Shown: positions 1 to 64,000 of the stretch, piece by piece | Numbering within the stretch: the first letter of the stretch is position 1 | How the letters are laid out: each line of letters opens with the position of its first letter | From: an uncultured Klebsiella sp. | Lineage (GTDB): Bacteria; Verrucomicrobiota; Verrucomicrobiia; Limisphaerales; SXTU01 | Length of the DNA: 64,000 nt | Direction of reading: 5' to 3' | NCBI GenBank assembly: GCA_964496695.1 | Contig: CAZCBE010000013.1 | Location: 12,401 to 76,400 of the forward strand | Position numbers and translations under genes: made by a program | Notes under the pieces: model-generated | The model's input: the letters and a program-made list of their open reading frames with translations, nothing else | Told to the model about the DNA's origin: nothing | Database searches by the model: none

Positions 1-21
1 GCCCCTGCCTAGCTTTCCGCC

Positions 22-1617
22 ATGTCTCTGAATCGCCGCCGTTTCTTCACCCGCTCGGGCCTGCTCGCCGCCACGTCCCTGGCCGCGCCCGCCGTGGTCC
101 GGGCTGCCGAACCCGGCAACGCCAAGCCCGGGCAGAAGCCCCGCCACATCATCCACATGGTCGCCGATGGCATGGCGATGGCCACGCTCTCGATGGCCGA
201 TCATCTCTCGCGTGCGGTGCGTGGCCGGGGCCTCACCTGGATGAACCTCTACAACCAGCCCGGCACCGTCGGCTCGCTCATGGACGTGCGTTCGCTGAAC
301 TCTGTCGTGACCGACTCCTCCGCCTCGGCCTGCGCGTGGGGCAGCGGTTCGCGCATCGTGAACGGCACGGTGAACATCCTGCCCGATGGCCAGATCCTGA
401 CGCCGCTCTACACGCTCTTCGGCCAGCAGAGCTGGAAGCGCGCGCTGGTCACCACCACCGAGATCACGCACGCCACTCCCTCGGGCTTCGCCGCCAGCGG
501 CCTCAAGCGCGAGGCGGCGGACAGCATCGCCGTGCAATACCTGGAGCGCGGCGTGGAAGTCCTGCTCGGCGGCGGCCAGAAATATTTCGACCCCGCCAAG
601 CGCAAGGACAAGCGCGACCTGCTGCCCGACTACCAGACCGCCGGCTATCAGGTCTTCAAGACGGCCAAGGACTTTGCCGGGGCCAAGAACGACAGCAAGT
701 GGCTCGGCATTTTTGCCAACAGCCACCTGCCCTTCACGGTGGACTGGAACCACGACGCGAAGCACCGGGAAACCGTCCCGCACCTCGCCGAGCTGACGCG
801 CAAGGCGCTCGCCAAGCTGGAGAACGAAAACCACTTCATCATGCAGGTGGAGGGCGGGCGCGTGGACCACGGCGCGCACATGTGCGACGCGGTGGCGGCG
901 CTCTACGACCAGGTGGCCTTCGACGAGGCGATTGACGTGTGCCTGGACTTCCAGAAGCGCCACCCCGACACGCTCATCGTCATCACCACCGACCACCCCA
1001 CGGGCAATCCCGGCCTCAGCGGCATCGGCAGCAACTACGGCTTCAGTTCCGCGCTCTTCACCAACGTGCAGCGCGTGAAGAAGTCCTTCAGCGAAATCCT
1101 CAAGCAGTGGAACGTGCCTGGTCCCGACACCGCGCCGCTGGCCAAGGGCGCCGTCGCCCCGGCGATCCAGCAGGACCCGAAAACCATCGCCGACACGCTC
1201 CGCGAGGCAACCGATTATCAGTTGTCGCTGGAAAAGGCCGCCGTGCTCGCGCCGTTTCTGGCGCGGAAGGGCAAGGCGCAGTTCACCGTGATGAACAGCG
1301 CCGTCGCACAGCTTGGCCAGCTCATGGCGAATCATCTCGGCATCGGCTGGACGGGCACGGCGCACTGCTCGGACTTCGTGCCGCTGGTGGCCACCGGCCC
1401 GGGATCGGAGCGCTTCCGGGGCTTCATCCTGAACACGGACGTGTTCCGCCACTACACGCAGCTCGCCGGCATTGATTTCCAAAATCCGTCCCTGCCCATC
1501 AAGGAAGACCTCAAGGTGGGACCGGACCTGGACAAGGAACTGCTGAAGGAAAAGGAGAAGGAAGCCAAGGAGAAGTCCGCCGGGCTGTGGTCCGAACAGC
1601 ACTGGGTGGCGGCCTGA
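22..1617 (+). CDS. Alkaline phosphatase (PhoA family), Tat-exported
   Basis: ATG at 22. Twin-arginine signal MSLNRRRFFTRSGLLAATSLAAPAVVRA. Active-site-like VTDSSASACAWGSG and metal-ligand-like GGRVDHGAH / TTDHPTG motifs. Confidence 0.85.
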   Translation: MSLNRRRFFTRSGLLAATSLAAPAVVRAAEPGNAKPGQKPRHIIHMVADGMAMATLSMADHLSRAVRGRGLTWMNLYNQPGTVGSLMDVRSLNSVVTDSSASACAWGSGSRIVNGTVNILPDGQILTPLYTLFGQQSWKRALVTTTEITHATPSGFAASGLKREAADSIAVQYLERGVEVLLGGGQKYFDPAKRKDKRDLLPDYQTAGYQVFKTAKDFAGAKNDSKWLGIFANSHLPFTVDWNHDAKHRETVPHLAELTRKALAKLENENHFIMQVEGGRVDHGAHMCDAVAALYDQVAFDEAIDVCLDFQKRHPDTLIVITTDHPTGNPGLSGIGSNYGFSSALFTNVQRVKKSFSEILKQWNVPGPDTAPLAKGAVAPAIQQDPKTIADTLREATDYQLSLEKAAVLAPFLARKGKAQFTVMNSAVAQLGQLMANHLGIGWTGTAHCSDFVPLVATGPGSERFRGFILNTDVFRHYTQLAGIDFQNPSLPIKEDLKVGPDLDKELLKEKEKEAKEKSAGLWSEQHWVAA

Positions 1618-1639
1618 CCGGTCAGGGAGCAAGCCAACC

Positions 1640-2398
1640 ATGCTGGCCTTTCTGGAATTCATCGCCTGGTTCGGGCCGCTGGGCTGGCTCTACGGGCTGT
1701 TTTCGATCTGGATGCTGGTGGACGCCGCCCGGCGCGGCGAGTGGGTGTGGTTCGCCTTCATGATCGTGTTCCCGATCATCAACCCGATCCTCTACTTCTT
1801 CCTGGTCTATCGCTCTGCGGCGTCGCTCGGCTCCACCGGCTTTGAACTGCCCGGCCAGCACAGGCGCCAGCGCATCGCGGAACTGGAGAAGCAGATCCAC
1901 CTGCTGGACAAGGCGCATCACCATCTCGAACTGGCCGACATCCACTTCCAGCGCGGCAAGTTCAAGCTGGCGGAGGAATCCTATCTCCGCTCCCTCGAGC
2001 GCGAGCCGCAGGACCTTGACACCCGCGCACACTACGGCCAGTGCCTGCTGCGGCTGGGCCGCGCCGCCGAGGCGAAAATCTATCTGGAGGCCGTCTGTGC
2101 GGAAAACCCCAAGCACGACTACGGCTACTCGCTCATGGCCCTGGCCGAGACACGGGCCGCGCTGGGCGATGTGGATGGCGCCATCGCCATCTGGGAGCAG
2201 GTCGTCAGCCAGCACTCTTACGCCCGCGCCCGGACGCAACTGGCGGAACTGCTCATCGTAAAAGGGCAGACCGAGCGCGCCCGCAAACTGGCGGAGGAAG
2301 TCCTTTCGGAAGACAAACATGCGCCCGAGTATCAGCGGCGGCAGGAGCGGCCATGGGTCGGACGCGCCAAGAAAGTGCTGAAACTGACAAGCCGCTGA
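1640..2398 (+). CDS. Membrane protein with PLD-nuclease N-terminal (PLDc_N) domain fused to TPR repeats
   Basis: N-terminus LGWLYGLFSIWMLVDAARRGEWVWFAFMIVFPIINPILYFFLVY resembles the short two-TM PLDc_N module. The remainder is TPR-like helical repeats (YLRSLEREPQDLDTRAHYGQCLLRLGRAAEA...). AGGGAG lies upstream of the ATG. Confidence 0.6.
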   Translation: MLAFLEFIAWFGPLGWLYGLFSIWMLVDAARRGEWVWFAFMIVFPIINPILYFFLVYRSAASLGSTGFELPGQHRRQRIAELEKQIHLLDKAHHHLELADIHFQRGKFKLAEESYLRSLEREPQDLDTRAHYGQCLLRLGRAAEAKIYLEAVCAENPKHDYGYSLMALAETRAALGDVDGAIAIWEQVVSQHSYARARTQLAELLIVKGQTERARKLAEEVLSEDKHAPEYQRRQERPWVGRAKKVLKLTSR

Positions 2399-2508
2399 CC
2401 GGCAGCGGCGGAGCGCCGAGCACCCGCCAGCGCAACTGCGCCCGCTCGCATTCTCAGGCAAGAAACCGATTGCCACCTCCCGGTTCCTGAGTGACTTTTC
2501 TTCGCATC

Positions 2509-3276
2509 ATGAAACACATCCTTGCCAGCCTCTGCATCGCCGTCCTGCTCGCGGTGCCCGACGCCCGCGGCCAGAAAGCGGGCGGCGTTTCCGCGATTGG
2601 CACCCAGGCCCCGTTCCTTGCCGCCGCCATGTCGGAATTTTTCAGTGACACCCGGGCGTTCACCGCCGGTGTCGAACTCGCGCTGCCCGCCAAGGATGGG
2701 GCCGAACCGATGAAGCTCCCCTTCGGCGTCGCCATGGCGGATGGTAAAATGCGCTGGGAACTCAACTTCGCCAATGTGAAGAGCGCGGAAATGACCCCCG
2801 AAGCCCTCAACGGCATGAAGGGCATGGGCCTGGACCAGATGTGCTTCATCTATCTGCCCGGCAAACCGCTCACCCTCACGCTCCCCGGCATGAAAGCCTA
2901 TGTCGAGATGCCCGTGCCCAAGGTCGAAGGCGTCCAGCAGCAGGCGCAGGAAAAAATCGGGCGGCTGGAAAAGAAGGAAATTGGCCGCGAGACCATCGCC
3001 GGCCAGCCCACGGTGAAATACGCCGTGAAAGTGCCCGGCGACGACGGCACGGCGACCGTCTGGCAGGCCACGAACCTGCAGAATCTCCCCATCAAGATCC
3101 ACATCACCAAGGATCAGCAGACCTACCAGCTCCAGTTGAGCAACATCCGCCTCGGCCAGCCGGATGCCGCCTACTTCCAGATGCCGCCCGGCTACACGAA
3201 GCAGGCCGACCTCAACGCGGCCATCCAGACGGCCGCGATGCGCTCGTTGGGAGGAATCAGCGGCGGGCTGAAGTAG
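2509..3276 (+). CDS. Secreted protein of unknown function
   Basis: The ORF is open from GTG 2491. The internal ATG at 2509 gives a clean signal peptide, MKHILASLCIAVLLAVPDARGQ. I recognise no catalytic motif. Confidence 0.55.
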   Translation: MKHILASLCIAVLLAVPDARGQKAGGVSAIGTQAPFLAAAMSEFFSDTRAFTAGVELALPAKDGAEPMKLPFGVAMADGKMRWELNFANVKSAEMTPEALNGMKGMGLDQMCFIYLPGKPLTLTLPGMKAYVEMPVPKVEGVQQQAQEKIGRLEKKEIGRETIAGQPTVKYAVKVPGDDGTATVWQATNLQNLPIKIHITKDQQTYQLQLSNIRLGQPDAAYFQMPPGYTKQADLNAAIQTAAMRSLGGISGGLK

Positions 3277-3295
3277 GGTGACGCGGAAAAGCGTT

Positions 3296-3348
3296 GAAAA
3301 GTCGAAGGGTTGAAGAGTCGGGGGTCAAAACCCTGCAACCCTTCAAAA
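3296..3348. repeat. Hairpin of the 'ttgaagggttgaag' family directly after the stop at 3276 (possible terminator)
   Basis: gaagggttgaagagtcgggggtcaaaaccctgcaacccttc: outer arms gaagggttg / caacccttc. Same sequence family as the element at 14124-14210. Confidence 0.5.
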
Positions 3349-3551
3349 GCAGGTTCCAAAAAGAGGAGGAGCGGACAGCGATTGCTCGCCATCCGCTCCC
3401 AACCCCAACAACCAAACCAACTTCAACAGTTCAGACGCAGCTTCAGAAGTCCGCTTCAAAAATTTCCGATTTCGCAGCGTTTTTTCTCCCCGCCCGGGCC
3501 GTTCCAGAGATTCAGGTGTCCAAACGGGGCGAAAACTGTTCTGTTCCCCCC

Positions 3552-4928
3552 ATGCGCATCCGCAATCTCAATCCCGACGCCGACATCGGCGCGAGCGCCT
3601 GGTGGCTCGAAATCGACGGTCACCGCCTGCTCATGGACGCCGGCGTCCACCCCAAGCGCGAAGGCCGCGACGGCCTGCCCATGCTGGACCTGGTCAAGGA
3701 CACCGACCTCGACGCCATCGCCATCACCCACTGCCACCACGACCATGTCGGCGGGCTGCCGGTGGCCGTGCGGCATCACCGGCAGGCGCACGTCCTGATG
3801 ACGGAACTGAGCTACTTCCTCGTCGAGCGCGTGCTCCACAACTCGGTGAACGTGATGAAGCGCCAGCGCGAGGAGGCCGGCATCCGCGACTACCCGCTCT
3901 ACACGCACGAGGAAGTGGATGAGATCGCCCCGCTCTTCCAGGGCTTCAAATACAACCGCCCGGTGGAGTGGGCGTTCCAGAAGACCCGGGGCGCGATCAA
4001 CGGCTCGCCCACGCTGGAATTCTTCGACGCCGGGCATGCGCTGGGCTCCGCCGGCATCCTGGTGCGCGGCAAGCGCGAGACCCTCTTCTACACCGGCGAC
4101 GTCTGCTTCCACGACCAGACCATCCTGAAAGGGGCGCGGTTTGAAGGTGTGAAGGCCGACGTCCTCATCATGGAGACCACGCGCGGCAACCGCGCGATGA
4201 CGCCCGGCTTCACCCGCGAGGCCGAGCTGGCCCGGCTCATCGAGGCCATCCGGGAGACGCTCAAACGCAAGGGCTGCGTGCTCATCCCCACCTTCGCCCT
4301 GGGCCGCAGCCAGGAAATCCTCGCCGCGATCGCCCTCGCCATCCGGGCCGGGAAGCTGAAGCACCAGCCCATCTACATCGGCGGCCTGGGCCGCGTCTTC
4401 ACGGAGATCTACGACCTCGAGTCCCATCGCACCCACCGCCAGCACAGCAGCCTCCAGCTCCACGAGGCGTTGAACCTGGTGGTGCTCGAAAAAGGCCAGG
4501 CCGAATCCATGCGGCTGGCGGGCGGGCGCATCTTTGTCATCACCGCCGGCATGATGAGCGAGCACACCGCCGCACACGACCTCGCCGCGCGCATGATGGG
4601 GGACGCCCGCCACGGCATCTTCTTCGTCGGCTACGCGGACCCCGACACGCCGGGCGGCCACCTCAAGGCCAGCCTGCCGGGCAAGCCGTTCCTCTTCAGC
4701 CCCAGCGCCGGCCAGCTCACCCGGAACTGCGAAATCCGGGATTTCGACCTGTCCGCCCATGCCAACCGCAGCGAACTGCTCGACTTCGTCAGCGAAGTCT
4801 CGCCCCGCACCGTGCTGCTCGGCCACGGCGACGCGGTGGCCCGCGCCTGGTTCGCGGAGCAAATCCAGGCCCGGCATCCCAAAATCAAAGTAATCCAGCC
4901 CGCTCCCGGCCAGCTCAGCGAAGTGTAG
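3552..4928 (+). CDS. MBL-fold metallo-hydrolase, beta-CASP type (RNase J / CPSF-like)
   Basis: HxHxDH motif ITHCHHDHVGGLP, followed by beta-CASP-like downstream motifs (TRGNR..., IPTFALGRSQEIL, HLSAHA-like LSAHANRSEL). The ORF opens at 3294, but family-like sequence begins at MRIRNLNPDADIG (ATG 3552). Confidence 0.8.
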   Translation: MRIRNLNPDADIGASAWWLEIDGHRLLMDAGVHPKREGRDGLPMLDLVKDTDLDAIAITHCHHDHVGGLPVAVRHHRQAHVLMTELSYFLVERVLHNSVNVMKRQREEAGIRDYPLYTHEEVDEIAPLFQGFKYNRPVEWAFQKTRGAINGSPTLEFFDAGHALGSAGILVRGKRETLFYTGDVCFHDQTILKGARFEGVKADVLIMETTRGNRAMTPGFTREAELARLIEAIRETLKRKGCVLIPTFALGRSQEILAAIALAIRAGKLKHQPIYIGGLGRVFTEIYDLESHRTHRQHSSLQLHEALNLVVLEKGQAESMRLAGGRIFVITAGMMSEHTAAHDLAARMMGDARHGIFFVGYADPDTPGGHLKASLPGKPFLFSPSAGQLTRNCEIRDFDLSAHANRSELLDFVSEVSPRTVLLGHGDAVARAWFAEQIQARHPKIKVIQPAPGQLSEV

Positions 4929-5096
4929 GCGGGTGCCTGCACATCTTGGCTCGCTGCCCATGAACCGCCCGGCGCGCACCTTGCCCCGGCGCGAATGGAT
5001 ACGGCCTCGCCGAACCACTGGCGTGCTCGGGTCTCGCCCCGCTCGTGCCTCGCGGGGCGAGGGAGACAGCGGTGCGTCGTGCCTAGGCCAGCGGTG

Positions 5097-5257
5097 GGCG
5101 CATCTCGACACTGCCCCGACAGCCGATGGAGCACGGGTCTGTGACCCGCAGGAACGTTCGAACGTCCGTCCCGCCGGCCTACACGGATGGCATCAGACGA
5201 GGGTGGCCGCTGCGGGTCGCAGACCCGCGCTCCGGGGGCAGTGTCGAGATACGCCCG
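5097..5257. repeat. MITE-like palindromic element, family A, copy 1
   Basis: Arms gggcgcatctcgacactgcccc...gggtctgtgacccgcagg and ccgctgcgggtcgcagacccgcgctccgggggcagtgtcgagatacgccc are reverse complements around a central aacgttcgaacgt. A second copy lies at 54185-54349. Confidence 0.75.
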
Positions 5258-5449
5258 CCAGCGGTCGCGAACTCACTGCGGCTTCGATCTCGTTGCCGGC
5301 CACTGGTCCCGGCACGAAGGGGGGGCAAGGGCTGAAAGCGCGGCAGTTAGGGGGCCGTTGGTTCTCTCCCTAAGGGCGCGGGAGAATCTTCGGCAGCAAC
5401 GTATCCAAGCGAAGCACTTTTGCTAACCGAGGCGGGCTACGTGGCTCCT

Positions 5450-5486
5450 CATCCAAGCGGGAGAGGGCTGGGGTGAGGGTGAACGG
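5450..5486. repeat. Solo copy of the 'gggagagggc(t/c)ggggtgag' repeat family
   Basis: catccaagcgggagagggctggggtgagggtgaacgg matches arms seen at 36551-36733 and 50958-51090. Confidence 0.6.
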
Positions 5487-5595
5487 CCACGAAGGTCCGC
5501 CCGTTCCGTTTTACCAAACTATTTCCACAGTTGGTGTAAGACGCTGTGAAAAGTCCGTTTTCATCTGCTCGCTCTGCAGTTAAATTCCGTCCGCG

Positions 5596-7038
5596 ATGAA
5601 GCGAAGCATCCTGATCTATCTGGCCATTCTCGCGTTCTTTGGGGCGGGCATCTATCTGGTGATCAAGGCGGGCCAGCAATTGCCGCCCCCGACCGGCGAA
5701 AGCGCGCGGGCAGCGGTCGGCATCACTGCGCCGGGGGCCGCGAGCAGCCCGGCTTCGGCCTGGTCGGCCATGAGCGAGAACATGAAGGACCCGCTCAGCC
5801 GGCTGCTGCTGCAGGTCATCGTCATCGTGCTCGCCACCCGGGCGGTCGGCACGATTTTCGTCCGCTGCGGGCAGCCGGCGGTCGTGGGTGAGGTGCTCGC
5901 GGGGATTCTGCTGGGGCCCTCGTTGCTGGGCTGGGTCTGGCCGGAAGCGGCGGGTTTCCTCTTTCCGAAGGAGTCGCTGGGCGTCCTGAAGCTCTTGAGC
6001 CAGATCGGCGTGTGCCTGTTCATGTTTGTCGTCGGGCTGGAGCTGGAGGTAAGCCACCTGCGGCAGAAGGCGCGGACCGCCGTGATGGTGAGCCACGTGA
6101 GCATCATGTTCCCCTACTTCCTCGGCGTGCTGGCGGCACTGTTCCTTTACCCGAACTACTCGGCTTCCGGCACCTCGTTCCCGGCGTTCGCCTTGTTCAT
6201 GGGCATCGCCCTGAGCATCACCGCGTTCCCGGTGCTGGCGCGCATTCTGGCGGAGCGCGGCATCGCCAAAACCTTTCTGGGCAGCACGGCCATCACCTGC
6301 GCCGCCGTGGACGACGCCACGGCCTGGGCCATCCTCGCCTTCGTCGTCGCCATTGCCCGAGCGACCAGTCTGGTGTCCACGGCCTTTTGCCTGGGGTTGG
6401 TGATCGTGTTTGTGGTGCTGATGCTCTGGGGCGTGCGCCCGCGCCTGCCGCGCTGGCTGGGCGTGGACCGGATGGAAGGCGGCGCGCCGAGCCGGGCCGT
6501 GCTGGGCACCGTGCTCATCCTGCTGCTGAGTTCCGCACTGGCGACTGAACTGATCGGCATTCACGCGCTGTTCGGCGCGTTCGTCGCCGGCGTGGTGATG
6601 CCGGACAAAAAGGAATTCCGCGACTACCTCGTCGTGCGGCTGGAGAGTTTTAGTTCGCTGTTTCTGCTGCCGCTGTTCTTCGCCTTCAGCGGACTGCGCA
6701 CGCAGGTGGGCCTGCTGGACGACGCAACCAGTTGGCTGGTCTGCCTGGGCATCATCAGCATCGCCACCCTCGGCAAACTGGGCGGCACCATGGTCACCGC
6801 GCGATTGACCGGCATGAACTGGAACGACTCCTTCGCACTCGGCGCGCTGATGAACACCCGCGGCCTCGTGGAACTCGTCGCGCTGAACATCGGCTACGAC
6901 CTGGGCATCCTGCCCCCGCGCATCTTCGCCATGATGGTCCTCATGGCGCTGGTCACAACCTTCATGACCGGCCCGCTGCTGAATCTGGCCGAGTGGGCCA
7001 AGCGCCGCGTCGTGCCCGTGGAGCACCCGGCCATCTGA
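5596..7038 (+). CDS. Cation:proton antiporter (CPA2 / Kef-type Na+/K+:H+ exchanger family)
   Basis: 480 aa polytopic membrane protein. Family-like segments: GQPAVVGEVLAGILLGPSLLG, FMFVVGLELE, NTRGLVELVALNIGY. Confidence 0.8.
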   Translation: MKRSILIYLAILAFFGAGIYLVIKAGQQLPPPTGESARAAVGITAPGAASSPASAWSAMSENMKDPLSRLLLQVIVIVLATRAVGTIFVRCGQPAVVGEVLAGILLGPSLLGWVWPEAAGFLFPKESLGVLKLLSQIGVCLFMFVVGLELEVSHLRQKARTAVMVSHVSIMFPYFLGVLAALFLYPNYSASGTSFPAFALFMGIALSITAFPVLARILAERGIAKTFLGSTAITCAAVDDATAWAILAFVVAIARATSLVSTAFCLGLVIVFVVLMLWGVRPRLPRWLGVDRMEGGAPSRAVLGTVLILLLSSALATELIGIHALFGAFVAGVVMPDKKEFRDYLVVRLESFSSLFLLPLFFAFSGLRTQVGLLDDATSWLVCLGIISIATLGKLGGTMVTARLTGMNWNDSFALGALMNTRGLVELVALNIGYDLGILPPRIFAMMVLMALVTTFMTGPLLNLAEWAKRRVVPVEHPAI

Positions 7039-7120
7039 ACTGCGACTGCGCGTCGGTCGCGCCAGCCCGCAGGCAATAGACAGAATCCCATCGGAATTCG
7101 GCATTGGTGCTTCGGGTTTC

Positions 7121-7150
7121 TTGACATGCAACCATTTGGTTGCATATTCT
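7121..7150 (+). promoter_or_regulatory. Candidate sigma70-type promoter with an embedded ArsR-type palindromic operator
   Basis: TTGACA (7121-7126), 18-nt spacer, TATTCT (7145-7150). The spacer itself is the palindrome tgcaacca-tt-tggttgca (7127-7144). Confidence 0.45.
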
Positions 7151-7158
7151 CACCCCAG

Positions 7159-7482
7159 ATGGATGCAGTGTTCAAAGCGCTCGCGGACGAAAGCCGTCGC
7201 CAACTGCTCGACCAGTTGCACCGGCACAACGGGCAGACGCTCGGTGAGCTGTGCGAAGACCTCGACATGACCCGGCAGGCGGTGACCAAACATCTCCGGT
7301 TGCTGGAGGAGGCACGGCTCGTCGCCATCGTCTGGCGCGGGCGCGAGAAGCTGCATTATCTCAATCCAGTGCCGATTCACGAGATCTCCGAGCGCTGGAT
7401 TGCCAAATACGAACGCCACCGCCTGCAAGCGTTGAGCGATCTGAAACGAGGCCTCGAAGCAAACCAAGACCAGCCGGAGTGA
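7159..7482 (+). CDS. ArsR/SmtB-family winged-helix transcriptional regulator
   Basis: MDAVFKALADESRRQLLDQLHRHNGQTLGELCEDLDMTRQAVTKHLRLLEEARLV is a typical ArsR HTH. The ORF also opens at ATG 7126, but that codon lies inside the putative promoter. Confidence 0.8.
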   Translation: MDAVFKALADESRRQLLDQLHRHNGQTLGELCEDLDMTRQAVTKHLRLLEEARLVAIVWRGREKLHYLNPVPIHEISERWIAKYERHRLQALSDLKRGLEANQDQPE

Positions 7483-7486
7483 CGTT

Positions 7487-7930
7487 ATGCAAAAGCCAAA
7501 GCTAGTTTACACCACCTACATCCGCTCGACCCCGAAAGACGTGTGGGCGGCCATCACCAAGCCTGAATTCACCCGGCAATACTGGGGCGGACTCGCCAAC
7601 ATCTCCGACTGGAAGAAAGGCTCCACCTGGCAGCACATGACTGCTGGCGAGCAGCCGGAAGCCTGGGTCACTGGCAAAGTATTGGAGAGCACTCCCCCCA
7701 AACGCCTCGTGCTGTCCTGGGCCGACCCCGACAATCTTGCCGACAGATCGCGCGTCACCTTCGAGATCGAAATCATCAAGGACTCGGTGTGCCTCACGGT
7801 GACACACGACCAGTTCAAGGCGCGTTCGCCAATGGTCGCAAAGGTGAACGGGGGCTGGCCGCGCGTGCTCTCCAGCATGAAATCCTTTCTGGAAACCGGT
7901 AAAGGCCTCGCCGCTGCGGGTTGCAAATGA
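7487..7930 (+). CDS. SRPBCC / AHSA1-domain protein
   Basis: KLVYTTYIRSTPKDVWAAITKPEFTRQYWGG... is typical of the Aha1/START-like family. The ArsR + AHSA1 pairing is a commonly seen two-gene arrangement. Confidence 0.7.
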   Translation: MQKPKLVYTTYIRSTPKDVWAAITKPEFTRQYWGGLANISDWKKGSTWQHMTAGEQPEAWVTGKVLESTPPKRLVLSWADPDNLADRSRVTFEIEIIKDSVCLTVTHDQFKARSPMVAKVNGGWPRVLSSMKSFLETGKGLAAAGCK

Positions 7931-8042
7931 CCCAAGGCCGGCTCCAGGCCGGCTCACCCGTGCTCAGCAGAGATGCCGGGGCTGACCACGGGTGCGCTCC
8001 GGCCAGGGAACTACGGTTTCGCTGGCTGCACCAGCCGCTGCC

Positions 8043-8792
8043 TCAGCGTGGCAGCCGAACCCCGCGGTAAACCGTCACGGATGAGCCCTCCGCCAAAAAG
8101 GCGGATGATGGCCGGCGACTCAAGGCGGCGCTGAAGCACTCGCCATACAGGCCGGAAACATCGCAGTCCAGGATCGCCTCCGCCACGTCATACACCCGCC
8201 AGCGCGGATGTTCGACCCGGTATTCCAGAGTGGAGCCGTCCGGTTGAGCGTTGTAGCCCCAATAGTGTTCGGTGATGAACTCCGCCTCCGAGCCGGGCGG
8301 CAAAAGCTGCGCCTCACCGCGCAGCATCAGCTTCAAACGGTTCTCCCGGCCGCTGAAGCGCCACGAGTATTCCGCGGACCTCAACCTGCCGGACTCCGTT
8401 TCAATCCGGTGCGCCATCGGCAACGCGATGTAAGGTTCGTAGTAGAGCTTCCGTGCGGTGAGCGCGATGGCTGCGCGCGGAACGATCTCCTTGATGAACA
8501 CCACCCCGCGTCGCCAGCCCTCTTCCGCTTTGCGCCGCACATAGAACCGCAGGTTCACTTCTTCGAAATTGCGATGGAAGGGAATCGGAATGCCAACAAT
8601 GCGGGTGCTCAGGAACTGGAAACCGACAACCGAGACCAAAACCTTTCCCTGCCACAAATCCAGTTCGGTCCCGGCCGGGACGAACGGGGCGAGGACGGAC
8701 GGCTCCACCTCATAGTTCAGCATCGCCAGGTGTTTCCACTCGGCGGTGAGAAATGGCTTGGGGCCGTCAGCGCTCACCTGGCCTGGATGCAC
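8043..8792 (-). CDS. DUF2071 (YqjF-like) family protein
   Basis: PFLTAEWKHLAMLNYEVEPSVLAPFVPAGTELDLWQGKVLVSVVGFQF...FEEVNLRFYV resembles DUF2071. The ORF opens at 8951, but family-like sequence starts near GTG codons at 8792 or 8777, so the start is uncertain. Confidence 0.55.
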   Translation of the reverse strand: MHPGQVSADGPKPFLTAEWKHLAMLNYEVEPSVLAPFVPAGTELDLWQGKVLVSVVGFQFLSTRIVGIPIPFHRNFEEVNLRFYVRRKAEEGWRRGVVFIKEIVPRAAIALTARKLYYEPYIALPMAHRIETESGRLRSAEYSWRFSGRENRLKLMLRGEAQLLPPGSEAEFITEHYWGYNAQPDGSTLEYRVEHPRWRVYDVAEAILDCDVSGLYGECFSAALSRRPSSAFLAEGSSVTVYRGVRLPR

Positions 8793-9083
8793 CCTTACGC
8801 GCGGGACAGGGCATTCTCGCTGACGAAGAGGTTGCGGGACCGGAAGGCGGGCGGGCTCTCCAGCAGCAAGACAGCACGCACGGCGGTCAGCGGCGTGGCG
8901 AACCAGCCGGTCGCAGGATTCGTAGTTTGAGGTTCGTTGTTCACGAACCACAGATTACCAACCATGAAACGCGGACGCCATTATCTTGTCGCCTTGCGCG
9001 GCGGCCAACCGCGTTGCGGTTATACTTGGTGCCGCGAGTGGCGATGCAGAGAATTTTTGCTACCGTTTGGACCAGAACTTTTT

Positions 9084-9569
9084 ATGAGCGACACGAAAGC
9101 AAAAAACACCATCTGCGTTTGGTTCAACAAGGATGCGCAGGATGCGGCGCGCTTTTACGCGGCCACTTTCCCCAACAGTGAAGTCACCGCGATTCTCAAA
9201 GCCCCGGGTGACTATCCAGATGGCAAGGAGGGCGAAATCCTCACGGTGGAGTTCACCGTCTGCGGCATTCCGTGCATCGGTCTCAACGGCGGGCCGCAGT
9301 TCAAGCACTCCGAGGCCTTCTCCTTCCAGATCGCGACGGACACCCAGGAGGAAACGGACCGCTACTGGAACGCGATTGTCCGCAACGGCGGCCAGGAGAG
9401 CGCGTGCGGCTGGTGCAAAGACCGCTGGGGAATCTCCTGGCAAATCACGCCACGCGCGTTGATCAATGCGTTGACGGCCGGCGGCGCTGAAGCCAAGCGC
9501 GCCTTCGAAGCGATGATGGAAATGGGCAAGATCGACATCGCCAAAATCGAGGCCGCCCGCCGCGGCTGA
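9084..9569 (+). CDS. VOC-fold protein (PhnB / 3-demethylubiquinone-9 3-methyltransferase-domain family)
   Basis: MSDTKAKNTICVWFNKDAQDAARFYAATFPNS...LTVEFTVCGIPCIGLNGGPQFKHSEAFSFQI...CGWCKDRWGISWQITP matches this family. The ORF opens at 8937, but family-like sequence starts at ATG 9084. Confidence 0.75.
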   Translation: MSDTKAKNTICVWFNKDAQDAARFYAATFPNSEVTAILKAPGDYPDGKEGEILTVEFTVCGIPCIGLNGGPQFKHSEAFSFQIATDTQEETDRYWNAIVRNGGQESACGWCKDRWGISWQITPRALINALTAGGAEAKRAFEAMMEMGKIDIAKIEAARRG

Positions 9570-9650
9570 TGGGGACGAAGGGGGTTGCCGTCGGCAGACC
9601 AACATTGCGGCAACGTCCTTATGTTGGGTTACGAATCAAACCTGACCGAA

Positions 9651-9748
9651 CAATCCCAACGGGATTGTGTCCTCCAGCCCAAGGTTGCCGAGCTTGCGAG
9701 GTTACCTTGGGTCGCAATTCGGAAATCGATTCAACCGCAACGCGGTTG
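9651..9748. repeat. REP unit (left of RayT)
   Basis: Three consecutive hairpins: caatcccaacgggattg, cccaaggt...accttggg, caaccgcaacgcggttg. Confidence 0.8.
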
Positions 9749-9772
9749 TGGCATTTTCCGCAAGGCGACGAT

Positions 9773-10228
9773 TCAATCCCAAACGTATTTCTCATCCCAC
9801 TCGATCTCGTGCTTGCGCAACAACGCGTGCAACTCGTCCTGAAATCCAATCTTACGGTGATGCTCCTCTTGTCCGGCGATGTATTCCTTGACCTCCGGCA
9901 GCTTCGACTGGCTCACGGAGAAATCCGCATAGCCGCCTTGCCATTCGAAGTCGGCGTAATCGCGACCGCGCTCCTTCAGCCAGAGGTTCGAGACGCGTTT
10001 CAATTCCTTTACCCATTCCGCCTGCGTGATGGTGCGCCCGAAGCGCGCGAGCAGATGCACATGGTCCTCCACGCCGCCGACGAGGAGGGGCGGGCAATCG
10101 AGTTGCTTGGAGACACCGCCGAGATACGCATGGAGCGCGTCGCGCGTGGGTTTGTCGCGCAGGAACGGCCGGCGGTCTTTGGTGGAGAAGACGAGATGAA
10201 TGTAAACGGCGGAAAGGGATTGTGGCAT
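9773..10228 (-). CDS. REP-associated tyrosine transposase (RayT; IS200/IS605-like Y1 HUH transposase)
   Basis: MPQSLSAVYIHLVFSTKDRRPFL...GGVEDHVHLLARF (HUH = HVH)...VKEYIAGQEEHH (catalytic Tyr region). ATG at 10228. Confidence 0.85.
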   Translation of the reverse strand: MPQSLSAVYIHLVFSTKDRRPFLRDKPTRDALHAYLGGVSKQLDCPPLLVGGVEDHVHLLARFGRTITQAEWVKELKRVSNLWLKERGRDYADFEWQGGYADFSVSQSKLPEVKEYIAGQEEHHRKIGFQDELHALLRKHEIEWDEKYVWD

Positions 10229-10298
10229 GTGGGAAGGATGCCAAATCGCGTCGGCGTGTTCCAATCCCAAAGGCGACGTGTCGTCGCGAACCATCGTT

Positions 10299-10526
10299 CA
10301 ATCCCAAAGGGATTGCGTCCACCAGCCCTGGGTTGCGAGGAACGAGCTACCCTGGGAAGTCGGAGGCGGAATTTCACAACCCCAACGGGGTTGCGGCGAA
10401 TTCGCGAGCGATGACGGAAACGGACTGGCCACAACCCCGTTGGGGTTGATGATGATTGGCGGACGGTGCTCCAGGGTAGCTCGCGCCTCGCAACCCTGGG
10501 CTTTGGGACGGAATCCCGTTGGGATT
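10299..10526. repeat. BIME-like inverted pair of REP units (right of RayT)
   Basis: The forward unit 10299-10395 and the inverted unit about 10430-10526 mirror each other (caaccccaacggggttg / caaccccgttggggttg; aatcccaaagggatt / aatcccgttgggatt). Confidence 0.8.
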
Positions 10527-10697
10527 CTTGAGCCGGAGCAGCGCAACTGGCGAGCATGGTGCGTTCAAGCGAACGGAGAGGATGGCAACTATTCCAAGAC
10601 ACTGAATTTCCGAATCGGTGATTCGGAGATCTCCGCGAAGACGGACACTGGCGATTTCCGAGACACTGTCTCGGAAATTCAATGACGCGCCCGCGAA

Positions 10698-10745
10698 CAA
10701 TCCCAACGGGATTGCGCCCTCCAGCCCAAGGTTGGTGCGCCAGCG
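10698..10745. repeat. Truncated REP unit abutting the VOC pseudogene
   Basis: caatcccaacgggattgcgccctccagcccaaggttgg is near-identical to the unit at 9651. Confidence 0.75.
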
Positions 10746-10749
10746 CCTA

Positions 10750-11097
10750 CCGTGCGACTTTCCTCGTGGCAAGGAGGGCGAAATACTCACGGTGGAGTTC
10801 GCCGTCTTCGCCCTTCCGTGCCTGGGTCTCAACGGCGGTCCTGAATTTCCGAAAACCCAAGCCTTCTCCTTCCAAATCGCGACGGACATCCTACTGGAAT
10901 GCGATCGTCAGCAACGGCGGACAGGAAAGCGCGTGCGGCTGGTGCAAAGACCGCTGGGGTATTTCCTGGCAAATCACGCCGCGCGTGTTGATGGACGCGC
11001 TGGCGGCCGGCGGCGCTGAAGCCAAGCGCACCTTCGAAGCGATGATGGAAATGGGCAAGATCACATCGCCAAAATCGAAGCCGCCAGCCACGGCTGA
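10750..11097 (+). pseudogene. Decayed, 5-prime-truncated paralogue of the VOC gene at 9084-9569
   Basis: Nucleotide homology to 9223-9569 starts at ggcaaggagggcgaaat. There is a 17-nt deletion relative to the intact copy at about 10889 (ATDTQEETDRYWNAIV region) and a 1-nt deletion near 11063 (atcgacatc to atcacatc). The reading frame is split across two ORF-track frames (10618.. and 10682..). Confidence 0.85.
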
Positions 11098-11131
11098 AGG
11101 AAACGACGGCGTTGGCTGGACTAACAGCGAA

Positions 11132-13048
11132 TCAAGGTTTCCAATCAGACATAATCTGCTCGAACGCGGCCCAACTTCCAAACAAAGTCGCGTAAATGGG
11201 GCTGTTCACTCGGTAGTTCCTGTCGATTTCAATCTTGGTTGGTTTGCGGCCAAGCCTTCTGGCGAGGCGTTCATATTGGTAGAGCAAGATTCTCCTGATG
11301 TTGTGGCGCGTCGCGTAGGCCGGATCGAGCGTCTGACTAGCGAATACTTCGATAACCCGGTCGTCGAAGGTGACCTCGCATCCTAGCGGCAGATTCAGAA
11401 TCTCTTTTCTGGTTCTCGTGCCACTAGGACCTGCCTGTTCATCCTCTTCAAAGGGAAGAAGTCCCTGATAGTCGAGAATCCTGTGCGCGTTTTTGAAGTT
11501 GCCGATGAAGTCGATGACGGTGCAGTGCGACTTCCCGACATATTTACGCAGTCCACGCCCAAGTTGCTGATAAAAGATTCGCTTCGATTCCGTCGGTCTC
11601 AAAAACAGCAAGCATTCGATGAACGGCAAATCTGCTCCCTCATTCAACACGTCCACAACGCAAAGAATGGGAACAGTCCCATTTTTGAAACTAACCAGCA
11701 TTTGTTGGCGGCTCTGTCTGTCCGTTTCAGACGTGTAAACTGCCGCAGCGATACCTTCCGAATTGAGGCTAGCAGCAACGCGCTCTGCGTGCTTGATGGA
11801 ACAGCAAAAGGCAACCGTCGGCTTTCCTTCGGCTTTCTCACGCCACTTCCGAATTATTCCGCTGTCTCGCTGCGGAACTATGAGCGCCCTTTCGAGATCG
11901 CGAATACTGTAAGCCAGCCCGTTGTGTTTGATTTGGGTGTAATCGATGTCATCAAAACAACCGTAATAGTGGTAAGGGCAGAGAACTCCGGTCTCGATTC
12001 CAAAGCGAAGCTCGTAGCTGACGATGACGTTGTCATTGCACAGCTGAAGAATATCCTGGCGGTCACCCCGAAACGGAGTCGCGGTAAGTCCCAAAAGAAA
12101 ACCCGGTTGAATGCACTCGATGAGTTTCCGATAGGATTTCGCAGCAGCATGATGGAACTCGTCGATTACAACGTAATCAAATTGACCGGCTGACAGTTTC
12201 GCCAAGTTTTCCGCGAGCAGTTTGATAGTCGCGATGTTGATACGATTCAATTGTCGGAATGAAGCCCCTCGCTCCAAGCGCACGACATTATCCGCACCAA
12301 ACTTGGCTTCAAATTCGGACTGAGCCACGTCCAAGATTTCGTGCGTGTGCGCAACGTAAAGAACTCGGGCCGGGTTTAGTGCCTTGGCGTCCTCGGCTGA
12401 GATTCGCGTTTTGCCGCTACCTGGTGGTAATACCACCAACCCAGTCTTTTGTTTCAATGCGTGGGCTGTTGCTAAACCCTCTAACGCTTCCTTCTGTAGC
12501 AAATTCAAAATCCGCTTTGGCGGCGAGTATCCGCATTTGCATCGTCCGGCAGAAACTCGACTCGCGTCGCGCGGGCACAGGAATCCGTGGGCGACGAAGA
12601 GCCGCGCCAAATCCACCACGTCAAAAATCGAATAGCGGCAGCCAATCTCTTCGCAGGTTGTGCAAAACTGCTCTTTCGCCGGGTCGAGGATAGTTCCCGG
12701 TGCGGCGAAGACTGCGAACTTCAAGCCATCGATTTTCTTGAGCCGGTAAATCTGATGTGAAACGTCGGATTGTCGAACAGTTGAGAATGATTTCCCTTTC
12801 AGAATAAAAGCCGCCAAGCCGTGCTGGCCTTTAACCGTGACCCTGTGTGTGAAGATGTCCGCTATTTCCATTGGCCCATGCGGTGTCTCGCCGAAGTCGG
12901 CGAGAATTGAACGAAGGAAAGGCTCTAACTCCTCCCGCTCATCGAGCTTCTTTACCACACGAATGAGTTCAGGCGTGACATCAGAGGCGGAGAAATCCTT
13001 TGCCTCTTTGAAGTTGTCGAATGCTTCAATTGGAATCAGTAAGCTCAT
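11132..13048 (-). CDS. Mrr-like (PD-(D/E)xK) nuclease domain fused to SF2 DExH helicase with C-terminal HEARO-like repeat
   Basis: Helicase motifs: PPGSGKT (I), VIDEFHH (II), GLTATP (III), VDVLNEGADLP (V), QQLGRGLR (VI). The first 170 aa follow a restriction-endonuclease layout (..EIADIF..AAFILKGKS..FAVFAAPG..IFDVVDLARLF). The C-terminus ...YATLFGSWAAFEQ resembles the homing-endonuclease-associated repeat. GC content is visibly lower than in the flanks. Confidence 0.75.
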   Translation of the reverse strand: MSLLIPIEAFDNFKEAKDFSASDVTPELIRVVKKLDEREELEPFLRSILADFGETPHGPMEIADIFTHRVTVKGQHGLAAFILKGKSFSTVRQSDVSHQIYRLKKIDGLKFAVFAAPGTILDPAKEQFCTTCEEIGCRYSIFDVVDLARLFVAHGFLCPRDASRVSAGRCKCGYSPPKRILNLLQKEALEGLATAHALKQKTGLVVLPPGSGKTRISAEDAKALNPARVLYVAHTHEILDVAQSEFEAKFGADNVVRLERGASFRQLNRINIATIKLLAENLAKLSAGQFDYVVIDEFHHAAAKSYRKLIECIQPGFLLGLTATPFRGDRQDILQLCNDNVIVSYELRFGIETGVLCPYHYYGCFDDIDYTQIKHNGLAYSIRDLERALIVPQRDSGIIRKWREKAEGKPTVAFCCSIKHAERVAASLNSEGIAAAVYTSETDRQSRQQMLVSFKNGTVPILCVVDVLNEGADLPFIECLLFLRPTESKRIFYQQLGRGLRKYVGKSHCTVIDFIGNFKNAHRILDYQGLLPFEEDEQAGPSGTRTRKEILNLPLGCEVTFDDRVIEVFASQTLDPAYATRHNIRRILLYQYERLARRLGRKPTKIEIDRNYRVNSPIYATLFGSWAAFEQIMSDWKP

Positions 13049-13090
13049 TCTATTTTTTCGCTTTTAATCTGAGCCTTCTCATGTCGGCTG

Positions 13091-14665
13091 CTACGGGTTG
13101 AAAAGCTTTTCCACCTTCGCCTTCACTGCGGCATCCATTATAATCAGCGGCGGCCAAGGGCGTTTGAAACCCTCACCCGGGATCTTCTTCGTCGCGTCGA
13201 TGCCGAGTTTGCTGCCGCTGGCGATTTCGCTGGTGGCGTGGTCGAGCACGTCGGACGGGCCTTTGGTGAAGATGCTGTCGCGTTGCGGGTCGGTGTTGGC
13301 GCAGAGGCGGAAGAGGACTTCGCTGGTGTTGTGCACGTCCACGTCGTCGTCCACCACGATGATGTATTTGGTGAACATCATCTGGCCCATGCCCCAGAGG
13401 CCGTGCATGATTTTGTAGGCTTGCATCGGGTAGGTCTTGCGGATGCTCACGAAGACGAGGTTGTGGAAGACGCCTTCGGCCGGCAACGCGATATCCACGA
13501 TCTCGGGGAAGTTCATCTTGAAGATGGGCAGGAAGAGTTTCACGGACGCGCCGCCGATGTAGAAGTCCTCCATCGGCGGGATGCCGACGATGGTGGCGGG
13601 ATAGACGGCGTCTTTGCGGTGCGTGATGGCAGTGACGTGGAAGACAGGATACGGCTCGGGCAAGGTGTAATAGCCGGTGTGATCGCCGAACGGGCCTTCG
13701 TCGCGCAGCGGCTCCTTGGGGTCAATGTAGCCCTCGATGACGAAGTCGGAATTCGCCGGCACCTCCAGGTCGTTGGTCTCGCACTTCACCAGCTCCACGG
13801 ACTTCTTGCGCAGGTAGCCCGCGAGCAAGAACTCATCCAGTCCATCCGGCAGCGGCGCGGTGGCGGCGAAGGGATACATGGGATCGCCGCCGAGGAAGAT
13901 CGCGACGGGCATGCGCTCGCCGCGCTCGTAATAACGACGGCCATGGCGCGCGGCCACCTTCTGGAGCTGCCAGTGCATGCCCGTGGTGCGGTCGTCGTAG
14001 ATCTGCACGCGATACATGCCGAGGTTGCGATCGTCCGTGTCGGGATCGCGCGTGACGACGCAGGGCAGCGTGATGAAGCGACCGCCGTCGAGGGGCCAGC
14101 AGTTGAGGATGGGGAGGTTGAGAAGAGTTGAAGGGTTGAAGGGTTGAAGGGTTGAAGGGGGTTCGCTGCCGGCACCCCCTTTAACTTTTGAACCTTTAAA
14201 CTCTTCAACTGACGGCGCGGCCGGCCACGCTTCTGTGCGCGTCGGCGGGGAATCGAACTTATGGATGACTTCCTTGCACGGACCGTCCTTGACCAGCTTG
14301 GGCTTGGCGTGACGGAGGTCAATGGCGAGCGAGAGCAGCTTCATCGCCTCGCGCATCGAGGTGGGCGGCTTGGCCTTCATCAGCGCGCCGAGTTCGGCGG
14401 CGACCTCGTCCACGGAGCCCGCTCCCATGCTCATGGCCATGCGCTTGTGCGAGCCAAGGGTGTTGATGGCGACGGGGAAGGGAGAGACGACGCCATTGAC
14501 GGTGGGCTGCTCGATGAGCAGGGCCTTGCCGCCGCCGGGCTTCTTCATCTCGCGGTCGGCCAGCTCGGTGATTTCCAGTTCGGTGGCCAGGGGCTGGCGG
14601 ATGCGGGTCAGCTCCCCTGCCCTGTCGAGCGCCTGCACCCATTCCCGGAAGGAGTCAAATGCCAT
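13091..14665 (-). CDS. UbiD-family (prenylated-FMN dependent) decarboxylase
   Basis: MAFDSFREWVQALDRAGELTRI..., LPILNCWPLDGGRFITLP, GMYRVQI, EGPFGDHTGYY are UbiD hallmarks. The gene carries an in-frame palindromic insert (see 14124-14210). Confidence 0.85.
   Translation of the reverse strand: MAFDSFREWVQALDRAGELTRIRQPLATELEITELADREMKKPGGGKALLIEQPTVNGVVSPFPVAINTLGSHKRMAMSMGAGSVDEVAAELGALMKAKPPTSMREAMKLLSLAIDLRHAKPKLVKDGPCKEVIHKFDSPPTRTEAWPAAPSVEEFKGSKVKGGAGSEPPSTLQPFNPSTLLNLPILNCWPLDGGRFITLPCVVTRDPDTDDRNLGMYRVQIYDDRTTGMHWQLQKVAARHGRRYYERGERMPVAIFLGGDPMYPFAATAPLPDGLDEFLLAGYLRKKSVELVKCETNDLEVPANSDFVIEGYIDPKEPLRDEGPFGDHTGYYTLPEPYPVFHVTAITHRKDAVYPATIVGIPPMEDFYIGGASVKLFLPIFKMNFPEIVDIALPAEGVFHNLVFVSIRKTYPMQAYKIMHGLWGMGQMMFTKYIIVVDDDVDVHNTSEVLFRLCANTDPQRDSIFTKGPSDVLDHATSEIASGSKLGIDATKKIPGEGFKRPWPPLIIMDAAVKAKVEKLFNP
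14124..14210. repeat. 87-bp palindromic element embedded in frame in the UbiD-family CDS
   Basis: The left arm is agagttgaagggttgaagggttgaagggttgaaggggg and the loop is ttcgctgccggca. The right arm is ccccctttaacttttgaacctttaaactcttcaact. The element encodes VEEFKGSKVKGGAGSEPPSTLQPFNPSTL on the minus strand. Confidence 0.75.
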
Positions 14666-14784
14666 GCCGCGAGGCTAGCAGGCGGTGGCCGGGATGCAAT
14701 TCAGTCGGGACGTGGGACGTGGTGCGTGAATAACAAGACCAGCGCGGACGGGTTCACGCACCACGCACCACGCGCCACGCTGCT

Positions 14785-15351
14785 CTACTTGCTGCCCGGC
14801 TTGGTGGCCGGGGTGGCGGCGAGGTCGGGCGGGAGCTGGTCGGCGGGGAAGGCTTCCACCACGAGCTTGATGAGGCTGACGGTGGGCACGCCGAGGTCCA
14901 CGCCACCACCGGAGCGGTCCACGACCATGCCGACTCCGGCCACGACGCCGTCGTGCATGCGGACGATGTCCATGGTCTCCTGGACGCGGCCGCCCTTGGT
15001 GACGACATCCTCGACCACGAGCAGTTTCTCACCGGGAGTAATCTTGAACCCGCGCCGCAGCACGAGCCGCCCCTCCTCCTTCTCGACGAAGATGAAGCGC
15101 AGGCCGAGCTGACGGGCGACTTCCTGGCCGATGACCAGGCCGCCCATCGCCGGGGAAATGACGGTCGTGGCACCCAACGGGCGGAGGCGGTCCGCCAGCG
15201 CCGCGCCGAACTGCTCGACAATCGGCATCTGCTGGAGCGCGAGCGCGCATTGGAAGAACTGGCGGCTGTGCAGGCCGCTGCGGAGGATGAAGTGGCCTTC
15301 CAGGAGCGCGCCGGTCTGGCGGAACAGGCGCAGGGCATCGTCATTCGTCAT
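14785..15351 (-). CDS. pyrE: Orotate phosphoribosyltransferase
   Basis: 188 aa. LLEGHFILRSGLHSRQFFQCA and the PRPP-binding loop LLVVEDVVTKGGRV. Confidence 0.85.
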   Translation of the reverse strand: MTNDDALRLFRQTGALLEGHFILRSGLHSRQFFQCALALQQMPIVEQFGAALADRLRPLGATTVISPAMGGLVIGQEVARQLGLRFIFVEKEEGRLVLRRGFKITPGEKLLVVEDVVTKGGRVQETMDIVRMHDGVVAGVGMVVDRSGGGVDLGVPTVSLIKLVVEAFPADQLPPDLAATPATKPGSK

Positions 15352-15412
15352 GCGCGCACTTTAGCGAGGCCCCACGGCTTCGGCCAGAAGTATGGCGGGG
15401 AAACGCACTTCG

Positions 15413-16438
15413 CTAACGCACGACCTTATACAGCGGACTACCAGCCAGCTTGGTAGGCACACTCAGGAGGAAGCGGCCACAGGTGACGTAGAGCGTCCGC
15501 CCGTCCGGGCCGCCGAAGGCGCAGTTCGTGATGGTGTCCTCCGGCGTCTCCACAAAGGCGACGAGCTTGCCCTGCGGGGTGAGGACATGGATGCCCGGGC
15601 GGGTGTCGAGCGTCTCGCTGGTGCCGCGCGGCTTGTGCAGTCCGGCGGCGATGTAGAGGTTGCCCGCCGTGTCCAAACGCATGCCGTCGCCGCCGCGACC
15701 GGGGTAGAACGTGTAGAGGATGCGATGGTTGGCGAGCGTGCCGTCGGGCTTGAGGTCGTAGGCGCGGATCACCCGCGCACGGTTCAAGCGGCCGTCCGAT
15801 TCAATGAGGTAGAACGAGTGGCTGTCGGGCGAAACGGCCAGGCCATTGGGCATGTCAATGTCCGGCGCGGCGAGGATGCGCGCGGTCTTGCCGTTGGGAT
15901 CAATGCGATAGACCGAGTTGACGTTGCCCGTGGCGGCGTTGGTGTTGGCGAGACGCGCGGTGAAGTAGATGCGCCCGCTGCCATCCACGCACAGGTCGTT
16001 CGGCCCGCCGAGGGGGAAGCCGTTGAACTTGTCGCACAGCACGGTCTGCTCGCCGGTCTTCAGATCGGTGCGGGTGACGCGGCCATTCGTGCCGTCGCCC
16101 GCCTCGCACATCAGCAGCCGGCCCTGCTGGTCGAAGGCCTGGCCGTTGGCTCCGTTGCTGGGCTTGCGAAAGGTGGACAACTGTTTGGTCTTCGGCTCCC
16201 ATTTGAGAATCTCGCCGGTGTTCGTGAAGTAAACGTTGCCGTCCGCATCCACCGCCGGGCCTTCGGTGAAGTTCTTCGTGCCGGGCAGCGTGGTTTCGGT
16301 CTGGAGCGCGCCGAGATACTTGGCGGTTTCCAGGCCGGAGTAGCGGTCGGCGGCGGTGAGGGAAGCGGTGAGCAGCGAAATGACGACGAGCGTGGCGAGC
16401 GGGAAGCGTTGGCGCATGACCTGTCTTGACGCACGCAC
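15413..16438 (-). CDS. SMP-30 / gluconolactonase / LRE-family beta-propeller protein, secreted
   Basis: Signal-like N-terminus (alternative ATG at 16417). Repeated propeller segments: EGPAVDADGNVYFT, PNDLCVDGSGRIYFT, PNGLAVSPD, DGMRLDTAGNLYIA, NCAFGGPDGRTLYVT. Confidence 0.8.
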   Translation of the reverse strand: MRASRQVMRQRFPLATLVVISLLTASLTAADRYSGLETAKYLGALQTETTLPGTKNFTEGPAVDADGNVYFTNTGEILKWEPKTKQLSTFRKPSNGANGQAFDQQGRLLMCEAGDGTNGRVTRTDLKTGEQTVLCDKFNGFPLGGPNDLCVDGSGRIYFTARLANTNAATGNVNSVYRIDPNGKTARILAAPDIDMPNGLAVSPDSHSFYLIESDGRLNRARVIRAYDLKPDGTLANHRILYTFYPGRGGDGMRLDTAGNLYIAAGLHKPRGTSETLDTRPGIHVLTPQGKLVAFVETPEDTITNCAFGGPDGRTLYVTCGRFLLSVPTKLAGSPLYKVVR

Positions 16439-16579
16439 GGGCTACGGACTTCGCTGGAGTTGATGCCCCACGCGTTCTGAACCACGGCGGGCCATGGCAT
16501 GGTCAGCGGCCTGACGGCACCATTGAAGCTGCCTCGGCTACCGCCGCCATCGCTTGCCCTCGACGGCGACAAGTCGCCT

Positions 16580-16622
16580 GCGGAAAGCGGTGACAAGTCA
16601 CCGCACTCCAAAACGCCCTGGG
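16580..16622. repeat. Solo copy of the 'caccgcactccaaa' repeat family
   Basis: gcggaaagcggtgacaagtcaccgcactccaaaacgccctggg is related to the inverted pair at 48247-48389. Confidence 0.55.
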
Positions 16623-16720
16623 CCTCCGCCTCACAAAGGCTTGGGTCCCGCATTCGGTGCTTATCCCTCGGAACTCAGTCGGACTTGGGCTTTTCGCCGT
16701 CCTCGGTTAAGGTCAGGCCG

Positions 16721-18496
16721 ATGGCCGACGAACCCAAACCCGCGCCCACGCTGGCGGAGGAATTCCTCGTGGAGTTCCGCGCCTTCTGGGCCTGGCTGCC
16801 GGAGAAGCCGCTGTTCTTCACGCTGCTCGGCGCGTGGGCGGCGCTCTTTCATTTCCTCGGCCACTGCTCGTTCAACTTCACGCAGCAGCCCTCGCTCTTC
16901 GCGTGGATGTGGGGGGCATGGAGCGCACCGGCCCTGGAGGCGGAGCACGGCAAGCTCGTGCCCGTGGTGGTGCTGGTGCTGCTCTGGCTGCGGCACAAGG
17001 AACTGATGGCCACCCCGACCCGGCGCTGGCTGCCCGCGCTGGCCGGGCTGGCTGCAGCGCTCGTCATCCATGTCATCGGGTTCACCGTGCAGCAGCCGCG
17101 CGTCTCCATGGTGGCGCTCGCGGGCGGAGTCTGGTGCCTGGTGGGGCTGGTGTGGGGACCGGGCTGGCTGCGGAAGACGTTTTTCCCATTTCTGCTGCTG
17201 GGCTTTTGCGTGCCCCTTGAGGCACTGGGCGAGGGCGTGTTGTTCCAACTGCGCCTGCTGGTGACCAAAATCTCCGTTGGCATCGGCCACTCCCTGCTGG
17301 GCATGGACGTGGTGCGCGATGGCACGCGCATCTTCAACTCGACCGGAACGTTCAACTACGACGTGGCCCCGGCGTGCAGCGGCATCCGCAGCCTCGCATC
17401 CCTGCTGGCCGTGACGACGATCTATGGCTACGTGACGTTCCGCACGCCGTGGAAGCGCGCCGCGATGATTGCGCTGGCCGCGCCGCTGGCGGTGGCGGGC
17501 AACGTGGCGCGCATCACCACGGTGATCATCCTGGCGGAGGCGTTCGGGCACAAAGCCGGCGCAGCGGCGGAGACGAATCTGGGGTATGTGACCTTCGGCG
17601 TGGCCATCGGGCTGATGTTCCTCGCGGGGTGGCTGCTGCGGGAGAAGACCGCTCCGGCAGGGCGAGACTCTGTCGAGCCCCATTCCGAGCGCCGCGAGGC
17701 GAGCGGAGCGAGCATCTCTGCTTCGGAGGCCGGCCAAGATGCTCGCTTCGCTCGCGCCGACTCCGTCGGCAAATGGGGTTCGACGGAGTCTCACCCTACC
17801 GGGGCGTTGATCGGTGCTCCGCTGATCGCTGCGTTGCTGCTCATGGCGGCTGCGGGCGGTGTGATTTACAAGCTCCAGGCCCGTCAGACACTGGGCCGGG
17901 CCGGCGTGATCGCGGAGCCGCAGGAAGGCTCGCAACGCTGGCGGATTCCCTTGCCTGAGCAGGTGGCTGGCATGACCTCAAAGGAGGTGCCACCAGTCGA
18001 AGAGGAGCTGACCGGCCTGCCCCCGGACACTTCCTTTGGCAAGCGACTCTACACGGCGGCGGACGGCTCGCCGCTCCTGCTGCAGGTCGTGCTCATGGGC
18101 CGTGACCGCACGAGCATCCATCAGCCACAATACTGTCTCACCGGCCAGGGCTGGCTCATCGAGCAGACCGAAGAGGTGCGCCTGCCGGTGGCCAAGCCGC
18201 AGCCCCGCGAGTTGCCCGCGCTCAAGCTCACCGCGAGCAAGGTCATCACGCTTAACAACGGCCAGCGGGTGCCGGTGCGCGCGATCTACGTGTATTGGTT
18301 CGTGGCCGACGGCGCGATCACCGCGCACCGCTCCGAGCGGCTCACCGCAATGGCGAAGGAACTGTTGCGCACCGGCACGCTGCAACGCTGGGCCTACGTG
18401 GCGTGCTTTGCGCAGTGCCTGCCCGGGGATGAGGACAAAACTTTCGCGCGCGTGAAGGAGTTTGTGGCCGAGGCGGTGCCGGAGTTTCAGCCGTGA
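16721..18496 (+). CDS. Exosortase fused to an EpsI-family domain
   Basis: Polytopic N-terminal half with the exosortase Cys motif DVAPACSGIRSL and NVARITTV. The C-terminal half is EpsI-like (SIHQPQYCLTGQGW...AIYVYWFVADG). ATG 16721 (MADEPKP...); the upstream part of the ORF lies over repeats. Confidence 0.8.
   Translation: MADEPKPAPTLAEEFLVEFRAFWAWLPEKPLFFTLLGAWAALFHFLGHCSFNFTQQPSLFAWMWGAWSAPALEAEHGKLVPVVVLVLLWLRHKELMATPTRRWLPALAGLAAALVIHVIGFTVQQPRVSMVALAGGVWCLVGLVWGPGWLRKTFFPFLLLGFCVPLEALGEGVLFQLRLLVTKISVGIGHSLLGMDVVRDGTRIFNSTGTFNYDVAPACSGIRSLASLLAVTTIYGYVTFRTPWKRAAMIALAAPLAVAGNVARITTVIILAEAFGHKAGAAAETNLGYVTFGVAIGLMFLAGWLLREKTAPAGRDSVEPHSERREASGASISASEAGQDARFARADSVGKWGSTESHPTGALIGAPLIAALLLMAAAGGVIYKLQARQTLGRAGVIAEPQEGSQRWRIPLPEQVAGMTSKEVPPVEEELTGLPPDTSFGKRLYTAADGSPLLLQVVLMGRDRTSIHQPQYCLTGQGWLIEQTEEVRLPVAKPQPRELPALKLTASKVITLNNGQRVPVRAIYVYWFVADGAITAHRSERLTAMAKELLRTGTLQRWAYVACFAQCLPGDEDKTFARVKEFVAEAVPEFQP
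17657..17799. repeat. ~143-bp palindromic element embedded in frame at the exosortase/EpsI junction
   Basis: The arm gcagggcgagactctgtcgagccccatt...gcgagcggagcgagcatc has a reverse-complement partner. That partner is gatgctcgcttcgctcgc...aaatggggttcgacggagtctcaccctac. Confidence 0.75.
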
Positions 18497-18746
18497 ACCA
18501 GAAGACGTCGCAGGCGGAGCGCCGGCTTCCCAGCCGGCTTAAGTAGTGGTGAACCCGACGTGCATCACCGTCTAAAGTTTGCGGCAGACCATTCAGTGCC
18601 CATTGCTTGCACCAGGCAGAGTGCAGCCTTTCCTTGTCCCAATGCGATAAGCCGGCTGGAAGCCGGCGCTCCCACTGCTTCGCCCCGGCTGAGGGCGCAG
18701 ACACCGGTTGAACAAGCCCGGCCCGGTCGCGTCTGGTGAAGGAACC

Positions 18747-21700
18747 ATGACACCAACCACCCCTTCACGTTTCAGCCTGCTTGTCCCCGCTGCTGCCGCT
18801 GTTTTGCTGGCCGCGCTGGCGGGTCCGGTGCGCGCGGCAGCGGCCAGCAACGAGGCCGCGCTGGCTCCGGTTTATCGCGGCGCCCAGCCGGTGACCGCGC
18901 AGGCGGATGGCAGTTTCCAGATCGAAGCCGAGGAGTTCGCCGTGAAGTCCGGCGGCGCGACCGGCTGGCGCACCATGAACTGGGGCGAGAATTATTACGC
19001 CGCCTCGCTCGCCAATGCCTTCCTCAGCCGCAAGGGCTGTCTCGGCGCGTCCGAGCAGTGCGCCCGCACCGAAGCGACGGTGGAGATCGAAGTGACGGCG
19101 GCCGGAAAGTATCTCGCACTGGCGCGCTACGAGGCCACGTTCCGTTTTGAGACGCGGTTCCGGCTGCGGGTCGAGCAAGGCGGGCAGGTGAAGCTCGACC
19201 GCGTTTACGGTGCGCGGGAAAACCCGAAAGTCTGGGCCTTCCGCCAAGGCGTGAAGCCCGAAGTCGGCTGGGACTGGGGTCCGGTGGAGAACACGGTGTG
19301 GGAAGGCCACGACGCGTGGGTGGAACTCGCCCCGGGCCGCGCGAAGCTCACGCTGGTCGCCGAGAATCAGCCCGAGCCGGCGGCGCGACGCCATGTGGAT
19401 GTGCTCGTGCTCACCCAGGACGAGGCGGGTGTGAAAGCGCGCATTGCGAAGGAGAATTACCTGCCGCTCGATGGTTTGCTCACGCAGGCGGGCGATGTGT
19501 TCCTCAAGTTCCACAACCTCTCCACCACGCCGGCCACGCTCACCGTGCCCGCCGGTGTCGAGCACTCGCCGTATTGGATTCACCAGCGCGCGTGGAAGCC
19601 GAAGACGCTCACCGCCGAGCCGGGTGCGGTCACGGAGTGGGAGGAAGTCGGCAGCCTGCTGGACTCGCTCAACGACGGTCAATGGCGCTTCAACGCCGCG
19701 TCCAAGACCAAGGGTGCGCCGGTGCATTACCGGCTGGAGTTCGGCGTGAAGAATGCGGCGGGCAAGCTGGAGTCGGTCGCAAAATTCGAGAGCCGCACCA
19801 ACGCGCTGGAAATCGCCTACGATGCCAACACGCGCTACACGCGCCGCGTCCGCACGACCGACACGCTGCTCTATGAGATGCTCGCCCATCTCAAAAAGAC
19901 TCCCGTGCGCGGCAAGCCACCGGAGCGCACGCTGATCTACGGCTACACCTTCGACGAGCGGCCCGGTGACGCCAAATACACCGCCGCGCGCGAGGAGTTC
20001 CTGCGGTTGTTCTCGCTGAACGTGCGGCCCAAGAGCGCCAAGGCCGGGGCGCGCGGCACCACCACCTACATTGACGTGCGAGGGGTCACAACGCCCAAGC
20101 TCGTCGAGCATTTCGAGAAGATGAAGCAGGACGGCCAGAAGCTGGAGGACATCCGCGTGGTGAGCCTGGGCGATGAAATCGGCCTGGGTCGTCCGCCGGC
20201 GAAGAGCGATGAACCGTTCCGTGAATGGGCGCGCGGTCGCGGCCTCAAGCCGGACGAGATCAATCCCGCCGCCGCTGGCGACTGGACCAAGGTGGCCTTC
20301 GACGCCTCCCCTGCCCTGCGTGAGTCGAACCCGCGCCTCTACTACTTCGCGCAGCTCTACGCGTATCACTTCGGCATCCAGCAGTTGAAGGAGCGCACGG
20401 ACATCATCAAGCGCGCGCTGCCCAACGCGGACACCGGCGCGAACTTTTCCCCGCATCACGGCCCGCTGTATCTCGGCGACACGCACCAGTGGATCACCCT
20501 GTTCCGCCAGGGCGGCATGACCATGCCGTGGAGCGAGGACTACATCTTCCAGGTGCCGGTCGGCTCGCAGCAGATGAACAACCTGCTGCTCGACCTGGCG
20601 CGGGCCGCGAACCGCTACGAACCGCGCCGCGAGAGCCATTTCTACGTGATGCCGCACGATCCCGGCAACCGGCCCGAGAGCTGGCGGCGGCTCTTCTACG
20701 GCGCGCTCGGCCACGGCATGACGGTGGTGAACCTCTTCGAGTTCCGGCCCGTGCAGGCGGCCTACACGGAGAACTACGTCAACAGCCCGGACATGTTCGT
20801 GGAGGTGCGCCGGGCCTTCAACGAACTGACCACCTTCGAGGATGTCGTGCAGGATGGCCGCCCGCGCTGGGGCAAGGCCGCGCTGTGGTATTCGCAGGCC
20901 GGGGATGTGTGGCAGAACCACAAATCGCCCTTCGGCCCGAACAAGCGCTCGCTGGCGATTGCCGTGCGCCACCAGCAGACCCCGCTCGACATCGTGGACG
21001 AGGAAGACGCGTTGCGCGGCACACTCGCGGGCTACACGGCGCTCTATCTGACCGACGCGAACGTGAGCCAGGCCGCCTCCCGCACGCTGTCCGAATGGGT
21101 GCAAAAGGGCGGCCAGCTTTTCGCCACGGCGGGCGCGGGCCTGCTCGACGAGTTCAACCAGCCCAATGCCACGCTGCGCCCCCTCTTCGGCGTGCAGCCA
21201 CAGGCCCTGACCATCGCGACGAATCCCGCCGTGAACTTCGAGAAAACGGACCTGCCGTTCGCCGAGACGATGGACGAGGTCACGATGAAGTCCGGCGGGG
21301 CCATCCCGGTCTTCGGAGGACTGGGCAAGTTCACCGCCAGTGGCAGCGACGTGCTGGGGACCTTCAAGGATGGCTCGCCCGCCGTCGTGGCAAAGACGCA
21401 CGGCACGGGCCGCGTGATCTACTGCGGCTTCCTTCCGGCGTTGAGCTACTTCCAGCCCGCGATGCCCAAGCGTCCCGGCGACCGCTCCAGTGCGCCGGAT
21501 GCGCTCGCGCACTTCATCCCGACAAAGTTCCATGCGGGCGCAGGCCAGCTCATCGGCCTGCCGGTTGCGAAGGCCGAGCGGCCCGTGGTCTGCTCGGAAC
21601 CGCTGGTGGAAGCAAATCTCATCGAGTCAAAGACCGCCGCCACCCTCGTGCTGGTGAACTGGACGCCCACGCCGATCAAGGGCCTGAAGATCACGCTCCA

Positions 21701-21824
21701 GACGGCACTGCCGCAGAAGAAGGTCGAGCTGGCCAGCGGCGGCAAGGTCACGTCCAGCAAGCAGGGCGGCCAGACGGTGCTGACGCTGGATCTGGATGTC
21801 GCGGATGCGGTGATTCTGCGCTGA
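18747..21824 (+). CDS. Large secreted protein, putative glycoside hydrolase with GH42-like / beta-galactosidase trimerisation-like C-terminal region
   Basis: Signal peptide MTPTTPSRFSLLVPAAAAVLLAALAGPVRAAAA (ATG 18747; the track ORF opens at TTG 18708). The segment ALYLTDANVSQAASRTLSEWVQKGGQLFATAGAGLLDEFNQP resembles the GH42 middle-domain layout. The functional call is weak. Confidence 0.45.
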   Translation: MTPTTPSRFSLLVPAAAAVLLAALAGPVRAAAASNEAALAPVYRGAQPVTAQADGSFQIEAEEFAVKSGGATGWRTMNWGENYYAASLANAFLSRKGCLGASEQCARTEATVEIEVTAAGKYLALARYEATFRFETRFRLRVEQGGQVKLDRVYGARENPKVWAFRQGVKPEVGWDWGPVENTVWEGHDAWVELAPGRAKLTLVAENQPEPAARRHVDVLVLTQDEAGVKARIAKENYLPLDGLLTQAGDVFLKFHNLSTTPATLTVPAGVEHSPYWIHQRAWKPKTLTAEPGAVTEWEEVGSLLDSLNDGQWRFNAASKTKGAPVHYRLEFGVKNAAGKLESVAKFESRTNALEIAYDANTRYTRRVRTTDTLLYEMLAHLKKTPVRGKPPERTLIYGYTFDERPGDAKYTAAREEFLRLFSLNVRPKSAKAGARGTTTYIDVRGVTTPKLVEHFEKMKQDGQKLEDIRVVSLGDEIGLGRPPAKSDEPFREWARGRGLKPDEINPAAAGDWTKVAFDASPALRESNPRLYYFAQLYAYHFGIQQLKERTDIIKRALPNADTGANFSPHHGPLYLGDTHQWITLFRQGGMTMPWSEDYIFQVPVGSQQMNNLLLDLARAANRYEPRRESHFYVMPHDPGNRPESWRRLFYGALGHGMTVVNLFEFRPVQAAYTENYVNSPDMFVEVRRAFNELTTFEDVVQDGRPRWGKAALWYSQAGDVWQNHKSPFGPNKRSLAIAVRHQQTPLDIVDEEDALRGTLAGYTALYLTDANVSQAASRTLSEWVQKGGQLFATAGAGLLDEFNQPNATLRPLFGVQPQALTIATNPAVNFEKTDLPFAETMDEVTMKSGGAIPVFGGLGKFTASGSDVLGTFKDGSPAVVAKTHGTGRVIYCGFLPALSYFQPAMPKRPGDRSSAPDALAHFIPTKFHAGAGQLIGLPVAKAERPVVCSEPLVEANLIESKTAATLVLVNWTPTPIKGLKITLQTALPQKKVELASGGKVTSSKQGGQTVLTLDLDVADAVILR

Positions 21825-21830
21825 ACGAGT

Positions 21831-23096
21831 TCACTTGCCGGGCGCGGCCTTGAAGGGACTGCGCTCCGGGGCCTCGGCGTGCGGGACGCTGTCGAGCATG
21901 CCGCGCAGCAGCCAGTTCATCGCGGGCACGCGGTGGCGCAGCCAGACGCTCATCGGCTCGGGCCGGGCACCGATGGTGGCCTTGGGTTCCAGCGCGGTGC
22001 GTCCGAGCGAAAGGCGGCGGCAGCCCCAGGCAATCGCGTCGGCGACGGTCGCGTGCAGGAGCCGCAGGTAGAGCGGCACGCCTTCCTCCGCCGCTGCGCG
22101 ATCGAAGCCGATGTAATAGCCGATGGCCGTTTCGCCATCGCGGAGCGTGGTGACAAAGCCCAGCAGTTCCTCGCCGCGCCGGATGACCGTGCAGCGGAAG
22201 TCGTCGCCCGCGGCCTCGGCAAGCGCGGGCAGGAAACTGTCCGGCAAGGTGACGAGCTTCACGGCCGCACGGGATTGCACGGCGAGATACAGCTCGTGCA
22301 GCCGCTTCGTGGCCGAGCGAAGGTCGGTGAGCCGCTCCAGGACGCAGCCCGCCGCCGCGAGCTTCTTGATCTGGTCGCGGCAGTTGCGGCGATACTTGGC
22401 ATCGAGCGCGGCGAGATAGTCTTCGTAGGTGCGCCAGGCGGGGTCGAGTTCGAGCACCATGTTTGGCTCGGTCTCCATCGGCCGATAGCTGAAGCGGCGC
22501 AGTGCGTCAGTGTGGGCCTCCGCGGGGGTCACGTCCTTGACCATGACGAAGTCAGTCTCGCCGCCGAGCTTGTCCGCGCGCCGGATGCGGTAGAGGGCCT
22601 CGGCCACGCCGGGCCAGACGGCAGCGGGATCTTCGTCCGGGGCAAAGGCGATGCCATGAAAGCCCCAGGACATCAGGTTGCCGGCCACGAGCATGCGCTC
22701 CTCCAGTTGCGCCATCACGCGTTTGGTGGCCGGGCGCAGCAGGCGGGCCAGTGGCTGCTCGGGAGCAGGTGCGGCCGGCTTCCAGACGCGGCCACCGGAG
22801 ATGTCCACGAGCTGGGCGGCGATGGCGGCGACCGGTTTCTCACCCCGACAGACGAGCGCGTAACGCGGCAAGACGTTGGCGGGCCGGTGCGCTTCCATCG
22901 CGGCCAGCACCGCGCGGCGCAGGAAGAACTGCCGGCCGCCGGTGACGGCGTCCCACTTCTCGGGATGGAGCAGACCCAGGCTGTCGGCCAGCGCGAAGTT
23001 GAAACCGCTCGGCCGATGCCGCGCCGCGTGCCGCTCCTGCATGTCTTTCCAACCGTCGGCGACCTGCTTGAGCGGGTTGCGTGCGGCGGAGGGCAT
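21831..23096 (-). CDS. GNAT-fold / FemAB-like (DUF482-type) acyltransferase
   Basis: 421 aa with no signal peptide. Overall layout and segments such as FRCTVIRRGEELLGFVTTLRDGETAIGYYIGFD resemble FemAB-like/BioF2-like N-acyltransferases. The assignment is tentative. Confidence 0.45.
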   Translation of the reverse strand: MPSAARNPLKQVADGWKDMQERHAARHRPSGFNFALADSLGLLHPEKWDAVTGGRQFFLRRAVLAAMEAHRPANVLPRYALVCRGEKPVAAIAAQLVDISGGRVWKPAAPAPEQPLARLLRPATKRVMAQLEERMLVAGNLMSWGFHGIAFAPDEDPAAVWPGVAEALYRIRRADKLGGETDFVMVKDVTPAEAHTDALRRFSYRPMETEPNMVLELDPAWRTYEDYLAALDAKYRRNCRDQIKKLAAAGCVLERLTDLRSATKRLHELYLAVQSRAAVKLVTLPDSFLPALAEAAGDDFRCTVIRRGEELLGFVTTLRDGETAIGYYIGFDRAAAEEGVPLYLRLLHATVADAIAWGCRRLSLGRTALEPKATIGARPEPMSVWLRHRVPAMNWLLRGMLDSVPHAEAPERSPFKAAPGK

Positions 23097-23138
23097 GACC
23101 GGGCTTGATACCGGGCGGGAAGCCCGGACGCAAGCCGC

Positions 23139-24458
23139 CTAGATCGCAAAGTCGTTGTATTCCGGCTTCACCAGTTCGGCCGGCGGGTAAAGCATGCCGG
23201 CGGCGACGGTCGCGTTGGTGCCCTGCTCGATGAGGATGAACGAGCCGGTGAGCCGGTTGTTCGCGTAGGCGTCAAACACGATGGGCTTGGCCGTGCGAAT
23301 CCGGATCTCGCCGACGTCGTTGACGACCAGTTGCGCCGGCCCCGGTTCTGGATCGAAGGTCTGGATGTTGATGCGGCTGTCGAGGTTCGTGACGATGGCC
23401 TGCACGGTCTGCGTGGTGTGCTTGAGGAAGTATTTCCGCCCGGCCTGAAGCGGCTTCTGGTTCATCCAGCAGACGCGCCCGCGCAATTCGCTGGCCATGC
23501 CGGGCAGGTGATCGAGGCCGACGAGCATGTCGCCCCGGCTCACGTCCACGTCGTGCTCCAGCACCAGCGTGACGGACTGCGGGCAGAACGCCTCCGGCAG
23601 CGAGCCGTCAAGGGTCCAGATTTCCTTCACGGTGCTCTTCACGCCGCTGGGCAGCACCATGACCTTCTGGCCGACCTTCACGATGCCACCGGCGATCTGG
23701 CCGCTGAGGCCGCGGAAATCGTGGAGCTTCTGGTCGGTCGGATCGTTCGGCCGGTTCACCCATTGCACAGGGAAGCGGACACCGCCGAGGCTCCAGTCGC
23801 TCGCGATGTGGACGGTCTCGAGATGACCGAGCAGCGTGGGGCCGCAATACCAGGGCGTGTGCTGGGAAGCATCCACCACGTTGTCGCCGTTGAGCGCGCT
23901 GATGGGGACAAACTTCACGTCCTTGAACGCGTCGAGCTTGGGCAGGAAGGCCTCGATCTCGTCGCGGATTTCCCAGAAGCGGTCCTCGCTCCAGTCCACA
24001 AGGTCCATCTTGTTCACCGCGATGACGAGGTGGGGAATGCCGAGGAGCGCCGCGAGGCAGGTGTGCCGGCGTGTCTGCTCGATGACGCCGAGCCGCGCGT
24101 CCACGAGGACGATGGAGAGGTTCGCCGTGCTCGCGCCCGTGACCATGTTGCGCGTGTATTGCACATGCCCCGGCGTGTCCGCCACGATGAACTTGCGGCG
24201 CGGCGTGGCGAAGTATCGGTAGGCCACGTCAATCGTGATGCCCTGCTCACGCTCGGCCCGGAGGCCGTCGGTGAGGTTGGCCAGATTGATGGCCCCGCCG
24301 CCGGTGATGTCGGCGGAGCGCTCGAGCGCCTCAAGCTGGTCCTCCATGATGGACTTGGAGTCGTAGAGCAGCCGGCCGATGAGCGTGGACTTGCCGTCGT
24401 CCACGGAGCCGCAGGTGTTGAAGCGGAGGAGTTCGATGGGATGTTGCGTGTGGGGCAT
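23139..24458 (-). CDS. cysN: Sulfate adenylyltransferase subunit 1 (GTPase)
   Basis: G1 loop CGSVDDGKSTLIGRLL, DTPGH, NKMD. EF-Tu-like domains follow. Confidence 0.9.
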   Translation of the reverse strand: MPHTQHPIELLRFNTCGSVDDGKSTLIGRLLYDSKSIMEDQLEALERSADITGGGAINLANLTDGLRAEREQGITIDVAYRYFATPRRKFIVADTPGHVQYTRNMVTGASTANLSIVLVDARLGVIEQTRRHTCLAALLGIPHLVIAVNKMDLVDWSEDRFWEIRDEIEAFLPKLDAFKDVKFVPISALNGDNVVDASQHTPWYCGPTLLGHLETVHIASDWSLGGVRFPVQWVNRPNDPTDQKLHDFRGLSGQIAGGIVKVGQKVMVLPSGVKSTVKEIWTLDGSLPEAFCPQSVTLVLEHDVDVSRGDMLVGLDHLPGMASELRGRVCWMNQKPLQAGRKYFLKHTTQTVQAIVTNLDSRINIQTFDPEPGPAQLVVNDVGEIRIRTAKPIVFDAYANNRLTGSFILIEQGTNATVAAGMLYPPAELVKPEYNDFAI

Positions 24459-24504
24459 GGCGAAAACTCGGAGTCAATTCACGAACAAGAGATGAGAACG
24501 GCGA

Positions 24505-24897
24505 TCAGGCGGTTTTTTCGTCGCGGTTCACCAGTCCGGCGAAGGCCTTGCGCTCGGCCCAGAGCAGGAACAGCGCGGCGATGGTAATGAACGCGTGGGC
24601 AGGACCGAAGCCGCCCTTCACAACGAACGCATGGAAAGCCAGGATGTTGATAACGATGGGGCCGAGGATGAGCAGACCAAGATTGCGCGTCTTCGGCACA
24701 GCCACGAGCGCGCCGCCGATGATCTCGCAGACCTTCACGAAGGCCATGTAGCCGGTCGGGCCAAACGCCGCCATGAACTTGCCCGGCAGTGAATCCTCCG
24801 GCGGCCCCGGCGGCAACGTGCCAAAGAAGAAGAACAGTCCTCCGGCGAGGAACACGAAGCCGAACAGGCCGGCGATGATGTTGGTGGCGAGTTTCAT
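24505..24897 (-). CDS. DoxX-family small membrane protein
   Basis: MKLATNIIAGLFGFVFLAGGLFFFFG...; four hydrophobic helices. The ORF opens at 25002, but the hydrophobic core begins at ATG 24897. Confidence 0.6.
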   Translation of the reverse strand: MKLATNIIAGLFGFVFLAGGLFFFFGTLPPGPPEDSLPGKFMAAFGPTGYMAFVKVCEIIGGALVAVPKTRNLGLLILGPIVINILAFHAFVVKGGFGPAHAFITIAALFLLWAERKAFAGLVNRDEKTA

Positions 24898-25006
24898 ATT
24901 GGGATTTTCAAGTTGCTGGCTTCCGGACCGGATGCGGCTGCCGGAACAGCCGGGGCGGTCATCAACAGCGGGAAGGATGGCTTTCACAAGCGCGGTTCGC
25001 AATGCG

Positions 25007-26215
25007 TTATTGCTTTCCTTTCCGGGCCTTCCGCCGGGGCTGGTTCAATTCCCGCTCGATGTCCGCAATCGTGGGCAGCGCGCCGCGCAGCTTCCTGGGC
25101 AGCGACTCCACGAGCCGCGTCTGCCACTCGGCCACGCCGATGGGTTTCTTCACGTCGCGCAGCGCATACTCCACCTTCACCCGGTTCTTCGCGTCCCGGC
25201 ACAGCAGCAGGCCGATGGTGGGAGCATCGTCCTTATGCCGCATCTGGTCATCCACGGCAGAGAGGTAGTAGTTCATCTTGCCCACAAATTCCGGCTCGAA
25301 CGCCCGCATCTTCAAATCCACGACTACAAAACAGCGCAGCCGCAATTGGTAGAACAGCAAATCGAGGCGCGAATCATCGCCGCCCACTCCGATGGAAACC
25401 TGCCGCCCCACGAACGCGAACCCCGCGCCCAGTTCCAGCAGCAGCCTCTGCACATTATCCACGAGCAGGCGCTCCAGATCGCGCTCCTGTGCCGCCTCGC
25501 CCAGCGTGAGGAAATCGAACGTGTAAGGGTCCTTCAACACCTCGCGCGCCAGGTCCGACTGCGCGGGCGGCAGCGTGCGATCAAAGTTCGTAATGGCCTT
25601 CCCGCTGCGCTCATGCAGCCGTGACTCGATTTGCACCGTGAGGACCGCGCGGCTCCAGCCGTGCTCCAAAGTTTTGCGGGCATACCAGAGGCGCGTGGCG
25701 GGGTGCTTTACCTTTTCAATGAGCAAAATGTTTGTGCCCCACGGGAGCAACGCCAGCGGCTCCGGAGGCCCGTCCAATCGAGTCGCAGGCGGTGATGCAA
25801 ATTGTGCAACAGGCCGTTGCAGAATTTCCTTCCGAGATTTTGCCACAGCCTGTGGCGCAATTGGCCCAGTCAATTTTGCCACAGCCTGTGGCAAAATGTC
25901 GGTGATGGCATAGGCCTCGGCGAAAGTCCGCATCCGATTCAGATTCCGTGAGGAAAACCCATCCATTGCCGGGAACTCCCTCGCCAGATCTTTCGCCAAC
26001 CGCTCCACCACTCTCGTGCCCCAGCCCTCCGCCTTCTGCGCCCGTAAAATCTCCCGCCCGATGTGCCAGTAGAGCAGGACCAGTTCGCGGTTCACCGACA
26101 TCGCCGCCTTCACCTGTGTCGCTCGAACACGGGCTTTCAAGTCGGCAAGGAACGGGGCGTAGCCGGCAGGCACGAGCTTCATGGCTTGGGCTGGTTTGGG
26201 CTTCACTTTGGGCAT
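25007..26215 (-). CDS. DUF1016 / YhcG-family PD-(D/E)xK nuclease-domain protein
   Basis: C-terminal core FAFVGRQVSIGVGGDDSRLDLLFYQLRLRCFVVVDLKMRAFEPEFVGKMNYY (D...D/ExK layout). The N-terminal helical region includes ...PWGTNILLIEKV. Confidence 0.75.
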   Translation of the reverse strand: MPKVKPKPAQAMKLVPAGYAPFLADLKARVRATQVKAAMSVNRELVLLYWHIGREILRAQKAEGWGTRVVERLAKDLAREFPAMDGFSSRNLNRMRTFAEAYAITDILPQAVAKLTGPIAPQAVAKSRKEILQRPVAQFASPPATRLDGPPEPLALLPWGTNILLIEKVKHPATRLWYARKTLEHGWSRAVLTVQIESRLHERSGKAITNFDRTLPPAQSDLAREVLKDPYTFDFLTLGEAAQERDLERLLVDNVQRLLLELGAGFAFVGRQVSIGVGGDDSRLDLLFYQLRLRCFVVVDLKMRAFEPEFVGKMNYYLSAVDDQMRHKDDAPTIGLLLCRDAKNRVKVEYALRDVKKPIGVAEWQTRLVESLPRKLRGALPTIADIERELNQPRRKARKGKQ

Positions 26216-26243
26216 CGCGGAAAGGTTGGCTGATCCAGCCGCT

Positions 26244-27497
26244 TCAAACGGCCAGATGCTTCTTCACCGCCGCCATCGTCTCGCGCTGGCGCTGCTCCAC
26301 GAAGGCGCGAGCCTTGGCCATCTTGGCCTTCGCAGCGGCGGGGTCCTTGGCCATCGCGAGCACGGCGGGGACGATGCCTTTGTGATCTTCGGCCTTGTCG
26401 AGATCGAAGAGCCATTCACCGAGGCCGATGTCGCGCCACATGAAGCCCTTGCTGGTCTGCTCCTCAAAGCGGCAGACGATGGCCGGGATGCCGTTGCCGA
26501 TGGCCATGATGGGCGAGTGCATCTCACTGCCGAAAATGCCCGCGCTGCGGACGTAGGTGCTGAGCGCCTGATCGGTGAGCCAGTATTTGTCACGCCAGAC
26601 GACGCGCTTCCGCACGTCCTCCGGCAGCTTGTCCCAGAACATCTCCTTGCTCACGGCCACCTGCGTCATGTCCTCGGGGCAGAGCAGCACCTTGAGCGGG
26701 GTCTCGCGCACGACGGCGATGATGGCCTCGCGGAGCGCCTTGTGGTCGTGCTCCTTCATCGCCTCGTTGCGCTCGTGGCGCTTGGCGTCGAAGGCGCGCT
26801 TCTTGTCTGGGATGGTCCAGTAAGGCGTGAAACGCAGGCGGGAGAGGCAGCAGAGAAACTTGCCCTCCTCCAGGCCGTTCGCCTTGAGGAAGGCGGTGGC
26901 CGTCGCATCATCGCGCAAGTCACAGGCAAACGCACCATCCGGACCGAACTCCATGATGGGGCTCTTCACGCCGTCCTTCTTCGCACGCTCCAGCGAGACG
27001 GAATCGCGGAAGTAAACGAACTTCGCGTGGTCGAGGATCTCCTTGTCCGAAGTGCTGGCTCCGCGAGTGATGCCATACACGCCGTAGGGCTTGCCGGTGT
27101 GCTTGGCGAAAGCTGCGACATCCTTCGCCGCCACGAGCGACGGGCCGGAGCCGTGCAGGAGGAAGTCCGCCCACGCGACGGCCTCGCCAAGGTCGGCGTT
27201 CGAGGCCTTGCCGTCCGCGCCGAGGGAGCCTTTGACGATCTTGAGCTTGGGGAAGCGCTTGTGCTCCATCGCCGCGACTTCCTCTGACAGATCGCCGGAG
27301 GCCCACAGGCGCACCTCGGCCTCGGGAATGTGTTTCTCGATGAGCGCCAGCACGCCCGGGGTGTGCGCGATGTCACCGATGTTCACGACCTGCCATGAGG
27401 AGCGCAGGAGGATACGCGGGGCGCGCTTGTCTGCGGCATGCACGGAGGCGGCAACCGTGGCGGCGATGGTGGAGTGGAGGAAGTGGCGGCGGTTCAT
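26244..27497 (-). CDS. Polysaccharide pyruvyl-transferase-fold protein with a twin-arginine signal
   Basis: [24 protein letters not shown] (RRxFL motif), then [31 protein letters not shown], typical of PS_pyruv_trans N-termini. The start ATG overlaps the upstream stop (ATGA). Confidence 0.65.
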
Positions 27498-28372
27498 GGC
27501 TGCTTGGTGGGTTTGATTTGCTTCGCTTTCTTGGCGGACTGGGTCAAGGCCAGGTAATTCTCGTTCGTGACGACTTTGCGGCCGCTGCGCTTTTCCAACT
27601 CAAGCCGCGCATTGCCTGCCACCGTGCCGCCTTCGTGCGCGGCCTGCTTCGTCTGCGGCAGGCCCTGGGCATCTTTGTTCCGCGTGATCTCGGTCGTCGC
27701 CGCCTCGCCCAGCATCGAAAAGATGAGTTCAAGGTCAGTCATGTGATCACGGAGATTCTCGCGCTTGAGGCGCTTGAACTCGGCGTATTCGGAAGGCGTG
27801 AGGCCGAAGGTGGCCTTGGAAATCTCGGCGGTGAGGATGGCGTAATCGCGCTGCTCCTTCACACCGCGCTGCTTCCACTCGTCCGTCAGTTCGTCGCGGA
27901 CGGCGATGGAACGCATCCGCTTCTCAATCCAGTCGGCGGAGTAGCCCTTGGCCTGATAGAGTGCGCGGGTGCGCTTGGTGGCGAGTTCCGGGTCTTCGAT
28001 TTCCTGAATGCGTTCGTAGCCGACGCGCGCCAGCCACCGCTTGAACGGCTCGGCCTTGGGGCTGGGAATGCTCTGGATGAGGCGGAAGATGCCCTCGGTG
28101 TTCCAGCACTGGAGCAACTGGCGACCGCCGGGGGTTTCAAACTCCAGGCCAAGGGGGGGGACAAGTTGTCCCCCCCCCTTGAAAGCCTCGGACAATGGCC
28201 CATCGCGCTTGCGAAGCTTCTTGAGGTAGTCGGACTGGTTCACCGAATCCGTCATCGCTGCCACGATATCCGTGATGACGAACCACCACTCGCCGCCGTG
28301 AATGACCCGGCGGATTTCGCGCTTTTGGAACAACGCGATCCGGGCTTCAGGATTTGAGGCGCTCTCACTCAT
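27494..28372 (-). CDS. Bro-N domain protein (DinD / antirepressor-like)
   Basis: [29 protein letters not shown] (Bro-N) and [32 protein letters not shown]. There are ATGA overlaps at both ends. Confidence 0.75.
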
Positions 28373-29631
28373 GGCTTGAGCAAAGGCGGTTTCTCCGAGA
28401 TTGGCAACTCGCCGCGCAGCAGTTTGCCGCCGGCACCGGTGAGCCGGAGGTAGTAGTCACTGGGCAGGCCCTCGCAGGTGATGAACTTCGAGTCGCCGCC
28501 GATGGGCGCGTCGTTGGTGCATTTGAAGATGGCCGTGCCCTCGTCCACCTCGTCGAACATCGCCACATAGATCATCTGCGCTCCGGCACGCTTCGCGGCG
28601 ACGAACTGCGACCAGAGGAACTCGCCCTTCCGGCGCGGGATCGCATCGAGCGCGCCGCCGTGCATGTTGTGCCAACTGAAACCGGGGAAGACCACGGGCA
28701 GGTAATCGAGCTTCGCCTGCGCGCACCAGGCGAGGTCGGGCTGGAGCAACTTCTCGCCATGTCGCGCAGCCTCTGCCGGATCGCGGTAGCGGCCCACGGT
28801 CCAGGGACTCACAACGTCGGCGAGCTTTAGGATCTCGTGCAGCTCGGTGTCCTTGAGCGAGTCGTTTTTCAGCTCCCGCCAGTGAGTCGGCACGCCGAGC
28901 ATCACCGAGCAGCCGTCGCGCTTGAGGAACTCCACGAGCTGCCGGCACTCGGCGAGGGTGTATTTGCGATTGTCGTTGAAGCCGACGCCCCACACGGCCA
29001 CGAGCGGCCGGCCGCGATGCCGGAGATACGCCGCGCTGCCGGTCACGCGCTGCTCGGAGCGCAGCGCACGCCAGTCATCCATCACCTGCTGGATGCGATT
29101 AGTGCCAAGACCGCTGAGGTCATACATCACCGCGAAGGCCCGGCCGGAGCGTTCGGCTCCCGTGCGGCAGTGGGCGAGCACGGTGTTGTTGTGGCGGAGC
29201 ACCCGGGGATCGCGCAGGTCGGCGACGAACCGCTGCACGAATGCGCCGTCAATGCCGTAGTCCTGCATCCACTGGAAGTGCCGTAGGACCGTGGCTTCCT
29301 TGAACGAGCTGAACACCTCGGCGGCGCGGCCATCCGCGTGCTTGAACCCGGTGGCGAAGCGCTCGTCCGCGCCGAGTTCGGAGACATCGGGCCAGACATC
29401 GATCTTCGCGTTGCCCGGTGACATCGCTCCCCGGCCTTTCGTCCAGTGCACCCAGCCGCGCCCGACACCGTCACCTTCGCAGTTGAACCAGCCCTGGTAG
29501 CCGCACATCACCTTGCCGGTGAGGGTGGTCGTGTCCACCCGGGCGGACGGTGCAGCGGCCGGCGCGGCCAGCCCCAACACTGGGCAGCACAACGCAACGG
29601 CCAGCGCAAAGCAATGGCGACGACGGTTCAT
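28369..29631 (-). CDS. Secreted putative glycoside hydrolase (TIM-barrel-like; family not resolved)
   Basis: Signal peptide MNRRRHCFALAVALCCPVLGLAAPAAA. GKVMCGYQGWFNCEGDG...WVHW and FDEVDEGTAIFK resemble carbohydrate-active enzymes I cannot place in a CAZy family by eye. Confidence 0.5.
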   Translation of the reverse strand: MNRRRHCFALAVALCCPVLGLAAPAAAPSARVDTTTLTGKVMCGYQGWFNCEGDGVGRGWVHWTKGRGAMSPGNAKIDVWPDVSELGADERFATGFKHADGRAAEVFSSFKEATVLRHFQWMQDYGIDGAFVQRFVADLRDPRVLRHNNTVLAHCRTGAERSGRAFAVMYDLSGLGTNRIQQVMDDWRALRSEQRVTGSAAYLRHRGRPLVAVWGVGFNDNRKYTLAECRQLVEFLKRDGCSVMLGVPTHWRELKNDSLKDTELHEILKLADVVSPWTVGRYRDPAEAARHGEKLLQPDLAWCAQAKLDYLPVVFPGFSWHNMHGGALDAIPRRKGEFLWSQFVAAKRAGAQMIYVAMFDEVDEGTAIFKCTNDAPIGGDSKFITCEGLPSDYYLRLTGAGGKLLRGELPISEKPPLLKP

Positions 29632-29658
29632 GGCGCGGCGGGGACGGGGCGCGCTCCG

Positions 29659-30597
29659 TCAGAAATAGCCGGCCTTCTTCCGGTCTTCCATCGCGGCCTC
29701 GCTGGCCTTGTCGTCGGCGCGGGTGCCTCGCTCGGTGACGCGGGCGGCGGCGATCTCGGTGATGATGTCGGCCACGCTTTCGGCGGGGCTTTCGATCATG
29801 CCGGTGCTGATCATGTCCGCAATGGTGCGCACGCGGACGACCATGGTCTGGCGCGGTTCCTTCGCGGTCGGGCGGGCACCCTCGTAGGGATCGAGCCGGG
29901 TCGGGTCGGTGTGCTCGGGCGGGATGGGCAGCCACTGGCCGCCGCGCCGGAAGCATTCGCGCGTATGGCTGAAGTAGATGCTCGGCACCTCCAGCTTCTC
30001 GCGCTGGATGTATTCCCACACGTCCATCTCGGTCCAGTTGGAGAGCGGGAAGACGCGCATGTTCTCGCCGGGATTGAGGCGGCCGTTGTAGAGGTGCCAG
30101 ATCTCGGGGCGCTGGTTCTTCGGGTCCCATTGGCCGAACACGTCGCGGAAGCTGAAGAAACGCTCCTTGGCGCGGGCCTTCTCCTCGTCGCGTCGCGCGC
30201 CGCCCACGCAGCAGTCGAAGCGGTATTCCTCGATGGCGCCGAGGAGCGCGGGAATCTGGAGGCGGTTGCGGCTCACCTCGCCCTTGGTGAGGACGGCGGT
30301 GCCGGCAGCGATGGCATCCTCCACGGTGCGGACGATGAGCTTCGCGCCGAGCTGCTTCGCACGGCGGTCGCGGAACTCAAGGAGTTCCGGGAACTCATGG
30401 CCGGTCTCGACGTTGAGGAACGGCATGGGAATGTCGGCCGGGCGGAAGGCCTTCTCGGCGAGGCGCAGGATGCAGATGGAATCCTTGCCGCCGGAGAAGA
30501 GGAGCGCCGGCCGGTCGAATTCCGCCGCAACTTCGCGCAGAACGTGGATGGCCTCGGTTTCGAGGTATTGGAGATGATCGAGGTGGTAGGAGGACAT
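29659..30597 (-). CDS. cysD: Sulfate adenylyltransferase subunit 2
   Basis: LDHLQYLETEAIHVLREVAAEFDRPALLFSGGKDSICILRLAEKAF (PP-loop SGGKDS). Confidence 0.9.
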   Translation of the reverse strand: MSSYHLDHLQYLETEAIHVLREVAAEFDRPALLFSGGKDSICILRLAEKAFRPADIPMPFLNVETGHEFPELLEFRDRRAKQLGAKLIVRTVEDAIAAGTAVLTKGEVSRNRLQIPALLGAIEEYRFDCCVGGARRDEEKARAKERFFSFRDVFGQWDPKNQRPEIWHLYNGRLNPGENMRVFPLSNWTEMDVWEYIQREKLEVPSIYFSHTRECFRRGGQWLPIPPEHTDPTRLDPYEGARPTAKEPRQTMVVRVRTIADMISTGMIESPAESVADIITEIAAARVTERGTRADDKASEAAMEDRKKAGYF

Positions 30598-30633
30598 GGA
30601 AGGGGATGGGGTCTGGCGTCTGGGGGATGGGGT

Positions 30634-30996
30634 TCAGTTTCGGTCGCCTTGGGAGCGGATGAGGCCGCTGATGAGTTTGCCGGTCTGGATGCAGAGGGAA
30701 AGCAGGTGCTCTTGCTCGGGCAGGGTTACGAATTTGTTATCGAGCAGGACGTAGCTCATGGAACGGACTTCACCACACGAACGGCGGGCGTAGTTGTAAG
30801 CCTGGCGCTTCTCGGCGAGATGCAGGGATTCCCAGCCTTCGGCGAGGTTGTTCATCACGGATACTGCGGCACGCTGAAGCTGGTCGCGCAGGCCAAAGTC
30901 CCTCGCCAGCGGTTCGCGGCGGCAAAGGGAATAGACTTGGTTGGTCAGCACACGCGCTGACTTCCACGCTTCCGAATTTTCAAACGGTTCGCCCAT
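30634..30996 (-). CDS. Four-helix-bundle protein (23S rRNA intervening-sequence protein / Avd-like family)
   Basis: 120 aa. AWKSARVLTNQVYSL...QLQRAAVSVMNNLAEGW...YNYARRSCGEVRS is the characteristic pattern. Confidence 0.8.
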   Translation of the reverse strand: MGEPFENSEAWKSARVLTNQVYSLCRREPLARDFGLRDQLQRAAVSVMNNLAEGWESLHLAEKRQAYNYARRSCGEVRSMSYVLLDNKFVTLPEQEHLLSLCIQTGKLISGLIRSQGDRN

Positions 30997-31076
30997 GTGT
31001 TATGGGGTCTAGGGTCTGGGATTTTGGGTCTTGGGCTTCGGCTCACGGAGGCATCTGGCTTCCCAGACGCCAGACG

Positions 31077-31751
31077 CTAGACCCCATCCCCCTTGGCGAC
31101 TGCTTTTCCGCCCCAGGCCGCATGGAGACCGCACTCACGCTTCTCATCCGCCTTTGCAGGGTCGAAGTAGTCCCATTCGTTCGGAAGGTTGTGCTGTTTC
31201 AGATAGGCTTCCATCTCGGCGTCGGACCAGTGGAAGACGGGGCTGACTTTGAGGGAGTTGAAGTTGCCGTCGGGGCTGACGATGTCCAGGCCGGCGCGGT
31301 TGGGGTTCTGGACTTTGCGGAGCGCGGTGAGCCAGACGGTGGGGGCGAGTTCCCTCATGCCGCGCTGGAAGGGCTCCAGCTTCATCACAGTGCTGAAGGC
31401 CTTGATGCGCTCCTCGTTCTCCGGCGTCGGCTCGGGCATGCCGCCGTGGACGGCGTCGTAGTGGGCGGCGGTGAGCCGGGGCAAGTAGGCCTTGATGTTG
31501 AGCTTTAGCTGGGCCTTGAGCGCCTCGGCGTGCAGGTAGGTGGCGGGGCGGTTGTAACCGTGGTCCACCCAGAGCACCGGGATGTCCGGCTGCACCTGCG
31601 TAACGAGGTGGAGGATGACGGCCTCGTAGGGGCGATAGTTCGTCGAGACGATGGCGCGGCCACCGGCCTGGGCGATGGCCCACTTCACGACGTCGAGGGC
31701 GGATTTGTTCCTAAGTTCGGCGTTGGCTTGGGTGATTTGGTCGGGGGTCAT
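31077..31751 (-). CDS. cysH: Phosphoadenylyl-sulfate (PAPS/APS) reductase
   Basis: MTPDQITQANAELRNKSALDVVKWAI..., C-terminal ECGLH motif (KRECGLHAAW). ATG at 31751; the track ORF opens at TTG 31766. Confidence 0.85.
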   Translation of the reverse strand: MTPDQITQANAELRNKSALDVVKWAIAQAGGRAIVSTNYRPYEAVILHLVTQVQPDIPVLWVDHGYNRPATYLHAEALKAQLKLNIKAYLPRLTAAHYDAVHGGMPEPTPENEERIKAFSTVMKLEPFQRGMRELAPTVWLTALRKVQNPNRAGLDIVSPDGNFNSLKVSPVFHWSDAEMEAYLKQHNLPNEWDYFDPAKADEKRECGLHAAWGGKAVAKGDGV

Positions 31752-31762
31752 GGGATTGAAAA

Positions 31763-32212
31763 TCAAAGTTGGCTCAAATCGGCGAGATCCTTCGGACGGG
31801 CGCTGGCCTGCTTGTTCAGCTTCAAATCAACCAGGCTGAGCATGTGGACCGGCACGCCATCGTAGTCAGTCTCAATGCGCCGCCCCCAAGCCAAGACGAA
31901 GTCACCGCCGGAAATTCGGTTCAACACTTCGATCAGGTGCGGACGCGCGCCAAAGTGGGTGACGACTTCAGGATCGAGCAGTTGAGCCGTGGTCAAACCG
32001 GCCATCTCATCGCTGAAAAACTTGCGGATGGCGGCCACCGCCCGATCCGCGTTTTCGGGCGTCCGGTTGATCCAGACATCCATGTCCGAGGTGACACGGG
32101 GGTAGCCGTGAAAGGAGACCGCGTGACCGCCGATGAGCAGATACTCAACCCCAGCGGCGTTGAGACACGCGAGGAACTCGCGGAAGTCGGGCGGCAGATG
32201 CCTCGGGTCCAT
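31763..32212 (-). CDS. Minimal nucleotidyltransferase-fold protein
   Basis: VEYLLIGGHAVSFHGYPRVTSDMDVWI fits the GG-x(n)-D-x-D NTase signature. 149 aa. Confidence 0.6.
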   Translation of the reverse strand: MDPRHLPPDFREFLACLNAAGVEYLLIGGHAVSFHGYPRVTSDMDVWINRTPENADRAVAAIRKFFSDEMAGLTTAQLLDPEVVTHFGARPHLIEVLNRISGGDFVLAWGRRIETDYDGVPVHMLSLVDLKLNKQASARPKDLADLSQL

Positions 32213-32351
32213 AGTTCAGTTCGCGCAGGTATTCGAGATGCCAGAGGCGTTCCTGAGGCGTGCGGGAATGCCAGAACTCGCGCTCCTTCGCGTCGGCCTC
32301 CGCGAAGCCTCGTGAGAAGGAAACCATGGGTTTGATACGGCGTTCAGCCAT
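32145..32351 (-). CDS. Small partner protein overlapping the NTase gene by 68 nt (or the N-terminal part of a frameshifted fusion)
   Basis: 68 aa: FAEADAKEREFWHSRTPQERLWHLEYLRELNYG. Its 3-prime end overlaps the 31763-32212 ORF in another frame. Confidence 0.4.
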   Translation of the reverse strand: MAERRIKPMVSFSRGFAEADAKEREFWHSRTPQERLWHLEYLRELNYGPEASAARLPRVPRVSQRRWG

Positions 32352-32404
32352 GCAGGAAATGTGGCCACAAATGGGAAAGAATTCAATCCGTAAACTTGCC
32401 CAAC

Positions 32405-32479
32405 TGCCTCTCCGATGGTGTCGAGGGCCGACTGGTGGCGGAGAGTGGCGTTCGCCTGAGTGATTTGGTCGGGGGTCAT
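32405..32479 (-). pseudogene. Duplicated remnant of the cysH 5-prime end
   Basis: atgacccccgaccaaatcac (minus strand) is identical to the true cysH start. MTPDQITQANATLRHQSALD compares with MTPDQITQANAELRNKSALD, and similarity is lost after about 23 codons. Confidence 0.75.
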
Positions 32480-32498
32480 TTAGCGAAACTCGGTAAAA

Positions 32499-33242
32499 TC
32501 AATTCCAACTGCCTTCCGCAAAGGCGTCTTTTGCACCATTGAAGGTATGCCGAAGAAATGGGTGCTCCTCCAATTCGCTGTCGGCGATTACTAACTGCCC
32601 ACTTCGCTGGAGGATGAGACGGCTCGTGGAGTCCGGCAAAGGGTGACTGCTTACGAAGTAGAAGAAAATGAATCCCGAAAACACGAAACGGATGCATCTG
32701 TGGCCACTGACTCGTGAAGGCGTAGGCTCAACAAAAAAATCGCGGAATACATCACCGTCGAATTTGAGGGAGCAAACGAAACACGCATACTCATCAGGGG
32801 AGCCTGGCGTGTCCGACATCAACAGCAGCCTAATCTTCTCCTCGTGCGGCCCCAAGTCTACGTGCCGAAAGAATCCGTGAGTTGCAGCGGCGGCTCTCCA
32901 GAGAACCGATAGTAAGAAGAGCTTCATGCGAGCGTAGTCAAGGCCAGTAATTACAATCGCATTCGCGCGCCCCTGAGACTGAGGGGTTGGGAGAGGTCTG
33001 CCAAAAAAATCGTTGCTCGCATAGTGCTCAAGTTTGGAGAACTTTAATTCGCAGTTCGCACACATCAGTGGCTCACGGAATCCCTTTTGCTCCCATTCCC
33101 AAGCGCGCTCCGTAATTTGTGCGCTCCGAAAGCGGTGCTTTGCGTCGTAAAGGGGCCTGTAGATGAATTCTGGAATTATGTGAGAATTCATCAACTTGGC
33201 TGGTGTCTGGCAAAGCCGACAATATGTCTGTGGCGCACTCAC
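32499..33242 (-). CDS. Orphan low-GC protein with N-terminal CxxC-x(6)-SHIIPEF motif
   Basis: MSAPQTYCRLCQTPAKLMNSHIIPEFIY...CANCELKF; 247 aa. It is clearly more AT-rich than the flanking cysI and cysH. I recognise no family with confidence. Confidence 0.55.
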   Translation of the reverse strand: MSAPQTYCRLCQTPAKLMNSHIIPEFIYRPLYDAKHRFRSAQITERAWEWEQKGFREPLMCANCELKFSKLEHYASNDFFGRPLPTPQSQGRANAIVITGLDYARMKLFLLSVLWRAAAATHGFFRHVDLGPHEEKIRLLLMSDTPGSPDEYACFVCSLKFDGDVFRDFFVEPTPSRVSGHRCIRFVFSGFIFFYFVSSHPLPDSTSRLILQRSGQLVIADSELEEHPFLRHTFNGAKDAFAEGSWN

Positions 33243-33255
33243 CCGTGGCAGCCCC

Positions 33256-34941
33256 TCAATTCGTCGCAGGAACCTGCTCCTTCAACACCACGCGATCACA
33301 CCAGTCACCAAAGCGCTCGCTCGCGCTGCGCTCCTTCGCGAAGCGCGCGAGGAGGGGGCGGAGTTCGGTCTCGATCTCGGGGTCTTTCACCACGTCCTTG
33401 AAGAGCGTGTTGAGACGGGTGCCGGCGGCGTTGCCGCCGAGCCAGAGCTGGTAGCGGCCGGGGGCCTTGCCCACGAAGGCAATCTCCGCCATGTAGGGAC
33501 GCGCGCAACCGTTCGGGCAGCCGGTCGAGCGGATGATGATCTCCTCGCTGCCGAGGCCGAGGTCGCCGCAAAGTTTTTCGACGCGGTCCACGAGGCCGGG
33601 GAGCATGCGCTCGGACTCGGCCAGCGCGAGGCCGCAGGTGGGCAGCGCGGGGCAGGCCATCGAGTTGCCGTGGAGCAGGCTGGCCTGGTTTTCAGTGCGG
33701 ACGCCGTGCTCCGCGAAGAGCGCGGTGATGGCCGCCTGATCGGCATCACTCACGTTGGCGAGGATGACGTTCTGGTTGCCGGTGAGGCGGAACTCGATGC
33801 CGGAAAACTTCTCAGCGATGCGGCGCAGGGCGGTCTTCTGGCGCACCTTGTCGGTATCCTTGATGCGGCCCGTCTCGACGAAGAGCGTGAGGAAATTCGT
33901 GCCGTCCAGCGCCTTTTGCCAGCCGTAGGTGTCGTTGGAGGAAGTGAACTTGTAGGCACGGGCGGGCCCGAGCTTGAAGCCGGCGCGCTGTTCGATCTCC
34001 GCGCGGACGAAGTCCACGCCCTTCTCGGCCACCACGTATTTGAGACGGGCGTGCTTGCGGTCGGTGCGATCGCCGAAGTCGCGGTGGACGGTGAGGACGG
34101 CCTTGGCCACTTCAACCACCTGTTCCGACGTGACGAAGCCCATCACGTCCGCCAGGCGCGGGTAGGTGGTGCTCTGGCCGTGGCTGCGGCCCATGCCGCC
34201 GCCAACGGTGAGGTTGTAGCCGACGAGCTGGCCGTTCTCGACGATGGCGATGAAGCCGAGGTCGTTGGTGAGGACGTCCATGTCGTTCACCGGCGGCATG
34301 ACGAAGGCGGTCTTGAACTTGCGCGGCAGGTAGGTCTTGCCGTAGAGCGGGTCCACGAAGTCCTTGTTCGCCGGGTCATCCAGACTGAGCTGCACGCCGT
34401 CAATCCAGATGGCGTGGTAGGCCGTCGTCTTGGGCGCGAGTGCGGCGACCACGCGATGCACGTCGGCGACCATCGTGGCGCGGGCGGTGGTCTGCACGGG
34501 CGTCGGCGCGGCCATGACATTGCGGTTCACGTCACCGCAGGCGGCGAGCGTGGAGAGCAGGGAATCGTTGATCTTCTTGATGAGCGGCCCGAGGCCGGAC
34601 ATCACGACACCGTGGAACTGGATGCTCTGCCGCGTGGTGATGCGCAGGGTGTTGTTCCCGTAGGTCGTGGCGAGGTCATCAAAAGTGATCCACTGCGCGG
34701 GGGTCATGATGCCGCCGGGGATGCGCCCGCGGATCATCATGATGAACTTCTTCTGCGTCTTGCGCAGGTCGCGGTCATCCTGCTGGTAGATGCCGTGGAA
34801 CTTGATGAACTGCTGATCGTCAGCGGAAAACTGGTCGGTGCCGGAGGCGACCGTGGCCGCGATGTTGCCGGCCAAAGTGGGAATGGCGTCCTTGATGACC
34901 TCGTTGTGGGTCACCTTTGCCGTCGGTTCTGTGGTAATCAT
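33256..34941 (-). CDS. cysI: Assimilatory sulfite reductase hemoprotein (CysI/Sir family)
   Basis: 561 aa. Two NIR_SIR repeats. Siroheme/4Fe-4S Cys cluster TGCPNGCARP and earlier ACPALPTCGLA. Confidence 0.85.
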   Translation of the reverse strand: MITTEPTAKVTHNEVIKDAIPTLAGNIAATVASGTDQFSADDQQFIKFHGIYQQDDRDLRKTQKKFIMMIRGRIPGGIMTPAQWITFDDLATTYGNNTLRITTRQSIQFHGVVMSGLGPLIKKINDSLLSTLAACGDVNRNVMAAPTPVQTTARATMVADVHRVVAALAPKTTAYHAIWIDGVQLSLDDPANKDFVDPLYGKTYLPRKFKTAFVMPPVNDMDVLTNDLGFIAIVENGQLVGYNLTVGGGMGRSHGQSTTYPRLADVMGFVTSEQVVEVAKAVLTVHRDFGDRTDRKHARLKYVVAEKGVDFVRAEIEQRAGFKLGPARAYKFTSSNDTYGWQKALDGTNFLTLFVETGRIKDTDKVRQKTALRRIAEKFSGIEFRLTGNQNVILANVSDADQAAITALFAEHGVRTENQASLLHGNSMACPALPTCGLALAESERMLPGLVDRVEKLCGDLGLGSEEIIIRSTGCPNGCARPYMAEIAFVGKAPGRYQLWLGGNAAGTRLNTLFKDVVKDPEIETELRPLLARFAKERSASERFGDWCDRVVLKEQVPATN

Positions 34942-35112
34942 AAGTGAACTAATGACCTTACAATTGTTACTCGCATTCGCCGCATTGTCAAAAGCATTGT
35001 TTTACCGGCTGAACCGGCTGAACGCCACAGGATTTCTTGCTGTTTGGCAGCGCAAAAGCCGATTTCAGCGCTTGCCGCCCTACGGGAGATTCCCTAGCGT
35101 CGCCGAAAACCT

Positions 35113-36441
35113 ATGAGTTCCAAGAACCGCATTCTGCTGTCGGTCATGATGTTCCTGCAGTTTTTCGTCTGGGGGGCGTGGTTTGCCACCTTGGGCGCCT
35201 GTCTGGCGGGAAACAATCTGACCGGCATCATCGGTGACGCCTACGGCAGCGCGCCCATCGCGGCCATTATCGCGCCGCTGTTCTTGGGTTTGGTGGCCGA
35301 CCGGTTCTTCAACTCCGAGAAGGCCATGGGCATCCTCCATCTCATCGGCGGCGGCCTGCTTTTCATGGCCCCGGGCCTGGTGGCCAAGGGCGATGGCAAG
35401 TCCCTCGTCTGGCTCTTCACGGCCTACATGCTCTGCTACATGCCCACGCTGGGCCTGAGCAACACCGTGGCCTTCACCAACATTGACGACCGCAACAAAT
35501 TCCCGGCCCTGCGCGTGTGGGGCACCATTGGTTGGATCGTGGCCGGCCTCATCGTCGGCGGCCTTGGCTGGTCCAGCAGCACGCATATCTTCACGCTGGC
35601 GGCGGTGTCCTCGCTGATTCTCGGCGTGGTTTGCTTCCTGCAACCGGCCACACCGCCTCCGGCTGCGGGCAAGCCGATCAACCTCAACGCCCTCCTCATG
35701 GTGGATGCCTTCAAGATGCTGGCCAGCGTGCCCTTTCTGGTCTTCATCGTGTGTTCCACGCTCATCTGCATCCCGCTGGCCTACTACTACGCCTTCACCT
35801 CGAACTACCTGACGCATATCGGCTTCAAGGCCGCTGGCTCGACCATGACCCTGGGGCAGATGTCAGAAATCTTCTTCATGCTGCTGGTGCCGTTCTTCTT
35901 CCGCCGCCTCGGCGTGAAGTGGATGATCTTTGTCGGCATGCTCGCGTGGGTGGTCCGTTACGGCCTCTTCTCCATCGGCGCGCCTGACCAGGTGCTCTGG
36001 ATGATCCTGACGGGAGTGGTCCTCCACGGTGTCTGCTACGACTTCTTCTTTGTCACCGGGTTCATCTATACGGACACGAAAGCCCCGGCCGAAGTGCGCG
36101 GACAGGCGCAGTCCATGCTGGTCTTCTTCACGCAGGGCGTGGGGATGTATTTCGGTTATCAGGTCGCGGGCGGGAAGTTCGGTGCGACGGTCAAGAGCGC
36201 CGAAGCCCTCGGCAAGGCCATGCCTCCGGCGGAGAGCTTCACGTTCTGGGAGTCGTTCGGGAAGATGTTCGCCGCGCAGAAGCCTGAGGTCGCCGGGACT
36301 GTGCTGCAGGACACCATGAACCAGTGGAAGGAATTCTGGATGTTCCCGTGCATCATGGCCGGAGCCATCATGGTGCTCTTCGCCCTTGCCTTCTGGGAAA
36401 AGAAGGAAGTCATCGCCGCCGCCGAGCCGCCGAAGGTTTAA
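35113..36441 (+). CDS. MFS transporter, nucleoside:H+ symporter (NHS) family
   Basis: ILLSVMMFLQFFVWGAWFATLG is the typical NupG/XapB-like N-terminus. About 12 TM helices. Confidence 0.75.
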   Translation: MSSKNRILLSVMMFLQFFVWGAWFATLGACLAGNNLTGIIGDAYGSAPIAAIIAPLFLGLVADRFFNSEKAMGILHLIGGGLLFMAPGLVAKGDGKSLVWLFTAYMLCYMPTLGLSNTVAFTNIDDRNKFPALRVWGTIGWIVAGLIVGGLGWSSSTHIFTLAAVSSLILGVVCFLQPATPPPAAGKPINLNALLMVDAFKMLASVPFLVFIVCSTLICIPLAYYYAFTSNYLTHIGFKAAGSTMTLGQMSEIFFMLLVPFFFRRLGVKWMIFVGMLAWVVRYGLFSIGAPDQVLWMILTGVVLHGVCYDFFFVTGFIYTDTKAPAEVRGQAQSMLVFFTQGVGMYFGYQVAGGKFGATVKSAEALGKAMPPAESFTFWESFGKMFAAQKPEVAGTVLQDTMNQWKEFWMFPCIMAGAIMVLFALAFWEKKEVIAAAEPPKV

Positions 36442-36450
36442 GCGAAGATG

Positions 36451-37020
36451 GAATTTGCCGCGAGAGGGCGCAGAGGACACAAAGAGTCGTCATACGAGCT
36501 TGCGGCATGGGCAGTTCGGATTGGCGCGGTATTTGTGCGTGCGCTTCCCCCTCACCCCGGCCCTCTCCCCAGGGGAGAGGGAGCCACGCAGCCCGCGTCG
36601 CTCAATGCTCACGCCTTGTTCCCGCATCACGGTTCGCTGATTCAGCCTGCGGTTGGATTCAAGCCTAATGCCGTTCGATAACCCGCCGCGACTGTCACGC
36701 TCTCCCTCTCCTCGGGGAGAGGGCCGGGGTGAGAATTCCCGGAACCAAAGCTTCGTGCGGTGAACCCCTGAACCCCGTGCCGGTGGCTTGCAGCCACCGC
36801 GTTGCAGGTGGAGCGCTCGAAGCGGGTTCGTGCTGCTGCGGCCCACGGTCGGCGGCTGCAAGCCGCCGGCACGGGTTTATGGTGAGGGGAAAGGGAGCAT
36901 CCAATGATCGCACCGCAGGCTGCCCGAATTTCATCCTCACTTGGGATTACTCTGGAGGTTGCCGCCGGCAGGCCCAGTGTTCCTGCTCTGCGTTCTTTGT
37001 GCCCTCTCGCGGCAAAATTC
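36451..37020. repeat. Composite non-coding repeat block bounded by inverted ~36-bp termini
   Basis: The termini are gaatttgccgcgagagggcgcagaggacacaaagag (36451-36486) and ...ttctttgtgccctctcgcggcaaaattc (36976-37020), in inverted orientation. Inside is an inverted pair ctcaccccggccctctcccc..ggggagaggg (36551-36585 / 36699-36733), plus ggcttgcagccacc and ggctgcaagccgcc hairpins. Confidence 0.7.
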
Positions 37021-37024
37021 CGGG

Positions 37025-38080
37025 TCACGCCATCCGCACCACGCCGGAGCCTTTGACCACTTCGCCAATGACCCACGCCTGGTGCTTTTTGCCCTGGATG
37101 AATTTCAGCGCCGCTGCGGCCTGCTCGGCTGAGACGATGGCCACCATGCCCACGCCCATGTTGAAGACCTGGTAGAGTTCCGCCTCGTCCACGCCGCCGC
37201 GCTCGGCCAGCAACTGGAACAACGGGCCCATCTCCCAAGTGCCCTTGCGGATGACCACATCGCACTTGGCGGGCAGCACCCGGGGGATGTTGTCCACGAA
37301 GCCGCCGCCGGTAATGTGGGCGAACGCCTTGACCTGATCCGGCTTGCCCGCGCGATTGAACTTCTTCAGCAGCGCCTGCACCAGCGGTCCGTAGCTGACG
37401 TGCACCTTGAGGAGCGCCTCGCCGATGGTGTTGTGCAGGTCGGGAACGAAATCGCCCGGCTGGAACTTGAGCTGCTCGAAGAGAATCTTCCGCGCCAGCG
37501 AGTAGCCGTTGGTGTGCAACCCGCTCGACGCGATGCCGAGGACGACGTCACCGCGCTTCACTGACTTCTGGCCGTTGAGCATGCGGGACTTCTCCACCAC
37601 GCCCACGATCGTGCCGCTCACGTCGTATTCACCCTCCTGGTAGAAGCCTGGCATCTGCGCCGTCTCGCCGCCGATGAGCGTGCAGCCGTTGGCCGCACAC
37701 CCACGCGCAAAACCCTTGATGATGTCCGTGAAGACGTGCGGCTCCAGCTTGCCGGTGCCGAGGTAGTCGAGGAAGAAGAGCGGCTCCGCGCCCAGCACCG
37801 CGATGTCGTTGACGCAGTGGTTCACGAGGTCCTCGCCGATGGTGTCGTGCTTGTTCATCGCGAAGGCGAGCTTGAGCTTGGTGCCCACGCCGTCCACGGA
37901 GCTGACCAGCACCGGCTGCTTGTATTTCTTCACGTCGAGCGCGAAGAGGCCGCCGAAGCCGCCCACCTTGCCGAGGACTTCACGGCGGTGGGTGCTCTTG
38001 AGGAGCTGGGGCAGCGTGCTCTTGACCTGATTGCCCAAATCGATGTCCACCCCGGCGGCGGCGTAAGCTTTCTGTTTCAT
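37025..38080 (-). CDS. purM: Phosphoribosylformylglycinamidine cyclo-ligase (AIR synthetase)
   Basis: MKQKAYAAAGVDIDLGNQ..., SVDGVGTKLKLA, DYLGTGKL, GGETAQMPG. ATG 38080; the upstream part of the ORF lies over a repeat. Confidence 0.9.
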   Translation of the reverse strand: MKQKAYAAAGVDIDLGNQVKSTLPQLLKSTHRREVLGKVGGFGGLFALDVKKYKQPVLVSSVDGVGTKLKLAFAMNKHDTIGEDLVNHCVNDIAVLGAEPLFFLDYLGTGKLEPHVFTDIIKGFARGCAANGCTLIGGETAQMPGFYQEGEYDVSGTIVGVVEKSRMLNGQKSVKRGDVVLGIASSGLHTNGYSLARKILFEQLKFQPGDFVPDLHNTIGEALLKVHVSYGPLVQALLKKFNRAGKPDQVKAFAHITGGGFVDNIPRVLPAKCDVVIRKGTWEMGPLFQLLAERGGVDEAELYQVFNMGVGMVAIVSAEQAAAALKFIQGKKHQAWVIGEVVKGSGVVRMA

Positions 38081-38181
38081 GCGTGAAGTCTGTTGCGCGG
38101 TCCGCCCGATGCGTCGGTCGAGCCGCGAGGGGGCATCTTTCGGAATCCACCGGCTGGCAGCAAGGCAAAGAATTGCGTGTC

Positions 38182-38340
38182 GAAATTCCAAATCCCAAGC
38201 TTCAAATCCCAAACAAGTTCCAAACCCCAAATTTCAAAGGCTGCTGCCGGAAACGGAACCAAAGCTCCGGGCCGGCTTGGGCTTGGAATTTGGAACTTGG
38301 AGCTTCTTTGAGATTTGGAGTTTGGGATTTGGGGATTTCC
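38182..38340. repeat. Loose palindrome built of ccaaat/atttgg units between the PQQ-propeller gene and purM
   Basis: gaaattccaaatcccaagcttcaaatcccaaac...ccaaatttcaaagg faces ...ggaatttggaacttggag...gatttggagtttgggatttggggatttcc. Confidence 0.6.
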
Positions 38341-39648
38341 TCATGGCCCCGGCTTGCCAATCCGCCACAGGTGCTTATGCGTGCGGATGTAGAGGCTGCC
38401 GTCGCTCACGGCATGGGAGGAGTTGGCCAGGTCACCGTCCAACGCGTTCACCCGCACCAGTTCAAACTTGGGACTGGCCTTGAGCGCAATGGTTTCGCTG
38501 GACTGGTTCAAGCAGAGGATGTGGCCATCCACGAGCACCATGGAGGACCAGGAATCGCCTTTCTTGCCGGTTCCTTTCACGCGCTCCTGCCAGAGGGATT
38601 CGCCGGTCTGGAGGTTCAGGCATTCGGCAATGCCCTCGGTGTTGAGGATGTAGGCGTGACCGCCCGAGATGACGCCGGTGCCGAGCCGGTTCTTGGTGCG
38701 GACCGCCTGCCAGAGACGGTGGGTGGCGGTCACATCGCCGCTGCCGCCGAGCTTCACCGCCAGGCTGGTGCCGAAGAAGCCACCCATGGCCACCACCACG
38801 CCCTCGCCCGCGACGGGCGAGCAATAGACCAACTCGTTCAGGCCGTCGCAGTGCCAGAGCGCGCCACCGGTGCGGGGATCGAACGCGCGGACAAACTGCG
38901 GGAAGGTCTGGATCAATTCGTCCCGCTGCCCCGCGCGCACGATGATCGGTGTCGTGAACGTGCCGACCACTCCGCCGCGTTCGCTGCCCTTGAAGCCATC
39001 GGTGCGGGGACGCGGCTCGAGAGCCGGCTCCTTGAACTCCCAGACGGTCTTGCCGCTGCGCTTGTCGAGGCCAAGGAGCCGGGCATTGGGGCCGGGACCG
39101 AAGTAGAGCACGCACATATCCCCGTGGATCAGGGGCGAGGCGGCGTAGGACCACTCATGCGACTGCGCGCCAAGATCGCGCCGCCACAACTCCTGGCCAT
39201 TCATGTCCCAGCAGAACAGCCCCGCTGAGCCGAAGAAGGCGATGACGCGTTCACCATCGGTCACCGGGGAGGCGGCGCAGTGCGGGTTCTTGCCGTAGCG
39301 CTGTTCGCGTTGGGTCCAGGTGGTGCCTTGCTTCCAGAGCAGCTTGCCGTCGCGGCGGTGGTAGCACATCACGGTGCGGCCACCCTCCTTTTCGAAGGAC
39401 TGGGTAAGGAAGATTTTGTCGCCCCAGACCACGGGCGAGGAATCGCCGGGTTCCGGCAACTCGATCTTCCAAAGCACGTTTTCCGTGGCGCTCCAGTGCA
39501 GCGGGACGCTTTTCTCCGGGGATGAGCCATCGCCGTTCGGGCCGCGCCAGGAAGGCCAGTTCGCGCCCATGAGCGTGGTGGCGAGCGAGAGACAGCCAAG
39601 GCTGGCCACCAAACCGCGCGGGAGCGGAATCGCACGAAGGAACTGCAT
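38341..39648 (-). CDS. PQQ-like / BamB-like beta-propeller repeat protein, secreted
   Basis: Signal MQFLRAIPLPRGLVASLGCLSLATTLMGANWPSWRGPNGDG. Repeated W/G-rich propeller blades (LWK..., LWR..., LWH..., LWQ...). ATG 39648. Confidence 0.75.
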   Translation of the reverse strand: MQFLRAIPLPRGLVASLGCLSLATTLMGANWPSWRGPNGDGSSPEKSVPLHWSATENVLWKIELPEPGDSSPVVWGDKIFLTQSFEKEGGRTVMCYHRRDGKLLWKQGTTWTQREQRYGKNPHCAASPVTDGERVIAFFGSAGLFCWDMNGQELWRRDLGAQSHEWSYAASPLIHGDMCVLYFGPGPNARLLGLDKRSGKTVWEFKEPALEPRPRTDGFKGSERGGVVGTFTTPIIVRAGQRDELIQTFPQFVRAFDPRTGGALWHCDGLNELVYCSPVAGEGVVVAMGGFFGTSLAVKLGGSGDVTATHRLWQAVRTKNRLGTGVISGGHAYILNTEGIAECLNLQTGESLWQERVKGTGKKGDSWSSMVLVDGHILCLNQSSETIALKASPKFELVRVNALDGDLANSSHAVSDGSLYIRTHKHLWRIGKPGP

Positions 39649-39940
39649 GGCCGCAGTGTAAATGCGGATGGCACCGCGCCAAGCGGGATTCGCAGTCCTC
39701 GCGGAGCGCCGGTCTCTGACCCGGCGTTGAGACATCCCGATTCTGAAGTTGAACCACGGATGGACACGGATGAACACGGATCAGAGGCAATGAGCGCGCT
39801 CTGCGCGCGCTCACGGCGCATTCCATCCGTGGTTTTCCAAAGTTTATTCTGGATCGCGCCGGGTCGGAGACCGGCGCTCCGCCCGCACACCCGGTGGCTC
39901 GCTTGCCTTTTGAAAGCGTTTCCCTATCGTCCGCGCACCG

Positions 39941-42739
39941 GTGCCAAGCCTCGCGGATAAAATTGAAGCCAGTGCCACCAAACGCCTCACCCTGCCCGCG
40001 GGCAAGGTGCCGGCGCGCGAACTCCCGCGCTACAAGCAGTTCCTCAAGGTCGAATCCGCCCGCCTGAAGATGCTGCACCGGGCCGGGGGCGGCGGACGCG
40101 AGGTGTGCCGCGCGCGCGCCGTGGTGCTGGACGCACTGCACCGGCACATCCTGGAGGCCCTCGTCAACACGCTGCCGGACACGGCCCGAACCAGCCTCCC
40201 ACGTTACGCACTGATCGCCATCGGCGGCTATGGCCGGGGCGAGCTGAATCCGCACAGCGACATTGACATCCTGCTGCTGCACACCGGCGACACCGCCGCG
40301 GCCGCGCGCGGCAAGGTGCATCCCTTCATCAAACTGCTGACCGAGCCCGACGGCCTGCTCTACACGCTCTTCGACCTCGGGCTCAAGGTGGGCTACTCGG
40401 TCCGCACGATTGACGACTGCGTGACGGCCGCAAACGAGAACATCCAGTCCAAAACCTCGCTCATCGAGGCGCGGCTCATCTGCGGTGACGAGGGGCTGTT
40501 CCGGGAGATGCAGCGCGTGGTGCTGGCCCGCTGCGTGATCGGCCACGCCGAGACCTACATCGCCGCGCGCCTCGCGGACCAGGAGTCGCGCCGTCAGAAA
40601 TATGGCAACTCGGCGCTGATGCAGGAGCCGAACATCAAGAACGGCTGCGGCGGCCTGCGCGACTACCAGAACCTGCTGTGGATGGCCTACTTCACCAAGG
40701 ACCGGCCGCGCAACCTGGCGGACCTCCAGGCCAAGGAATTCATCAGCGACGCCGAGCGACGCCAGCTCGACGCGGCCTACGACTATCTCCTGCGCGCGCG
40801 CAACGACCTGCACTACCACACGAACCGCGCGGGCGACGTGCTGACCAAGAGCGTGCAGCCCGCCGTGGCGCACAATCTGGGCTACACGGACCGCTCGCCG
40901 AGCCGGCGGCTGGAGCAGTTCATGCGCGACTACTACCTGCACTCGCGCAACATTGATCTCATCACCCGCACGGTGGAGCGCCGCCTCGCCCTGCTGCCCA
41001 AGCCCGTGCGGATGCCCTTCCTCGCCAAGCTGCTGCCCGGCCGGCGCAAGCAGCCGGAGCCGGTCGTGGATGGCTTCCGCGTGGTGGAGGGAGAACTGCT
41101 GCACCTGTCCCCGCGCGTCTTCCGGGAAGACCCCTGCCGGCTCATGCGCGTGTTCCTTTACGCCCAGCAGCGCGGGGCGAAGCTCCACCCGGACACCGCG
41201 CAACTGCTCCGCAACGAACTGCGGCTCGTGGACTCGGCTTTTCTGCGCAACGACCACGTTCACGAGAGCTTCCGGGAGATTCTTTCCCAGCGGGGCAACG
41301 TGGCGCCCGCGCTCCGGGCCATGCACGAAGTGGACTTCCTCGGCAAGTATCTGCCGGAGTTCGGCCGGCTCACCTGCCTGGTCCAGCACGAGTTCTTCCA
41401 CATTTACACGGCCGACGAGCACACGCTGATGTGCATCCAGAAGCTCGACGACATCTGGGCCGGCCGCGTGCCCAACGCCGCGCCGTATCAGGAGCTGTTC
41501 CAGAAGATCGAGCGGCCCTTCATCCTCTACCTTGCGCTGCTGCTGCATGATTCCGGCAAGGCGGCGCAGGGCCGCCACCACGAGGTGGACAGCGCCAAGC
41601 TTGCCGAGCGCGTGGCGGACCGGCTCCATCTGGATGGCTCCACCACCCACAGCCTGCGGCTGCTCGTGGAGCACCATCTGGCCATCATCCAGATTTCCCA
41701 GCGCCGCGACCTCGACGACCCGGCGGTGGTGCGCTTCTTTGCCGGGCTGGTGCAGACCCCGGAGAACCTCAACAAGCTCACCCTGCTTACGCTCGCCGAC
41801 TCCCTGGGCACCAGCGACAAGCTCTGGAACAGTTTCAAGGACATGCTGCTCTGGACACTTTACCGCAAGACCCTGGCGGAGGTGACCGGGACCACCACCT
41901 TCATCATCGCCGAGGAACGGCAGCGCGAACTGCTCTTCGACGAAGTGGTGCGGCTGCTCCCGCGCGACGTGCAGCTCGGCGAGGCCCAGGCGCACTTCGG
42001 CACCCTGCCCCAGCGTTATTTCCTGATCCACGCCGCCCCGGACATCGTCGCGGACATCAGGCTGACAAACCGCTTCATGCGGAACCTCCTCGGCGACGAT
42101 TCCGAGGTCTCCCTGGCCCCGGCCATCGAATGGGTGGACGAACCGGACCGCGGCTGCTCGCGGGTGAAGATCTGCACCTGGGACCGCGCCGGGCTGTTCA
42201 GCAAGCTCGCGGGGTCCTTCACGGCCGCCGGGCTCAACATCCTGAGCGCGCAGATCTTCACCCGGACCGACCGCGTGGTGCTGGACACCTTCGATGTGAC
42301 CAGCGCCCGCACCGGCGTCCTGGCCGCCAAGGAGGAGAAGGACAAGTTCGACCAGCTCCTGCGCAAGGCGCTGGAGGGGCATGTGGACTTCGACCCGCTC
42401 ATCGCCCGGCAGAAGGTGGCCAACCCGCTCTACCAGTCCCTCGAAGGCGAGCGCATCGGCACCAAGATCGTCTTTGACAACGACACCTCCGGGCGCTGCA
42501 CCGTGATTGACGTGGAGGCGGAGGACCGGGTGGGCCTGCTCTACACCCTGTCGCAGACACTGAGTGAACTGGGCCTGGACATCTCCATCGCCAAGATCAG
42601 CACGGAGCGGGGGGCGGCCATGGACAGCTTCTACGTGACCGAGCAGAACGGTGAAAAGATCGTCGCCCCGCACCGCCAGAACACCATCGAAGCCAAGCTC
42701 CGCACGGCCCTGCTGAACTTCGACCGGAAGGGGAAGTAG
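39941..42739 (+). CDS. glnD: [Protein-PII] uridylyltransferase / uridylyl-removing enzyme
   Basis: NTase core AIGGYGRGELNPHSDIDILLL, GlnD central region, HD domain LLLHDSGK...LADSLGTS, and two C-terminal ACT-like domains. GTG start at 39941. Confidence 0.85.
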   Translation: MPSLADKIEASATKRLTLPAGKVPARELPRYKQFLKVESARLKMLHRAGGGGREVCRARAVVLDALHRHILEALVNTLPDTARTSLPRYALIAIGGYGRGELNPHSDIDILLLHTGDTAAAARGKVHPFIKLLTEPDGLLYTLFDLGLKVGYSVRTIDDCVTAANENIQSKTSLIEARLICGDEGLFREMQRVVLARCVIGHAETYIAARLADQESRRQKYGNSALMQEPNIKNGCGGLRDYQNLLWMAYFTKDRPRNLADLQAKEFISDAERRQLDAAYDYLLRARNDLHYHTNRAGDVLTKSVQPAVAHNLGYTDRSPSRRLEQFMRDYYLHSRNIDLITRTVERRLALLPKPVRMPFLAKLLPGRRKQPEPVVDGFRVVEGELLHLSPRVFREDPCRLMRVFLYAQQRGAKLHPDTAQLLRNELRLVDSAFLRNDHVHESFREILSQRGNVAPALRAMHEVDFLGKYLPEFGRLTCLVQHEFFHIYTADEHTLMCIQKLDDIWAGRVPNAAPYQELFQKIERPFILYLALLLHDSGKAAQGRHHEVDSAKLAERVADRLHLDGSTTHSLRLLVEHHLAIIQISQRRDLDDPAVVRFFAGLVQTPENLNKLTLLTLADSLGTSDKLWNSFKDMLLWTLYRKTLAEVTGTTTFIIAEERQRELLFDEVVRLLPRDVQLGEAQAHFGTLPQRYFLIHAAPDIVADIRLTNRFMRNLLGDDSEVSLAPAIEWVDEPDRGCSRVKICTWDRAGLFSKLAGSFTAAGLNILSAQIFTRTDRVVLDTFDVTSARTGVLAAKEEKDKFDQLLRKALEGHVDFDPLIARQKVANPLYQSLEGERIGTKIVFDNDTSGRCTVIDVEAEDRVGLLYTLSQTLSELGLDISIAKISTERGAAMDSFYVTEQNGEKIVAPHRQNTIEAKLRTALLNFDRKGK

Positions 42740-42757
42740 TTCGGGGGGGCAAATGCT

Positions 42758-42845
42758 GGAGCAGGATTAGGATCAGGATTACGAGCAGGAACTGCAACGC
42801 GGGGCATTCTGCTCGTAATCCTGATCCTGATCCTAATCCTGCTCC
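42758..42845 (+). terminator. Long hairpin of aggat(c/t) hexamer repeats just after the glnD stop
   Basis: ggagcaggattaggatcaggattacgagcag (42758-42788) pairs with ctgctcgtaatcctgatcctgatcctaatcctgctcc (42809-42845). The loop is about 20 nt and there is no clear T-tract. Confidence 0.5.
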
Positions 42846-42989
42846 CTCCGTCCAACTCGGCAGGCAGGTGAACCCCATTGATGCCCGGTTTGCCGGTGAA
42901 TTTCACCCCCTCGCCACCGTCCGTTTCTATGACTTCCGCCGAACGCAGCGCTGTTGCCGCGTCAGCGGGGATTCGTGCATTTTGAAGCT

Positions 42990-48143
<5,154 letters not shown>

Positions 48144-48246
48144 GCGCGGTTGTTCCGTCGCAGTTGGGTGGAGCGCGGCTGTGTCGCGGAGACCAGCCGC
48201 AGCAACCCCGCCCTGCCACCAGCGGCCGATCTCCCCCACAGCATCC

Positions 48247-48389
48247 GAAGTCGCGAAAGCGGCTGGAGTGCGGTGTCTTTCAGCACCGCTCTTTCCCGTG
48301 CAAGGTGAGTGGTGAACTTGCAGCCGTTTTGTGCGCCTAACCGAAAGCGGCGGTGAAACACGCCGCACTCCAGACGCTCGCGCGACTTC
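48247..48389. repeat. Inverted pair of the 'caccgcactccag' repeat family
   Basis: gaagtcgcgaaagcggctggagtgcggtgtctttcagcaccgctctttcc is the reverse complement of ccgaaagcggcggtgaaacacgccgcactccagacgctcgcgcgacttc. Confidence 0.7.
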
Positions 48390-48517
48390 CAGCGTCTCGG
48401 GCCGCCGCGAACGAAGAACTCTCCGGAGTGGATGCGCCGGCTACAAGAAACTGGGATGTGCCTCGCAGCAACTTGCAAATGCAGTTCGGCTTGCATGTGC
48501 GGGCCCGAACTTGCGTG

Positions 48518-49159
48518 ATGAGGTGCGCTATGCTGATTCGGGAATTCAACCTCAGCCCGGGGCTGCTGGCTGCTTTGCGCTGTCCTGGCTGCGGAGCGCC
48601 CATGACTCATCGCCCCGTGATGGACCCGTTCGTCCACGGCTTGGTATGCGCGAAAGGGCACCGCTATTTCCAAACCCTCCGCATGCCGGCGCGGGAACAG
48701 TGCGTCATCGCCAAGAAATTCGACCCGGGCTATCCCGACGGACTGACGCTGGAGGAGAAGGTCCGGTTTTGGTTCGAGAATCCGCGCTGCCGCGAGAACT
48801 TCTTTGATTGCGCCGCCAACATCGCCCGGCGCATCTACGAAGTCACGGTCCTCGGTGACAACGCCCCGGCCCCGCCGCTCCATGGTCATTGCCCGATCTG
48901 CGCCCAGACCTTGGACGGATCGTTCCAGACGCCGGATGGGTGGACTTTGGGCGCAAGCTGCGCCGCAGGGCACCAGTTCCTTCTGGCCCGGGAAATCTGC
49001 GCCTACGGCCTAGGCGAACCCATCAACCTGAAGCCGGAGCCGGACTTCCTGGAGATCAAAACCTACGCGGAAGTCTATACGGACAAGCGCTACGCCCGGG
49101 ACATCCATGCCGACATCCGGGTCTTCATGAAACGCTATATGGATGGCTTGGCCAGGTGA
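48518..49159 (+). CDS. Hypothetical protein with two zinc-ribbon-like modules
   Basis: CPGCGAPM...CAKGHRYF and CPICAQTL...CAAGHQFL. The start is uncertain (ATG 48518 or 48530); the upstream part of the ORF lies over repeats. Confidence 0.45.
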   Translation: MRCAMLIREFNLSPGLLAALRCPGCGAPMTHRPVMDPFVHGLVCAKGHRYFQTLRMPAREQCVIAKKFDPGYPDGLTLEEKVRFWFENPRCRENFFDCAANIARRIYEVTVLGDNAPAPPLHGHCPICAQTLDGSFQTPDGWTLGASCAAGHQFLLAREICAYGLGEPINLKPEPDFLEIKTYAEVYTDKRYARDIHADIRVFMKRYMDGLAR

Positions 49160-49251
49160 ATGATCAGGGGCTTTTTCGGCACCGGACCGGAGCAGGCATG
49201 CACGCGCAACCTGAAGGTTGCGACTACGGAGGACGGGAGCCGCCAGCTCGC

Positions 49252-50703
49252 TCAGGCGAACAGGGCTTTGATCGGGCGGGCGCCGGAGACGTCGGTGAGG
49301 CGGAAATCGCGGCCGCTATTGCGGAAGGTGAGCTTCTCGGAATCGAAGCCCAGCGCGTGCAGGATGGTGGAGTGGAACTCGTGGACGCTCACCTTGTCCT
49401 CCACGGCCATCGCACCAAGCTCGTCGGTGGAGCCGTAGGCCACGCCGCCCTTGATGCCGCCGCCGGCCAGCCACGATGAAAACGCCTGGGCGTTGTGGGT
49501 GCGACCGCCGGGACCGTCCTCCGCCGAGCTGCGGCCGAATTCCGTGCTCGAGGCGACCAAAGTGTCTTTGAGCAGGCCGCGCTCCTTCAAGTCCTTGAGG
49601 AAGGCGGCGATGGGCTTGTCAATGTTCGCGGCGCTGCGGGCCACGGCATTTTTGACGTCCGCATGCGTGTCCCAGCCGCCGTTCCAGACCTGGACGAAGC
49701 GGACGCCGCGCTCGAGGAGCCGCCGGGCGAGGATGAACTGCCGAGCCTGCGCCTGGATGGTGCGGTTCGGGGAGTTCAGCCCGTAGGCTTCCTTGATGTA
49801 GGCCGGTTCGCGCTGCACATCGAACGCCTCGGTGGCATCGGTCTGCATGCGGTAGGCCAGCTCAAAGGACTGGATGCGCGCATCCAGCGCACCGTCGTTC
49901 TGCCGCTTCTGCTTGTGAATCTCGTTGAGCTTGTTGAGGAGGTCGAGCTGGGCCCGCTGCTCGGGGCCCGTGGTGAAGGTGGTGCGGATGTTCTCGATGA
50001 TCTGGTCGATCTCGCTCTTGTTGGGGTCCACGTAGGTGCCCTGATAGGCGCCGGGCATGAAGGCGGACTGCCAGTTCAGCGCGCCCTCGCCCGGGTAGCC
50101 GCCGGGGTTCATGGCCACGTAGGCCGGGAGGTTTTGATTAACGCTGCCCAGCCCATAGACCACCCACGCACCCACCGAGGGCTTGGGCAGCCGGAAGTCG
50201 CCGCAGGTCTGGATCAGGGTCGCCGGTCCGTGCGCGGGAGCGGCAGTATACATGGAGCGGATGACGCAGAGTTCATCGGCCATCTTGCTCAGCTCGGGCC
50301 AGACCTCGCTCATCTCCAGGCCGCTCTGGCCCTGCGGGGTGAATTGGAAAGGCGAGGCGAGGAGTTTGCGGGCACCGCTTCCCTGGGCGGCGGCGGTGGC
50401 CAGCCCGGGCTTGGGATCCCACGTGTCCTGATGGGCCTGGCCGCCGCTCTGGTAGATGTGGCAGACGCGGTTGGCGGTGGCCGCGTAGTGGGGCTGCTTG
50501 GGCTCCAGCAGACCGGCGCCGTGCGCGGACGGGACCAGCTCATCCTTCAGGAGGCCAACCAGCGCCAGGGCACCGAAGCCGGTGCCCACGCGGTTAAGAA
50601 ACTCGCGCCGGCTGCTGAAGCAGCGGGCGTCCTCGAAGTTTGCGCCAAGGTGTTCGGGGCCACAGTTCGGATACATATGCGTGATTCGGTTTCGGATTTT
50701 CAT
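49252..50703 (-). CDS. DUF1501 (sulfatase-fold) protein with Tat signal
   Basis: SSRREFLNRVGTGFGALALVG, then ...WDTHA..., STEFGRS. ATG 50703; the upstream part of the ORF lies over repeats. Confidence 0.8.
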   Translation of the reverse strand: MKIRNRITHMYPNCGPEHLGANFEDARCFSSRREFLNRVGTGFGALALVGLLKDELVPSAHGAGLLEPKQPHYAATANRVCHIYQSGGQAHQDTWDPKPGLATAAAQGSGARKLLASPFQFTPQGQSGLEMSEVWPELSKMADELCVIRSMYTAAPAHGPATLIQTCGDFRLPKPSVGAWVVYGLGSVNQNLPAYVAMNPGGYPGEGALNWQSAFMPGAYQGTYVDPNKSEIDQIIENIRTTFTTGPEQRAQLDLLNKLNEIHKQKRQNDGALDARIQSFELAYRMQTDATEAFDVQREPAYIKEAYGLNSPNRTIQAQARQFILARRLLERGVRFVQVWNGGWDTHADVKNAVARSAANIDKPIAAFLKDLKERGLLKDTLVASSTEFGRSSAEDGPGGRTHNAQAFSSWLAGGGIKGGVAYGSTDELGAMAVEDKVSVHEFHSTILHALGFDSEKLTFRNSGRDFRLTDVSGARPIKALFA

Positions 50704-50957
50704 CCGCGCTCCCGGAGCACCGTCCAGCGGTGCCAGACCCCGGGAACACGCTGGTGGAACTTCACGTCTGACCGGCGACGTGGCTTTGTAAAAATTGGCA
50801 GAAACACACCCTTGGCTGCCATGCAACGGGGAGTCACAGGCGAGGAGACGGAGGGCGCGTCGTCGGGGCGTGCGATCGCGATGGGTAGTCGCCGTCGATT
50901 TCCGCCTCGGGCCGACACAAATGGTTCCGGCAGCGCCGAAGTGCTCGCACGCCCGGG

Positions 50958-51106
50958 GCTCCCTCTCCGCCATGGAATGGAGGAGAGGGTTGGGGAGAGG
51001 AGGGGCGTAAGGTCGAGTGGTGTCGGGAGGTTGTTGAAGCGCCCCTCTCCCCGGCCCTCTCCCCACTCCTGCGTCACGGGGCGAGGGAGACGGAGGTGCG
51101 CCGTGG
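50958..51106. repeat. Repeat cluster (ggagaggg/ccctctcc family plus the cggggcgagggagac family)
   Basis: gctccctctccgcc...ggaggagagggttggggagaggagggg faces gcccctctccccggccctctcc. cacggggcgagggagacggaggtgcgccgtgg matches 5052-5082. Confidence 0.6.
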
Positions 51107-51331
51107 TGGGGGTGCGGTCGCTAATTCGGAGGCGCTTCGCCGTCGTTGTCCAATTGTTTTGCCGTCGTCGGTTCGGATGGTGAGACGGCGAGGACACCGC
51201 GCGTCGGGGGGGGCTCAAACGTCGCTACGCAAAGGGATCGGATTTGCCTTCAGCTTCCGGAGATCAGTGGTGCAATTCCGCCTTGCTGCGTGGCGGACGT
51301 TGAAGCGGGCTGAAGCCCGCGCGCCTCCGCG

Positions 51332-52258
51332 TCACTTGTCCCGCGTCAGCAGGTAGTGCGCGAGGGCTTCGAGGGCGGCGGCGCGGCCTTTGAAGGGCTT
51401 GAGGGCGGCGAAGGCTTTGGCGGTGAGCTGCTGGGCGATCTTCCGGCTCTTCTCCAGGCCCACGATGCTCGGGTAGGTGGCCTTCTGGGCGGTGACGTCC
51501 TTGCCGGCGGTCTTGCCAAGCTGCTCGGTGGTCTGGGTGACGTCGAGGATGTCGTCAATGACCTGGAAGGCGAGGCCGACGTGGTAGCCGAAGTCGGTGA
51601 GGGCCGCGAGCTGGGCGGGGGTGCAGTTCGCGCTCATGCCGCCGAGGCGCACGGCGCAGCAGAGGAGCGCGCTGGTCTTGCGCTCGTGGATGTAGCGGAG
51701 TTCGGCCACGCCGAGCTTCTTGCCCTCGCCCTCCAGGTCCGCGACCTGGCCGGCGATGAGCTGGAGCGAGCCGCTGGCCTTGGCGACTTCCAGCACGAGG
51801 TCGCGGTGGGAGTAGCGGGGCCAGCCTTTGGCGAGGGCGGTGATCTCGAAGGCCTGGGTGAGCAACGCGTCGCCCGCGAGCACGGCGATGCCTTCGCCAA
51901 AGACCTTGTGGTTGGTCGGCTTGCCGCGACGGAAGTCGTCGTTGTCCATCGCGGGGAGGTCGTCGTGGATGAGGGAGTAGGTGTGGATGCACTCGACGGC
52001 GCAGGCGAGCGGGAGGGCGTCCACCTTGCGGCCGCCGCAGGCCTCGGAGGCGGCGAGGGTGAGGGCGGGGCGCATGCGCTTGCCGCCGGCGAAGATCGAG
52101 TAGCGCATCGCCGTGTGGATGGTGGCGGGCCTGGTCTTCTCGGGCGGGAGGAGGGCGTCAAGGGCGTCGTTGACGGCGGCGCTGCGGGCGTCGAGCCAGG
52201 TGTTCAGGTCAAAAGGGGTCTGGTGGCGCGCTCCGGCGCGGGTGGCGGTCGTCGGCAT
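51332..52258 (-). CDS. Polyprenyl diphosphate synthase (FPP/GGPP synthase family)
   Basis: First Asp-rich motif LIHDDLPAMDNDDFRRG and second FQVIDDILD. ATG 52258. Confidence 0.85.
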   Translation of the reverse strand: MPTTATRAGARHQTPFDLNTWLDARSAAVNDALDALLPPEKTRPATIHTAMRYSIFAGGKRMRPALTLAASEACGGRKVDALPLACAVECIHTYSLIHDDLPAMDNDDFRRGKPTNHKVFGEGIAVLAGDALLTQAFEITALAKGWPRYSHRDLVLEVAKASGSLQLIAGQVADLEGEGKKLGVAELRYIHERKTSALLCCAVRLGGMSANCTPAQLAALTDFGYHVGLAFQVIDDILDVTQTTEQLGKTAGKDVTAQKATYPSIVGLEKSRKIAQQLTAKAFAALKPFKGRAAALEALAHYLLTRDK

Positions 52259-52380
52259 GGCGGAGGTTGTAGGAGATGGGTGCGGGCGGTGCAAGCGGGA
52301 GTTGAGGGGGGCGGACAGCGAGGTTCGCCCAAACACTGCCCGCTTGAACCGGCGCCCCAAACTCTGCCACCTTCCCCGGC

Positions 52381-52785
52381 ATGAAAGTCGGCAAGCTCCT
52401 CCACACGCGTTACCGCGTGAACGACATCGAACGCACCGTGAAATTCTACCGCGAGATCCTCGGACTCGAGGAAGTGCGGCGGCACAAGTCGCCGCGCGGC
52501 TCGGAACTGGTGTTCCTCAAGGCGCCGGAGAGCGAGGAGACGATTGAGATCTGCCATTTCCCGTCCAGCGGGCCGGTGCAGGTGCAGCCGGACCTCACGC
52601 ATCTGGCCTTCTCGGTGGACAGCCTGGAGGAGTTTGGGAAGCACCTGACCGCGCACGGCTTGAAGTATTCGGACGGGCCGACCATGAAAGCGAGTGGCGG
52701 CGGGTTCGCGTTCGTGGACGCCCCGGAAGGCTACGAGATCGAATTGATCGAGGCGGCGAAGCAGGCGGGCACGGGCGGCTACTGA
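52381..52785 (+). CDS. VOC family protein, lactoylglutathione lyase-like
   Basis: KLLHTRYRVNDIERTVKFYREILGL...THLAFSVDSLEE...DAPEGYEIELIE. Confidence 0.75.
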   Translation: MKVGKLLHTRYRVNDIERTVKFYREILGLEEVRRHKSPRGSELVFLKAPESEETIEICHFPSSGPVQVQPDLTHLAFSVDSLEEFGKHLTAHGLKYSDGPTMKASGGGFAFVDAPEGYEIELIEAAKQAGTGGY

Positions 52786-53045
52786 GGGGAAAGAGTCCGC
52801 CGCCAGCCCGTGCGGGGCCCGAGCATTCCATTGGCGTCACGCAAATGCGGGCGGCGGGCAAGGTGATAGGCTGGCTGGCGTGGCGGAGAACCAATTTCAG
52901 ATTCGAGAGTTCAACCCGGATTCCGAAGGTGGAACCGCGGAGGGCGCGGATACAGAACCGGTTGCGCAAGTTCGCCACCGGTTAGATTGGTTCGCCAAGG
53001 GAGCATCTCAGTTTCTTGCCAGGCGTCTCCGGCCAAATGGAGAAA

Positions 53046-53229
53046 CCCGGAGGGTTTCCAGGTGAATAGCCGTGGGTGAAACCCATGGGGAGCGGTTTGC
53101 TGGCTCGACCCTGAAAGGGTCGAACTCGCTCATCGGCTGGCGTTGCGTTCAACCCCTCCCGGGGTTGTGCCTCTGGACTCGCTCACCGTGGGTTTCACCC
53201 ACGGCTATTCAGGTGACACCCCTCCGGGG
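53046..53229. mobile_element. 184-bp MITE-like element with ~43-bp terminal inverted repeats
   Basis: The left TIR is cccggagggtttccaggtgaatagccgtgggtgaaacccatgg. The right TIR is ccgtgggtttcacccacggctattcaggtgacacccctccgggg. Internal hairpins are gaccctgaaagggtc and caacccctcccggggttg. Confidence 0.75.
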
Positions 53230-53405
53230 TGATGGAAGTCCGTGCCGGCAACCCGGCAAGAAACCGAGATGCGCCCGTTCGCCAACGCAGAGCTGAAAGG
53301 CCCTTCCCATACGCGTCATCCGCGCTATCCGTGGTTTCAACTTCGGACTTCGGGTTCAAATCTCAAGGGCGGAGGTCCAAGGTCCAAAGTCCAGGTGAGG
53401 GGGTT

Positions 53406-54087
53406 ATTTTGCCAAACGAAGCCGTTTTGAATTCGAATACCCACGCGCAGCTTGGGTCACGCCGGGCGGGCGCCCGGTGCTCCGTGAGTGGCCCGCCATC
53501 GGGATGTCGAGCCATCGGTTTTTGCGAAACGAAGCCAACCGGGGAGCAGCCTGGAATCTCAGATTTCAGAGGCCCCCTCGCGCACGCCCAACTGACGATG
53601 ATAAGATTTTGCCAAACGAAGCCATCAGGAAGGCAGCCGACCGTCGCCCCGGACCGGCACAACTCTTTGTCTCCAAGCAGGATGCCAACGGCGGGCGATC
53701 AGCGCCGGCTGGGGCAAAGCGAGGGGATTCTGCCAAACGAAGCCATTTTGAACCCGCAAATGTCACGCCTCTTTCTGAAGCATCAGGACGAAAGGACGGT
53801 CTGTCGGCTGCAAGCCCGCGATACAGCAGACTGCAAGTCTGCGCTACAGCGCCTGGCCGTCCCGACTTCGGAGTTCGGGTTGAATCCGAATGCGATAGAC
53901 AGCTCGAATCGCGCCGGGCGGGTGCTCGGGGCTCCACCAGTGGGATGTCGAGCCATCGGTTTTTGCCAAACGAAGCCATCGGAGAGAAATCGGGAAGCTC
54001 AGATTTCGGACAATCAATCGCGCACGGCCAACAGACGATGCTGGGATTTTTCAAAACGAAGCCATTGGGAAGGCAGCCGCCTGACAG
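53406..54087. repeat. Array of six 'tttgccaaacgaagcca' cores, including two copies of a ~170-180-bp composite unit
   Basis: The cores start at about 53411, 53523, 53611, 53731, 53963 and 54050. Composite units at 53460-53640 and 53912-54080 align throughout (cgccgggcggg...gggatgtcgagccatcggtttttgc.aaacgaagcca...ctcagatttc...cgcgcacg.ccaac..acgatg...gatttt..caaacgaagccat...gaaggcagccg). Confidence 0.75.
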
Positions 54088-54184
54088 ACGGGACGGGGCG
54101 GGGCGGAAAGGGACAAGGCATGAGGGGTGCGACGGCAACAGCCGGGGATGATCCCGGGCGAGCGGGACACGGCCGCCTCCAATC

Positions 54185-54349
54185 GGGCGCATCTGGACCC
54201 TGCCCCGGAGCGCGGGTCTGCGACCCGCAACGGCCCGCCCTTGTCCATGGCTCTTCGTGCAGGCCAGCGGGGACGGCCAATTGGACGTTGCTGCGGGTCA
54301 CAGACCCGCGCTCCGTCGGCTTTCGGGGGCAGTGTCAAGATGCGCCCCC
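54185..54349. repeat. MITE-like palindromic element, family A, copy 2
   Basis: gggcgcatctggaccctgccccggagcgcgggtctgcgacccgcaacgg faces gttgctgcgggtcacagacccgcgctccg...gggggcagtgtcaagatgcgcccc. Homologous to 5097-5257. Confidence 0.75.
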
Positions 54350-54415
54350 TCCAATCTTGCCTAAGATTTATAGCGTGTCTCCCCTGCGGCTTGTTGCTAG
54401 TGTCGGCAAAATCAC

Positions 54416-55426
54416 ATGAGCCGACCTACCCGCATCTCGTTTGGTTTCATGGCCGGTCTGCTGATCATCGTGGCGGTCATGGGCCTGGCCACACCGCTGT
54501 TGACGGTGCTCTTCTCGTTCTTCCTGCTGCATGTCTTCAGCTTCAAGGGCCGCAGCAAGTCCATGGCGGTCGCGCTGTTCCTGGTGGCCATCGGCGCGGT
54601 CTGCCTGGGGGTGTTGATCTTTACGGCGCATACTGTCGTGGCCGCGCCGCAGATCGTGGAGCGGCTGATCCCCAAGCTGGCGGACTACGCCGGCAAATGG
54701 AACATCGAGCTGCCCTTCAAGGACATCCAAGGCCTGCTCGCCCTGCTCAAGGTGGAGGCAATGGAGCGCTTCGGCCTGGTCGGGCTGGCAGGCACGAACT
54801 TGGTGCGCCAGTTTGCCTTCGTGGTCATCGGCATGGTGGTGGCCATCAGCCTGTTTGACAACGCGGCCATCGTCATTGACCGGGACAAGCACACGCTGAA
54901 GAACAACCTCTACTCGATGTCGGCGGATGAGATCGCGAAACGGTTCGAGCTGTTTTACAAGAGCTTCCATACGGTGATGGGCGCGCAGATCGTCATCTCC
55001 GCCATCAACACCGTGTTCACCGGCATCTTCCTCGCGGTGGTCGGCTATCCTTACTGGCAGTTGCTGATCGTGGTGACGTTCCTCTGCGGCCTGCTGCCGA
55101 TCCTGGGCAACATCCTGAGCAACACCCTCATCGTGTGCGTGGGCCTGACGGTGAACATCGAGCACGCGGTGGGGGCGCTCGCCTTCCTGGTGGTCATCCA
55201 CAAGTTCGAGTATTTCCTGAACAGCAAGATCATCGGCAAGCGCATCCAGAACCCGATGTGGATGACGCTGCTGGGCCTGATCCTGGGCGAGCGGCTCATG
55301 GGCGTGCCGGGCATGATCCTGGCCCCGGTGATCCTCCACTACATCAAGATGGAAACCTCCCGCGTGGCCGTGGAGCAGCAGGCCGGCGAAGCGGGGGAAC
55401 CCGTCGTGCCAACGGTCGAAGCCTGA
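54416..55426 (+). CDS. AI-2E family transporter (PerM/UPF0118)
   Basis: 336 aa polytopic protein. C-terminal region LGLILGERLMGVPGMILAPVIL is typical of the family. Confidence 0.7.
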   Translation: MSRPTRISFGFMAGLLIIVAVMGLATPLLTVLFSFFLLHVFSFKGRSKSMAVALFLVAIGAVCLGVLIFTAHTVVAAPQIVERLIPKLADYAGKWNIELPFKDIQGLLALLKVEAMERFGLVGLAGTNLVRQFAFVVIGMVVAISLFDNAAIVIDRDKHTLKNNLYSMSADEIAKRFELFYKSFHTVMGAQIVISAINTVFTGIFLAVVGYPYWQLLIVVTFLCGLLPILGNILSNTLIVCVGLTVNIEHAVGALAFLVVIHKFEYFLNSKIIGKRIQNPMWMTLLGLILGERLMGVPGMILAPVILHYIKMETSRVAVEQQAGEAGEPVVPTVEA

Positions 55427-55496
55427 CGCGCAGAACGCGGCGGGGTCTCGCCGGGCACGGTCAGCCGCGCACCACGAGCTGGGCCGGCCGCCTGAC

Positions 55497-56741
55497 ATGC
55501 GGCTTGCCAAAGCTGAATCACTGACAAACCTTGCCCGCGTGAAGAAGCATCACTGGATTCTCGTTGCTGCCATCCTCTGCGTTGCCCTCGTCGTCGCCCA
55601 GGCGGCGCAATCCGCCGCAGCGCCCGCACCGGCCAAGCCGGCCACCAAAGGCACCCCGGGCCTGGACATCGCCCAGACCATCACCACCATCACCGGCGTG
55701 GCCATCTCGCCGCTCCTCGGAGTAAGCGCGTGCGGCGCGTGGACCTATTTCAAGGCGGACACCGCCCAGCGCGGCAAGCTCTCCTGGTATGCCCAGCCAT
55801 GGTTCTGGGCCAGCGGCCTGCTGCTCGTCGGCGCGGTCTTCCTGAAGGACACGGGCGGCGTGGTGGTGCCCACCGCGCTCAAGAAGCCGCTGGATGTCGC
55901 CGAGGCCTTTGAGAACAAGGTCAGCGGACTGGTCGCCGCCGGGGCCTTCGTGCCCATCGTCGCGAGCGTGTTCGGCTCCGACTCGGTGAAGGAGGCGATG
56001 GCCGGCAACGCCATGCTCGCCTCGCTGGGCGTCTCCGGGATCTTCAACGTGCTGATGGTCCCCTTCGCCATCGTGGCGTTCGCGGTCGTGTGGCTGGCGG
56101 GCCATGCGATCAACATGCTCATCCTCATCAGCCCCTTTGCCACGGTGGACGCGGGGCTCAAGGCCTTCCGCACCTTCCTGCTCTCCACGGTCACGATCAC
56201 GGGTTTCGCCAATCCCATGATCGGCGCGGCGTGGTCGCTCATCATCATCATCGGCAGCTACTTTCTTGCGGGCTGGGCGTTCCGGCTGACGGTCTGCGGC
56301 ACGCAGTTCATCTGGGACTACTTCAGCTTCGGGCGCACGCGCTTCCGGCCGGACGCGAAGGGCAACCCCATGTTCCTCGCCCGCGAGGTGGACCAGGTCC
56401 CCATCCGCACCTATGGCACGCTCGCCCGCACGGAGGCGGGCGAGCTTGTCTTCACCTACCGCCCGTGGCTCCTCCTCGCGCCGCGCACGCTCACCTTGCC
56501 CAAGGCCACCTACGCCGTCGGCGTGGGTGTCTTCCACAGCGAGATCGTGGCCGTGAACGGGGAGGAGCAGACCGCCATGTTCACGTTGCCGCCGCGCTAC
56601 AGCACGCATGAAGAGGCGCTCTCGCAGTGCTATGGCTGGGGAGCGACCACTGATGTGGGCATCGTCGCCGGGCTCAAGGCCATCGGCCGCTTCATGGGCG
56701 AACTGTGCGGTTTCGGCGCGAAGCCCGCGCCCGCCACATGA
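55497..56741 (+). CDS. Membrane protein of unknown function (N-terminal polytopic, possibly DUF4126-like; C-terminal soluble domain)
   Basis: Several hydrophobic helices (ITGVAISPLLGV..., FNVLMVPFAIVAFAVVWLAG..., AAWSLIIIIGSYFLAGWAF) followed by a roughly 130-aa non-membrane tail. Confidence 0.5.
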   Translation: MRLAKAESLTNLARVKKHHWILVAAILCVALVVAQAAQSAAAPAPAKPATKGTPGLDIAQTITTITGVAISPLLGVSACGAWTYFKADTAQRGKLSWYAQPWFWASGLLLVGAVFLKDTGGVVVPTALKKPLDVAEAFENKVSGLVAAGAFVPIVASVFGSDSVKEAMAGNAMLASLGVSGIFNVLMVPFAIVAFAVVWLAGHAINMLILISPFATVDAGLKAFRTFLLSTVTITGFANPMIGAAWSLIIIIGSYFLAGWAFRLTVCGTQFIWDYFSFGRTRFRPDAKGNPMFLAREVDQVPIRTYGTLARTEAGELVFTYRPWLLLAPRTLTLPKATYAVGVGVFHSEIVAVNGEEQTAMFTLPPRYSTHEEALSQCYGWGATTDVGIVAGLKAIGRFMGELCGFGAKPAPAT

Positions 56742-56751
56742 ACTGATTTTT

Positions 56752-58332
56752 ATGAAACCTCCAACGACTCGGGACGGACGAAGCGGGGCACTTCCAGCTC
56801 TTTGTCTTGCCCAACTCTTTGGGGGCCGCGCCTTCGGTCCAGTCCGCTCACCCCTGCTCTTCGTCCTGCTCGTCGCCGCCCTCACCGGCTGCAAGCCCGA
56901 CGACAAGGAGGAACTCCTCTTCAAGTCGGACGAGCGCTACCTGCCCAAGGTCGGCAAGCCCGCTCCCCCGCTGAAATTCAAGGCGCTCGACGGCCGCGAG
57001 GTGGACCTGGCGCAACTGCGCGGCAAGGTGGTGCTGCTCGATTTCTGGGCCACCTGGTGCCCGCCGTGCATCGCGGAAATCCCGCGCGTGCGCGAAGCCT
57101 ACGAGCGCTTCAACAAGGACGGCCTGGAAATCGTCGGCGTCAGCTTCGATGCCGACCGGCAGCGGCTGGAGGACGTGGTGAAGCGCGAGGACATCAAGTG
57201 GCCGCAATACTTTGACGGGGCCGGCCGGGACGCCGCGCCGGGCAAGGACTTTGGCATCCTGCACTGGCCGTCCATGTGGCTGCTGGACCGCAACGGTGTC
57301 GTCCGCTTCATCAGCGCGGGCGCGGGCATGGACCGGAAGATCACCGCCCTGCTCAAGGAATCCGGCAATCCCGTCAACGCCGCGCGCAATGTCTTCGAGA
57401 AGAAAGCCGCCCTCGACCGCAGCGGTGACGAGCCCGTGGCCGCGTCCGGCAAGCCCGCCTCACCCCCCGGCGGCCCTATTTCCCCGCCCGGTGCGCCGCA
57501 GGATGCCGCCTATCTCCACTGGCTGGGCAAGCCCTTCCCGGCGCTGCAATTCACCGCGATTGATGGCCGGCAGGTGGACACCGACAAGCTGCGCGGCCGC
57601 GTGCTGCTCATTGATTTCTGGGCCACCTGGTGCCCGCCGTGCATGGCGGCCATCCCCCATGTGAAGGCCGCCTATGATCGCTTCAACAAACAGGGCTTCG
57701 AGGTCATCGGCATCAGCGCGGACGAAACCCGTGCGGATCTGGAACGGGTCATCAAGGCGAAGGACATGGCGTGGCCCCAGCTCTTCGAAGGCCGCACCGG
57801 CGCGGCCCCCAACCTGCGCCGCTATGGCGTGCAGCACTTCCCGACCATGTGGCTCGTGGACCGCCAGGGCATCATTCGCGACGTGACCGGCGCGGTGGCA
57901 TTGGAAGAAAAGGTCGCCCGTCTGATCGCTGAGAGTGGTGCGGCGCTTGCGCAGGCACCGAAGGCCAACCCGCCCGCCGGGGCGGAAGTGCTCCCCCGCC
58001 CGAACCCGGCTGACCCGGCCAAAACCACAACCGCCGCCTCCACGTCCACGCCTGGGCCGGCGACGCCCCCTGCCCTTGCCCCGGCGGCCCGTCCGCCGGA
58101 GGTCAAACTCGGAGACAACGCCATCAGCCTGAAGAACATCACCATCACCGCGAAGCGCAGCACCGCCCTGCTGCAGATCGGCACCTCCACCTACACCGTC
58201 TCACCCGGCACCGACGTGGTCTTCCCCTCCGGCGGCAAGCAGCTCAAGGCCCACTGCACGGACATCGAGCGCAGCGCCGTGATCCTCACGGTCGAGGGCC
58301 GGGCGGAACCCCTGCGCCTCGTGCTGCCGTAG
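56752..58332 (+). CDS. Lipoprotein with two tandem TlpA/thioredoxin-like domains and a C-terminal beta domain
   Basis: Lipobox LLVAALTGC. WATWCPPC occurs twice (FWATWCPPCIAEIP and FWATWCPPCMAAIP). ATG 56752. Confidence 0.8.
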   Translation: MKPPTTRDGRSGALPALCLAQLFGGRAFGPVRSPLLFVLLVAALTGCKPDDKEELLFKSDERYLPKVGKPAPPLKFKALDGREVDLAQLRGKVVLLDFWATWCPPCIAEIPRVREAYERFNKDGLEIVGVSFDADRQRLEDVVKREDIKWPQYFDGAGRDAAPGKDFGILHWPSMWLLDRNGVVRFISAGAGMDRKITALLKESGNPVNAARNVFEKKAALDRSGDEPVAASGKPASPPGGPISPPGAPQDAAYLHWLGKPFPALQFTAIDGRQVDTDKLRGRVLLIDFWATWCPPCMAAIPHVKAAYDRFNKQGFEVIGISADETRADLERVIKAKDMAWPQLFEGRTGAAPNLRRYGVQHFPTMWLVDRQGIIRDVTGAVALEEKVARLIAESGAALAQAPKANPPAGAEVLPRPNPADPAKTTTAASTSTPGPATPPALAPAARPPEVKLGDNAISLKNITITAKRSTALLQIGTSTYTVSPGTDVVFPSGGKQLKAHCTDIERSAVILTVEGRAEPLRLVLP

Positions 58333-58661
58333 CCTGCAAGTTGGCCGCTCATAGGAGAGGGAAGAATTGCGGAGGACGCGGATGGCGCGGATAAGGAACT
58401 GCTGGCGCACGCTCGCCATCAGCCCAGCCCTACCCCTGAACCTGCGATGGGTAGGGCGGGCTGTCCTCAGCCCGCCGTCGGCCACCCGGAGGCCACTAGA
58501 CCTCGGCGGCGCGGTGAGGACACCGCGCCCTACCAGCGCTGGTTCCGGGGCCGAAATCACGGTTGTTGGCCGGTCGTGGGAGGCAGCGTGGGCTGCCCAT
58601 CAGGGCTGAAAGCCCGGGGCATTCGGTGCGGAAGCGAATCGCTTTGGCCGGTCAGAGGTTT

Positions 58662-58699
58662 GCTTTGTGTCCTCTGCGCCCTTTCGCGGTCAAAGAATG
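58662..58699. repeat. Solo copy of the 'ctttgtgtcctctgcgccct' terminus family
   Basis: gctttgtgtcctctgcgccctttcgcggtcaaagaatg matches the termini of the 36451-37020 block. Confidence 0.6.
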
Positions 58700-58773
58700 A
58701 AACCCACCGGTGAGCAGAAGCCCTTCCGTTTTGCGCCCGTTCGCGTGTTTCGCGGGCACCTTCCGCGTCCAGC

Positions 58774-60411
58774 CTACAGCGGCGGGCGCATCTGCGCGCT
58801 CACCCAGGGCCAGCCATAGCGCCAGGCCAGGTAGCACAGCACGATGAACAGCACGAAGGCGACGATCACCATCGCGAGACGGCGGCGCGCGAAGGCCCGG
58901 TCCTCCTGCTCCCAATACCACGCGATCCAGATGGTCAGTTCGTAGAGGCACTGGAGCGGGATGAACATCGCCACCTGCGTCAGCACCTCGGGCGTGGTCA
59001 GCAGCGCGCCGAGCACGAGGTTGATGAGGATCATGTAGCGCCGGAAGCCCGCGAGCTTCGCATAGTCCAGCAGCCCGATCTTCACCAGGGCCAGCAGGAT
59101 CACCGGCATCTCGAAGCCCGCGCCCATGCCGATCATGAACTTGATGCAGAAGCCGAAGTATTCCCCTGCTTCGAGGAACGGGATGTCCACGCCCATCCAC
59201 AGCGCATACTGGTCGGCTGCGCGCAGGGCCAGCGGCATGATAAGGAAGTAGCAGAGGCTTACGCCGGCAGCGAAGAGCAGCGTGGCCGGCAGCATCGCCT
59301 TGATGAAGTATTTCCGCTCCTTCTCGCGCAGCGCCGGGAGGATGAACTGGACGAGGAAAAAGCCCACGAACGGGAAGGCCAGCAGCAGGCCGCCGAAGAA
59401 CGCGATGTGCAGCGAATTGATGAACGGCGCCGCGATGCCCTTGTAGATGATGGGCTTGGCTTTGTCTGGGGGCACTTCCGCACCCACGGTGCGCACGCGC
59501 AGCGTGAGCAACTGGTTCGTGCCATCCGCGAAGGGCACCACCTCCAGCTCCACATACCGGTTCGTCGGGATGATCGGCCACGCCACAAAATTGGTCGCGG
59601 CGGGCGGTTGGTTGGTGCTCAGGGGAGTCACCTTAAAATTGATCATCTCCTTGGAGCCAAACATCACGGACACATGCTGTCGCGGGTCGGTGGAGAGATG
59701 CGCAGCCCGCTCCAGCGGCCACTTGAAGATGGCCACGATCCGGTCGGCGGCGAAGAGACAAATCACCATGCCGATGATGAGGGCGACCGCCACCTTGATG
59801 ATGACCCAGCGAAGGTCTTCCAGGTGCTCGAGGAACGGCTTCACCGGCCCGCCTTCGCCCGGCTTCTCGTCAAAGAGCGGGTCAATCGTGTCGTCCCCGC
59901 CACCGCCGGTGGTGGTCAGCGCCGTGCTGCCGCCGCTGTGGGCATCCCCCGCACCAGAGCCGTGGTGGTGGTAGTGCTCGTCGTATTGATACTCGTGGTG
60001 GTAGGGGTCCGCGCCCGGGCCGTGGTGATGATCGTGATACTGTTGGTCGTGGTGCGGATCGTAAGCCGGATCGGGCACCGGGTCGTGGGGCGCGTGGTAT
60101 TCCGTGCGCGGCTCCTCAATGACGGGCGGAGCCGCGATGGCACCGGGGTCCATCGGCACCGTGCCCTGCGGCGCGGTGGGCACCGCCGCCGGAACGGGAC
60201 TGGCGGCGGGGCTGGCAGGAGGCGTGACTGCGGGGACAGATGTGTCCGCCGGTTGGGCTACGGGAGCAGGCTGGACGGACTCCGCGCCCGCCGCAGGCGG
60301 TTGCGCGTGGGTAACGTCCGGCTTGACCGCAGGCAACGGTTCAGGCTGGCCCGGGGCGGGCTTCGCTGAATCCAGAGCTGAGGAGGGCGGCGCCTCGTCG
60401 GGATGGGCCAT
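58774..60411 (-). CDS. tatC: Sec-independent translocase TatC with ~190-aa Pro/His-rich N-terminal extension and enlarged first periplasmic loop
   Basis: The TatC core starts at PFLEHLEDLRWVIIKVAVALIIGMVICLF and runs through six TM segments. The N-terminus contains HHDQQYHDHHHGPGADPYHHEYQYDEHYHHHGSG. The protein is 545 aa, against about 250 aa for typical TatC. Confidence 0.8.
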   Translation of the reverse strand: MAHPDEAPPSSALDSAKPAPGQPEPLPAVKPDVTHAQPPAAGAESVQPAPVAQPADTSVPAVTPPASPAASPVPAAVPTAPQGTVPMDPGAIAAPPVIEEPRTEYHAPHDPVPDPAYDPHHDQQYHDHHHGPGADPYHHEYQYDEHYHHHGSGAGDAHSGGSTALTTTGGGGDDTIDPLFDEKPGEGGPVKPFLEHLEDLRWVIIKVAVALIIGMVICLFAADRIVAIFKWPLERAAHLSTDPRQHVSVMFGSKEMINFKVTPLSTNQPPAATNFVAWPIIPTNRYVELEVVPFADGTNQLLTLRVRTVGAEVPPDKAKPIIYKGIAAPFINSLHIAFFGGLLLAFPFVGFFLVQFILPALREKERKYFIKAMLPATLLFAAGVSLCYFLIMPLALRAADQYALWMGVDIPFLEAGEYFGFCIKFMIGMGAGFEMPVILLALVKIGLLDYAKLAGFRRYMILINLVLGALLTTPEVLTQVAMFIPLQCLYELTIWIAWYWEQEDRAFARRRLAMVIVAFVLFIVLCYLAWRYGWPWVSAQMRPPL

Positions 60412-60432
60412 GGCTCAAACCCGTAATCGGCG

Positions 60433-60738
60433 TCAGGCCTTGGTCGCGGGGGCGGGGGCCGCCGCGGTGGACGCGGGCGGCGCTGCCGAAGTGGCGGGCG
60501 CGGGCGTGGTAGGCGCAGGCGTCGGAGCCGGGGCCGGGCGGCGGGGCGGCTCCTCGTGCATGGCGCGCTCCAGCTCGTTCTGCACGTCGCCGGAGGCCTT
60601 CTTGAATTCCTTGATGCCCTGGCCAAGCCCCTTCATGAAGGTCGGGATCTTGTTGGCGCCAAACAGCACCAATGCGACCACGGCGATGAGGATCAGCTCA
60701 CCGCCACTCAGGCCCATCAATGCGAAACAGGTGTTCAT
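60433..60738 (-). CDS. tatA: TatA/E family translocase subunit (copy 1)
   Basis: [36 protein letters not shown] is the canonical TatA TM plus amphipathic helix. The start may be the internal MGLSGG (60717). Confidence 0.85.
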
Positions 60739-60759
60739 AAAAAACGTGAGGTTGAGTCG

Positions 60760-61017
60760 TCAGGCCTTGGCGGCGACCGGGGCCGGGGCGGAGGTGGCGG
60801 CTGGCGCGGGCGCGGCGGCCCGGCGGGGCTCCTCATGCATGGCGCGCTCCAGCTCGTTCTGCACGTCGCCGGACGCCTTCTTGAATTCCTTGATGCCCTG
60901 GCCGAGGCCCTTCATGAAGGTGGGAATCTTGTTGGCGCCAAACAGCACCAGCGCCACCACCGCGATGAGAATCAACTCACCGCCACTCATGCCCATCACT
61001 GCGAAACATGCGTTCAT
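60760..61017 (-). CDS. tatA: TatA/E family translocase subunit (copy 2)
   Basis: The first ~64 aa are nearly identical to copy 1, and the nucleotide similarity is visibly high. Confidence 0.85.
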
Positions 61018-61119
61018 ATAAAGTCTTTTGTTAACCGGAACCTAGCCCTCTGTCAGGGTCAAGTAAAGAGACAATCCCGCCCGGCCACTTATTCAGCCCG
61101 GCGCAGAATTGTGACCAAC

Positions 61120-61833
61120 TTAGAGCCCGGGCGGCTTGAGGAGAACAAGTTCACCGCGGCGGTTCTTGGCCCAGGCCGACTCGGTGTGGCCGAGTTCCGA
61201 AGGCTTGTCCTCGCCATAGGTTACCGTGCGCAGCCGGTCGGGGGAGATGCCCGCCTTTGCCAGGCGCTCACGGATGGCCAGCGCGCGACGCTCGCCGAGG
61301 GCGCGGTTGTATTCTTCGGTCCCGCGCTCATCACAGTGGCCTTCGATGAGCAGCTTGTTCTGCGGGGAAGCCTTCAGGGCGGCGATGACCGGCTGCAGCT
61401 TGCCCAACTCACTGGCTCGCACGATGGCCTTGTCATAGTCGAAGTGAAGCGTGTTCGCGGCGAAGGCGCTGCGGTCAGTGAGCATACCCTCAAATTCACC
61501 CACCGGGGGAAGATCACCACCACCTTGCTTGGCTGGAATTTGCTGAGTGAACACCGGTGGCACATCGTTGCCGGGCGACTTGGTGTTCAGGTTGTTGCCA
61601 CTTGGATATTGCGGATTCCCGGCCGGCAGCCCAGAACCGACGACGTCCAGCGGACCTTTCGAAGGAGTGCTGGCGTCGGCGAGTCCGCCTGTCGGCTTGG
61701 TGGCGACATTGTCCACGCTGGTCCGCGCGCCCGGCAGCGGCGTGACATTCTTCGGGGTCTTTTTGCAGCCGGTGACGGTGGCAACCGTGAGCAAAGCCAC
61801 GGCGGCGAGCTTGAGAAAAACGGAGGGTTTCAT
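61120..61833 (-). CDS. pal: Peptidoglycan-associated lipoprotein (OmpA-family C-terminal domain)
   Basis: Lipobox LLTVATVTGC. OmpA-like LLIEGHCDERGTEEYNRALGERRALA. ATG 61833. Confidence 0.85.
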   Translation of the reverse strand: MKPSVFLKLAAVALLTVATVTGCKKTPKNVTPLPGARTSVDNVATKPTGGLADASTPSKGPLDVVGSGLPAGNPQYPSGNNLNTKSPGNDVPPVFTQQIPAKQGGGDLPPVGEFEGMLTDRSAFAANTLHFDYDKAIVRASELGKLQPVIAALKASPQNKLLIEGHCDERGTEEYNRALGERRALAIRERLAKAGISPDRLRTVTYGEDKPSELGHTESAWAKNRRGELVLLKPPGL

Positions 61834-61859
61834 AGTTTGTTTTCTAGTGGTGAAAGACT

Positions 61860-63029
61860 TCAACGGGACCAAGCAGGCTGGGAGCAGTTTCCCAAATTCA
61901 GCGCCACATCCTTCACGCGCTTGGTAGGCACGTCAAGCAGAGACAGGGACATCGGGCCCCCGCGACCGCGTTTGCTGAACATGATCGTGCGCGAATTCGG
62001 CGCCCAGGTCGGGTCCTGGCCGGAAACAAGCGACTGCACTTCGCCGCCCCCGGCGGGCACGGTGCAGATCTCGAACTCGCCACGCTGGGTGGTGAAGGTG
62101 ATGGTCTTGCCATCCGGCGACCAGTCCGGCTCGGTGGCGTTGAAGACGCCGGTGGTGCGGATGCGCTGCGGGGTGCCGCCCTGCGCGGAGATGCGGTAGA
62201 GCTGGGCCGGGCCGTCATCGCTGGACACATAGCAGATCGTCTGGCCGTCCGGCGACCAGCACGGGGAGGAGACGCCCTCGCGCGCATTGGTGAGCTGCTG
62301 CAGGCCGCGCCCCTGGATGTCCGCCACGTAGAGGTCCGGCTTGCCGCCCTTGCTGAGCACCATGGCCACCAGCCGGCCGCCGGGCGCGACCGACGGGGAC
62401 AGGTTGGACCCGCCATAGCGCGCGACGATGTGCCGCTCACCGGTGACCAGGTTGTGCGAGAAGACGTCGGGGTTGTTGAGCTTGTAGGAGGTGTAGGCGA
62501 GCCACTGGCTGCCCGGCCCCCACGAGGGCGAGGCGACAATCGCGCCATCGCGCGTGACCGCGAAGGCGTTGTGTCCGTCGTAGTCCGCAATAAAGACTTC
62601 GCCCGCCCCGCTGGGGGACTTGGCCTTGAAGGTCACCCGCGTCTGCGCGATGCCGCGCTTCTGGGTCAGCGCGAAGATCACATCGTCCGCGAAGGCGTGC
62701 GCGAGCTGGCGCTGGTCCGCGCCGGTGTAGGCCTTGGAGAGCAGGTAATTCTTGGCGCGGTCGGAGACAAAACCTTCGAGGCGCGCGCCATTGGTGCCAT
62801 GCACCAGCACCGCCGCCTGGTCCGCACTGACCACGGCGCAGCCGGCAACTTCGAGGTCGAAGCGCAACGTGCTGGCCACTTCACCGGTGAAGCCGCTGAG
62901 GGAGATGGGCAGTAGTTTCGATGGATCGTATTTGCCTTGGACAACGAAGGGAGCGGCGGTCTGCGCAACGCCCGGGGTGACGGCAGCAGCGGCAAGGGCG
63001 AGGGCAAACTGGCGGCGGTTCAAATTCAT
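61860..63029 (-). CDS. tolB: Tol-Pal system beta-propeller protein TolB
   Basis: The TolB N-domain is followed by repeated SP(S/C)WSPDG blades (SPSWGPGSQWLAY, SPSVAPGGRLVA, SPCWSPDGQTICY, EPDWSPDGKTITF, DPTWAPNSRTIMF). Confidence 0.85.
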   Translation of the reverse strand: MNLNRRQFALALAAAAVTPGVAQTAAPFVVQGKYDPSKLLPISLSGFTGEVASTLRFDLEVAGCAVVSADQAAVLVHGTNGARLEGFVSDRAKNYLLSKAYTGADQRQLAHAFADDVIFALTQKRGIAQTRVTFKAKSPSGAGEVFIADYDGHNAFAVTRDGAIVASPSWGPGSQWLAYTSYKLNNPDVFSHNLVTGERHIVARYGGSNLSPSVAPGGRLVAMVLSKGGKPDLYVADIQGRGLQQLTNAREGVSSPCWSPDGQTICYVSSDDGPAQLYRISAQGGTPQRIRTTGVFNATEPDWSPDGKTITFTTQRGEFEICTVPAGGGEVQSLVSGQDPTWAPNSRTIMFSKRGRGGPMSLSLLDVPTKRVKDVALNLGNCSQPAWSR

Positions 63030-64000
63030 CCGGTGGTGCGTTTGGCTTTGAGGTTGAAATCAATGTTAAAGGTCCGCTGCGATTCCCGGAAACTCGCCGG
63101 GAACGGCTCGAACTGCAGGACCTTTTGAAGCGTTTCCCGCACCGACTTGTCAACTGAACTGTTGCCGCAGGGCTTGATTACCTGACAATCCAGCACGCGT
63201 CCGTTCCGCGCCACCGTGACCGTGACGCCCACGACGGAAACGGACTCGTTGAGATTCGGCGGCACCAGCCAGGCCTGCTCGTAGATGCGGACCATCATCT
63301 GGCCGTAGTCGAGGAAGGCGGCGGCATTCGGCCCGCCTCCGGCATCAATGTTGATGTCCACCGGGGAGGACAGCCCGCCCTGGACCCCGCCCAGGATGGA
63401 TTTGATGCGGGCCGCGTGCTGGAGATGGGCCTGCTGGGCGGCCTTGGCGGCGGCCATGGCCTGGGCGCGGTCCTCGGCCTCAGCCTGCTGCTTCGCCTTC
63501 GCCTCTGCCTCCGACTTGCGGGAGACGAGGTTCTTGGTGTCCGCGATCTTGATCGTGGATTTGGCCGGGGTGGCGGGTGGGGCAGGCGCGGCTTTGGCGG
63601 TCTTGGCAGCCTTGTCCGAGTGCACCGGCACCTCGTGTTCCGGCTCTTTCGCCTTCTTCGCGTCCTTCTTGGGCGGGGCTTCCTTGCCCTTCGCCGAGAT
63701 GGCGAGCGGACGCGTTTCCGTCTTGGTGGTCTTGGGCGCGGGCTCCTTGACCGTTTCCTTGACGATCTCCTTCTTCGGCAAATCCTTCGGCGCCTTCGGG
63801 ATCGGTGGCGGAGTTTTCACGACCGCCTTGGGCGGCTCAACCGGCTTGGGCGGCGGCGGGGGTTCCACCGCACGCACCGGCTCGGCGGGCTTCGCGACCG
63901 GGACCGGGGCCACGACCGCTGGCGCAGCCGGGGCAACCGGAGCGACCGGCGTGACCACCGGCGCGGTCGGGGCCGGAGCGGGTGCGGGTGGGCGTTCTGC
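63026..64000 (-). CDS. TolA/TonB-like energy-transducer protein, partial (5-prime end outside the window)
   Basis: Pro/Lys/Ala-rich linker and C-terminal TonB_C-like domain (VTVTVARNGRVLDCQVIKPCGNSSVDKSVRETLQKV). The frame stays open from 63958 to the window edge. There is a 4-nt overlap with the tolB start. Confidence 0.7.
   Translation of the reverse strand, partial: AERPPAPAPAPTAPVVTPVAPVAPAAPAVVAPVPVAKPAEPVRAVEPPPPPKPVEPPKAVVKTPPPIPKAPKDLPKKEIVKETVKEPAPKTTKTETRPLAISAKGKEAPPKKDAKKAKEPEHEVPVHSDKAAKTAKAAPAPPATPAKSTIKIADTKNLVSRKSEAEAKAKQQAEAEDRAQAMAAAKAAQQAHLQHAARIKSILGGVQGGLSSPVDINIDAGGGPNAAAFLDYGQMMVRIYEQAWLVPPNLNESVSVVGVTVTVARNGRVLDCQVIKPCGNSSVDKSVRETLQKVLQFEPFPASFRESQRTFNIDFNLKAKRTTG

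Follow-up and report, generated by a model that had tools for sequence, protein, structure and literature searches.

The locus raises the question of what a solitary, AT-rich gene encodes in a Verrucomicrobial genome, and what such a protein could do without any partner. In the window, as we call the whole stretch of 64,000 nucleotides that was analysed, the sequence-only reading had described an AT-rich islet of atypical composition that holds one ORF of 638 aa and no partner genes. The ORF was confirmed on the minus strand, with every quoted peptide present in its translation (Table 1), and no partner gene for it was found in the window. Its GC content was 51.3% compared to 64.6% for the rest of the window, which corresponds to a z of -5.9 against 1917-nt windows taken elsewhere in the window (mean 0.647, SD 0.023, minimum 0.573). 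The tetranucleotide distance of the ORF to the window background was also high (z = +8.5), and GC3 was 58%, compared to 84% in the adjacent UbiD gene. The low-GC stretch extended over essentially the ORF alone. As far as composition and sequence can tell, this is most likely a horizontally acquired gene in a Verrucomicrobial genome.

On one side of the ORF a convergent PhnB-like remnant has its 3' end at a distance of about 30 bp, and on the other side a short spacer separates the ORF from the UbiD stop codon (13091). Since no sigma-70-like promoter was found in this spacer, co-transcription of the ORF with UbiD is possible. No direct or inverted repeats bracketing the ORF were found. A transposon or insertion signature was considered and rejected, as the nearby repeats all belonged to a RAYT/REP block and to the PhnB-like duplication.

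Table 1. Coordinates of the putative nuclease-helicase gene, of the segments of its product and of the adjoining features (positions are those of the window).
Feature	Residues (aa)	Position	Strand	Remarks
Putative nuclease-helicase ORF, 638 aa and TGA stop	1-638	11132..13048	minus	coincides with the low-GC islet; ATG start
N-terminal domain core	1-155	12584..13048	minus	three helices, then restriction-endonuclease-like alpha/beta core
Candidate active-site segment, TPHGPMEIADIF...AAFILKGKS	55-87	12788..12886	minus	from alignment A1 and secondary structure
Cys knuckle (FLCPRD...GRCKCGYSPP)	156-178	12515..12583	minus
SF2 DExH motor	180-520	11489..12511	minus	Pfam ResIII 1.2e-28, Helicase_C 2.7e-12
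Walker A, PPGSGKT		12407-12427	minus	in the motor
Motif II, DEFH		12152-12163	minus	in the motor
Motif III, TATP		12074-12085	minus	in the motor
Motif VI, QQLGRGLR		11546-11569	minus	in the motor
Linker	521-583	11300..11488	minus	low AF2 confidence; conserved in the family; still aligns to SauUSI
C-terminal four-helix tail, ending in FGSWAAFEQ	584-638	11135..11299	minus	resembles Pfam HNH_repeat (PF18780)
Spacer from UbiD stop codon to ORF ATG, 42 bp		13049..13090	minus
Terminator-like hairpin, then T-rich tail		11079..11095	minus	about 40 nt downstream of the stop; consensus match only

The middle of the protein had been taken for a complete SF2 DExH helicase of the DUF3427 type, and this assignment was borne out. 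The helicase motifs were intact in the ORF and invariant in 24 family members (alignment A2), and the closest proteins were SauUSI and DUF3427-type enzymes. With phmmer against the PDB, the motor and tail aligned to SauUSI (7clg_A) with an E of 4.2e-58, query residues 180-627 corresponding to chain residues 222-662. The PADLOC model mREase_IV matched the motor (2.3e-57), and the nearest annotated relatives were DUF3427 proteins with 37-39% identity over aa 184-638. Foldseek with the full-length model ranked SauUSI at the top, followed by RadD and XPB and then by LlaBIII and HsdR; the alignments to LlaBIII (735 columns) and HsdR (more than 800 columns) included the N-terminal nuclease. As the full-length AF2 model was only moderately confident (pLDDT 71), no inter-domain geometry was drawn from it.

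The C-terminal tail had been likened to a homing-endonuclease-associated repeat under the label HEARO. A resemblance was seen, with residues 589-629 scoring 25.6 bits against HNH_repeat, just under the cut-off of 26 (E = 1.6e-5), and with precomputed matches to the same family in many close homologues. The label was a misnomer: HEARO is the name of an RNA motif, and the matched family is PF18780. In SauUSI the helical coupler comprises residues 618-805 and is made up of two subdomains (boundaries from PMC7913695), and the four helices of tail residues 584-635 are the counterpart of subdomain 1 (618-669). The ORF protein ends where SauUSI goes on into the second coupler subdomain and the TRD, and the Pfam search of the ORF detected no PLD, DUF3427, MTase, HNH, LAGLIDADG or GIY-YIG domain. 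Sequence comparison has thus identified the motor and the helical tail as homologues of the corresponding parts of the Type IV restriction enzyme SauUSI, in a predicted protein that lacks the second coupler subdomain and the DUF3427/SRA TRD. Based on the structural model, the PLD nuclease of SauUSI is replaced by an unrelated N-terminal domain (N-domain) with a REase-like fold and a Cys knuckle.

Residues 1-178, which make up the N-domain, had no match in Pfam, NCBIfam, PADLOC, PHROG or PDB sequence profiles. AF2 predicted a confident fold (pLDDT 95.7) that consists of a REase-like domain followed by the Cys knuckle. Foldseek searches against the PDB matched MspJI (8e-4), EcoT38I, the Avs4 nuclease, XPF/ERCC1/MUS81, the FANCM nuclease fold and RPB5, and searches against BFVD matched phage proteins named 'Restriction endonuclease' or Mrr (1e-4, TM 0.50, RMSD 3.9 A); the scores were modest, with TM values of 0.4-0.5. 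In an alignment of 50 diverse N-domain copies, which are 26-66% identical (alignment A1), residues F13, E37, H57, E61, D64 and K84 were invariant and E42 and D122 nearly invariant. In the AF2 secondary structure D64 precedes the hairpin strand 65-72, and K84 comes after the hairpin strand 75-83. The (D/E)xK motif is incomplete, with Ile82 instead of an acidic residue or Gln at position K-2, and in the model the second carboxylate of the candidate site could be provided by E61, E37 or E42. The earlier description of this domain as Mrr_cat-like therefore stood for the REase-like fold and for the invariant Asp and Lys at the hairpin. It did not stand at the level of the K-2 residue or of profiles: Mrr_cat was matched by only one of the 50 N-domain members (E = 0.034), and hhalign of the N-domain profile against E. 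coli Mrr and against the Mrr family profile was not significant (probability of at most 0.24).

The Cys-knuckle residues C158, C170 and C172 were invariant in the family, and several N-domain members had weak zinc-ribbon matches in Pfam. Because more distant relatives show CxxC...CxxC at this position, the knuckle is probably a degenerate zinc ribbon. A P-loop reading of the segment AAFILKGKS was rejected: A80-x4-G85-K86-S87 fits the Walker A pattern, yet the invariant Lys is K84 and not K86, and the structural context is wrong, as the segment lies at the end of a hairpin strand and a helix starts only at residue 93. By eye, the order of motifs in the N-domain is collinear with that of E. coli Mrr, an observation that we regard as a lead only.

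The family in which the N-domain is fused to the helicase is rare, with 56 loci in 185,579 species genomes, yet its members, which show a flat 52-64% identity, come from at least 12 phyla and from one archaeon. Its sources are almost entirely uncultured soil and sediment lineages, for example Verrucomicrobiota, Acidobacteriota and Planctomycetota. The gene was poorer in GC than its flanks at seven of eight loci, and disrupted copies accounted for at least 9 of the 56, with further fragments also seen. In the two closest genomes the gene is vertically inherited at the same site. Short proteins that consist of the N-domain only were considered as two-gene, Hachiman-like versions and were rejected, being fragments of disrupted genes. 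Viral contigs gave matches to the helicase only, at 22-28%; phage records gave no N-domain match and plasmid records no full-length family member.

Insertion sites and flanks of the homologues varied between lineages, with no conserved target. Clustering of neighbouring genes gave no conserved neighbour for the helicase family, as no neighbour family occurred at more than 4 of 60 loci; this agrees with the lack of partner genes noted in the window. Some loci adjoin toxin-antitoxin pairs, a Type ISP-like MTase-TRD protein, AAA and S8 peptidase genes, or SMEK. The neighbours were mostly housekeeping genes and in a minority of cases defence or toxin-antitoxin genes, and the enrichment in defence islands is therefore weak. 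The survey of homologues proposed in the sequence-only reading thus upheld the variable contexts and lent little to a defence-island setting. That reading had also named three findings that would speak against it, namely an N-terminal domain with no PD-(D/E)xK fold or catalytic residues, a conserved housekeeping context and an ordinary composition, and none of the three was observed.

Outside this family the N-domain is found on STAND-TPR proteins, where it takes the N-terminal 'effector' end, on a KaiC-like ATPase and on other proteins. The N-domain as such comprises about 200 clusters at 50% identity. A common family of 451-aa proteins also carries it, and clustering gave no conserved neighbour among 54 loci of that family. 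In Paenibacillus an N-domain gene lies among HEPN, IS110 and RelA/SpoT-like genes.

On balance, we lean towards the ORF product being a putative ATP-dependent nuclease-translocase of restriction or defence type, encoded by a stand-alone gene of horizontal origin. Its N-domain occupies the position at which HsdR, Type ISP enzymes and SauUSI carry their nuclease. The motor would load on double-stranded DNA and translocate with ATP, as do the motors of SauUSI, Type I HsdR and Type ISP enzymes, and would carry along the N-terminal nuclease with its candidate site E61/D64/K84 and the nearby E37, E42, H57 and D122. With a single active site in each REase-fold monomer, cutting both strands would take two molecules, which could dimerise or collide in the manner of Type ISP enzymes, and the obligate PLD dimer would not be needed. 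Discrimination between self and non-self in the manner of SauUSI is ruled out because the ORF has no TRD; it may instead come from the N-domain, the Zn knuckle, the tail or the state of the DNA (ends, nicks, replication intermediates), by analogy with Hachiman. This discrimination step is the least certain part of the mechanism. More tentatively, and rather doubtfully as a whole, the N-domain may represent a previously uncurated, promiscuous family of Mrr-like REase and Zn-knuckle effectors, borne by SF2 motors, by STAND-TPR proteins, by KaiC-like ATPases and by a common stand-alone protein of 450 aa. Joined to a SauUSI motor that has no TRD, it would then make up a new anti-phage or anti-plasmid system of one gene, triggered by DNA state or by an N-domain cue and not by base modification.

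Several other explanations were weighed against this. The N-domain could be a catalytically dead REase fold that serves in sensing, DNA binding or oligomerisation, which would make the protein a non-cutting translocase or remodeller; such a protein might act by displacing proteins of the invader, by signalling to effectors whose genes lie elsewhere or by stalling replication. The missing acidic or Gln residue at K-2 is consistent with this, as is the presence of the inactive REase folds RPB5 and ERCC1 among the Foldseek matches. One relative (P0138) joins the N-domain to a separate LmuA/Avs2-like nuclease, and as this protein already has another nuclease-like domain, the N-domain could be a sensor; in the 451-aa family the N-domain is paired only with a helical, coiled-coil-like region. 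However, the conservation of E37, H57, E61, D64 and K84, together with the near-invariant E42 and D122, across architectures exceeds the usual need of a binding module, D64 and K84 are at the canonical hairpin-flanking positions, and it is the nuclease of a SauUSI-type scaffold that the N-domain replaces. We regard a dead domain as unlikely. A role as a helicase-nuclease of DNA repair or recombination, comparable to RadD, Hef or XPB-Bax1 and only incidentally of horizontal origin, seems slightly less probable still. The ORF does match the NCBIfam model for RadD (E = 3.3e-36), but at 124.7 bits against a cut-off of 720, and the RadD and XPB structures that rank right after SauUSI have to be set against a motor whose nearest relatives are restriction motors. 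XPF, MUS81 and FANCM nuclease folds among the N-domain matches, the housekeeping genes next to many homologues, and the position of the gene 42 bp behind UbiD with no promoter of its own detected would all suit a repair function. A family that is patchy across phyla (56 loci in about 185,000 species genomes), has no conserved operon, is often disrupted and is poorer in GC than its host would not.

Two further readings we consider improbable, and to a similar degree. According to one of them, the gene is selfish and homing-like, promoting its own insertion or retention much as a free-standing homing endonuclease gene does. The islet consists of one ORF that fits tightly between genes, the gene has spread horizontally very widely with high conservation, its tail resembles a repeat associated with homing endonucleases, and decayed copies exist. 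The differing insertion sites without a conserved target argue against this reading, as do the lack of an HNH, LAGLIDADG or GIY-YIG domain, the failure to find flanking repeats or an intron or intein context, the absence of the gene from the phage and viral collections searched, and its vertical inheritance at one site in the two closest genomes. According to the other, the protein is half of a split restriction system and relies for specificity or modification on a TRD or MTase-TRD partner whose gene lies elsewhere or differs from genome to genome. Lutz et al. (PMC6765204) describe SauUSI-like enzymes in which the TRD is a protein of its own, encoded next door. At one locus (L008) a 1111-aa N6_Mtase and Type_ISP_C protein with no motor or nuclease of its own is encoded about 180 bp upstream of the gene, and at another family locus a Type I S subunit is one of the neighbours. 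The arrangement at L008 is, however, unique among the loci seen, the annotated neighbours in the window include no TRD or MTase, and the threshold of 4 in 60 loci that no neighbour family exceeds speaks against a regular partner.

If the nuclease-translocase that we favour is active, the SauUSI-type restriction motor would be a portable chassis on which the nuclease can be exchanged, a REase fold taking the place of a PLD, and the modification-reading domain dispensed with. This raises the question of how a translocating nuclease without a TRD tells foreign DNA from self. The N-domain is in addition an uncatalogued, nuclease-like module, which several NTPase-based conflict proteins likewise carry in the effector position. 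Since no model of Pfam, NCBIfam, PADLOC or PHROGs detects it, genes that encode it are missed by current defence-finding pipelines, and the lineages that host the family (Verrucomicrobiota, Acidobacteriota, Planctomycetota) have poorly charted defence repertoires.

The domain combination had not been recognised as a named system from sequence, and the family indeed belongs to no named system of PADLOC v2. Hachiman is reported to couple in a similar way a REase-type nuclease (HamA) to a DNA-surveying SF2 helicase (HamB), and its logic, which needs no modification-reading domain, offers a model for TRD-less triggering (PMC12278908). Hachiman differs in being encoded by two genes and in the clade of its helicase. 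Nhi and Hna, which are single-gene nuclease-helicase defences, follow a comparable logic, but the helicase of Nhi belongs to SF1 and the domains of Hna come in reverse order. Among its best 25 matches in PADLOC, the ORF protein had no Hachiman, Nhi or Hna model; they comprised restriction-type motors together with DpdF, PsyrT, MkoA, type IV DinG, BrxH and GajB; DUF1837 (HamA) was not among the families listed for the 50 N-domain copies. With Mrr-type PD-(D/E)xK nucleases, the catalytic domain of MspJI and the N-terminal nucleases of Avs proteins, the N-domain shares the fold and the arrangement of an Asp before and a Lys at the end of a beta-hairpin. It is set apart from the Mrr-type enzymes by Ile in place of E, D or Q at K-2, by the additional invariant H57 and E61, by the appended Cys knuckle and by the lack of a significant Mrr profile match.

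SauUSI of Staphylococcus aureus (Type IV; PDB 7clg), which cleaves 5mC/5hmC DNA in an ATP-dependent manner, shares with the ORF protein a homologous SF2 DExH ATPase and the first four-helix coupler subdomain. Like SauUSI and its DUF3427-helicase relatives such as ScoA3I, the protein is a single polypeptide with the nuclease N-terminal to the motor, encoded by a stand-alone gene. SauUSI has a PLD (HxK) nuclease, whereas the ORF has the REase-like N-domain, its alignment to SauUSI starting only at chain residue 222, and without the second coupler subdomain and the DUF3427/SRA TRD the ORF protein is 638 aa long compared to 953 aa. As the nuclease differs and the TRD is absent, neither 5mC reading nor the obligate PLD dimer of SauUSI can be assumed for it. 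In Type ISP enzymes (LlaGI, LlaBIII) and Type I HsdR (EcoR124I, EcoKI) the motor differs in that, for Type ISP, its sequence is only distantly related (E of about 1e-3 for LlaGI and LlaBIII), and the ORF has neither an MTase or TRD in its polypeptide nor a conserved HsdM/HsdS partner. Both nevertheless share with it the order of a REase-fold nuclease, an SF2 dsDNA translocase and a helical coupler, and by analogy with these enzymes the ORF protein would probably cut when two motors collide or cooperate.

Based on the sequence of the window, the 638-aa ORF reported in the sequence-only reading is present and intact, and every peptide quoted from it was found. Its GC content is 51.3% compared to 64.6% in the remaining window (z = -5.9 against all other 1917-nt windows, the lowest of which has 57.3%), its GC3 is 58% compared to 84% in the adjoining UbiD gene, and its tetranucleotide distance has a z of +8.5, which bears out the atypical composition noticed by eye. 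From a fine-scale GC profile together with the sequence, the low-GC stretch is the ORF itself, with the UbiD stop codon 42 bp away and a convergent PhnB-like remnant whose 3' end is about 30 bp from it. No repeats bracketing the ORF were found in the window sequence. The neighbouring genes in the window (UbiD, phosphoribosyltransferase, gluconolactonase-like, exosortase, DUF2071 and PhnB-like) are ordinary, and a RAYT transposase is also present.

The RAYT gene encodes a Y1 (IS200-like) transposase. In its REP/RAYT block a 52-nt REP-like element occurs three or more times, alongside several inverted pairs, and a duplicated PhnB-like 3' part (81-91% identical, the second copy frameshifted) brackets the block. 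The block has the look of an insertion that duplicated some 380 bp of target; it adjoins the helicase islet and is separate from it. A further small acquired cassette may lie in a second, milder GC dip (0.53-0.57). Its two genes, judged by eye to lie between CysH-like and sulfite-reductase-like genes, encode a 149-aa protein with a weak DUF6036/AbiEii-like nucleotidyltransferase match and one of 247 aa, which carries an N-terminal CxxC and matches nothing in Pfam or PADLOC.

Coordinates of the features discussed (in the window or window protein unless a locus is named)
Feature	Location	Strand	Remark
638-aa ORF	11132..13048	-	intact
AFILKGKS	12788-12811 (aa 80-87)		
ResIII	residues 182-327		Pfam 1.2e-28
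Helicase_C	residues 404-501		Pfam 2.7e-12
HNH_repeat	residues 589-629		Pfam 25.6 bits vs cut-off 26
REP/RAYT block	9589-10749		
RAYT ORF	9773..10294	-	
PhnB-like 3' part, two copies	9204-9588 and 10750-11116		
Second GC dip	31763..33242	-	
149-aa protein gene	31763..32212		
247-aa protein gene	32499..33242		
L001, UbiD 3' end, two copies	7035-7254 and 7750-7970		
L002			adjoins HigB/HTH pairs
L006			adjoins DUF433/DUF5615 pairs and integrase fragment
L008			adjoins Type ISP-like MTase-TRD protein
L008, N6_Mtase + Type_ISP_C protein	5742-9077		1111 aa
L008, family member	9258-11171		
L009			adjoins AAA + S8 peptidase, SMEK_N, RES
L163 (NZ_CP054609.1)	236732-238069		445 aa

The SF2 DExH helicase recognised earlier proved to be a complete motor with intact motifs. 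Its top PADLOC model was the SauUSI-type 'mREase_IV' (2.3e-57; residues 180-615 against profile positions 222-650 of 953) and its top solved structure SauUSI, a Type IV ATP-dependent restriction enzyme (PDB 7clg, 4.2e-58; residues 180-627 against chain positions 222-662). Since 24 family members all share Walker A (PPGSGKT), DEFH, TATP and QQLGRGLR without change, the motor is predicted to be an active ATPase. [quoted passage not shown] From the alignment to 7clg and these boundaries, the window protein therefore has the ATPase followed by the first coupler subdomain, where it ends; four short helices were found at 584-635 in the full-length AF2 model. Annotated plasmid relatives are DUF3427 proteins (37-39% identity, aligned over the query from near aa 184 up to its final residues), one of which has the full 913-aa SauUSI layout. 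The tail had been called HEARO-like; it does resemble Pfam HNH_repeat (PF18780), marginally below the cut-off, but the name is a misnomer, HEARO being an RNA motif.

For the N-domain (residues 1-178) no match was found in Pfam, NCBIfam, PADLOC, PHROGs or PDB sequence profiles, and phmmer, run exhaustively against 1.8 billion cluster representatives, gave 204 matches. In an alignment of 50 copies (26-66% identical) F13, E37, H57, E61, D64 and K84 are invariant, and E42, T55, G85 and D122 nearly so. The AF2 model from this alignment (pLDDT 95.7) predicts three helices, a beta-hairpin (65-72/75-83), helix 93-103, strand 109-115, helix 122-134, strand 138-142 and helix 144-153. D64 stands immediately before and K84 immediately after the hairpin, just as the 'D' and 'K' of the PD-(D/E)xK fold do. 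With Ile two residues before K84, the second carboxylate of the candidate active site would need to be E61, E37 or E42. Foldseek against PDB gave weak but consistent matches to the MspJI catalytic domain (8e-4), EcoT38I and the Avs4 nuclease, and also to ERCC1/XPF/MUS81/FANCM and RPB5. Against BFVD, phage 'Restriction endonuclease' and Mrr-domain proteins were matched (1e-4, TM 0.50, RMSD 3.9 Å, 131 columns), with RPB5 recurring. Because these results agree independently, an REase-like fold is supported for the modelled domain. The original description as Mrr_cat-like is borne out at the level of the fold. Membership of Mrr_cat by sequence is not supported, with one of the 50 members matching it (E 0.034) and nothing significant in hhalign against E. 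coli Mrr or the Mrr family profile. The core is followed by a Cys knuckle (C158, C170 and C172 invariant; CxxC...CxxC in more distant relatives) that draws weak zinc-ribbon matches. A Walker A-like A80-x4-GKS (AFILKGKS) was rejected as a P-loop on conservation and structural context; it fits [AG]x4GK[ST] by chance, and the motif scan flags it in several relatives.

The N-domain is a promiscuous module (proteins P0129, P0204, P0172, P0138 and P0131; loci L080-L159). It is N-terminal, the usual effector position, on STAND-NTPase + TPR proteins of 1252 and 1549 aa, C-terminal on a KaiC-like ATPase, placed after an LmuA/Avs2-like nuclease domain in P0138, and first in an abundant family of about 450 aa with a helical, uncharacterised C-terminal half. 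Pfam matches nothing in most of the fusion partners, and N-domain proteins are all publicly named 'hypothetical protein'. As clustering of neighbours at 54 of its 80 metagenome loci gave no conserved partner, the 450-aa family is regarded as stand-alone. The sole N-domain match in annotated plasmid records, WP_110042820.1 on a Paenibacillus cellulosilyticus megaplasmid (L163), neighbours an IS110 transposase, an LA2681-family HEPN protein, an M48 protease and a RelA/SpoT-like (GTP pyrophosphokinase-family) synthetase, and gives access to the N-domain family through a cultured organism. Kaur et al. (PMC7159879) report both DUF3427-helicases and REase-fold effectors, an unreported clade among the latter, from NTP-dependent conflict systems; the architecture of the window protein is absent from that work.

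Full-length homologues at 60-96% identity are many in metagenomes. A pattern-based scan of one genome per species gave at least 56 loci in 185,579 species, a lower bound, and every locus lay in a MAG. The hosts are Verrucomicrobiota, Planctomycetota, Acidobacteriota, Gemmatimonadota, Alphaproteobacteria, Chlorobiota, Chloroflexota, Actinomycetota, Bacteroidota, Desulfobacterota, Nitrospirota, Bacillota and one Aenigmatarchaeote. Identity is flat at 52-64% irrespective of taxonomic distance, and in 7 of 8 loci the GC of the gene lay 3 to 13 points below that of the flanks. IMG/VR contigs, phage records and plasmids yielded no full-length member. The window itself is assigned by a 97% match to an uncultured Verrucomicrobiae lineage. 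L001, the closest relative (96% protein identity), carries the gene at the same UbiD/PhnB-like site with 91% DNA identity compared to 86-87% for the flanks, indicating vertical inheritance since acquisition in this lineage. Just upstream of the gene in L001, two copies of the UbiD 3' end flank an insert of about 500 bp that is absent from the window, and the '71-aa ORF' predicted at that point corresponds to the duplicated tail of UbiD.

Disruption (1-1.5 kb insertions, large internal deletions, frameshifts, remnants) affects at least 9 of the 56 genome copies, although some frameshifts in long-read MAG copies may be sequencing errors; further fragments exist. Disrupted or decayed copies were seen at L042 and L052 (insertions of 1-1.5 kb), L058 and L063 (internal deletions of 370-445 codons), L065 and L160 (remnants), L161 (three ORFs from a split gene, adjoining a DDE transposase), L050, L057, L060 and L062.

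The absence of partner genes, noted for the window, extends to the homologues: no neighbour family occurs in more than 4 of 60 loci, and 147 nearest neighbours match 158 Pfam families, none more than twice. The survey for defence-island settings showed a majority of housekeeping neighbours and a minority of defence or toxin-antitoxin ones (Type I S subunit, AriA, PtuA, mad3, mad5, SoFic, PIN_8, AAA_21); some individual loci lie amid plainly housekeeping genes. On the metagenome contig L008, about 180 bp separate the family member from an upstream N6_Mtase + Type_ISP_C protein that lacks the nuclease and motor halves of Type ISP. Between them the pair would make a split Type ISP-like enzyme, an arrangement unique among the loci seen.

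On balance we lean slightly towards the window protein being a stand-alone, horizontally acquired, ATP-dependent translocating nuclease of restriction/defence type. Motor and tail are homologous to known proteins, the ATPase motifs are intact, the N-domain combines its modelled fold with conserved polar residues, TRD and PLD are missing, and the family behaves as accessory and mobile in populations. A nuclease-dead N-domain serving as sensor or regulator, which the Ile before K84 favours and the invariance of D64 and K84 opposes, seems unlikely. A repair helicase-nuclease, favoured by the mostly housekeeping neighbours and opposed by the scatter of their families, is distinctly improbable. We give very little weight to a selfish, homing-like gene, for which the HNH_repeat-like tail speaks and against which the inheritance in place with L001 does, and equally little to one half of a split system, with the Type I S subunit among the neighbours in its favour and the lack of any widely recurrent neighbour against it.

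For the translocating nuclease that we prefer, a SauUSI-type motor would have had its PLD nuclease swapped for a divergent REase-fold domain, with the TRD absent. The motor would translocate on double-stranded DNA and the N-domain would cut it. As with Type ISP or Type I enzymes, it would take two molecules to make a double-strand break, and the role would be defence. One model for target discrimination without a TRD might be a Hachiman-like sensing of DNA state (PMC12278908).

The window protein is predicted to work like SauUSI, Type ISP and HsdR, with a nuclease riding on an SF2 translocase. It falls outside the SauUSI family as defined, because PLD domain and TRD were both tested and are both absent, and outside the Type ISP and Type I families, which have an MTase, a TRD or partners that it lacks. 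Neither is it a member of Hachiman, RadD or, by sequence, Mrr_cat. Many comparable candidate single-gene systems already exist; this one, a family without a name, varies a known theme and is noteworthy for the domain swap, the absent TRD and the uncatalogued, promiscuous N-domain.

Follow-up and report, generated by a model that had tools for sequence, protein, structure and literature searches.

An in-frame palindromic repeat cassette in a hypervariable loop of a Limisphaerales menaquinone biosynthesis decarboxylase

In the 64,000-nt stretch of Limisphaerales DNA analysed here (the window), a gene for a UbiD-family menaquinone biosynthesis decarboxylase carries in frame an 87-nt palindromic cassette that encodes 29 residues. 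We consider this cassette probably to be hairpin-forming, REP-like repeat DNA, a tolerated passenger in an unconstrained loop that has brought no new function. It looks like tolerated repeat DNA because in relatives the same loop is filled by dozens of unrelated sequences of repeat origin; a function of the hairpin or of the peptide is not needed to explain the data. In-frame palindromic repeats are known already; this one lies at a striking hot spot of turnover.

Host gene and anatomy of the cassette

In a profile search, the host ORF scored 577.8 bits against TIGR03701 (menaquinone biosynthesis decarboxylase; curated cut-off 495.9), and it contains the three Pfam domains UbiD_N, UbiD and UbiD_C (PF20695, PF01977 and PF20696); with the fold, these place it in the UbiD family. 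The AF2 model of the 524-aa protein shows a confident UbiD fold (mean pLDDT 91.8), which Foldseek matched to E. coli UbiD (5m1d/2idb, TMt 0.81-0.90). The model was built from an alignment of diverse representatives; a shallow one, of relatives at least 83% identical, gave a pLDDT of 41. The only low-confidence stretch comprises residues 141-180 (mean pLDDT of 55, 64, 48 and 70 in successive 10-residue blocks, with residues 160-167 below 50), the core exceeding 90. The site lies between the N-terminal region and the prenyl-FMN-binding domain, and the loop of residues 136-181 is predicted to be structurally unconstrained, a disordered excursion from the folded core, in agreement with the surface-loop position suggested in the preliminary description.

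Table 1. Positions of the host gene, the loop, the cassette with its parts and the related intergenic hairpin in the window
Feature	Position	Strand	Basis or context
Host gene, UbiD-family menaquinone (futalosine-pathway type) biosynthesis decarboxylase, 524 aa	13091..14665	-	ORF, TIGR03701, Pfam, AF2
Clade-specific hypervariable loop, residues 136-181 (KFDSPPTRTEAWPAAPS + cassette)	14123..14260	-	Orthologue alignments, AF2
In-frame palindromic cassette, 87 nt, V153-L181, 29 codons (at 14209-14123)	14124..14210	-	ORF, folding, alignment
mRNA 5' arm, degenerate, G-rich, units GTTGAAGA GTTTAAAG GTTCAAAA GTTAAAGG, encodes VEEFKGSKVKGG	14174..14210	-	
Spacer / apical loop between the arms	14163..14173	-	Inverted-repeat search, folding
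mRNA 3' arm, near-perfect tandem array (CCCTTCAA) x 4.8, encodes PPSTLQPFNPSTL	14126..14162	-	
Intergenic hairpin, same GTTGAAG-unit family as the cassette	3289..3348	.	3' of stop codon, ORF 2491-3276 (+)

The cassette is an inverted repeat with 37-nt arms (14126-14162 / 14174-14210) that are 81% complementary and 11 nt apart, and the left arm on the + strand consists of 4.8 tandem copies of the 8-nt unit GAAGGGTT (96% matches). The inverted-repeat search, folding, the ORF and TIGR03701 together confirm the earlier account of an imperfect hairpin of 29 codons that keeps the frame of a UbiD-family decarboxylase open. Some of its details were revised: the apical loop, given as 13 nt, measures 11 nt; the arms, given as (gttgaaggg)n, are indeed arrays, of the octamer GAAGGGTT, the longer unit being a one-base overlap; and the limits hold apart from one base. 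The encoded peptide, VEEFKGSKVKGGAGSEPPSTLQPFNPSTL, occupies residues 153-181, and the conserved motif that had been placed just downstream, LNLPILNCWPLDGGRF, comes next. GTTGAAGGG occurs four times in the whole window, always within the cassette (0.47 expected). Folding of the cassette gave -59.4 kcal/mol on the + strand (z -6.1 vs shuffles) and -38.6 kcal/mol on the - strand, the mRNA sense (z -4.2). The cassette has the same edges as the segment that is exchanged in L203/P0002, the nearest relative lacking a hairpin.

Palindromes and tandem repeats are prone to misassembly; an assembly artefact or chimera at the repeat is nevertheless extremely unlikely here. All sampled 31-mers of 13600-14700 (100%) were present in three independent metagenome runs, the ORF is intact, the predicted model folds around the loop, and the same hairpin is present in a separately assembled sister genome (GCA_964578245.1, L200; 92-94% nt identity). 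When the organism was sought in RNA runs, it was not present (5% of words at most); the protein is presumably made and active.

Turnover and reading-frame constraint at the loop site

The earlier picture of an 87-bp segment simply inserted into a conserved protein is wrong: the loop is hypervariable and repeat-derived, and the cassette is one of its alleles. The alignment of orthologues did bear out that there are more residues here than the UbiD family normally has at the site (5-8, compared with 45 in the window decarboxylase). The Limisphaerales clade carries a hypervariable loop of 20-60 residues here, and nearly all of its members keep some extension; what orthologues without the palindrome have at this site is 4-43 non-conserved residues, not an equivalent conserved segment.

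Between WPxAP and TLLNLP, 120 orthologues that are 83-98% identical differ totally. The 199 orthologues fall into 61 unrelated cassette clusters, and unrelated cassettes were found in 379 of the 764 orthologue pairs that are less than 6% divergent outside the cassette, including relatives 2-5% divergent elsewhere. The nearest relatives, with flank divergences of 3.8%, 4.6% and 5.3%, carry QIPDARPHPLSSS, a different hairpin or DWQKGTSPTPP. The cassettes comprise plain heptamer arrays, hairpins with tandem-repeat arms and GTAG-headed REP dimers (L127, L129, L135, L148, L158, L159 and others), and the commonest array period at the orthologous loci is 7. The cassette of L203 matches window repeats at 30598-30632 and 31061-31091. 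In unit, phase and position, the C-rich arm of the window cassette corresponds to the (CCTTCAA)n / (CCCTCGA)n array of most orthologues, and over a wider segment many array-carrying orthologues have a partner arm upstream of WPxAP.

The only visible constraint on the loop is that its reading frame stays open. A perfect G-rich arm would be untranslatable because every third octamer places a TGA in frame; accordingly, the arm shows a G-to-C change precisely there (TGA to TCA in unit 3), together with G-to-A changes, so that the frame continues through it. Most type-A hairpins of orthologues, and the in-frame copy of L109, have likewise lost the G of this potential TGA. The 3' arm array is open in all frames, as are the C-rich arrays of orthologues, which are always on the sense strand. 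In some cassettes selection has visibly repaired a repeat-borne stop codon. Weakening of the mRNA hairpin for translatability was considered as the cause of the A.C mismatches and rejected, very stable REP hairpins being tolerated at the site.

Simple-sequence contingency loci lie within ORFs in Neisseria and Haemophilus, and the decarboxylase shares with them a tandem repeat in the coding sequence (here a near-perfect 4.8-copy octamer array) whose unit is not divisible by three. Were such a repeat to slip, the frame would change and the enzyme would be turned off and on. This phase-variation reading is highly implausible: on/off variants are not in evidence, the reading frame passes intact through the loop in all of the approximately 200 orthologous genes compared, the array is short, and the gene encodes a central, housekeeping enzyme of quinone biosynthesis.

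Dispersed relatives and origin of the cassette

With a 17-mer and up to three mismatches, seven matches were found in the 64-kb window (0.15 expected), all in the cassette or in the intergenic hairpin. The latter, previously placed at 3296-3348, extends over about 3289-3348, starts about 15 nt past the stop codon and is shorter and weaker than the cassette (-27 kcal/mol, z -2.7/-3.4). A (GTTGAAGG)n hairpin also lies inside an FtsX-type permease ORF on another contig of the sister assembly, in the same frame (VEGLKGLRVEEASPSTFQPFNPST), which brings the copies to two loci in the window and one more on that contig; the permease ORF also has SAIGNRQSAIE and GGEGQGEG repeat peptides known from UbiD orthologues. 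The expectation that the repeat family would exist elsewhere is thus borne out by the 3289-3348 copy, by the in-frame sister gene and by many Verrucomicrobia. Intergenic family members are located directly after stop codons, and among the matches listed in a 17-mer scan of genome contigs there were intergenic hairpin copies in several Verrucomicrobia MAGs, some of which have more than one. The same scan catches coincidental matches in coding sequence, for example to the Bacteroidota motif NPFNPST of the T9SS C-terminal sorting domain, so that breadth across phyla must not be counted as one mobile family.

A peptide search with the repeat translation, which has low sensitivity for low-complexity queries, gave 13 weak matches, to short spurious Moorena ORFs. 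The cyanobacterial STRR are dispersed heptanucleotide tandem repeats, with several unit sequences per genome. The arrays of the window type resemble them in both respects, as short dispersed 7-nt arrays of more than one unit per genome, and (GTTGAAGG)n arrays occur in the spurious Moorena ORFs; however, the phylum and the units are different, and the window-type arrays frequently form pairs of inverted arms and lie in frame. The term STRR occurs in PMC4748335 and PMC2670836.

The cassette may also be compared with the Rickettsia palindromic elements (RPEs), which, reportedly since the work of Ogata et al. in 2000, are said to occur in frame in many unrelated genes. Similar features are found here: the palindrome is absent from homologues, as the nearest relatives are without the cassette; the family is in frame in an unrelated gene, the FtsX-type permease; the predicted AF2 structure places the cassette in a surface loop that leaves the fold undisturbed; and, as with RPEs, the peptide has no known function. 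RPE families differ in being 100-150 bp long with conserved sequence, whereas the cassette hairpins have low-complexity tandem arms and idiosyncratic loops; moreover, the decarboxylase site turns over among many unrelated cassettes, and the phylum and composition are not those of the window. RPEs are mentioned in PMC3733652 and PMC1779305.

A closer parallel in taxonomy is provided by the GTAG/CGTC REPs, whose intragenic copies are most numerous in Opitutus terrae, also of the Verrucomicrobia (Di Nocera et al. 2013, PMC3733652). These palindromes otherwise lie just 3' of ORFs and occasionally wholly within them, where they add 20-30 residues. GTAG dimers are present at the loop site of orthologues and in the window itself, where a second in-frame palindrome (17655-17802, 148 nt, -107 kcal/mol, z -11) lies in the linker of an exosortase-EpsI fusion and carries the GTAG/CGTC tag. 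With in-frame REP and RPE insertions documented and at least one more in the window, the earlier characterization of the cassette as unusual was overstated.

The cassette might accordingly be thought a classical REP or REPIN, mobilised by a RAYT (REP-associated tyrosine transposase) and inserted as a unit. REPINs are REP doublets that form hairpins (Bertels and Rainey 2011, PMC3116915), and the window has comparable dispersed, hairpin-forming inverted pairs of short repeats. A single-copy Y1/IS200-like transposase gene (9773-10294; PF01797, E 2e-19) lies 3 kb off and has ubiD as its neighbour in the sister genome too, the loop site of other orthologues contains true GTAG-headed REP dimers, and the position of the intergenic relatives just 3' of stop codons is REP-like (PMC3733652). 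We regard this origin as quite unlikely, however. The arms of the cassette begin AGTTGAAG and are tandem octamers without the GTAG or CGTC tag that is present in the L127, L135 and L148 cassettes, and the loops differ between hairpin copies. The REPs beside the transposase gene are its own and of another kind (CAAYCCCAACGGGRTTG, 6 nearby copies), not GTTGAAGG hairpins. A perfect copy would bring the in-frame TGA, and the edges of the cassette show no target-site duplication. Nor does the cassette resemble a MITE, as all of it is inverted repeat and no direct repeat of at least 3 nt is common to its two flanks (..CCGTCA / TCTTCTC..). A duplicated UbiD 3' fragment, as a signature of integration, was sought in the 64-kb window and was not found.

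Returning to tolerated repeat DNA as the preferred explanation, the Limisphaerales loop would act as an intergenic spacer embedded in a gene, gaining and exchanging the kinds of sequence seen in true intergenic regions: hepta- and octamer arrays, array-armed hairpins and GTAG-headed REP dimers. The cassette arms are short tandem repeats of the unit GTTGAAGG / CCTTCAAC. In the window lineage, the C-rich array beside TLLNLP that is common to most orthologues would form the 3' arm; upstream of it lie an inverted G-rich copy and a new loop, together about 45 nt or 15 codons. The G-rich copy may have arisen through local inverted duplication (template switching) or through copying from a dispersed member of the family. 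The 29 residues would then be neutral passengers in a disordered loop, and the enzyme would fold, and presumably work, around them.

It is doubtful, though conceivable, that the loop is a targeted and not merely permissive hot spot, with REP dimers and hairpins that have tandem hepta- or octamer arms repeatedly written into a 100-nt stretch and exchanged among strains 2-5% divergent. Candidate routes are ssDNA-hairpin-directed insertion by Y1 transposases and template-switch 'palindrome growth' from the array beside TLLNLP. If the site were targeted, the tandem-repeat-armed hairpins would represent an undescribed REP-like class in Verrucomicrobia, with concerted evolution of units within an arm and between both arms, and an unrecognised insertion or template-switch mechanism would be implied.

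Selection, function and use of the locus

Hairpin potential was detected at 33 of the 84 orthologous loci (39%), in quite different, unrelated sequences and in two architectures, a recurrence that could reflect selection for structure instead of mere tolerance. The selected entity would be a nucleic-acid structure within the coding sequence, affecting mRNA stability, causing an inter-domain translation pause or serving as a DNA or antisense-RNA signal, and the peptide would be a by-product. Several observations fit. 'Wide' hairpins whose loop encodes the conserved WPKAPDW are present in L133, L151 and L157 (z -6 to -9). The arms change in concert, octamer positions 7-8 co-varying in both arms between sub-groups (GG/CC vs TC/GA), and the loop plus 3' arm (60 nt) shows no difference from the sister genome in a gene that is 6% divergent overall. 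Synonymous switches to rare codons are found in the arm (TTG to TTA, AAG to AAA; genome GC3 ~0.85). Among nine type-A hairpins examined, the antisense strand folds better by 11-23 kcal/mol in all except L207; the antisense strand has 5-9 G.U pairs in these, and L207 has 4 on each strand and equal energies.

We still judge such selection unlikely. A significant hairpin is lacking in about 60% of orthologues, among them a relative that diverges by only 3.8%, and the antisense advantage is also seen in arrays without a hairpin and is thus partly compositional. The site tolerates GTAG-REP cassettes whose sense-strand stems have -56 to -83 kcal/mol, so that stability shows no consistent optimum. 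A search of the cassette against Rfam 15 gave no match at gathering score (sno_ZL63, 22 bits vs 50, E 0.22, is attributable to chance), no terminator-like site (GC-rich stem plus T-run) was found on either strand of 14120-14215, the promoter/terminator scan revealed no promoter pattern at the hairpin, and no + strand gene requires a signal there.

The 29 residues might instead be a functional protein insertion (such as a flexible linker, a regulatory loop or a segment that contacts the membrane or a partner) to which the palindrome is incidental. The position at a domain junction, the retention of some extension in nearly all clade members and the altered codons, which yield a charged K/E-rich stretch, would suit this reading. 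It is very unlikely, however, as neither length nor sequence is conserved even among near-identical enzymes, the loop is disordered in the predicted structure, and the peptide is the direct translation of a repeat also present in intergenic DNA. The proposal of exaptation is not upheld: we found no evidence for it and no sign of function, and the closest relatives are without the cassette.

For annotation, the 29 residues and the whole 136-181 loop are best treated as repeat-derived disordered filler and masked in alignments, phylogenies and homology models; left unmasked, the loop leads to spurious 'domains', split HMM hits and misleading identity values. The locus also offers a natural experiment, with at least 61 alternative repeat-derived cassettes in one essential gene across about 200 close orthologues. 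It makes testable how hairpin and tandem repeats rise, spread and are purged in Verrucomicrobia, and how much secondary structure is tolerated in translated mRNA, which reaches about -80 kcal/mol in some orthologues. An example of a tryptic peptide across the loop is VKGGAGSEPPSTLQPFNPSTLLNLPILNCWPLDGGR.

The in-frame hairpin and its host enzyme

The 87-nt palindrome at 14124-14210 lies within a UbiD-family gene whose product scored 578 bits against the TIGR03701 profile (cut-off, 496) and contains all three UbiD Pfam domains. On the + strand, the left arm is a GAAGGGTT tandem array of 4.8 copies, and the four occurrences of GTTGAAGGG in the window, against an expected 0.47, are all at the element. 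Compared with shuffled sequences, the folding energy was -59.4 kcal/mol on the + strand (z -6.1) and -38.6 kcal/mol on the - strand, the mRNA sense (z -4.2). The hairpin sequence is genuine; sampled 31-mers of the ubiD region were 100% present in three metagenome runs of a single bioreactor study, and the same hairpin was found in an independently assembled sister genome (GCA_964578245.1), in a region of 92-94% DNA identity.

Features of the window and of a sister contig (L109)
Feature	Position	Strand	Details
ubiD ORF	13091-14665	-	524 aa, UbiD-family, menaquinone type
Inverted repeat in ubiD	14126-14162 / 14174-14210	-	37-nt arms, 81% complementary, 11 nt between
Y1/IS200-like transposase ORF	9773-10294	-	PF01797 E 2e-19; IS200 equivalog 48.7, below cut-off 55
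Intergenic array-armed hairpin	3289-3348		unit GTTGAAR
Intergenic array-armed hairpin	14707-14780		units GGGACGT/CACGCAC
Intergenic array-armed hairpin	30993-31096		units GGGTCTN/CCAGACG
Intergenic array-armed hairpin	38180-38338		units CTTGGAA/TTTGGGA
Intergenic array-armed hairpin	42755-42845		unit GGATYA
Nested palindrome, 148 nt	17655-17802	+	in frame in ORF 16499-18496; -107 kcal/mol, z -11
Hairpin of two TTTTGCCACAGCCTGTGGCAAAAT palindromes	25832-25902	-	in frame in ORF 25007-26215; -45 kcal/mol, z -6.5
FtsX-type permease ORF	L109 (CAZOCL010000106.1):4546-7998	-	other contig of sister assembly

The peptide read from the element in the preliminary description corresponds to residues V153-L181 of the product, and LNLPILNCWPLDGG comes next. 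The alignment to E. coli UbiD breaks at this point, with six residues against query residues 136-180. In a homologue search (one representative per 50% cluster, ~15 billion proteins), query residue ~181 aligned with residue ~135-145 of nearly all relatives, and among 49 aligned diverse members the gap from PCQEVV to DLxxLPxLKCWP is 5-8 residues, bearing out the claim of an insertion relative to the UbiD family. The Limisphaerales/Pedosphaera-like clade of the window has an extension of ~22-25 residues there (HKFDxP.....WPxAPDW....PTLLNLP), beyond which the ubiD loop of the window has 15-17 residues more.

AlphaFold gave a pLDDT of 41 with an alignment of close relatives only; the final model, built with a diverse alignment, has a mean pLDDT of 91.8 and a pTM of 0.89, and resembles E. 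coli UbiD with a TM of ~0.8-0.9. Confidence is low only across residues 141-180 (block means 55, 64, 48 and 70), which are coil except for a short helix at 153-158. With low confidence restricted to this stretch of a well-modelled UbiD fold, the cassette is predicted to form a disordered excursion at the junction preceding the prFMN-binding domain, and the proposed surface-loop location is upheld by the model.

A hypervariable loop among close orthologues

Throughout 120 orthologues of 83-98% overall identity, the stretch from WPxAP to TLLNLP differs in both sequence and length. When these were pooled with 80 orthologous metagenome loci (199 sequences compared), 61 cassette clusters were obtained, with cassettes of 4-43 residues, and unrelated cassettes were found in 379 of the 764 pairs with <6% divergence outside the cassette. 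Of the nearest neighbours of the window by divergence outside the loop, P0001 (2.1%) carries the same hairpin as the window; P0002, P0005 and P0009 (3.8%, 4.6% and 5.3% divergent) carry the cassette QIPDARPHPLSSS, a different hairpin (ITDSLVTDYSGKSSQYSVTSNQ) and the cassette DWQKGTSPTPP, respectively. At the DNA level, the cassettes are tandem arrays of 7-nt units (CCTTCAA, CCCTCGA, CCAGACG, AATCGGC, GTCATTC and others), hairpins with arrays of this type as arms, or GTAG-headed dimers of REPs, which are short palindromic repeats (e.g., GTAGGACAGGCGTCCCGCCTGTC..., GTAGCGGCGGTCTGTGACCGCC... and GGTAGGGCGCGCTGTCCCC...).

Significant folding (z <= -3 on one strand, against shuffles) was detected at 33 of 84 loci. 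Many array-bearing orthologues were initially read as lacking a hairpin, a reading dropped once partner arms, encoding LVESSKLKVES from (GTTGAAA)n or FDESRESRVES from (CGAGAGT)n, were found farther upstream, beyond WPxAP. The 'wide' hairpins of loci L133, L141, L151 and L157 (z -6 to -9) hold the conserved WPKAPDW within their loop, and thus the entire clade-specific loop looks repeat-derived; the 'narrow' hairpin of the window is nested in its downstream half. The narrow GTTGAA-type hairpin is present in 22 of the 199 sequences, and a neighbour-joining tree built from the masked protein requires ~13 gains or losses of it; loci L120 and L122 are 2.3% divergent, yet differ over the entire loop. 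Thus, these comparisons argue for fast turnover or exchange, which may proceed by in-situ replacement or by recombination.

The best explanation is that the element is tolerated repeat DNA, which would sit in a permissive ubiD loop whose contents turn over rapidly; that the structure is selected, or the site actively targeted, is a minority possibility. The observation in the preliminary description is confirmed and its interpretation was partly right: exaptation is not borne out, nor is rarity, as in-frame palindromic repeats are already established and a second clear one lies within the window. The RPEs of Rickettsia are such established repeats. REPs of the GTAG/CGTC kind are also known within genes, those with GTAG being most numerous in the Verrucomicrobium Opitutus terrae (PMC3733652), and the mobile unit in Pseudomonas is the REP doublet forming a hairpin (PMC3116915). 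In contrast to RPEs and GTAG/CGTC REPs, the arms of the window element are tandem hepta- or octamers with no tag, and many unrelated cassettes are gathered at a single position in one gene of an essential pathway; this anatomy and concentration set the locus apart.

Reading frame and strand asymmetry

The 8-nt unit rotates through three frames and GTTGAAGG includes TGA; therefore, a perfect G-rich arm would have an in-frame stop at every third unit. In the frame of the window the would-be stop falls in unit 3, which is actually GTTCAAAA (TCA), and the G of the TGA is altered in most type-A hairpins, the GTTGAA-unit hairpins in the UbiD loop of orthologues (GTTCAA in six), and in L109 (GTTTAAGA). 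The C-rich arm has no stop in any frame and in every case lies on the sense strand. Together with this orientation, avoidance of the unit-3 stop provides direct evidence, at the level of sequence, that ubiD would be translated through the element. For a perfect hairpin to be inserted, one or more changes would have had to come with it.

A.C mismatches interrupt the mRNA-sense stem of type-A hairpins (0-4 G.U pairs; -26 to -44 kcal/mol), whereas the antisense strand pairs near-continuously (4-9 G.U pairs; -38 to -60 kcal/mol); only locus L207 departs from this, with four G.U pairs on each strand and -44.5 (sense) against -43.9 (antisense) kcal/mol. Such asymmetry could signal antisense function or selection for translatability, but this reading is weakened on two counts: the G+T-rich antisense strand is also the better-folding one in arrays without any hairpin, and the UbiD site accommodates REP cassettes whose sense stems have -56 to -83 kcal/mol. 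The asymmetry is best regarded as arising mostly from which arm must change (by transitions), namely the G-rich one with its tendency to stops; this does not account for all of it, as certain changes replace a codon with a rare synonym. An Rfam search of the hairpin gave nothing above chance, and scanning for terminator and promoter patterns gave none at this site.

On the template strand (+, 14126-14162), (GGGTTGAA)4 fits G3N5G3N5G3N5G3, a potential G-quadruplex; the G runs are interrupted in the mRNA-sense arm, and G3 runs also occur in other arrays (GGGTCTT, GGGACGT and TTTGGGA). The reverse-complement translation of 14127-14210, in frame +3 relative to the ubiD frame, resembles the forward one (tblastn, 50% identity over 28 aa), as is known of PARCEL and RPE elements under the term 'palindromic coding'.

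Repeat families, a nearby transposase and other palindromes

The proposal that the repeat family is present elsewhere proved correct, with copies in the window, in L109 and in Verrucomicrobia MAGs. The hairpin at 3289-3348, ~15 nt past a stop codon, is built on the same unit as the element, and the L109 permease ORF carries the hairpin in frame, read as in UbiD (VEGLKGLRVEEASPSTFQPFNPST). This ORF has at least three repeat-derived in-frame segments, of the GGEGQGEG type, SAIGNRQSAIE from (AATCGGC)n and the GTTGAAGG hairpin, and the first two peptides also occur in UbiD loops of other orthologues. Genes of the sister assembly are 92-98% identical to those of the window. Scanning one genome per species for GTTGAAGGGTTGAAGGG gave at least 119 loci; among the matches listed, (GTTGAAGGG)n-loop-(CCCTTCAAC)n hairpins lie on multiple contigs of several Verrucomicrobia MAGs and others are plain arrays, and some matches were discounted as coincidental coding sequence (e.g., NPFNPST of Bacteroidota sorting domains). 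Because the loops are unlike one another between copies, the hairpins do not represent a single conserved mobile unit; intergenic and UbiD copies share certain apical features, e.g., GTTAAAGAGG beside the loop.

The P0002 cassette (locus L203; CAGATCCCAGACGCCAGACCCCATCCCC) matches intergenic repeats of the window at 30598-30632 and 31061-31091. A TIGR02436 four-helix-bundle gene (30634-30996, -) is bracketed by the GGGGATGGGGTCTGGCGTCTGGG repeat (30598-30632; 31000-31020 / 31061-31091), the same sequence as that cassette. The five intergenic hairpins have tandem arrays of 6-8 nt as arms, and each directly follows a stop codon, in the gap between two genes of the same direction, with no obvious T-run after it in the scanned stretch. 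In 563 kb (window and orthologue loci), 123 arrays of period 6-9 were counted, 49 with an inverted partner, period 7 being commonest.

The transposase gene, which adjoins ubiD in the sister genome too, has small REPs of its own on either side, six copies of CAAYCCCAACGGGRTTG (9651-10714), and this region looks like a REPtron; a larger palindrome lies nearby at 10600-10684. Membership of the UbiD hairpin in a system of REPs and a REP-associated tyrosine transposase was rejected on two defining points: the hairpin lacks a head of the GTAG or CGTC type, and the REPs of the transposase are CAAYCCCAACGGGRTTG rather than its repeat. The junction at the ubiD 3' end is variable (window 10527-13101; sister ubiD locus L200 2200-3419; L122, L131, L142, L152 and L166), being occupied in the window by a ResIII/helicase gene of low GC3 that has an HNH repeat (11132-13048) and in the sister genome by an AlbA_2 fragment and a 253-aa ORF. 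In several orthologous loci, the last 35-50 UbiD codons are present again 0.1-0.8 kb downstream, a duplication characteristic of elements that integrate into the end of a gene; none was found in the window.

The nested palindrome encodes residues 386-435 (PAGRDSVEPHSE...WGSTESHPTG), the linker between exosortase (PF09721, 132-380) and EpsI/DUF3485 (468-664) domains, and a GTAG-headed REP (in reverse complement, GGTAGGGTGAGACTCCGTCGAACCCCAT) makes up its outer arms. The hairpin at 25832-25902 encodes TDILPQAVAKLTGPIAPQAVAKSR in a YhcG/DUF1016 nuclease-like ORF, where the DUF1016_N match spans 178 residues against a 137-position profile; it is a candidate for a third repeat insertion in frame, or else the PVAQ motif may have been duplicated locally. 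The longest two inverted repeats of the window, 53046-53228 (arms of 49 nt, separated by 85 nt) and 48247-48389 (arms of 44 nt, separated by 55 nt), are both in DNA that seems to be non-coding, and are unrelated in sequence to the other repeat families.

Follow-up and report, generated by a model that had tools for sequence, protein, structure and literature searches.

An in-frame REPIN-type palindromic element in the linker of an exosortase-EpsI fusion gene

Introduction

Why does a long palindrome lie within a coding sequence, exactly at the junction of two domains, and did it join these domains or arrive after they had been joined? This question is raised by an exosortase-EpsI gene in a 64-kb window (the whole stretch of DNA that was analysed, 64,000 nucleotides). 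GTAG REPs are RAYT-associated palindromic units, often paired head-to-head so that the dimer forms a larger hairpin, and both single units and dimers occur inside genes, the highest number of intragenic units being given for the verrucomicrobium Opitutus terrae in the part of the study by Di Nocera, De Gregorio and Rocco that treats such copies (2013, BMC Genomics 14:522, PMC3733652). Verrucomicrobial GTAG REPs located inside genes, with an enrichment in those for repair, have been known since 2013 (PMC3733652), and the palindromic elements (RPEs) of Rickettsia were known earlier.

Our account, to which we assign a probability of roughly 0.85, is that the element is a REPIN of a RAYT-associated family that inserted in frame into the linker of a previously fused exosortase-EpsI gene, where it is carried as a tolerated passenger.

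Results

The gene lies within a 665-aa ORF (16499-18496) that runs without interruption. Although the frame is open from 16499, the true start is likely the ATG at 16721 (MADEPKP), the point at which all homologues begin. The gene and its domains are as follows.

16721-18496, + strand: exosortase-EpsI fusion gene, 591 aa (P0001), with its likely start, from homologue starts, Pfam and NCBIfam
16892-17638, + strand: Exosortase_EpsH domain (PF09721, E 1.3e-41), from Pfam and NCBIfam
end at ~17641, + strand: last exosortase membrane helix, YVTFGVAIGLMFLAGWLL, AlphaFold helix 282-305 of the 591-aa protein
17801-17869, + strand: membrane helix GALIGAPLIAALLLMAAAGGVIY, anchor of the EpsI part, from homologue comparison and AlphaFold (helix 365-387)
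17900-18490, + strand: EpsI/DUF3485 domain (PF11984, E 2.5e-13; TIGR02914), from Pfam and NCBIfam, pLDDT 75-93

An exosortase signature and an EpsI/DUF3485 domain are therefore found in one polypeptide. Numbered on the 665-aa ORF, Exosortase_EpsH covers aa 132-380 and DUF3485/EpsI aa 468-664 according to Pfam, in concordance with NCBIfam, and the element occupies aa 387-434. The exosortase part scored 143 bits with PF09721, 120 bits with TIGR02602 (cut-off 105.6) and 68.9 bits with TIGR04178 (cut-off 23), while the C-terminal part scored 50.6 bits with PF11984 (cut-off 26.1) and 25.9 bits with TIGR02914, under its cut-off of 42.8. The general models 8TM_EpsH and exo_archaeo were the only NCBIfam exosortase models passed, and the curated cut-off of no named subtype was reached (XrtA, 132 bits against 208; XrtW, 104 against 425). 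The gene shares the architecture of known fused exosortase/EpsI proteins (TIGR02914, "exosortase C-terminal domain/associated protein EpsI"; XrtW, XrtD and others), namely an exosortase membrane domain, a membrane helix and then EpsI/DUF3485, but differs from XrtW, XrtD and the like in falling below every named-subtype cut-off.

The element lies in frame after the final exosortase membrane helix and before the membrane helix preceding EpsI/DUF3485, which bears out the position proposed for it in the initial annotation. It spans 143 bp (17657-17799), and complementarity continues for another 3 nt at either end (CCG...CGG), giving a full palindrome of 17654-17802. Its parts are as follows.

17654-17802, + strand: REPIN-type element, a head-to-head GTAG REP doublet in A orientation, frame 0, AGRDSVEPHSERREASGASISASEAGQDARFARADSVGKWGSTESHPT, from folding and family alignment
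17657-17682, + strand: left REP arm, GCAGGGCGAGACTCTGTCGAGCCCCA, with GYAG tag and imperfect hairpin, from arm search and family alignment
17699-17717, + strand: left half of the inner stem, GCGAGCGGAGCGAGCATCT, from a repeat finder
17718-17736, + strand: central loop, which differs among family copies, from the repeat finder and family alignment
17737-17755, + strand: right half of the inner stem, AGATGCTCGCTTCGCTCGC, from the repeat finder
17774-17799, - strand: right REP arm, reading GTAGGGTGAGACTCCGTCGAACCCCA on that strand, from arm search

The reverse-complementary arms and the linker translation quoted in the initial annotation are both present exactly, and the translated element makes up most of the interdomain linker. 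The two arms read GCAGGGCGAGAC-TCT-GTCGAGCCC and GTAGGGTGAGAC-TCC-GTCGAACCC, each being a GTAG (or GYAG/GTGG) outer tag with an imperfect palindrome; as two inverted units they form one larger hairpin, which is repeated elsewhere as a doublet. A gapless repeat finder detected only the inner 19-nt arms (17699-17717 and 17737-17755, 95% complementarity) because the arms differ by small indels, so that folding was needed to recover the whole hairpin. When 17640-17815 was folded, approximately 55 positions per arm were paired. The + strand reached -120.4 kcal/mol, compared with -78.9 +/- 4.5 for shuffled sequences (z -9.3; 0 of 200 shuffles as good), and the - strand -115.9 kcal/mol (z -9.8). Apart from its two arms, no further copy of the element was found in the 64-kb window with 3 mismatches allowed. 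Searches of Rfam gave no matching family; the sub-threshold matches, all to miRNA precursors and far under the gathering scores, are generic hairpin noise. RNA sequencing runs were also searched, and none contained the gene.

The AlphaFold model of the 591-aa protein is weak (pTM 0.46; mean pLDDT 58.8) and was used for the local linker picture only. Residues 311-362 have pLDDT below 50, with a helix on either side, and the inserted residues are probably disordered.

We then compared the locus with its orthologues, as the initial annotation had proposed. PF09721 and PF11984 occur together in one protein in all 120 homologues among the matches listed (70-85% identity), most of which have linkers of about 20 aa without the element; 73 of the 120 carry a short LGRAERPVGQPT-type linker. 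The element is present at the linker in full in seven of these homologues and in part in one. Even the most divergent of those listed (70-77% identity) are fused, with P/A-rich linkers lacking a REP signature. Because all listed homologues are fused and most have a linker of this short kind, the comparison supports insertion of the element into an existing fusion. Of the two origins that had been offered for the linker, insertion thus stands and the bridging of two formerly separate genes does not. The latter, in which an exosortase gene and an epsI gene were once separated by the element and became joined by open-frame read-through, would fit the location of the element exactly at the domain junction, its three commonly open frames and the presence of other GTAG REP sequences at the same linker in other lineages. 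It is nevertheless very improbable, given that the element-free and most divergent homologues are already fused and that curated exosortases of 450-520 aa (XrtW, XrtD, XrtO, XrtN, XrtT, XrtJ) either align to the two halves alike or have a C-terminal EpsI domain in their description. A parallel case, a pseudouridine synthase-methyltransferase with an element of the family in its linker (locus L104), is likewise fused in 120/120 homologues among the matches listed, most of them without the element. We had considered this second protein as a fusion made by a REPIN and rejected it, since all listed homologues were already fused.

The history of the site may consist of a single gain followed by losses, of repeated gains, or of conversion. 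Five other assemblies, from other samples, show the element at an identical position and reading frame, and a different GTAG REP pair occupies this linker in other lineages. The window copy is of the CCCCATT/EPHS subtype, compared with CCGTCGA/EPSNER in five other orthologous copies. In a neighbour-joining tree of the orthologues the element-bearing ones are scattered, with very short and poorly resolved internal branches, and the sequences compared yielded no clean empty site.

Joining of unrelated contigs at a dispersed repeat could also produce a chimeric ORF. Logan unitigs do break at the arms, where word depth is 600-1400 compared with 7-15 in the flanks and the graph branches. However, 16721-18496 is tiled by Logan contigs with 0 mismatches and 0 gaps in four independent bioreactor metagenome runs. 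In 4/4 runs, a 109-nt unitig (17662-17770) that includes the copy-specific loop shows a depth similar to that of the flanks, and it overlaps with the contig of the left flank. Together with the recurrence of the element at this site and frame in the five other assemblies, and with the two-domain architecture of element-free orthologues, this makes an artefact the least credible of the explanations that we considered.

The element is a member of a family of approximately 146 bp that is dispersed in Limisphaerales/Pedosphaera-type Verrucomicrobiota. A genome scan recovered at least 100 stretches of the family, all in Limisphaerales-type MAGs, several of which hold at least 10-18 stretches each, and the depth of arm words in the source metagenomes is 40-90 times that of the flanks. 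Among the matches listed, 86 arms are paired, with a modal length of 146 bp, and 52 are single; minimal doublets of 64-75 bp also occur. Conserved flanks (CYG-GTAGGG...CCCTAC-CRG) border the copies, and the second position of the tag is T in 61/71 and the third is A in 64/71 of the listed copies. The consensus was derived from an alignment of 57 copies. When element copies were ranked by nearest neighbour, all stayed near the consensus. The location of REPs outside genes does not hold for this family throughout: the window copy and 20 others, among the matches listed, lie inside Pfam-supported genes. This does not exclude membership, because intragenic exceptions are documented (PMC3733652).

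The 64-kb window itself lacks a RAYT gene, and the link to a transposase accordingly rests on related genomes. By tblastn with E. coli rayT, ORFs adjoining family copies were found in six loci (L093, L056, L012, L010, L105 and L078). In L093, a RAYT-like ORF (3146-3664) has family copies on both sides within ~8 nt (2992-3139 and 3672-3819), the arrangement of a cognate RAYT flanked by members of its own family. This ORF matched NF047646 (REP_Tyr_transpos) with E 5.9e-20 over profile positions 13-145 of 146, at 71.6 bits, below the curated cut-off of 80, and PDB 4ER8 (TnpArep) with E 4.5e-9. Pfam Y1_Tnp gave no match or E 0.007 on the RAYT candidates, NCBIfam and PDB being more sensitive. From these neighbouring genes we infer that the element is mobilised by RAYT.

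A classical MITE, which would have terminal inverted repeats, be bordered by a target-site duplication and depend on a DDE transposase, unlike a RAYT-dependent REPIN, would resemble the element in size and in its long inverted arms. Yet each arm has a GTAG tag and its own imperfect hairpin, the listed matches include the 52 single arms and the short doublets, and RAYT genes adjoin copies in the six loci. The conserved flanks CYG and CRG are mutual reverse complements, not a direct repeat. No matching IS was seen. We therefore consider a MITE improbable.

In line with the earlier proposal to tabulate copies inside coding sequences, 21 family copies among the matches listed from related genomes were located inside Pfam-supported genes (UvrB, Mfd, AddB three times and others), amounting to 21/83 sampled copies, or about one quarter. 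All 21 share one orientation and frame, A0, which encodes VGRDSVEP...WGSTESHPT. Across the 57 aligned copies, frames A0, A2 and B2 are open in 36, 37 and 48, respectively, so that A2 and B2 are open about as often as A0 or more often. A length of 2 mod 3 was found in 20/21 intragenic copies versus 23/62 of the others. The A0 peptide has a net charge of -2 and a GRAVY of -0.67; that of A2 has a net charge of +10. Aligned to the solved B. caldotenax protein, the UvrB insert falls between residues 403 and 405 and measures ~60 aa, lineage-specific flanks included. Further candidates were set aside: the spanning ORFs in frames A2/B2 at L020, L049 and L098 have no Pfam match and are probably spurious high-GC ORFs, and the L052 copy lies upstream of the first PurH domain, probably outside the gene.

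We also weighed a regulatory function for the intragenic hairpin, which would then be retained for that role and not as a passenger. It would act either in the mRNA (as an RNase III/E site, or by pausing ribosomes and so uncoupling synthesis of one half from that of the other) or in the DNA. Either strand forms a very stable hairpin, all orthologous copies fold strongly (-115 to -144 kcal/mol) with arms far better conserved than the loop, and in five copies the terminal pairs covary (GTAG to GTGG with CTAC to CCAC). However, conserved arms and a variable loop characterise all 57 aligned copies in any context, whether intergenic or inside UvrB, Mfd, AddB and other genes, and co-variation of the arms is equally expected from a doublet copied as one unit. 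Most orthologues lack the element, and Rfam offered no matching family. A regulatory role is thus unlikely, and the element is most likely a tolerated passenger, not a functional module.

Discussion

In the mechanism that we propose, a REPIN composed of two head-to-head GTAG REPs, with an inner stem that is conserved and a loop that varies, is presumably copied by RAYT as a single-strand hairpin. One copy would have landed in the short, variable linker of the already fused gene, downstream of the final exosortase membrane helix and ahead of the helix that anchors EpsI. As the A0 orientation and frame lack stop codons, the copy would be read through, and with a GTAG-to-CTAC length of 2 mod 3 and a net insertion that must amount to whole codons, the frame would be kept. 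Read-through would add ~48 hydrophilic, near-neutral and probably disordered residues, and the fusion and insert would be translated into one product. Intragenic copies would be confined to one frame because selection purges those that break the frame or encode harmful peptides; the copy studied here appears to be neutral to its host.

This family resembles REPIN-RAYT systems (Bertels and Rainey; PMC5581495, bioRxiv 10.1101/2022.05.22.493013) in its multi-copy hairpin REP doublet, in a RAYT gene flanked by its own REPIN family and in the co-variation of its arms. REPINs are treated as extragenic, whereas about one quarter of the sampled copies listed here (21/83) lie in Pfam-supported genes in one fixed frame. 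Some GTAG REPs are described as in-frame insertions in known proteins, often in those for DNA repair (uvrA, uvrB, recBCD), and are thought to be placed in flexible linkers or loops, at least in the sections of the 2013 study on intragenic copies (PMC3733652). UvrB, Mfd and AddB likewise contain copies of the present family. Compared with the repeats in those sections, it is a different sequence family from a different order (Limisphaerales-type), with a longer unit (~146 bp, ~48-50 aa) than the 20-30 aa typical of the dimers there. The initial annotation contained neither the GTAG REP doublet and RAYT identity nor the prior intragenic REPs in Verrucomicrobia. To our knowledge, an exosortase-EpsI gene is not among the hosts in the 2013 study.

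Similar behaviour is known in Rickettsia. RPE-1 and its relatives, as reportedly described by Ogata et al. in 2000, are palindromic repeats of ~100-150 bp found in frame in many unrelated genes, and are said to add ~45-50 residues at fold-compatible sites. We know of no dedicated transposase for RPE-1, unlike the present family with its linked RAYT genes. The likeness is in behaviour only, by description, and the host phylum is unrelated. RPE-4 and RPE-6 have been equated with CGTC-type REPs, not the GTAG type, in the part of the GTAG REP study that mentions them (PMC3733652).

These findings leave current concepts unchanged but have practical consequences. For annotation, VGRDSVEP...WGSTESHPT-type peptides in Verrucomicrobiota proteins are to be read as REPIN insertions, not as new domains, and the hairpin is no sign of misassembly. 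For REPIN/RAYT biology, a family with about one quarter of its sampled copies inside genes, in one frame and under a clear length filter offers a direct readout of selection in coding sequence, and its copies mark where UvrB, Mfd, AddB and exosortase-EpsI naturally tolerate insertions. For exosortase biology, anywhere from ~20 to 80 unrelated residues can be accommodated where the exosortase meets the EpsI anchor, which suggests that the two parts need only tethering.

A more speculative possibility, which we regard as doubtful, is that the family has adapted to life inside genes, its modal length keeping the frame and its one frame encoding a benign, disordered, near-neutral peptide. If so, it would colonise linkers between domains and loops at the surface of essential proteins (UvrB, Mfd, AddB, exosortase-EpsI) as sites sheltered from deletion, and multidomain linkers in these bacteria would be built and rebuilt by successive REP insertions. 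In a stronger version, conserved intragenic hairpins would also tune host-gene expression.

Two minor observations concern the wider locus and the arms. Within the window, UbiD contains a palindrome of a different family (14122-14210) and a YhcG/DUF1016 ORF contains another (25832-25902); with the 21 same-family copies in related genomes, the earlier view that palindromes are repeatedly read as protein holds at the ORF level. The arms are ~85-90% like the family consensus and the orthologue proteins are only ~80-85% identical, a relation that pure DNA neutrality does not obviously predict.

A palindromic element encodes most of the linker of an exosortase-EpsI fusion

The initial annotation described a palindrome at 17657-17799, and the sequence matches that description, with 3 further bases at each end (CCG...CGG, 17654-17802). 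Folding of 17640-17815 yielded one long hairpin of -120.4 kcal/mol on the + strand, compared with -78.9 +/- 4.5 for 200 dinucleotide shuffles (z -9.3, 0/200 as good), and of -115.9 kcal/mol on the - strand (z -9.8). Because of small indel differences between the two arms, a gapless repeat search detects only the inner 19-nt arms.

The palindrome lies in an uninterrupted ORF (16499-18496), in which aa 387-434 (AGRDSVEPHSERREASGASISASEAGQDARFARADSVGKWGSTESHPT) are element-encoded. Pfam, with NCBIfam concordant, places Exosortase_EpsH at aa 132-380 and DUF3485/EpsI at aa 468-664 of this ORF, which positions the insert between the last exosortase membrane helix and the pre-EpsI membrane helix GALIGAPLIAALLLMAAAGGVIY and supports the proposed reading as an in-frame interdomain linker. 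Homologues begin at MADEPKP, corresponding to ATG 16721 and a 591-aa protein. The frame is also open for 74 codons 5' of this likely start (16499-16720), encoding a duplicated GDKSP motif (DGDKSPAESGDKSPHSK) that looks like another repeat, in frame only through the mechanical ORF call.

The AlphaFold model of the 591-aa protein was weak (mean pLDDT 58.8, pTM 0.46; 42-sequence alignment), with the EpsI domain at pLDDT 75-93. The insert-containing residues 311-362, flanked by helices 282-305 and 365-387, were modeled at pLDDT <50 almost without regular structure, consistent with a disordered loop, and the R/K residues following the last exosortase helix suggest that this loop may face the cytoplasm.

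Of the sampled words of the gene, 99% were present in four bioreactor metagenome runs, whose Logan contigs tile 16721-18496 with 0 mismatches and 0 gaps. The copy-specific loop is contained in a 109-nt unitig (17662-17770) whose depth resembles that of the flanks. Unitigs end at the arms, where word depth rises to 600-1400 (7-15 in the flanks), a behaviour typical of a dispersed repeat. A search for RNA runs containing the gene returned none. The intact frame across independent assemblies suggests a single translated product.

Synteny downstream of the gene varies among relatives. A ~1030-aa protein with only a weak or faint Glyco_hydro_42M match is encoded 3' of the exosortase gene in the window (18708-21824, +) and at two related loci (L007, L008); four others (L001, L002, L003, L005), unlike the window, carry a convergent GTP_EFTU (CysN-like) gene directly downstream.

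The fusion is older than the element

The best 120 homologues (70-85% identity) belong to MAGs that bear the labels Verrucomicrobiota, Limisphaerales or Pedosphaera, and all 120 contain both domains in one protein. The linker is a short LGRAERPVGQPT-type in 73 (563 aa total), GRADLPVGLPDAQQRVPT-type in 15 and otherwise short and P/A-rich in 24. The GRDSVEP...WGSTESHPT insert occurs among them only in P0001-P0005 (P0001 being the window protein), P0009 and P0097, with a partial copy in P0102, and the DNA of five element-bearing orthologues agrees in both insertion site and frame. It follows that the fusion came before the element: of the two scenarios offered initially, insertion into an existing fusion holds, and bridging of two formerly separate genes is unsupported.

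In other orthologues, GTAG-tagged hairpins themselves make up the short linker (GTAGGGCCGAGCGGCCGGTCGGCC in L002, and GCAGGGCCGACCTGCCGGTCGGCC followed by inverted GCAGGGCCGCGCTGCTGCGC in L004), so that REPs have repeatedly landed, or been tolerated, at this position. Members of the L004-type pair were also found outside exosortase genes (L009, L088, L001). Element-bearing proteins are scattered in a neighbor-joining tree with very short internal branches, and the well-supported pair P0097/P0107 has the element in only one member. The window copy, and judging by its peptide P0003, carries a CCCCATT/EPHS variant, the remaining orthologous copies CCGTCGA/EPSNER; both are seen elsewhere in the family. 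The site may have gained the element once, with later losses, gained it several times, or undergone conversion.

A GTAG REP doublet of the REPIN type

A scan for the arm motif in one genome per GTDB species returned at least 100 stretches, and the matches listed were all in Limisphaerales-type MAGs, a few of them labelled Klebsiella or Proteobacteria. Approximately 0.84 Mb of fetched sequence contained 86 paired arms (modal GTAG-to-CTAC length 146 bp), 52 single arms and minimal 64-75-bp doublets. Each arm comprises a GTAG tag and its own imperfect hairpin, GGGCGAGAC-TCC-GTCGAGCCC. The conserved flanks of family copies, CYG...CRG, are mutual reverse complements rather than direct duplicates. 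In a 57-copy alignment the arms and inner stem are conserved, and the ~22-nt loop is hypervariable; in 5 copies both outer tags have changed in concert (GTGG with CCAC).

Using E. coli rayT as a probe, we found RAYT-like ORFs directly adjoining family copies at six loci of related genomes. The 64-kb window holds no RAYT gene. At L093, copies at 2992-3139 and 3672-3819 lie on either side of such an ORF (3146-3664), which matches NCBIfam REP_Tyr_transpos over nearly the full profile (E 5.9e-20; 71.6 bits, curated cut-off 80) and the solved TnpArep structure 4ER8 (E 4.5e-9). Judged by sequence, this arrangement in related genomes is the signature of a putative REPIN-RAYT system. The window element is classed as a GTAG REP doublet of this type that a variable interdomain linker tolerates, with the reading frame running through it.

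Several MAGs labelled 'Klebsiella pneumoniae', 'uncultured Klebsiella sp.' or 'Proteobacteria bacterium' carry this Limisphaerales-type family, and their labels look wrong. RFSE01 also encodes the exosortase orthologue P0097.

MAGs with apparently wrong labels and their loci
CAZOCL01, CALQJI02: L016-L018, L020, L024, L025, L030 and others
RFSE01: L007, L011, L015

Pfam-supported intragenic copies share one reading frame

The classic example of palindromes inserted in frame is provided by the Rickettsia RPEs. Among 83 non-nested copies of the present element, 29 were spanned by an ORF (at least 100 codons on both sides), 23 of them in A0, the orientation and frame used in the window gene.

Pfam-supported hosts of in-frame copies outside the exosortase gene
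L075 2696-5032: UvrB, one copy
L083 1-3045: Mfd/TRCF, one copy
L070 4535-7999: AddB, three copies
L040: glycogen debranching enzyme
L037, L097 (two genomes): ferredoxin/DmsC-type protein
L015: PAP2-PMT_2 membrane protein, two copies
L084: PUA-methyltransferase
L048: aldo-keto reductase
L104 1029-2801 (-): pseudouridine synthase-methyltransferase
L019: BatD-domain protein
L071: YfhO-domain protein

All 21 Pfam-supported copies, six exosortase orthologues included, use A0, with A2 and B2 open at about the same or a higher frequency (A0, A2 and B2 open in 36, 37 and 48 of 57 copies). The GTAG-to-CTAC length is 2 mod 3 in 20/21 of these copies versus 23/62 of the remainder. Translation in A0 gives a hydrophilic peptide that is close to neutral; A2 would bring 13 Arg/Lys residues. 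Such a frame and length bias would be expected if insertions into coding sequence pass through a selective filter. Placements favour domain junctions; the UvrB insert maps to a domain boundary, with residues 403 and 405 of the solved B. caldotenax protein on either side.

Di Nocera et al. (2013; PMC3733652) described GTAG REP families from a broad range of bacteria, the PVC group among them, REP dimers, a link to RAYT, and REPs inside genes with enrichment in DNA repair genes, which the in-frame copies in AddB (three), UvrB and Mfd resemble. The same paper also cites the RPEs. To this already described phenomenon the present case adds a new family and an apparently new host gene. Its long unit (~48-50 aa), high intragenic share and strict single frame are somewhat unusual.

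The pseudouridine synthase-SAM methyltransferase fusion of L104 is widespread in Verrucomicrobiota (homologues P0121-P0240). We rejected it as a REPIN-made fusion, as 120/120 of its best homologues are fused, most with a ~20-aa linker. Some carry the element's REPIN and others different repeat-derived peptides, the same pattern as in the exosortase. These linkers range from ~20 to ~90 aa, with at least four repeat-derived peptide types across lineages, including hybrids of the element's left arm and a different right-hand repeat.

Other palindromes in the window

The annotation's companion UbiD case is borne out: the palindrome is in frame in an uninterrupted 524-aa ORF, between UbiD_N (aa 10-88) and the UbiD domain (aa 179-362). 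It consists of GTTGAAGG-type tandem units of a non-GTAG family distinct from the exosortase element.

Further palindromes in the window
14122-14210, in ORF 13091-14665 (-): UbiD palindrome
25832-25902, in ORF 25007-26263 (-): 71-bp palindrome, CCGAGATTTTGCCACAGCCTGTGGCGCAATTG / CAATTTTGCCACAGCCTGTGGCAAAATGTCGG, in frame
58450-58534, between ORFs 56608-58332 (thioredoxin-like) and 58774-60411 (TatC): head-to-head GTAG REP heterodimer, GTAGGGCGGGCTGTCCTCAGCCCGCC + GTAGGGCGCGGTGTCCTCACCGCGCC
10300-10734, 53046-53228, 38188-38332, 5093-5259, 54185-54347, 36551-36878: inverted repeats of other families

The 71-bp palindrome falls within DUF1016_N of a YhcG-like nuclease, where the match to this 137-position profile extends over 178 aa. 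The heterodimer is of textbook form and indicates several REP families in the genome. Two very long ORFs, 39251-42766 (-) and 42927-48440 (-) (~1170 and 1836 aa), gave zero Pfam matches; each is overlain by a long opposite-strand ORF, their protein status is putative, and palindromes lie within or beside them (39701-39882, 48247-48389). Overall, the 64 kb contain 37 pairs of long inverted repeats, many of other families and most of them not within long ORFs. The repeats at 5093-5259 and 54185-54347 are apparently members of a single family with GGGCGCATCT.GAC.CTGCCCC arms.
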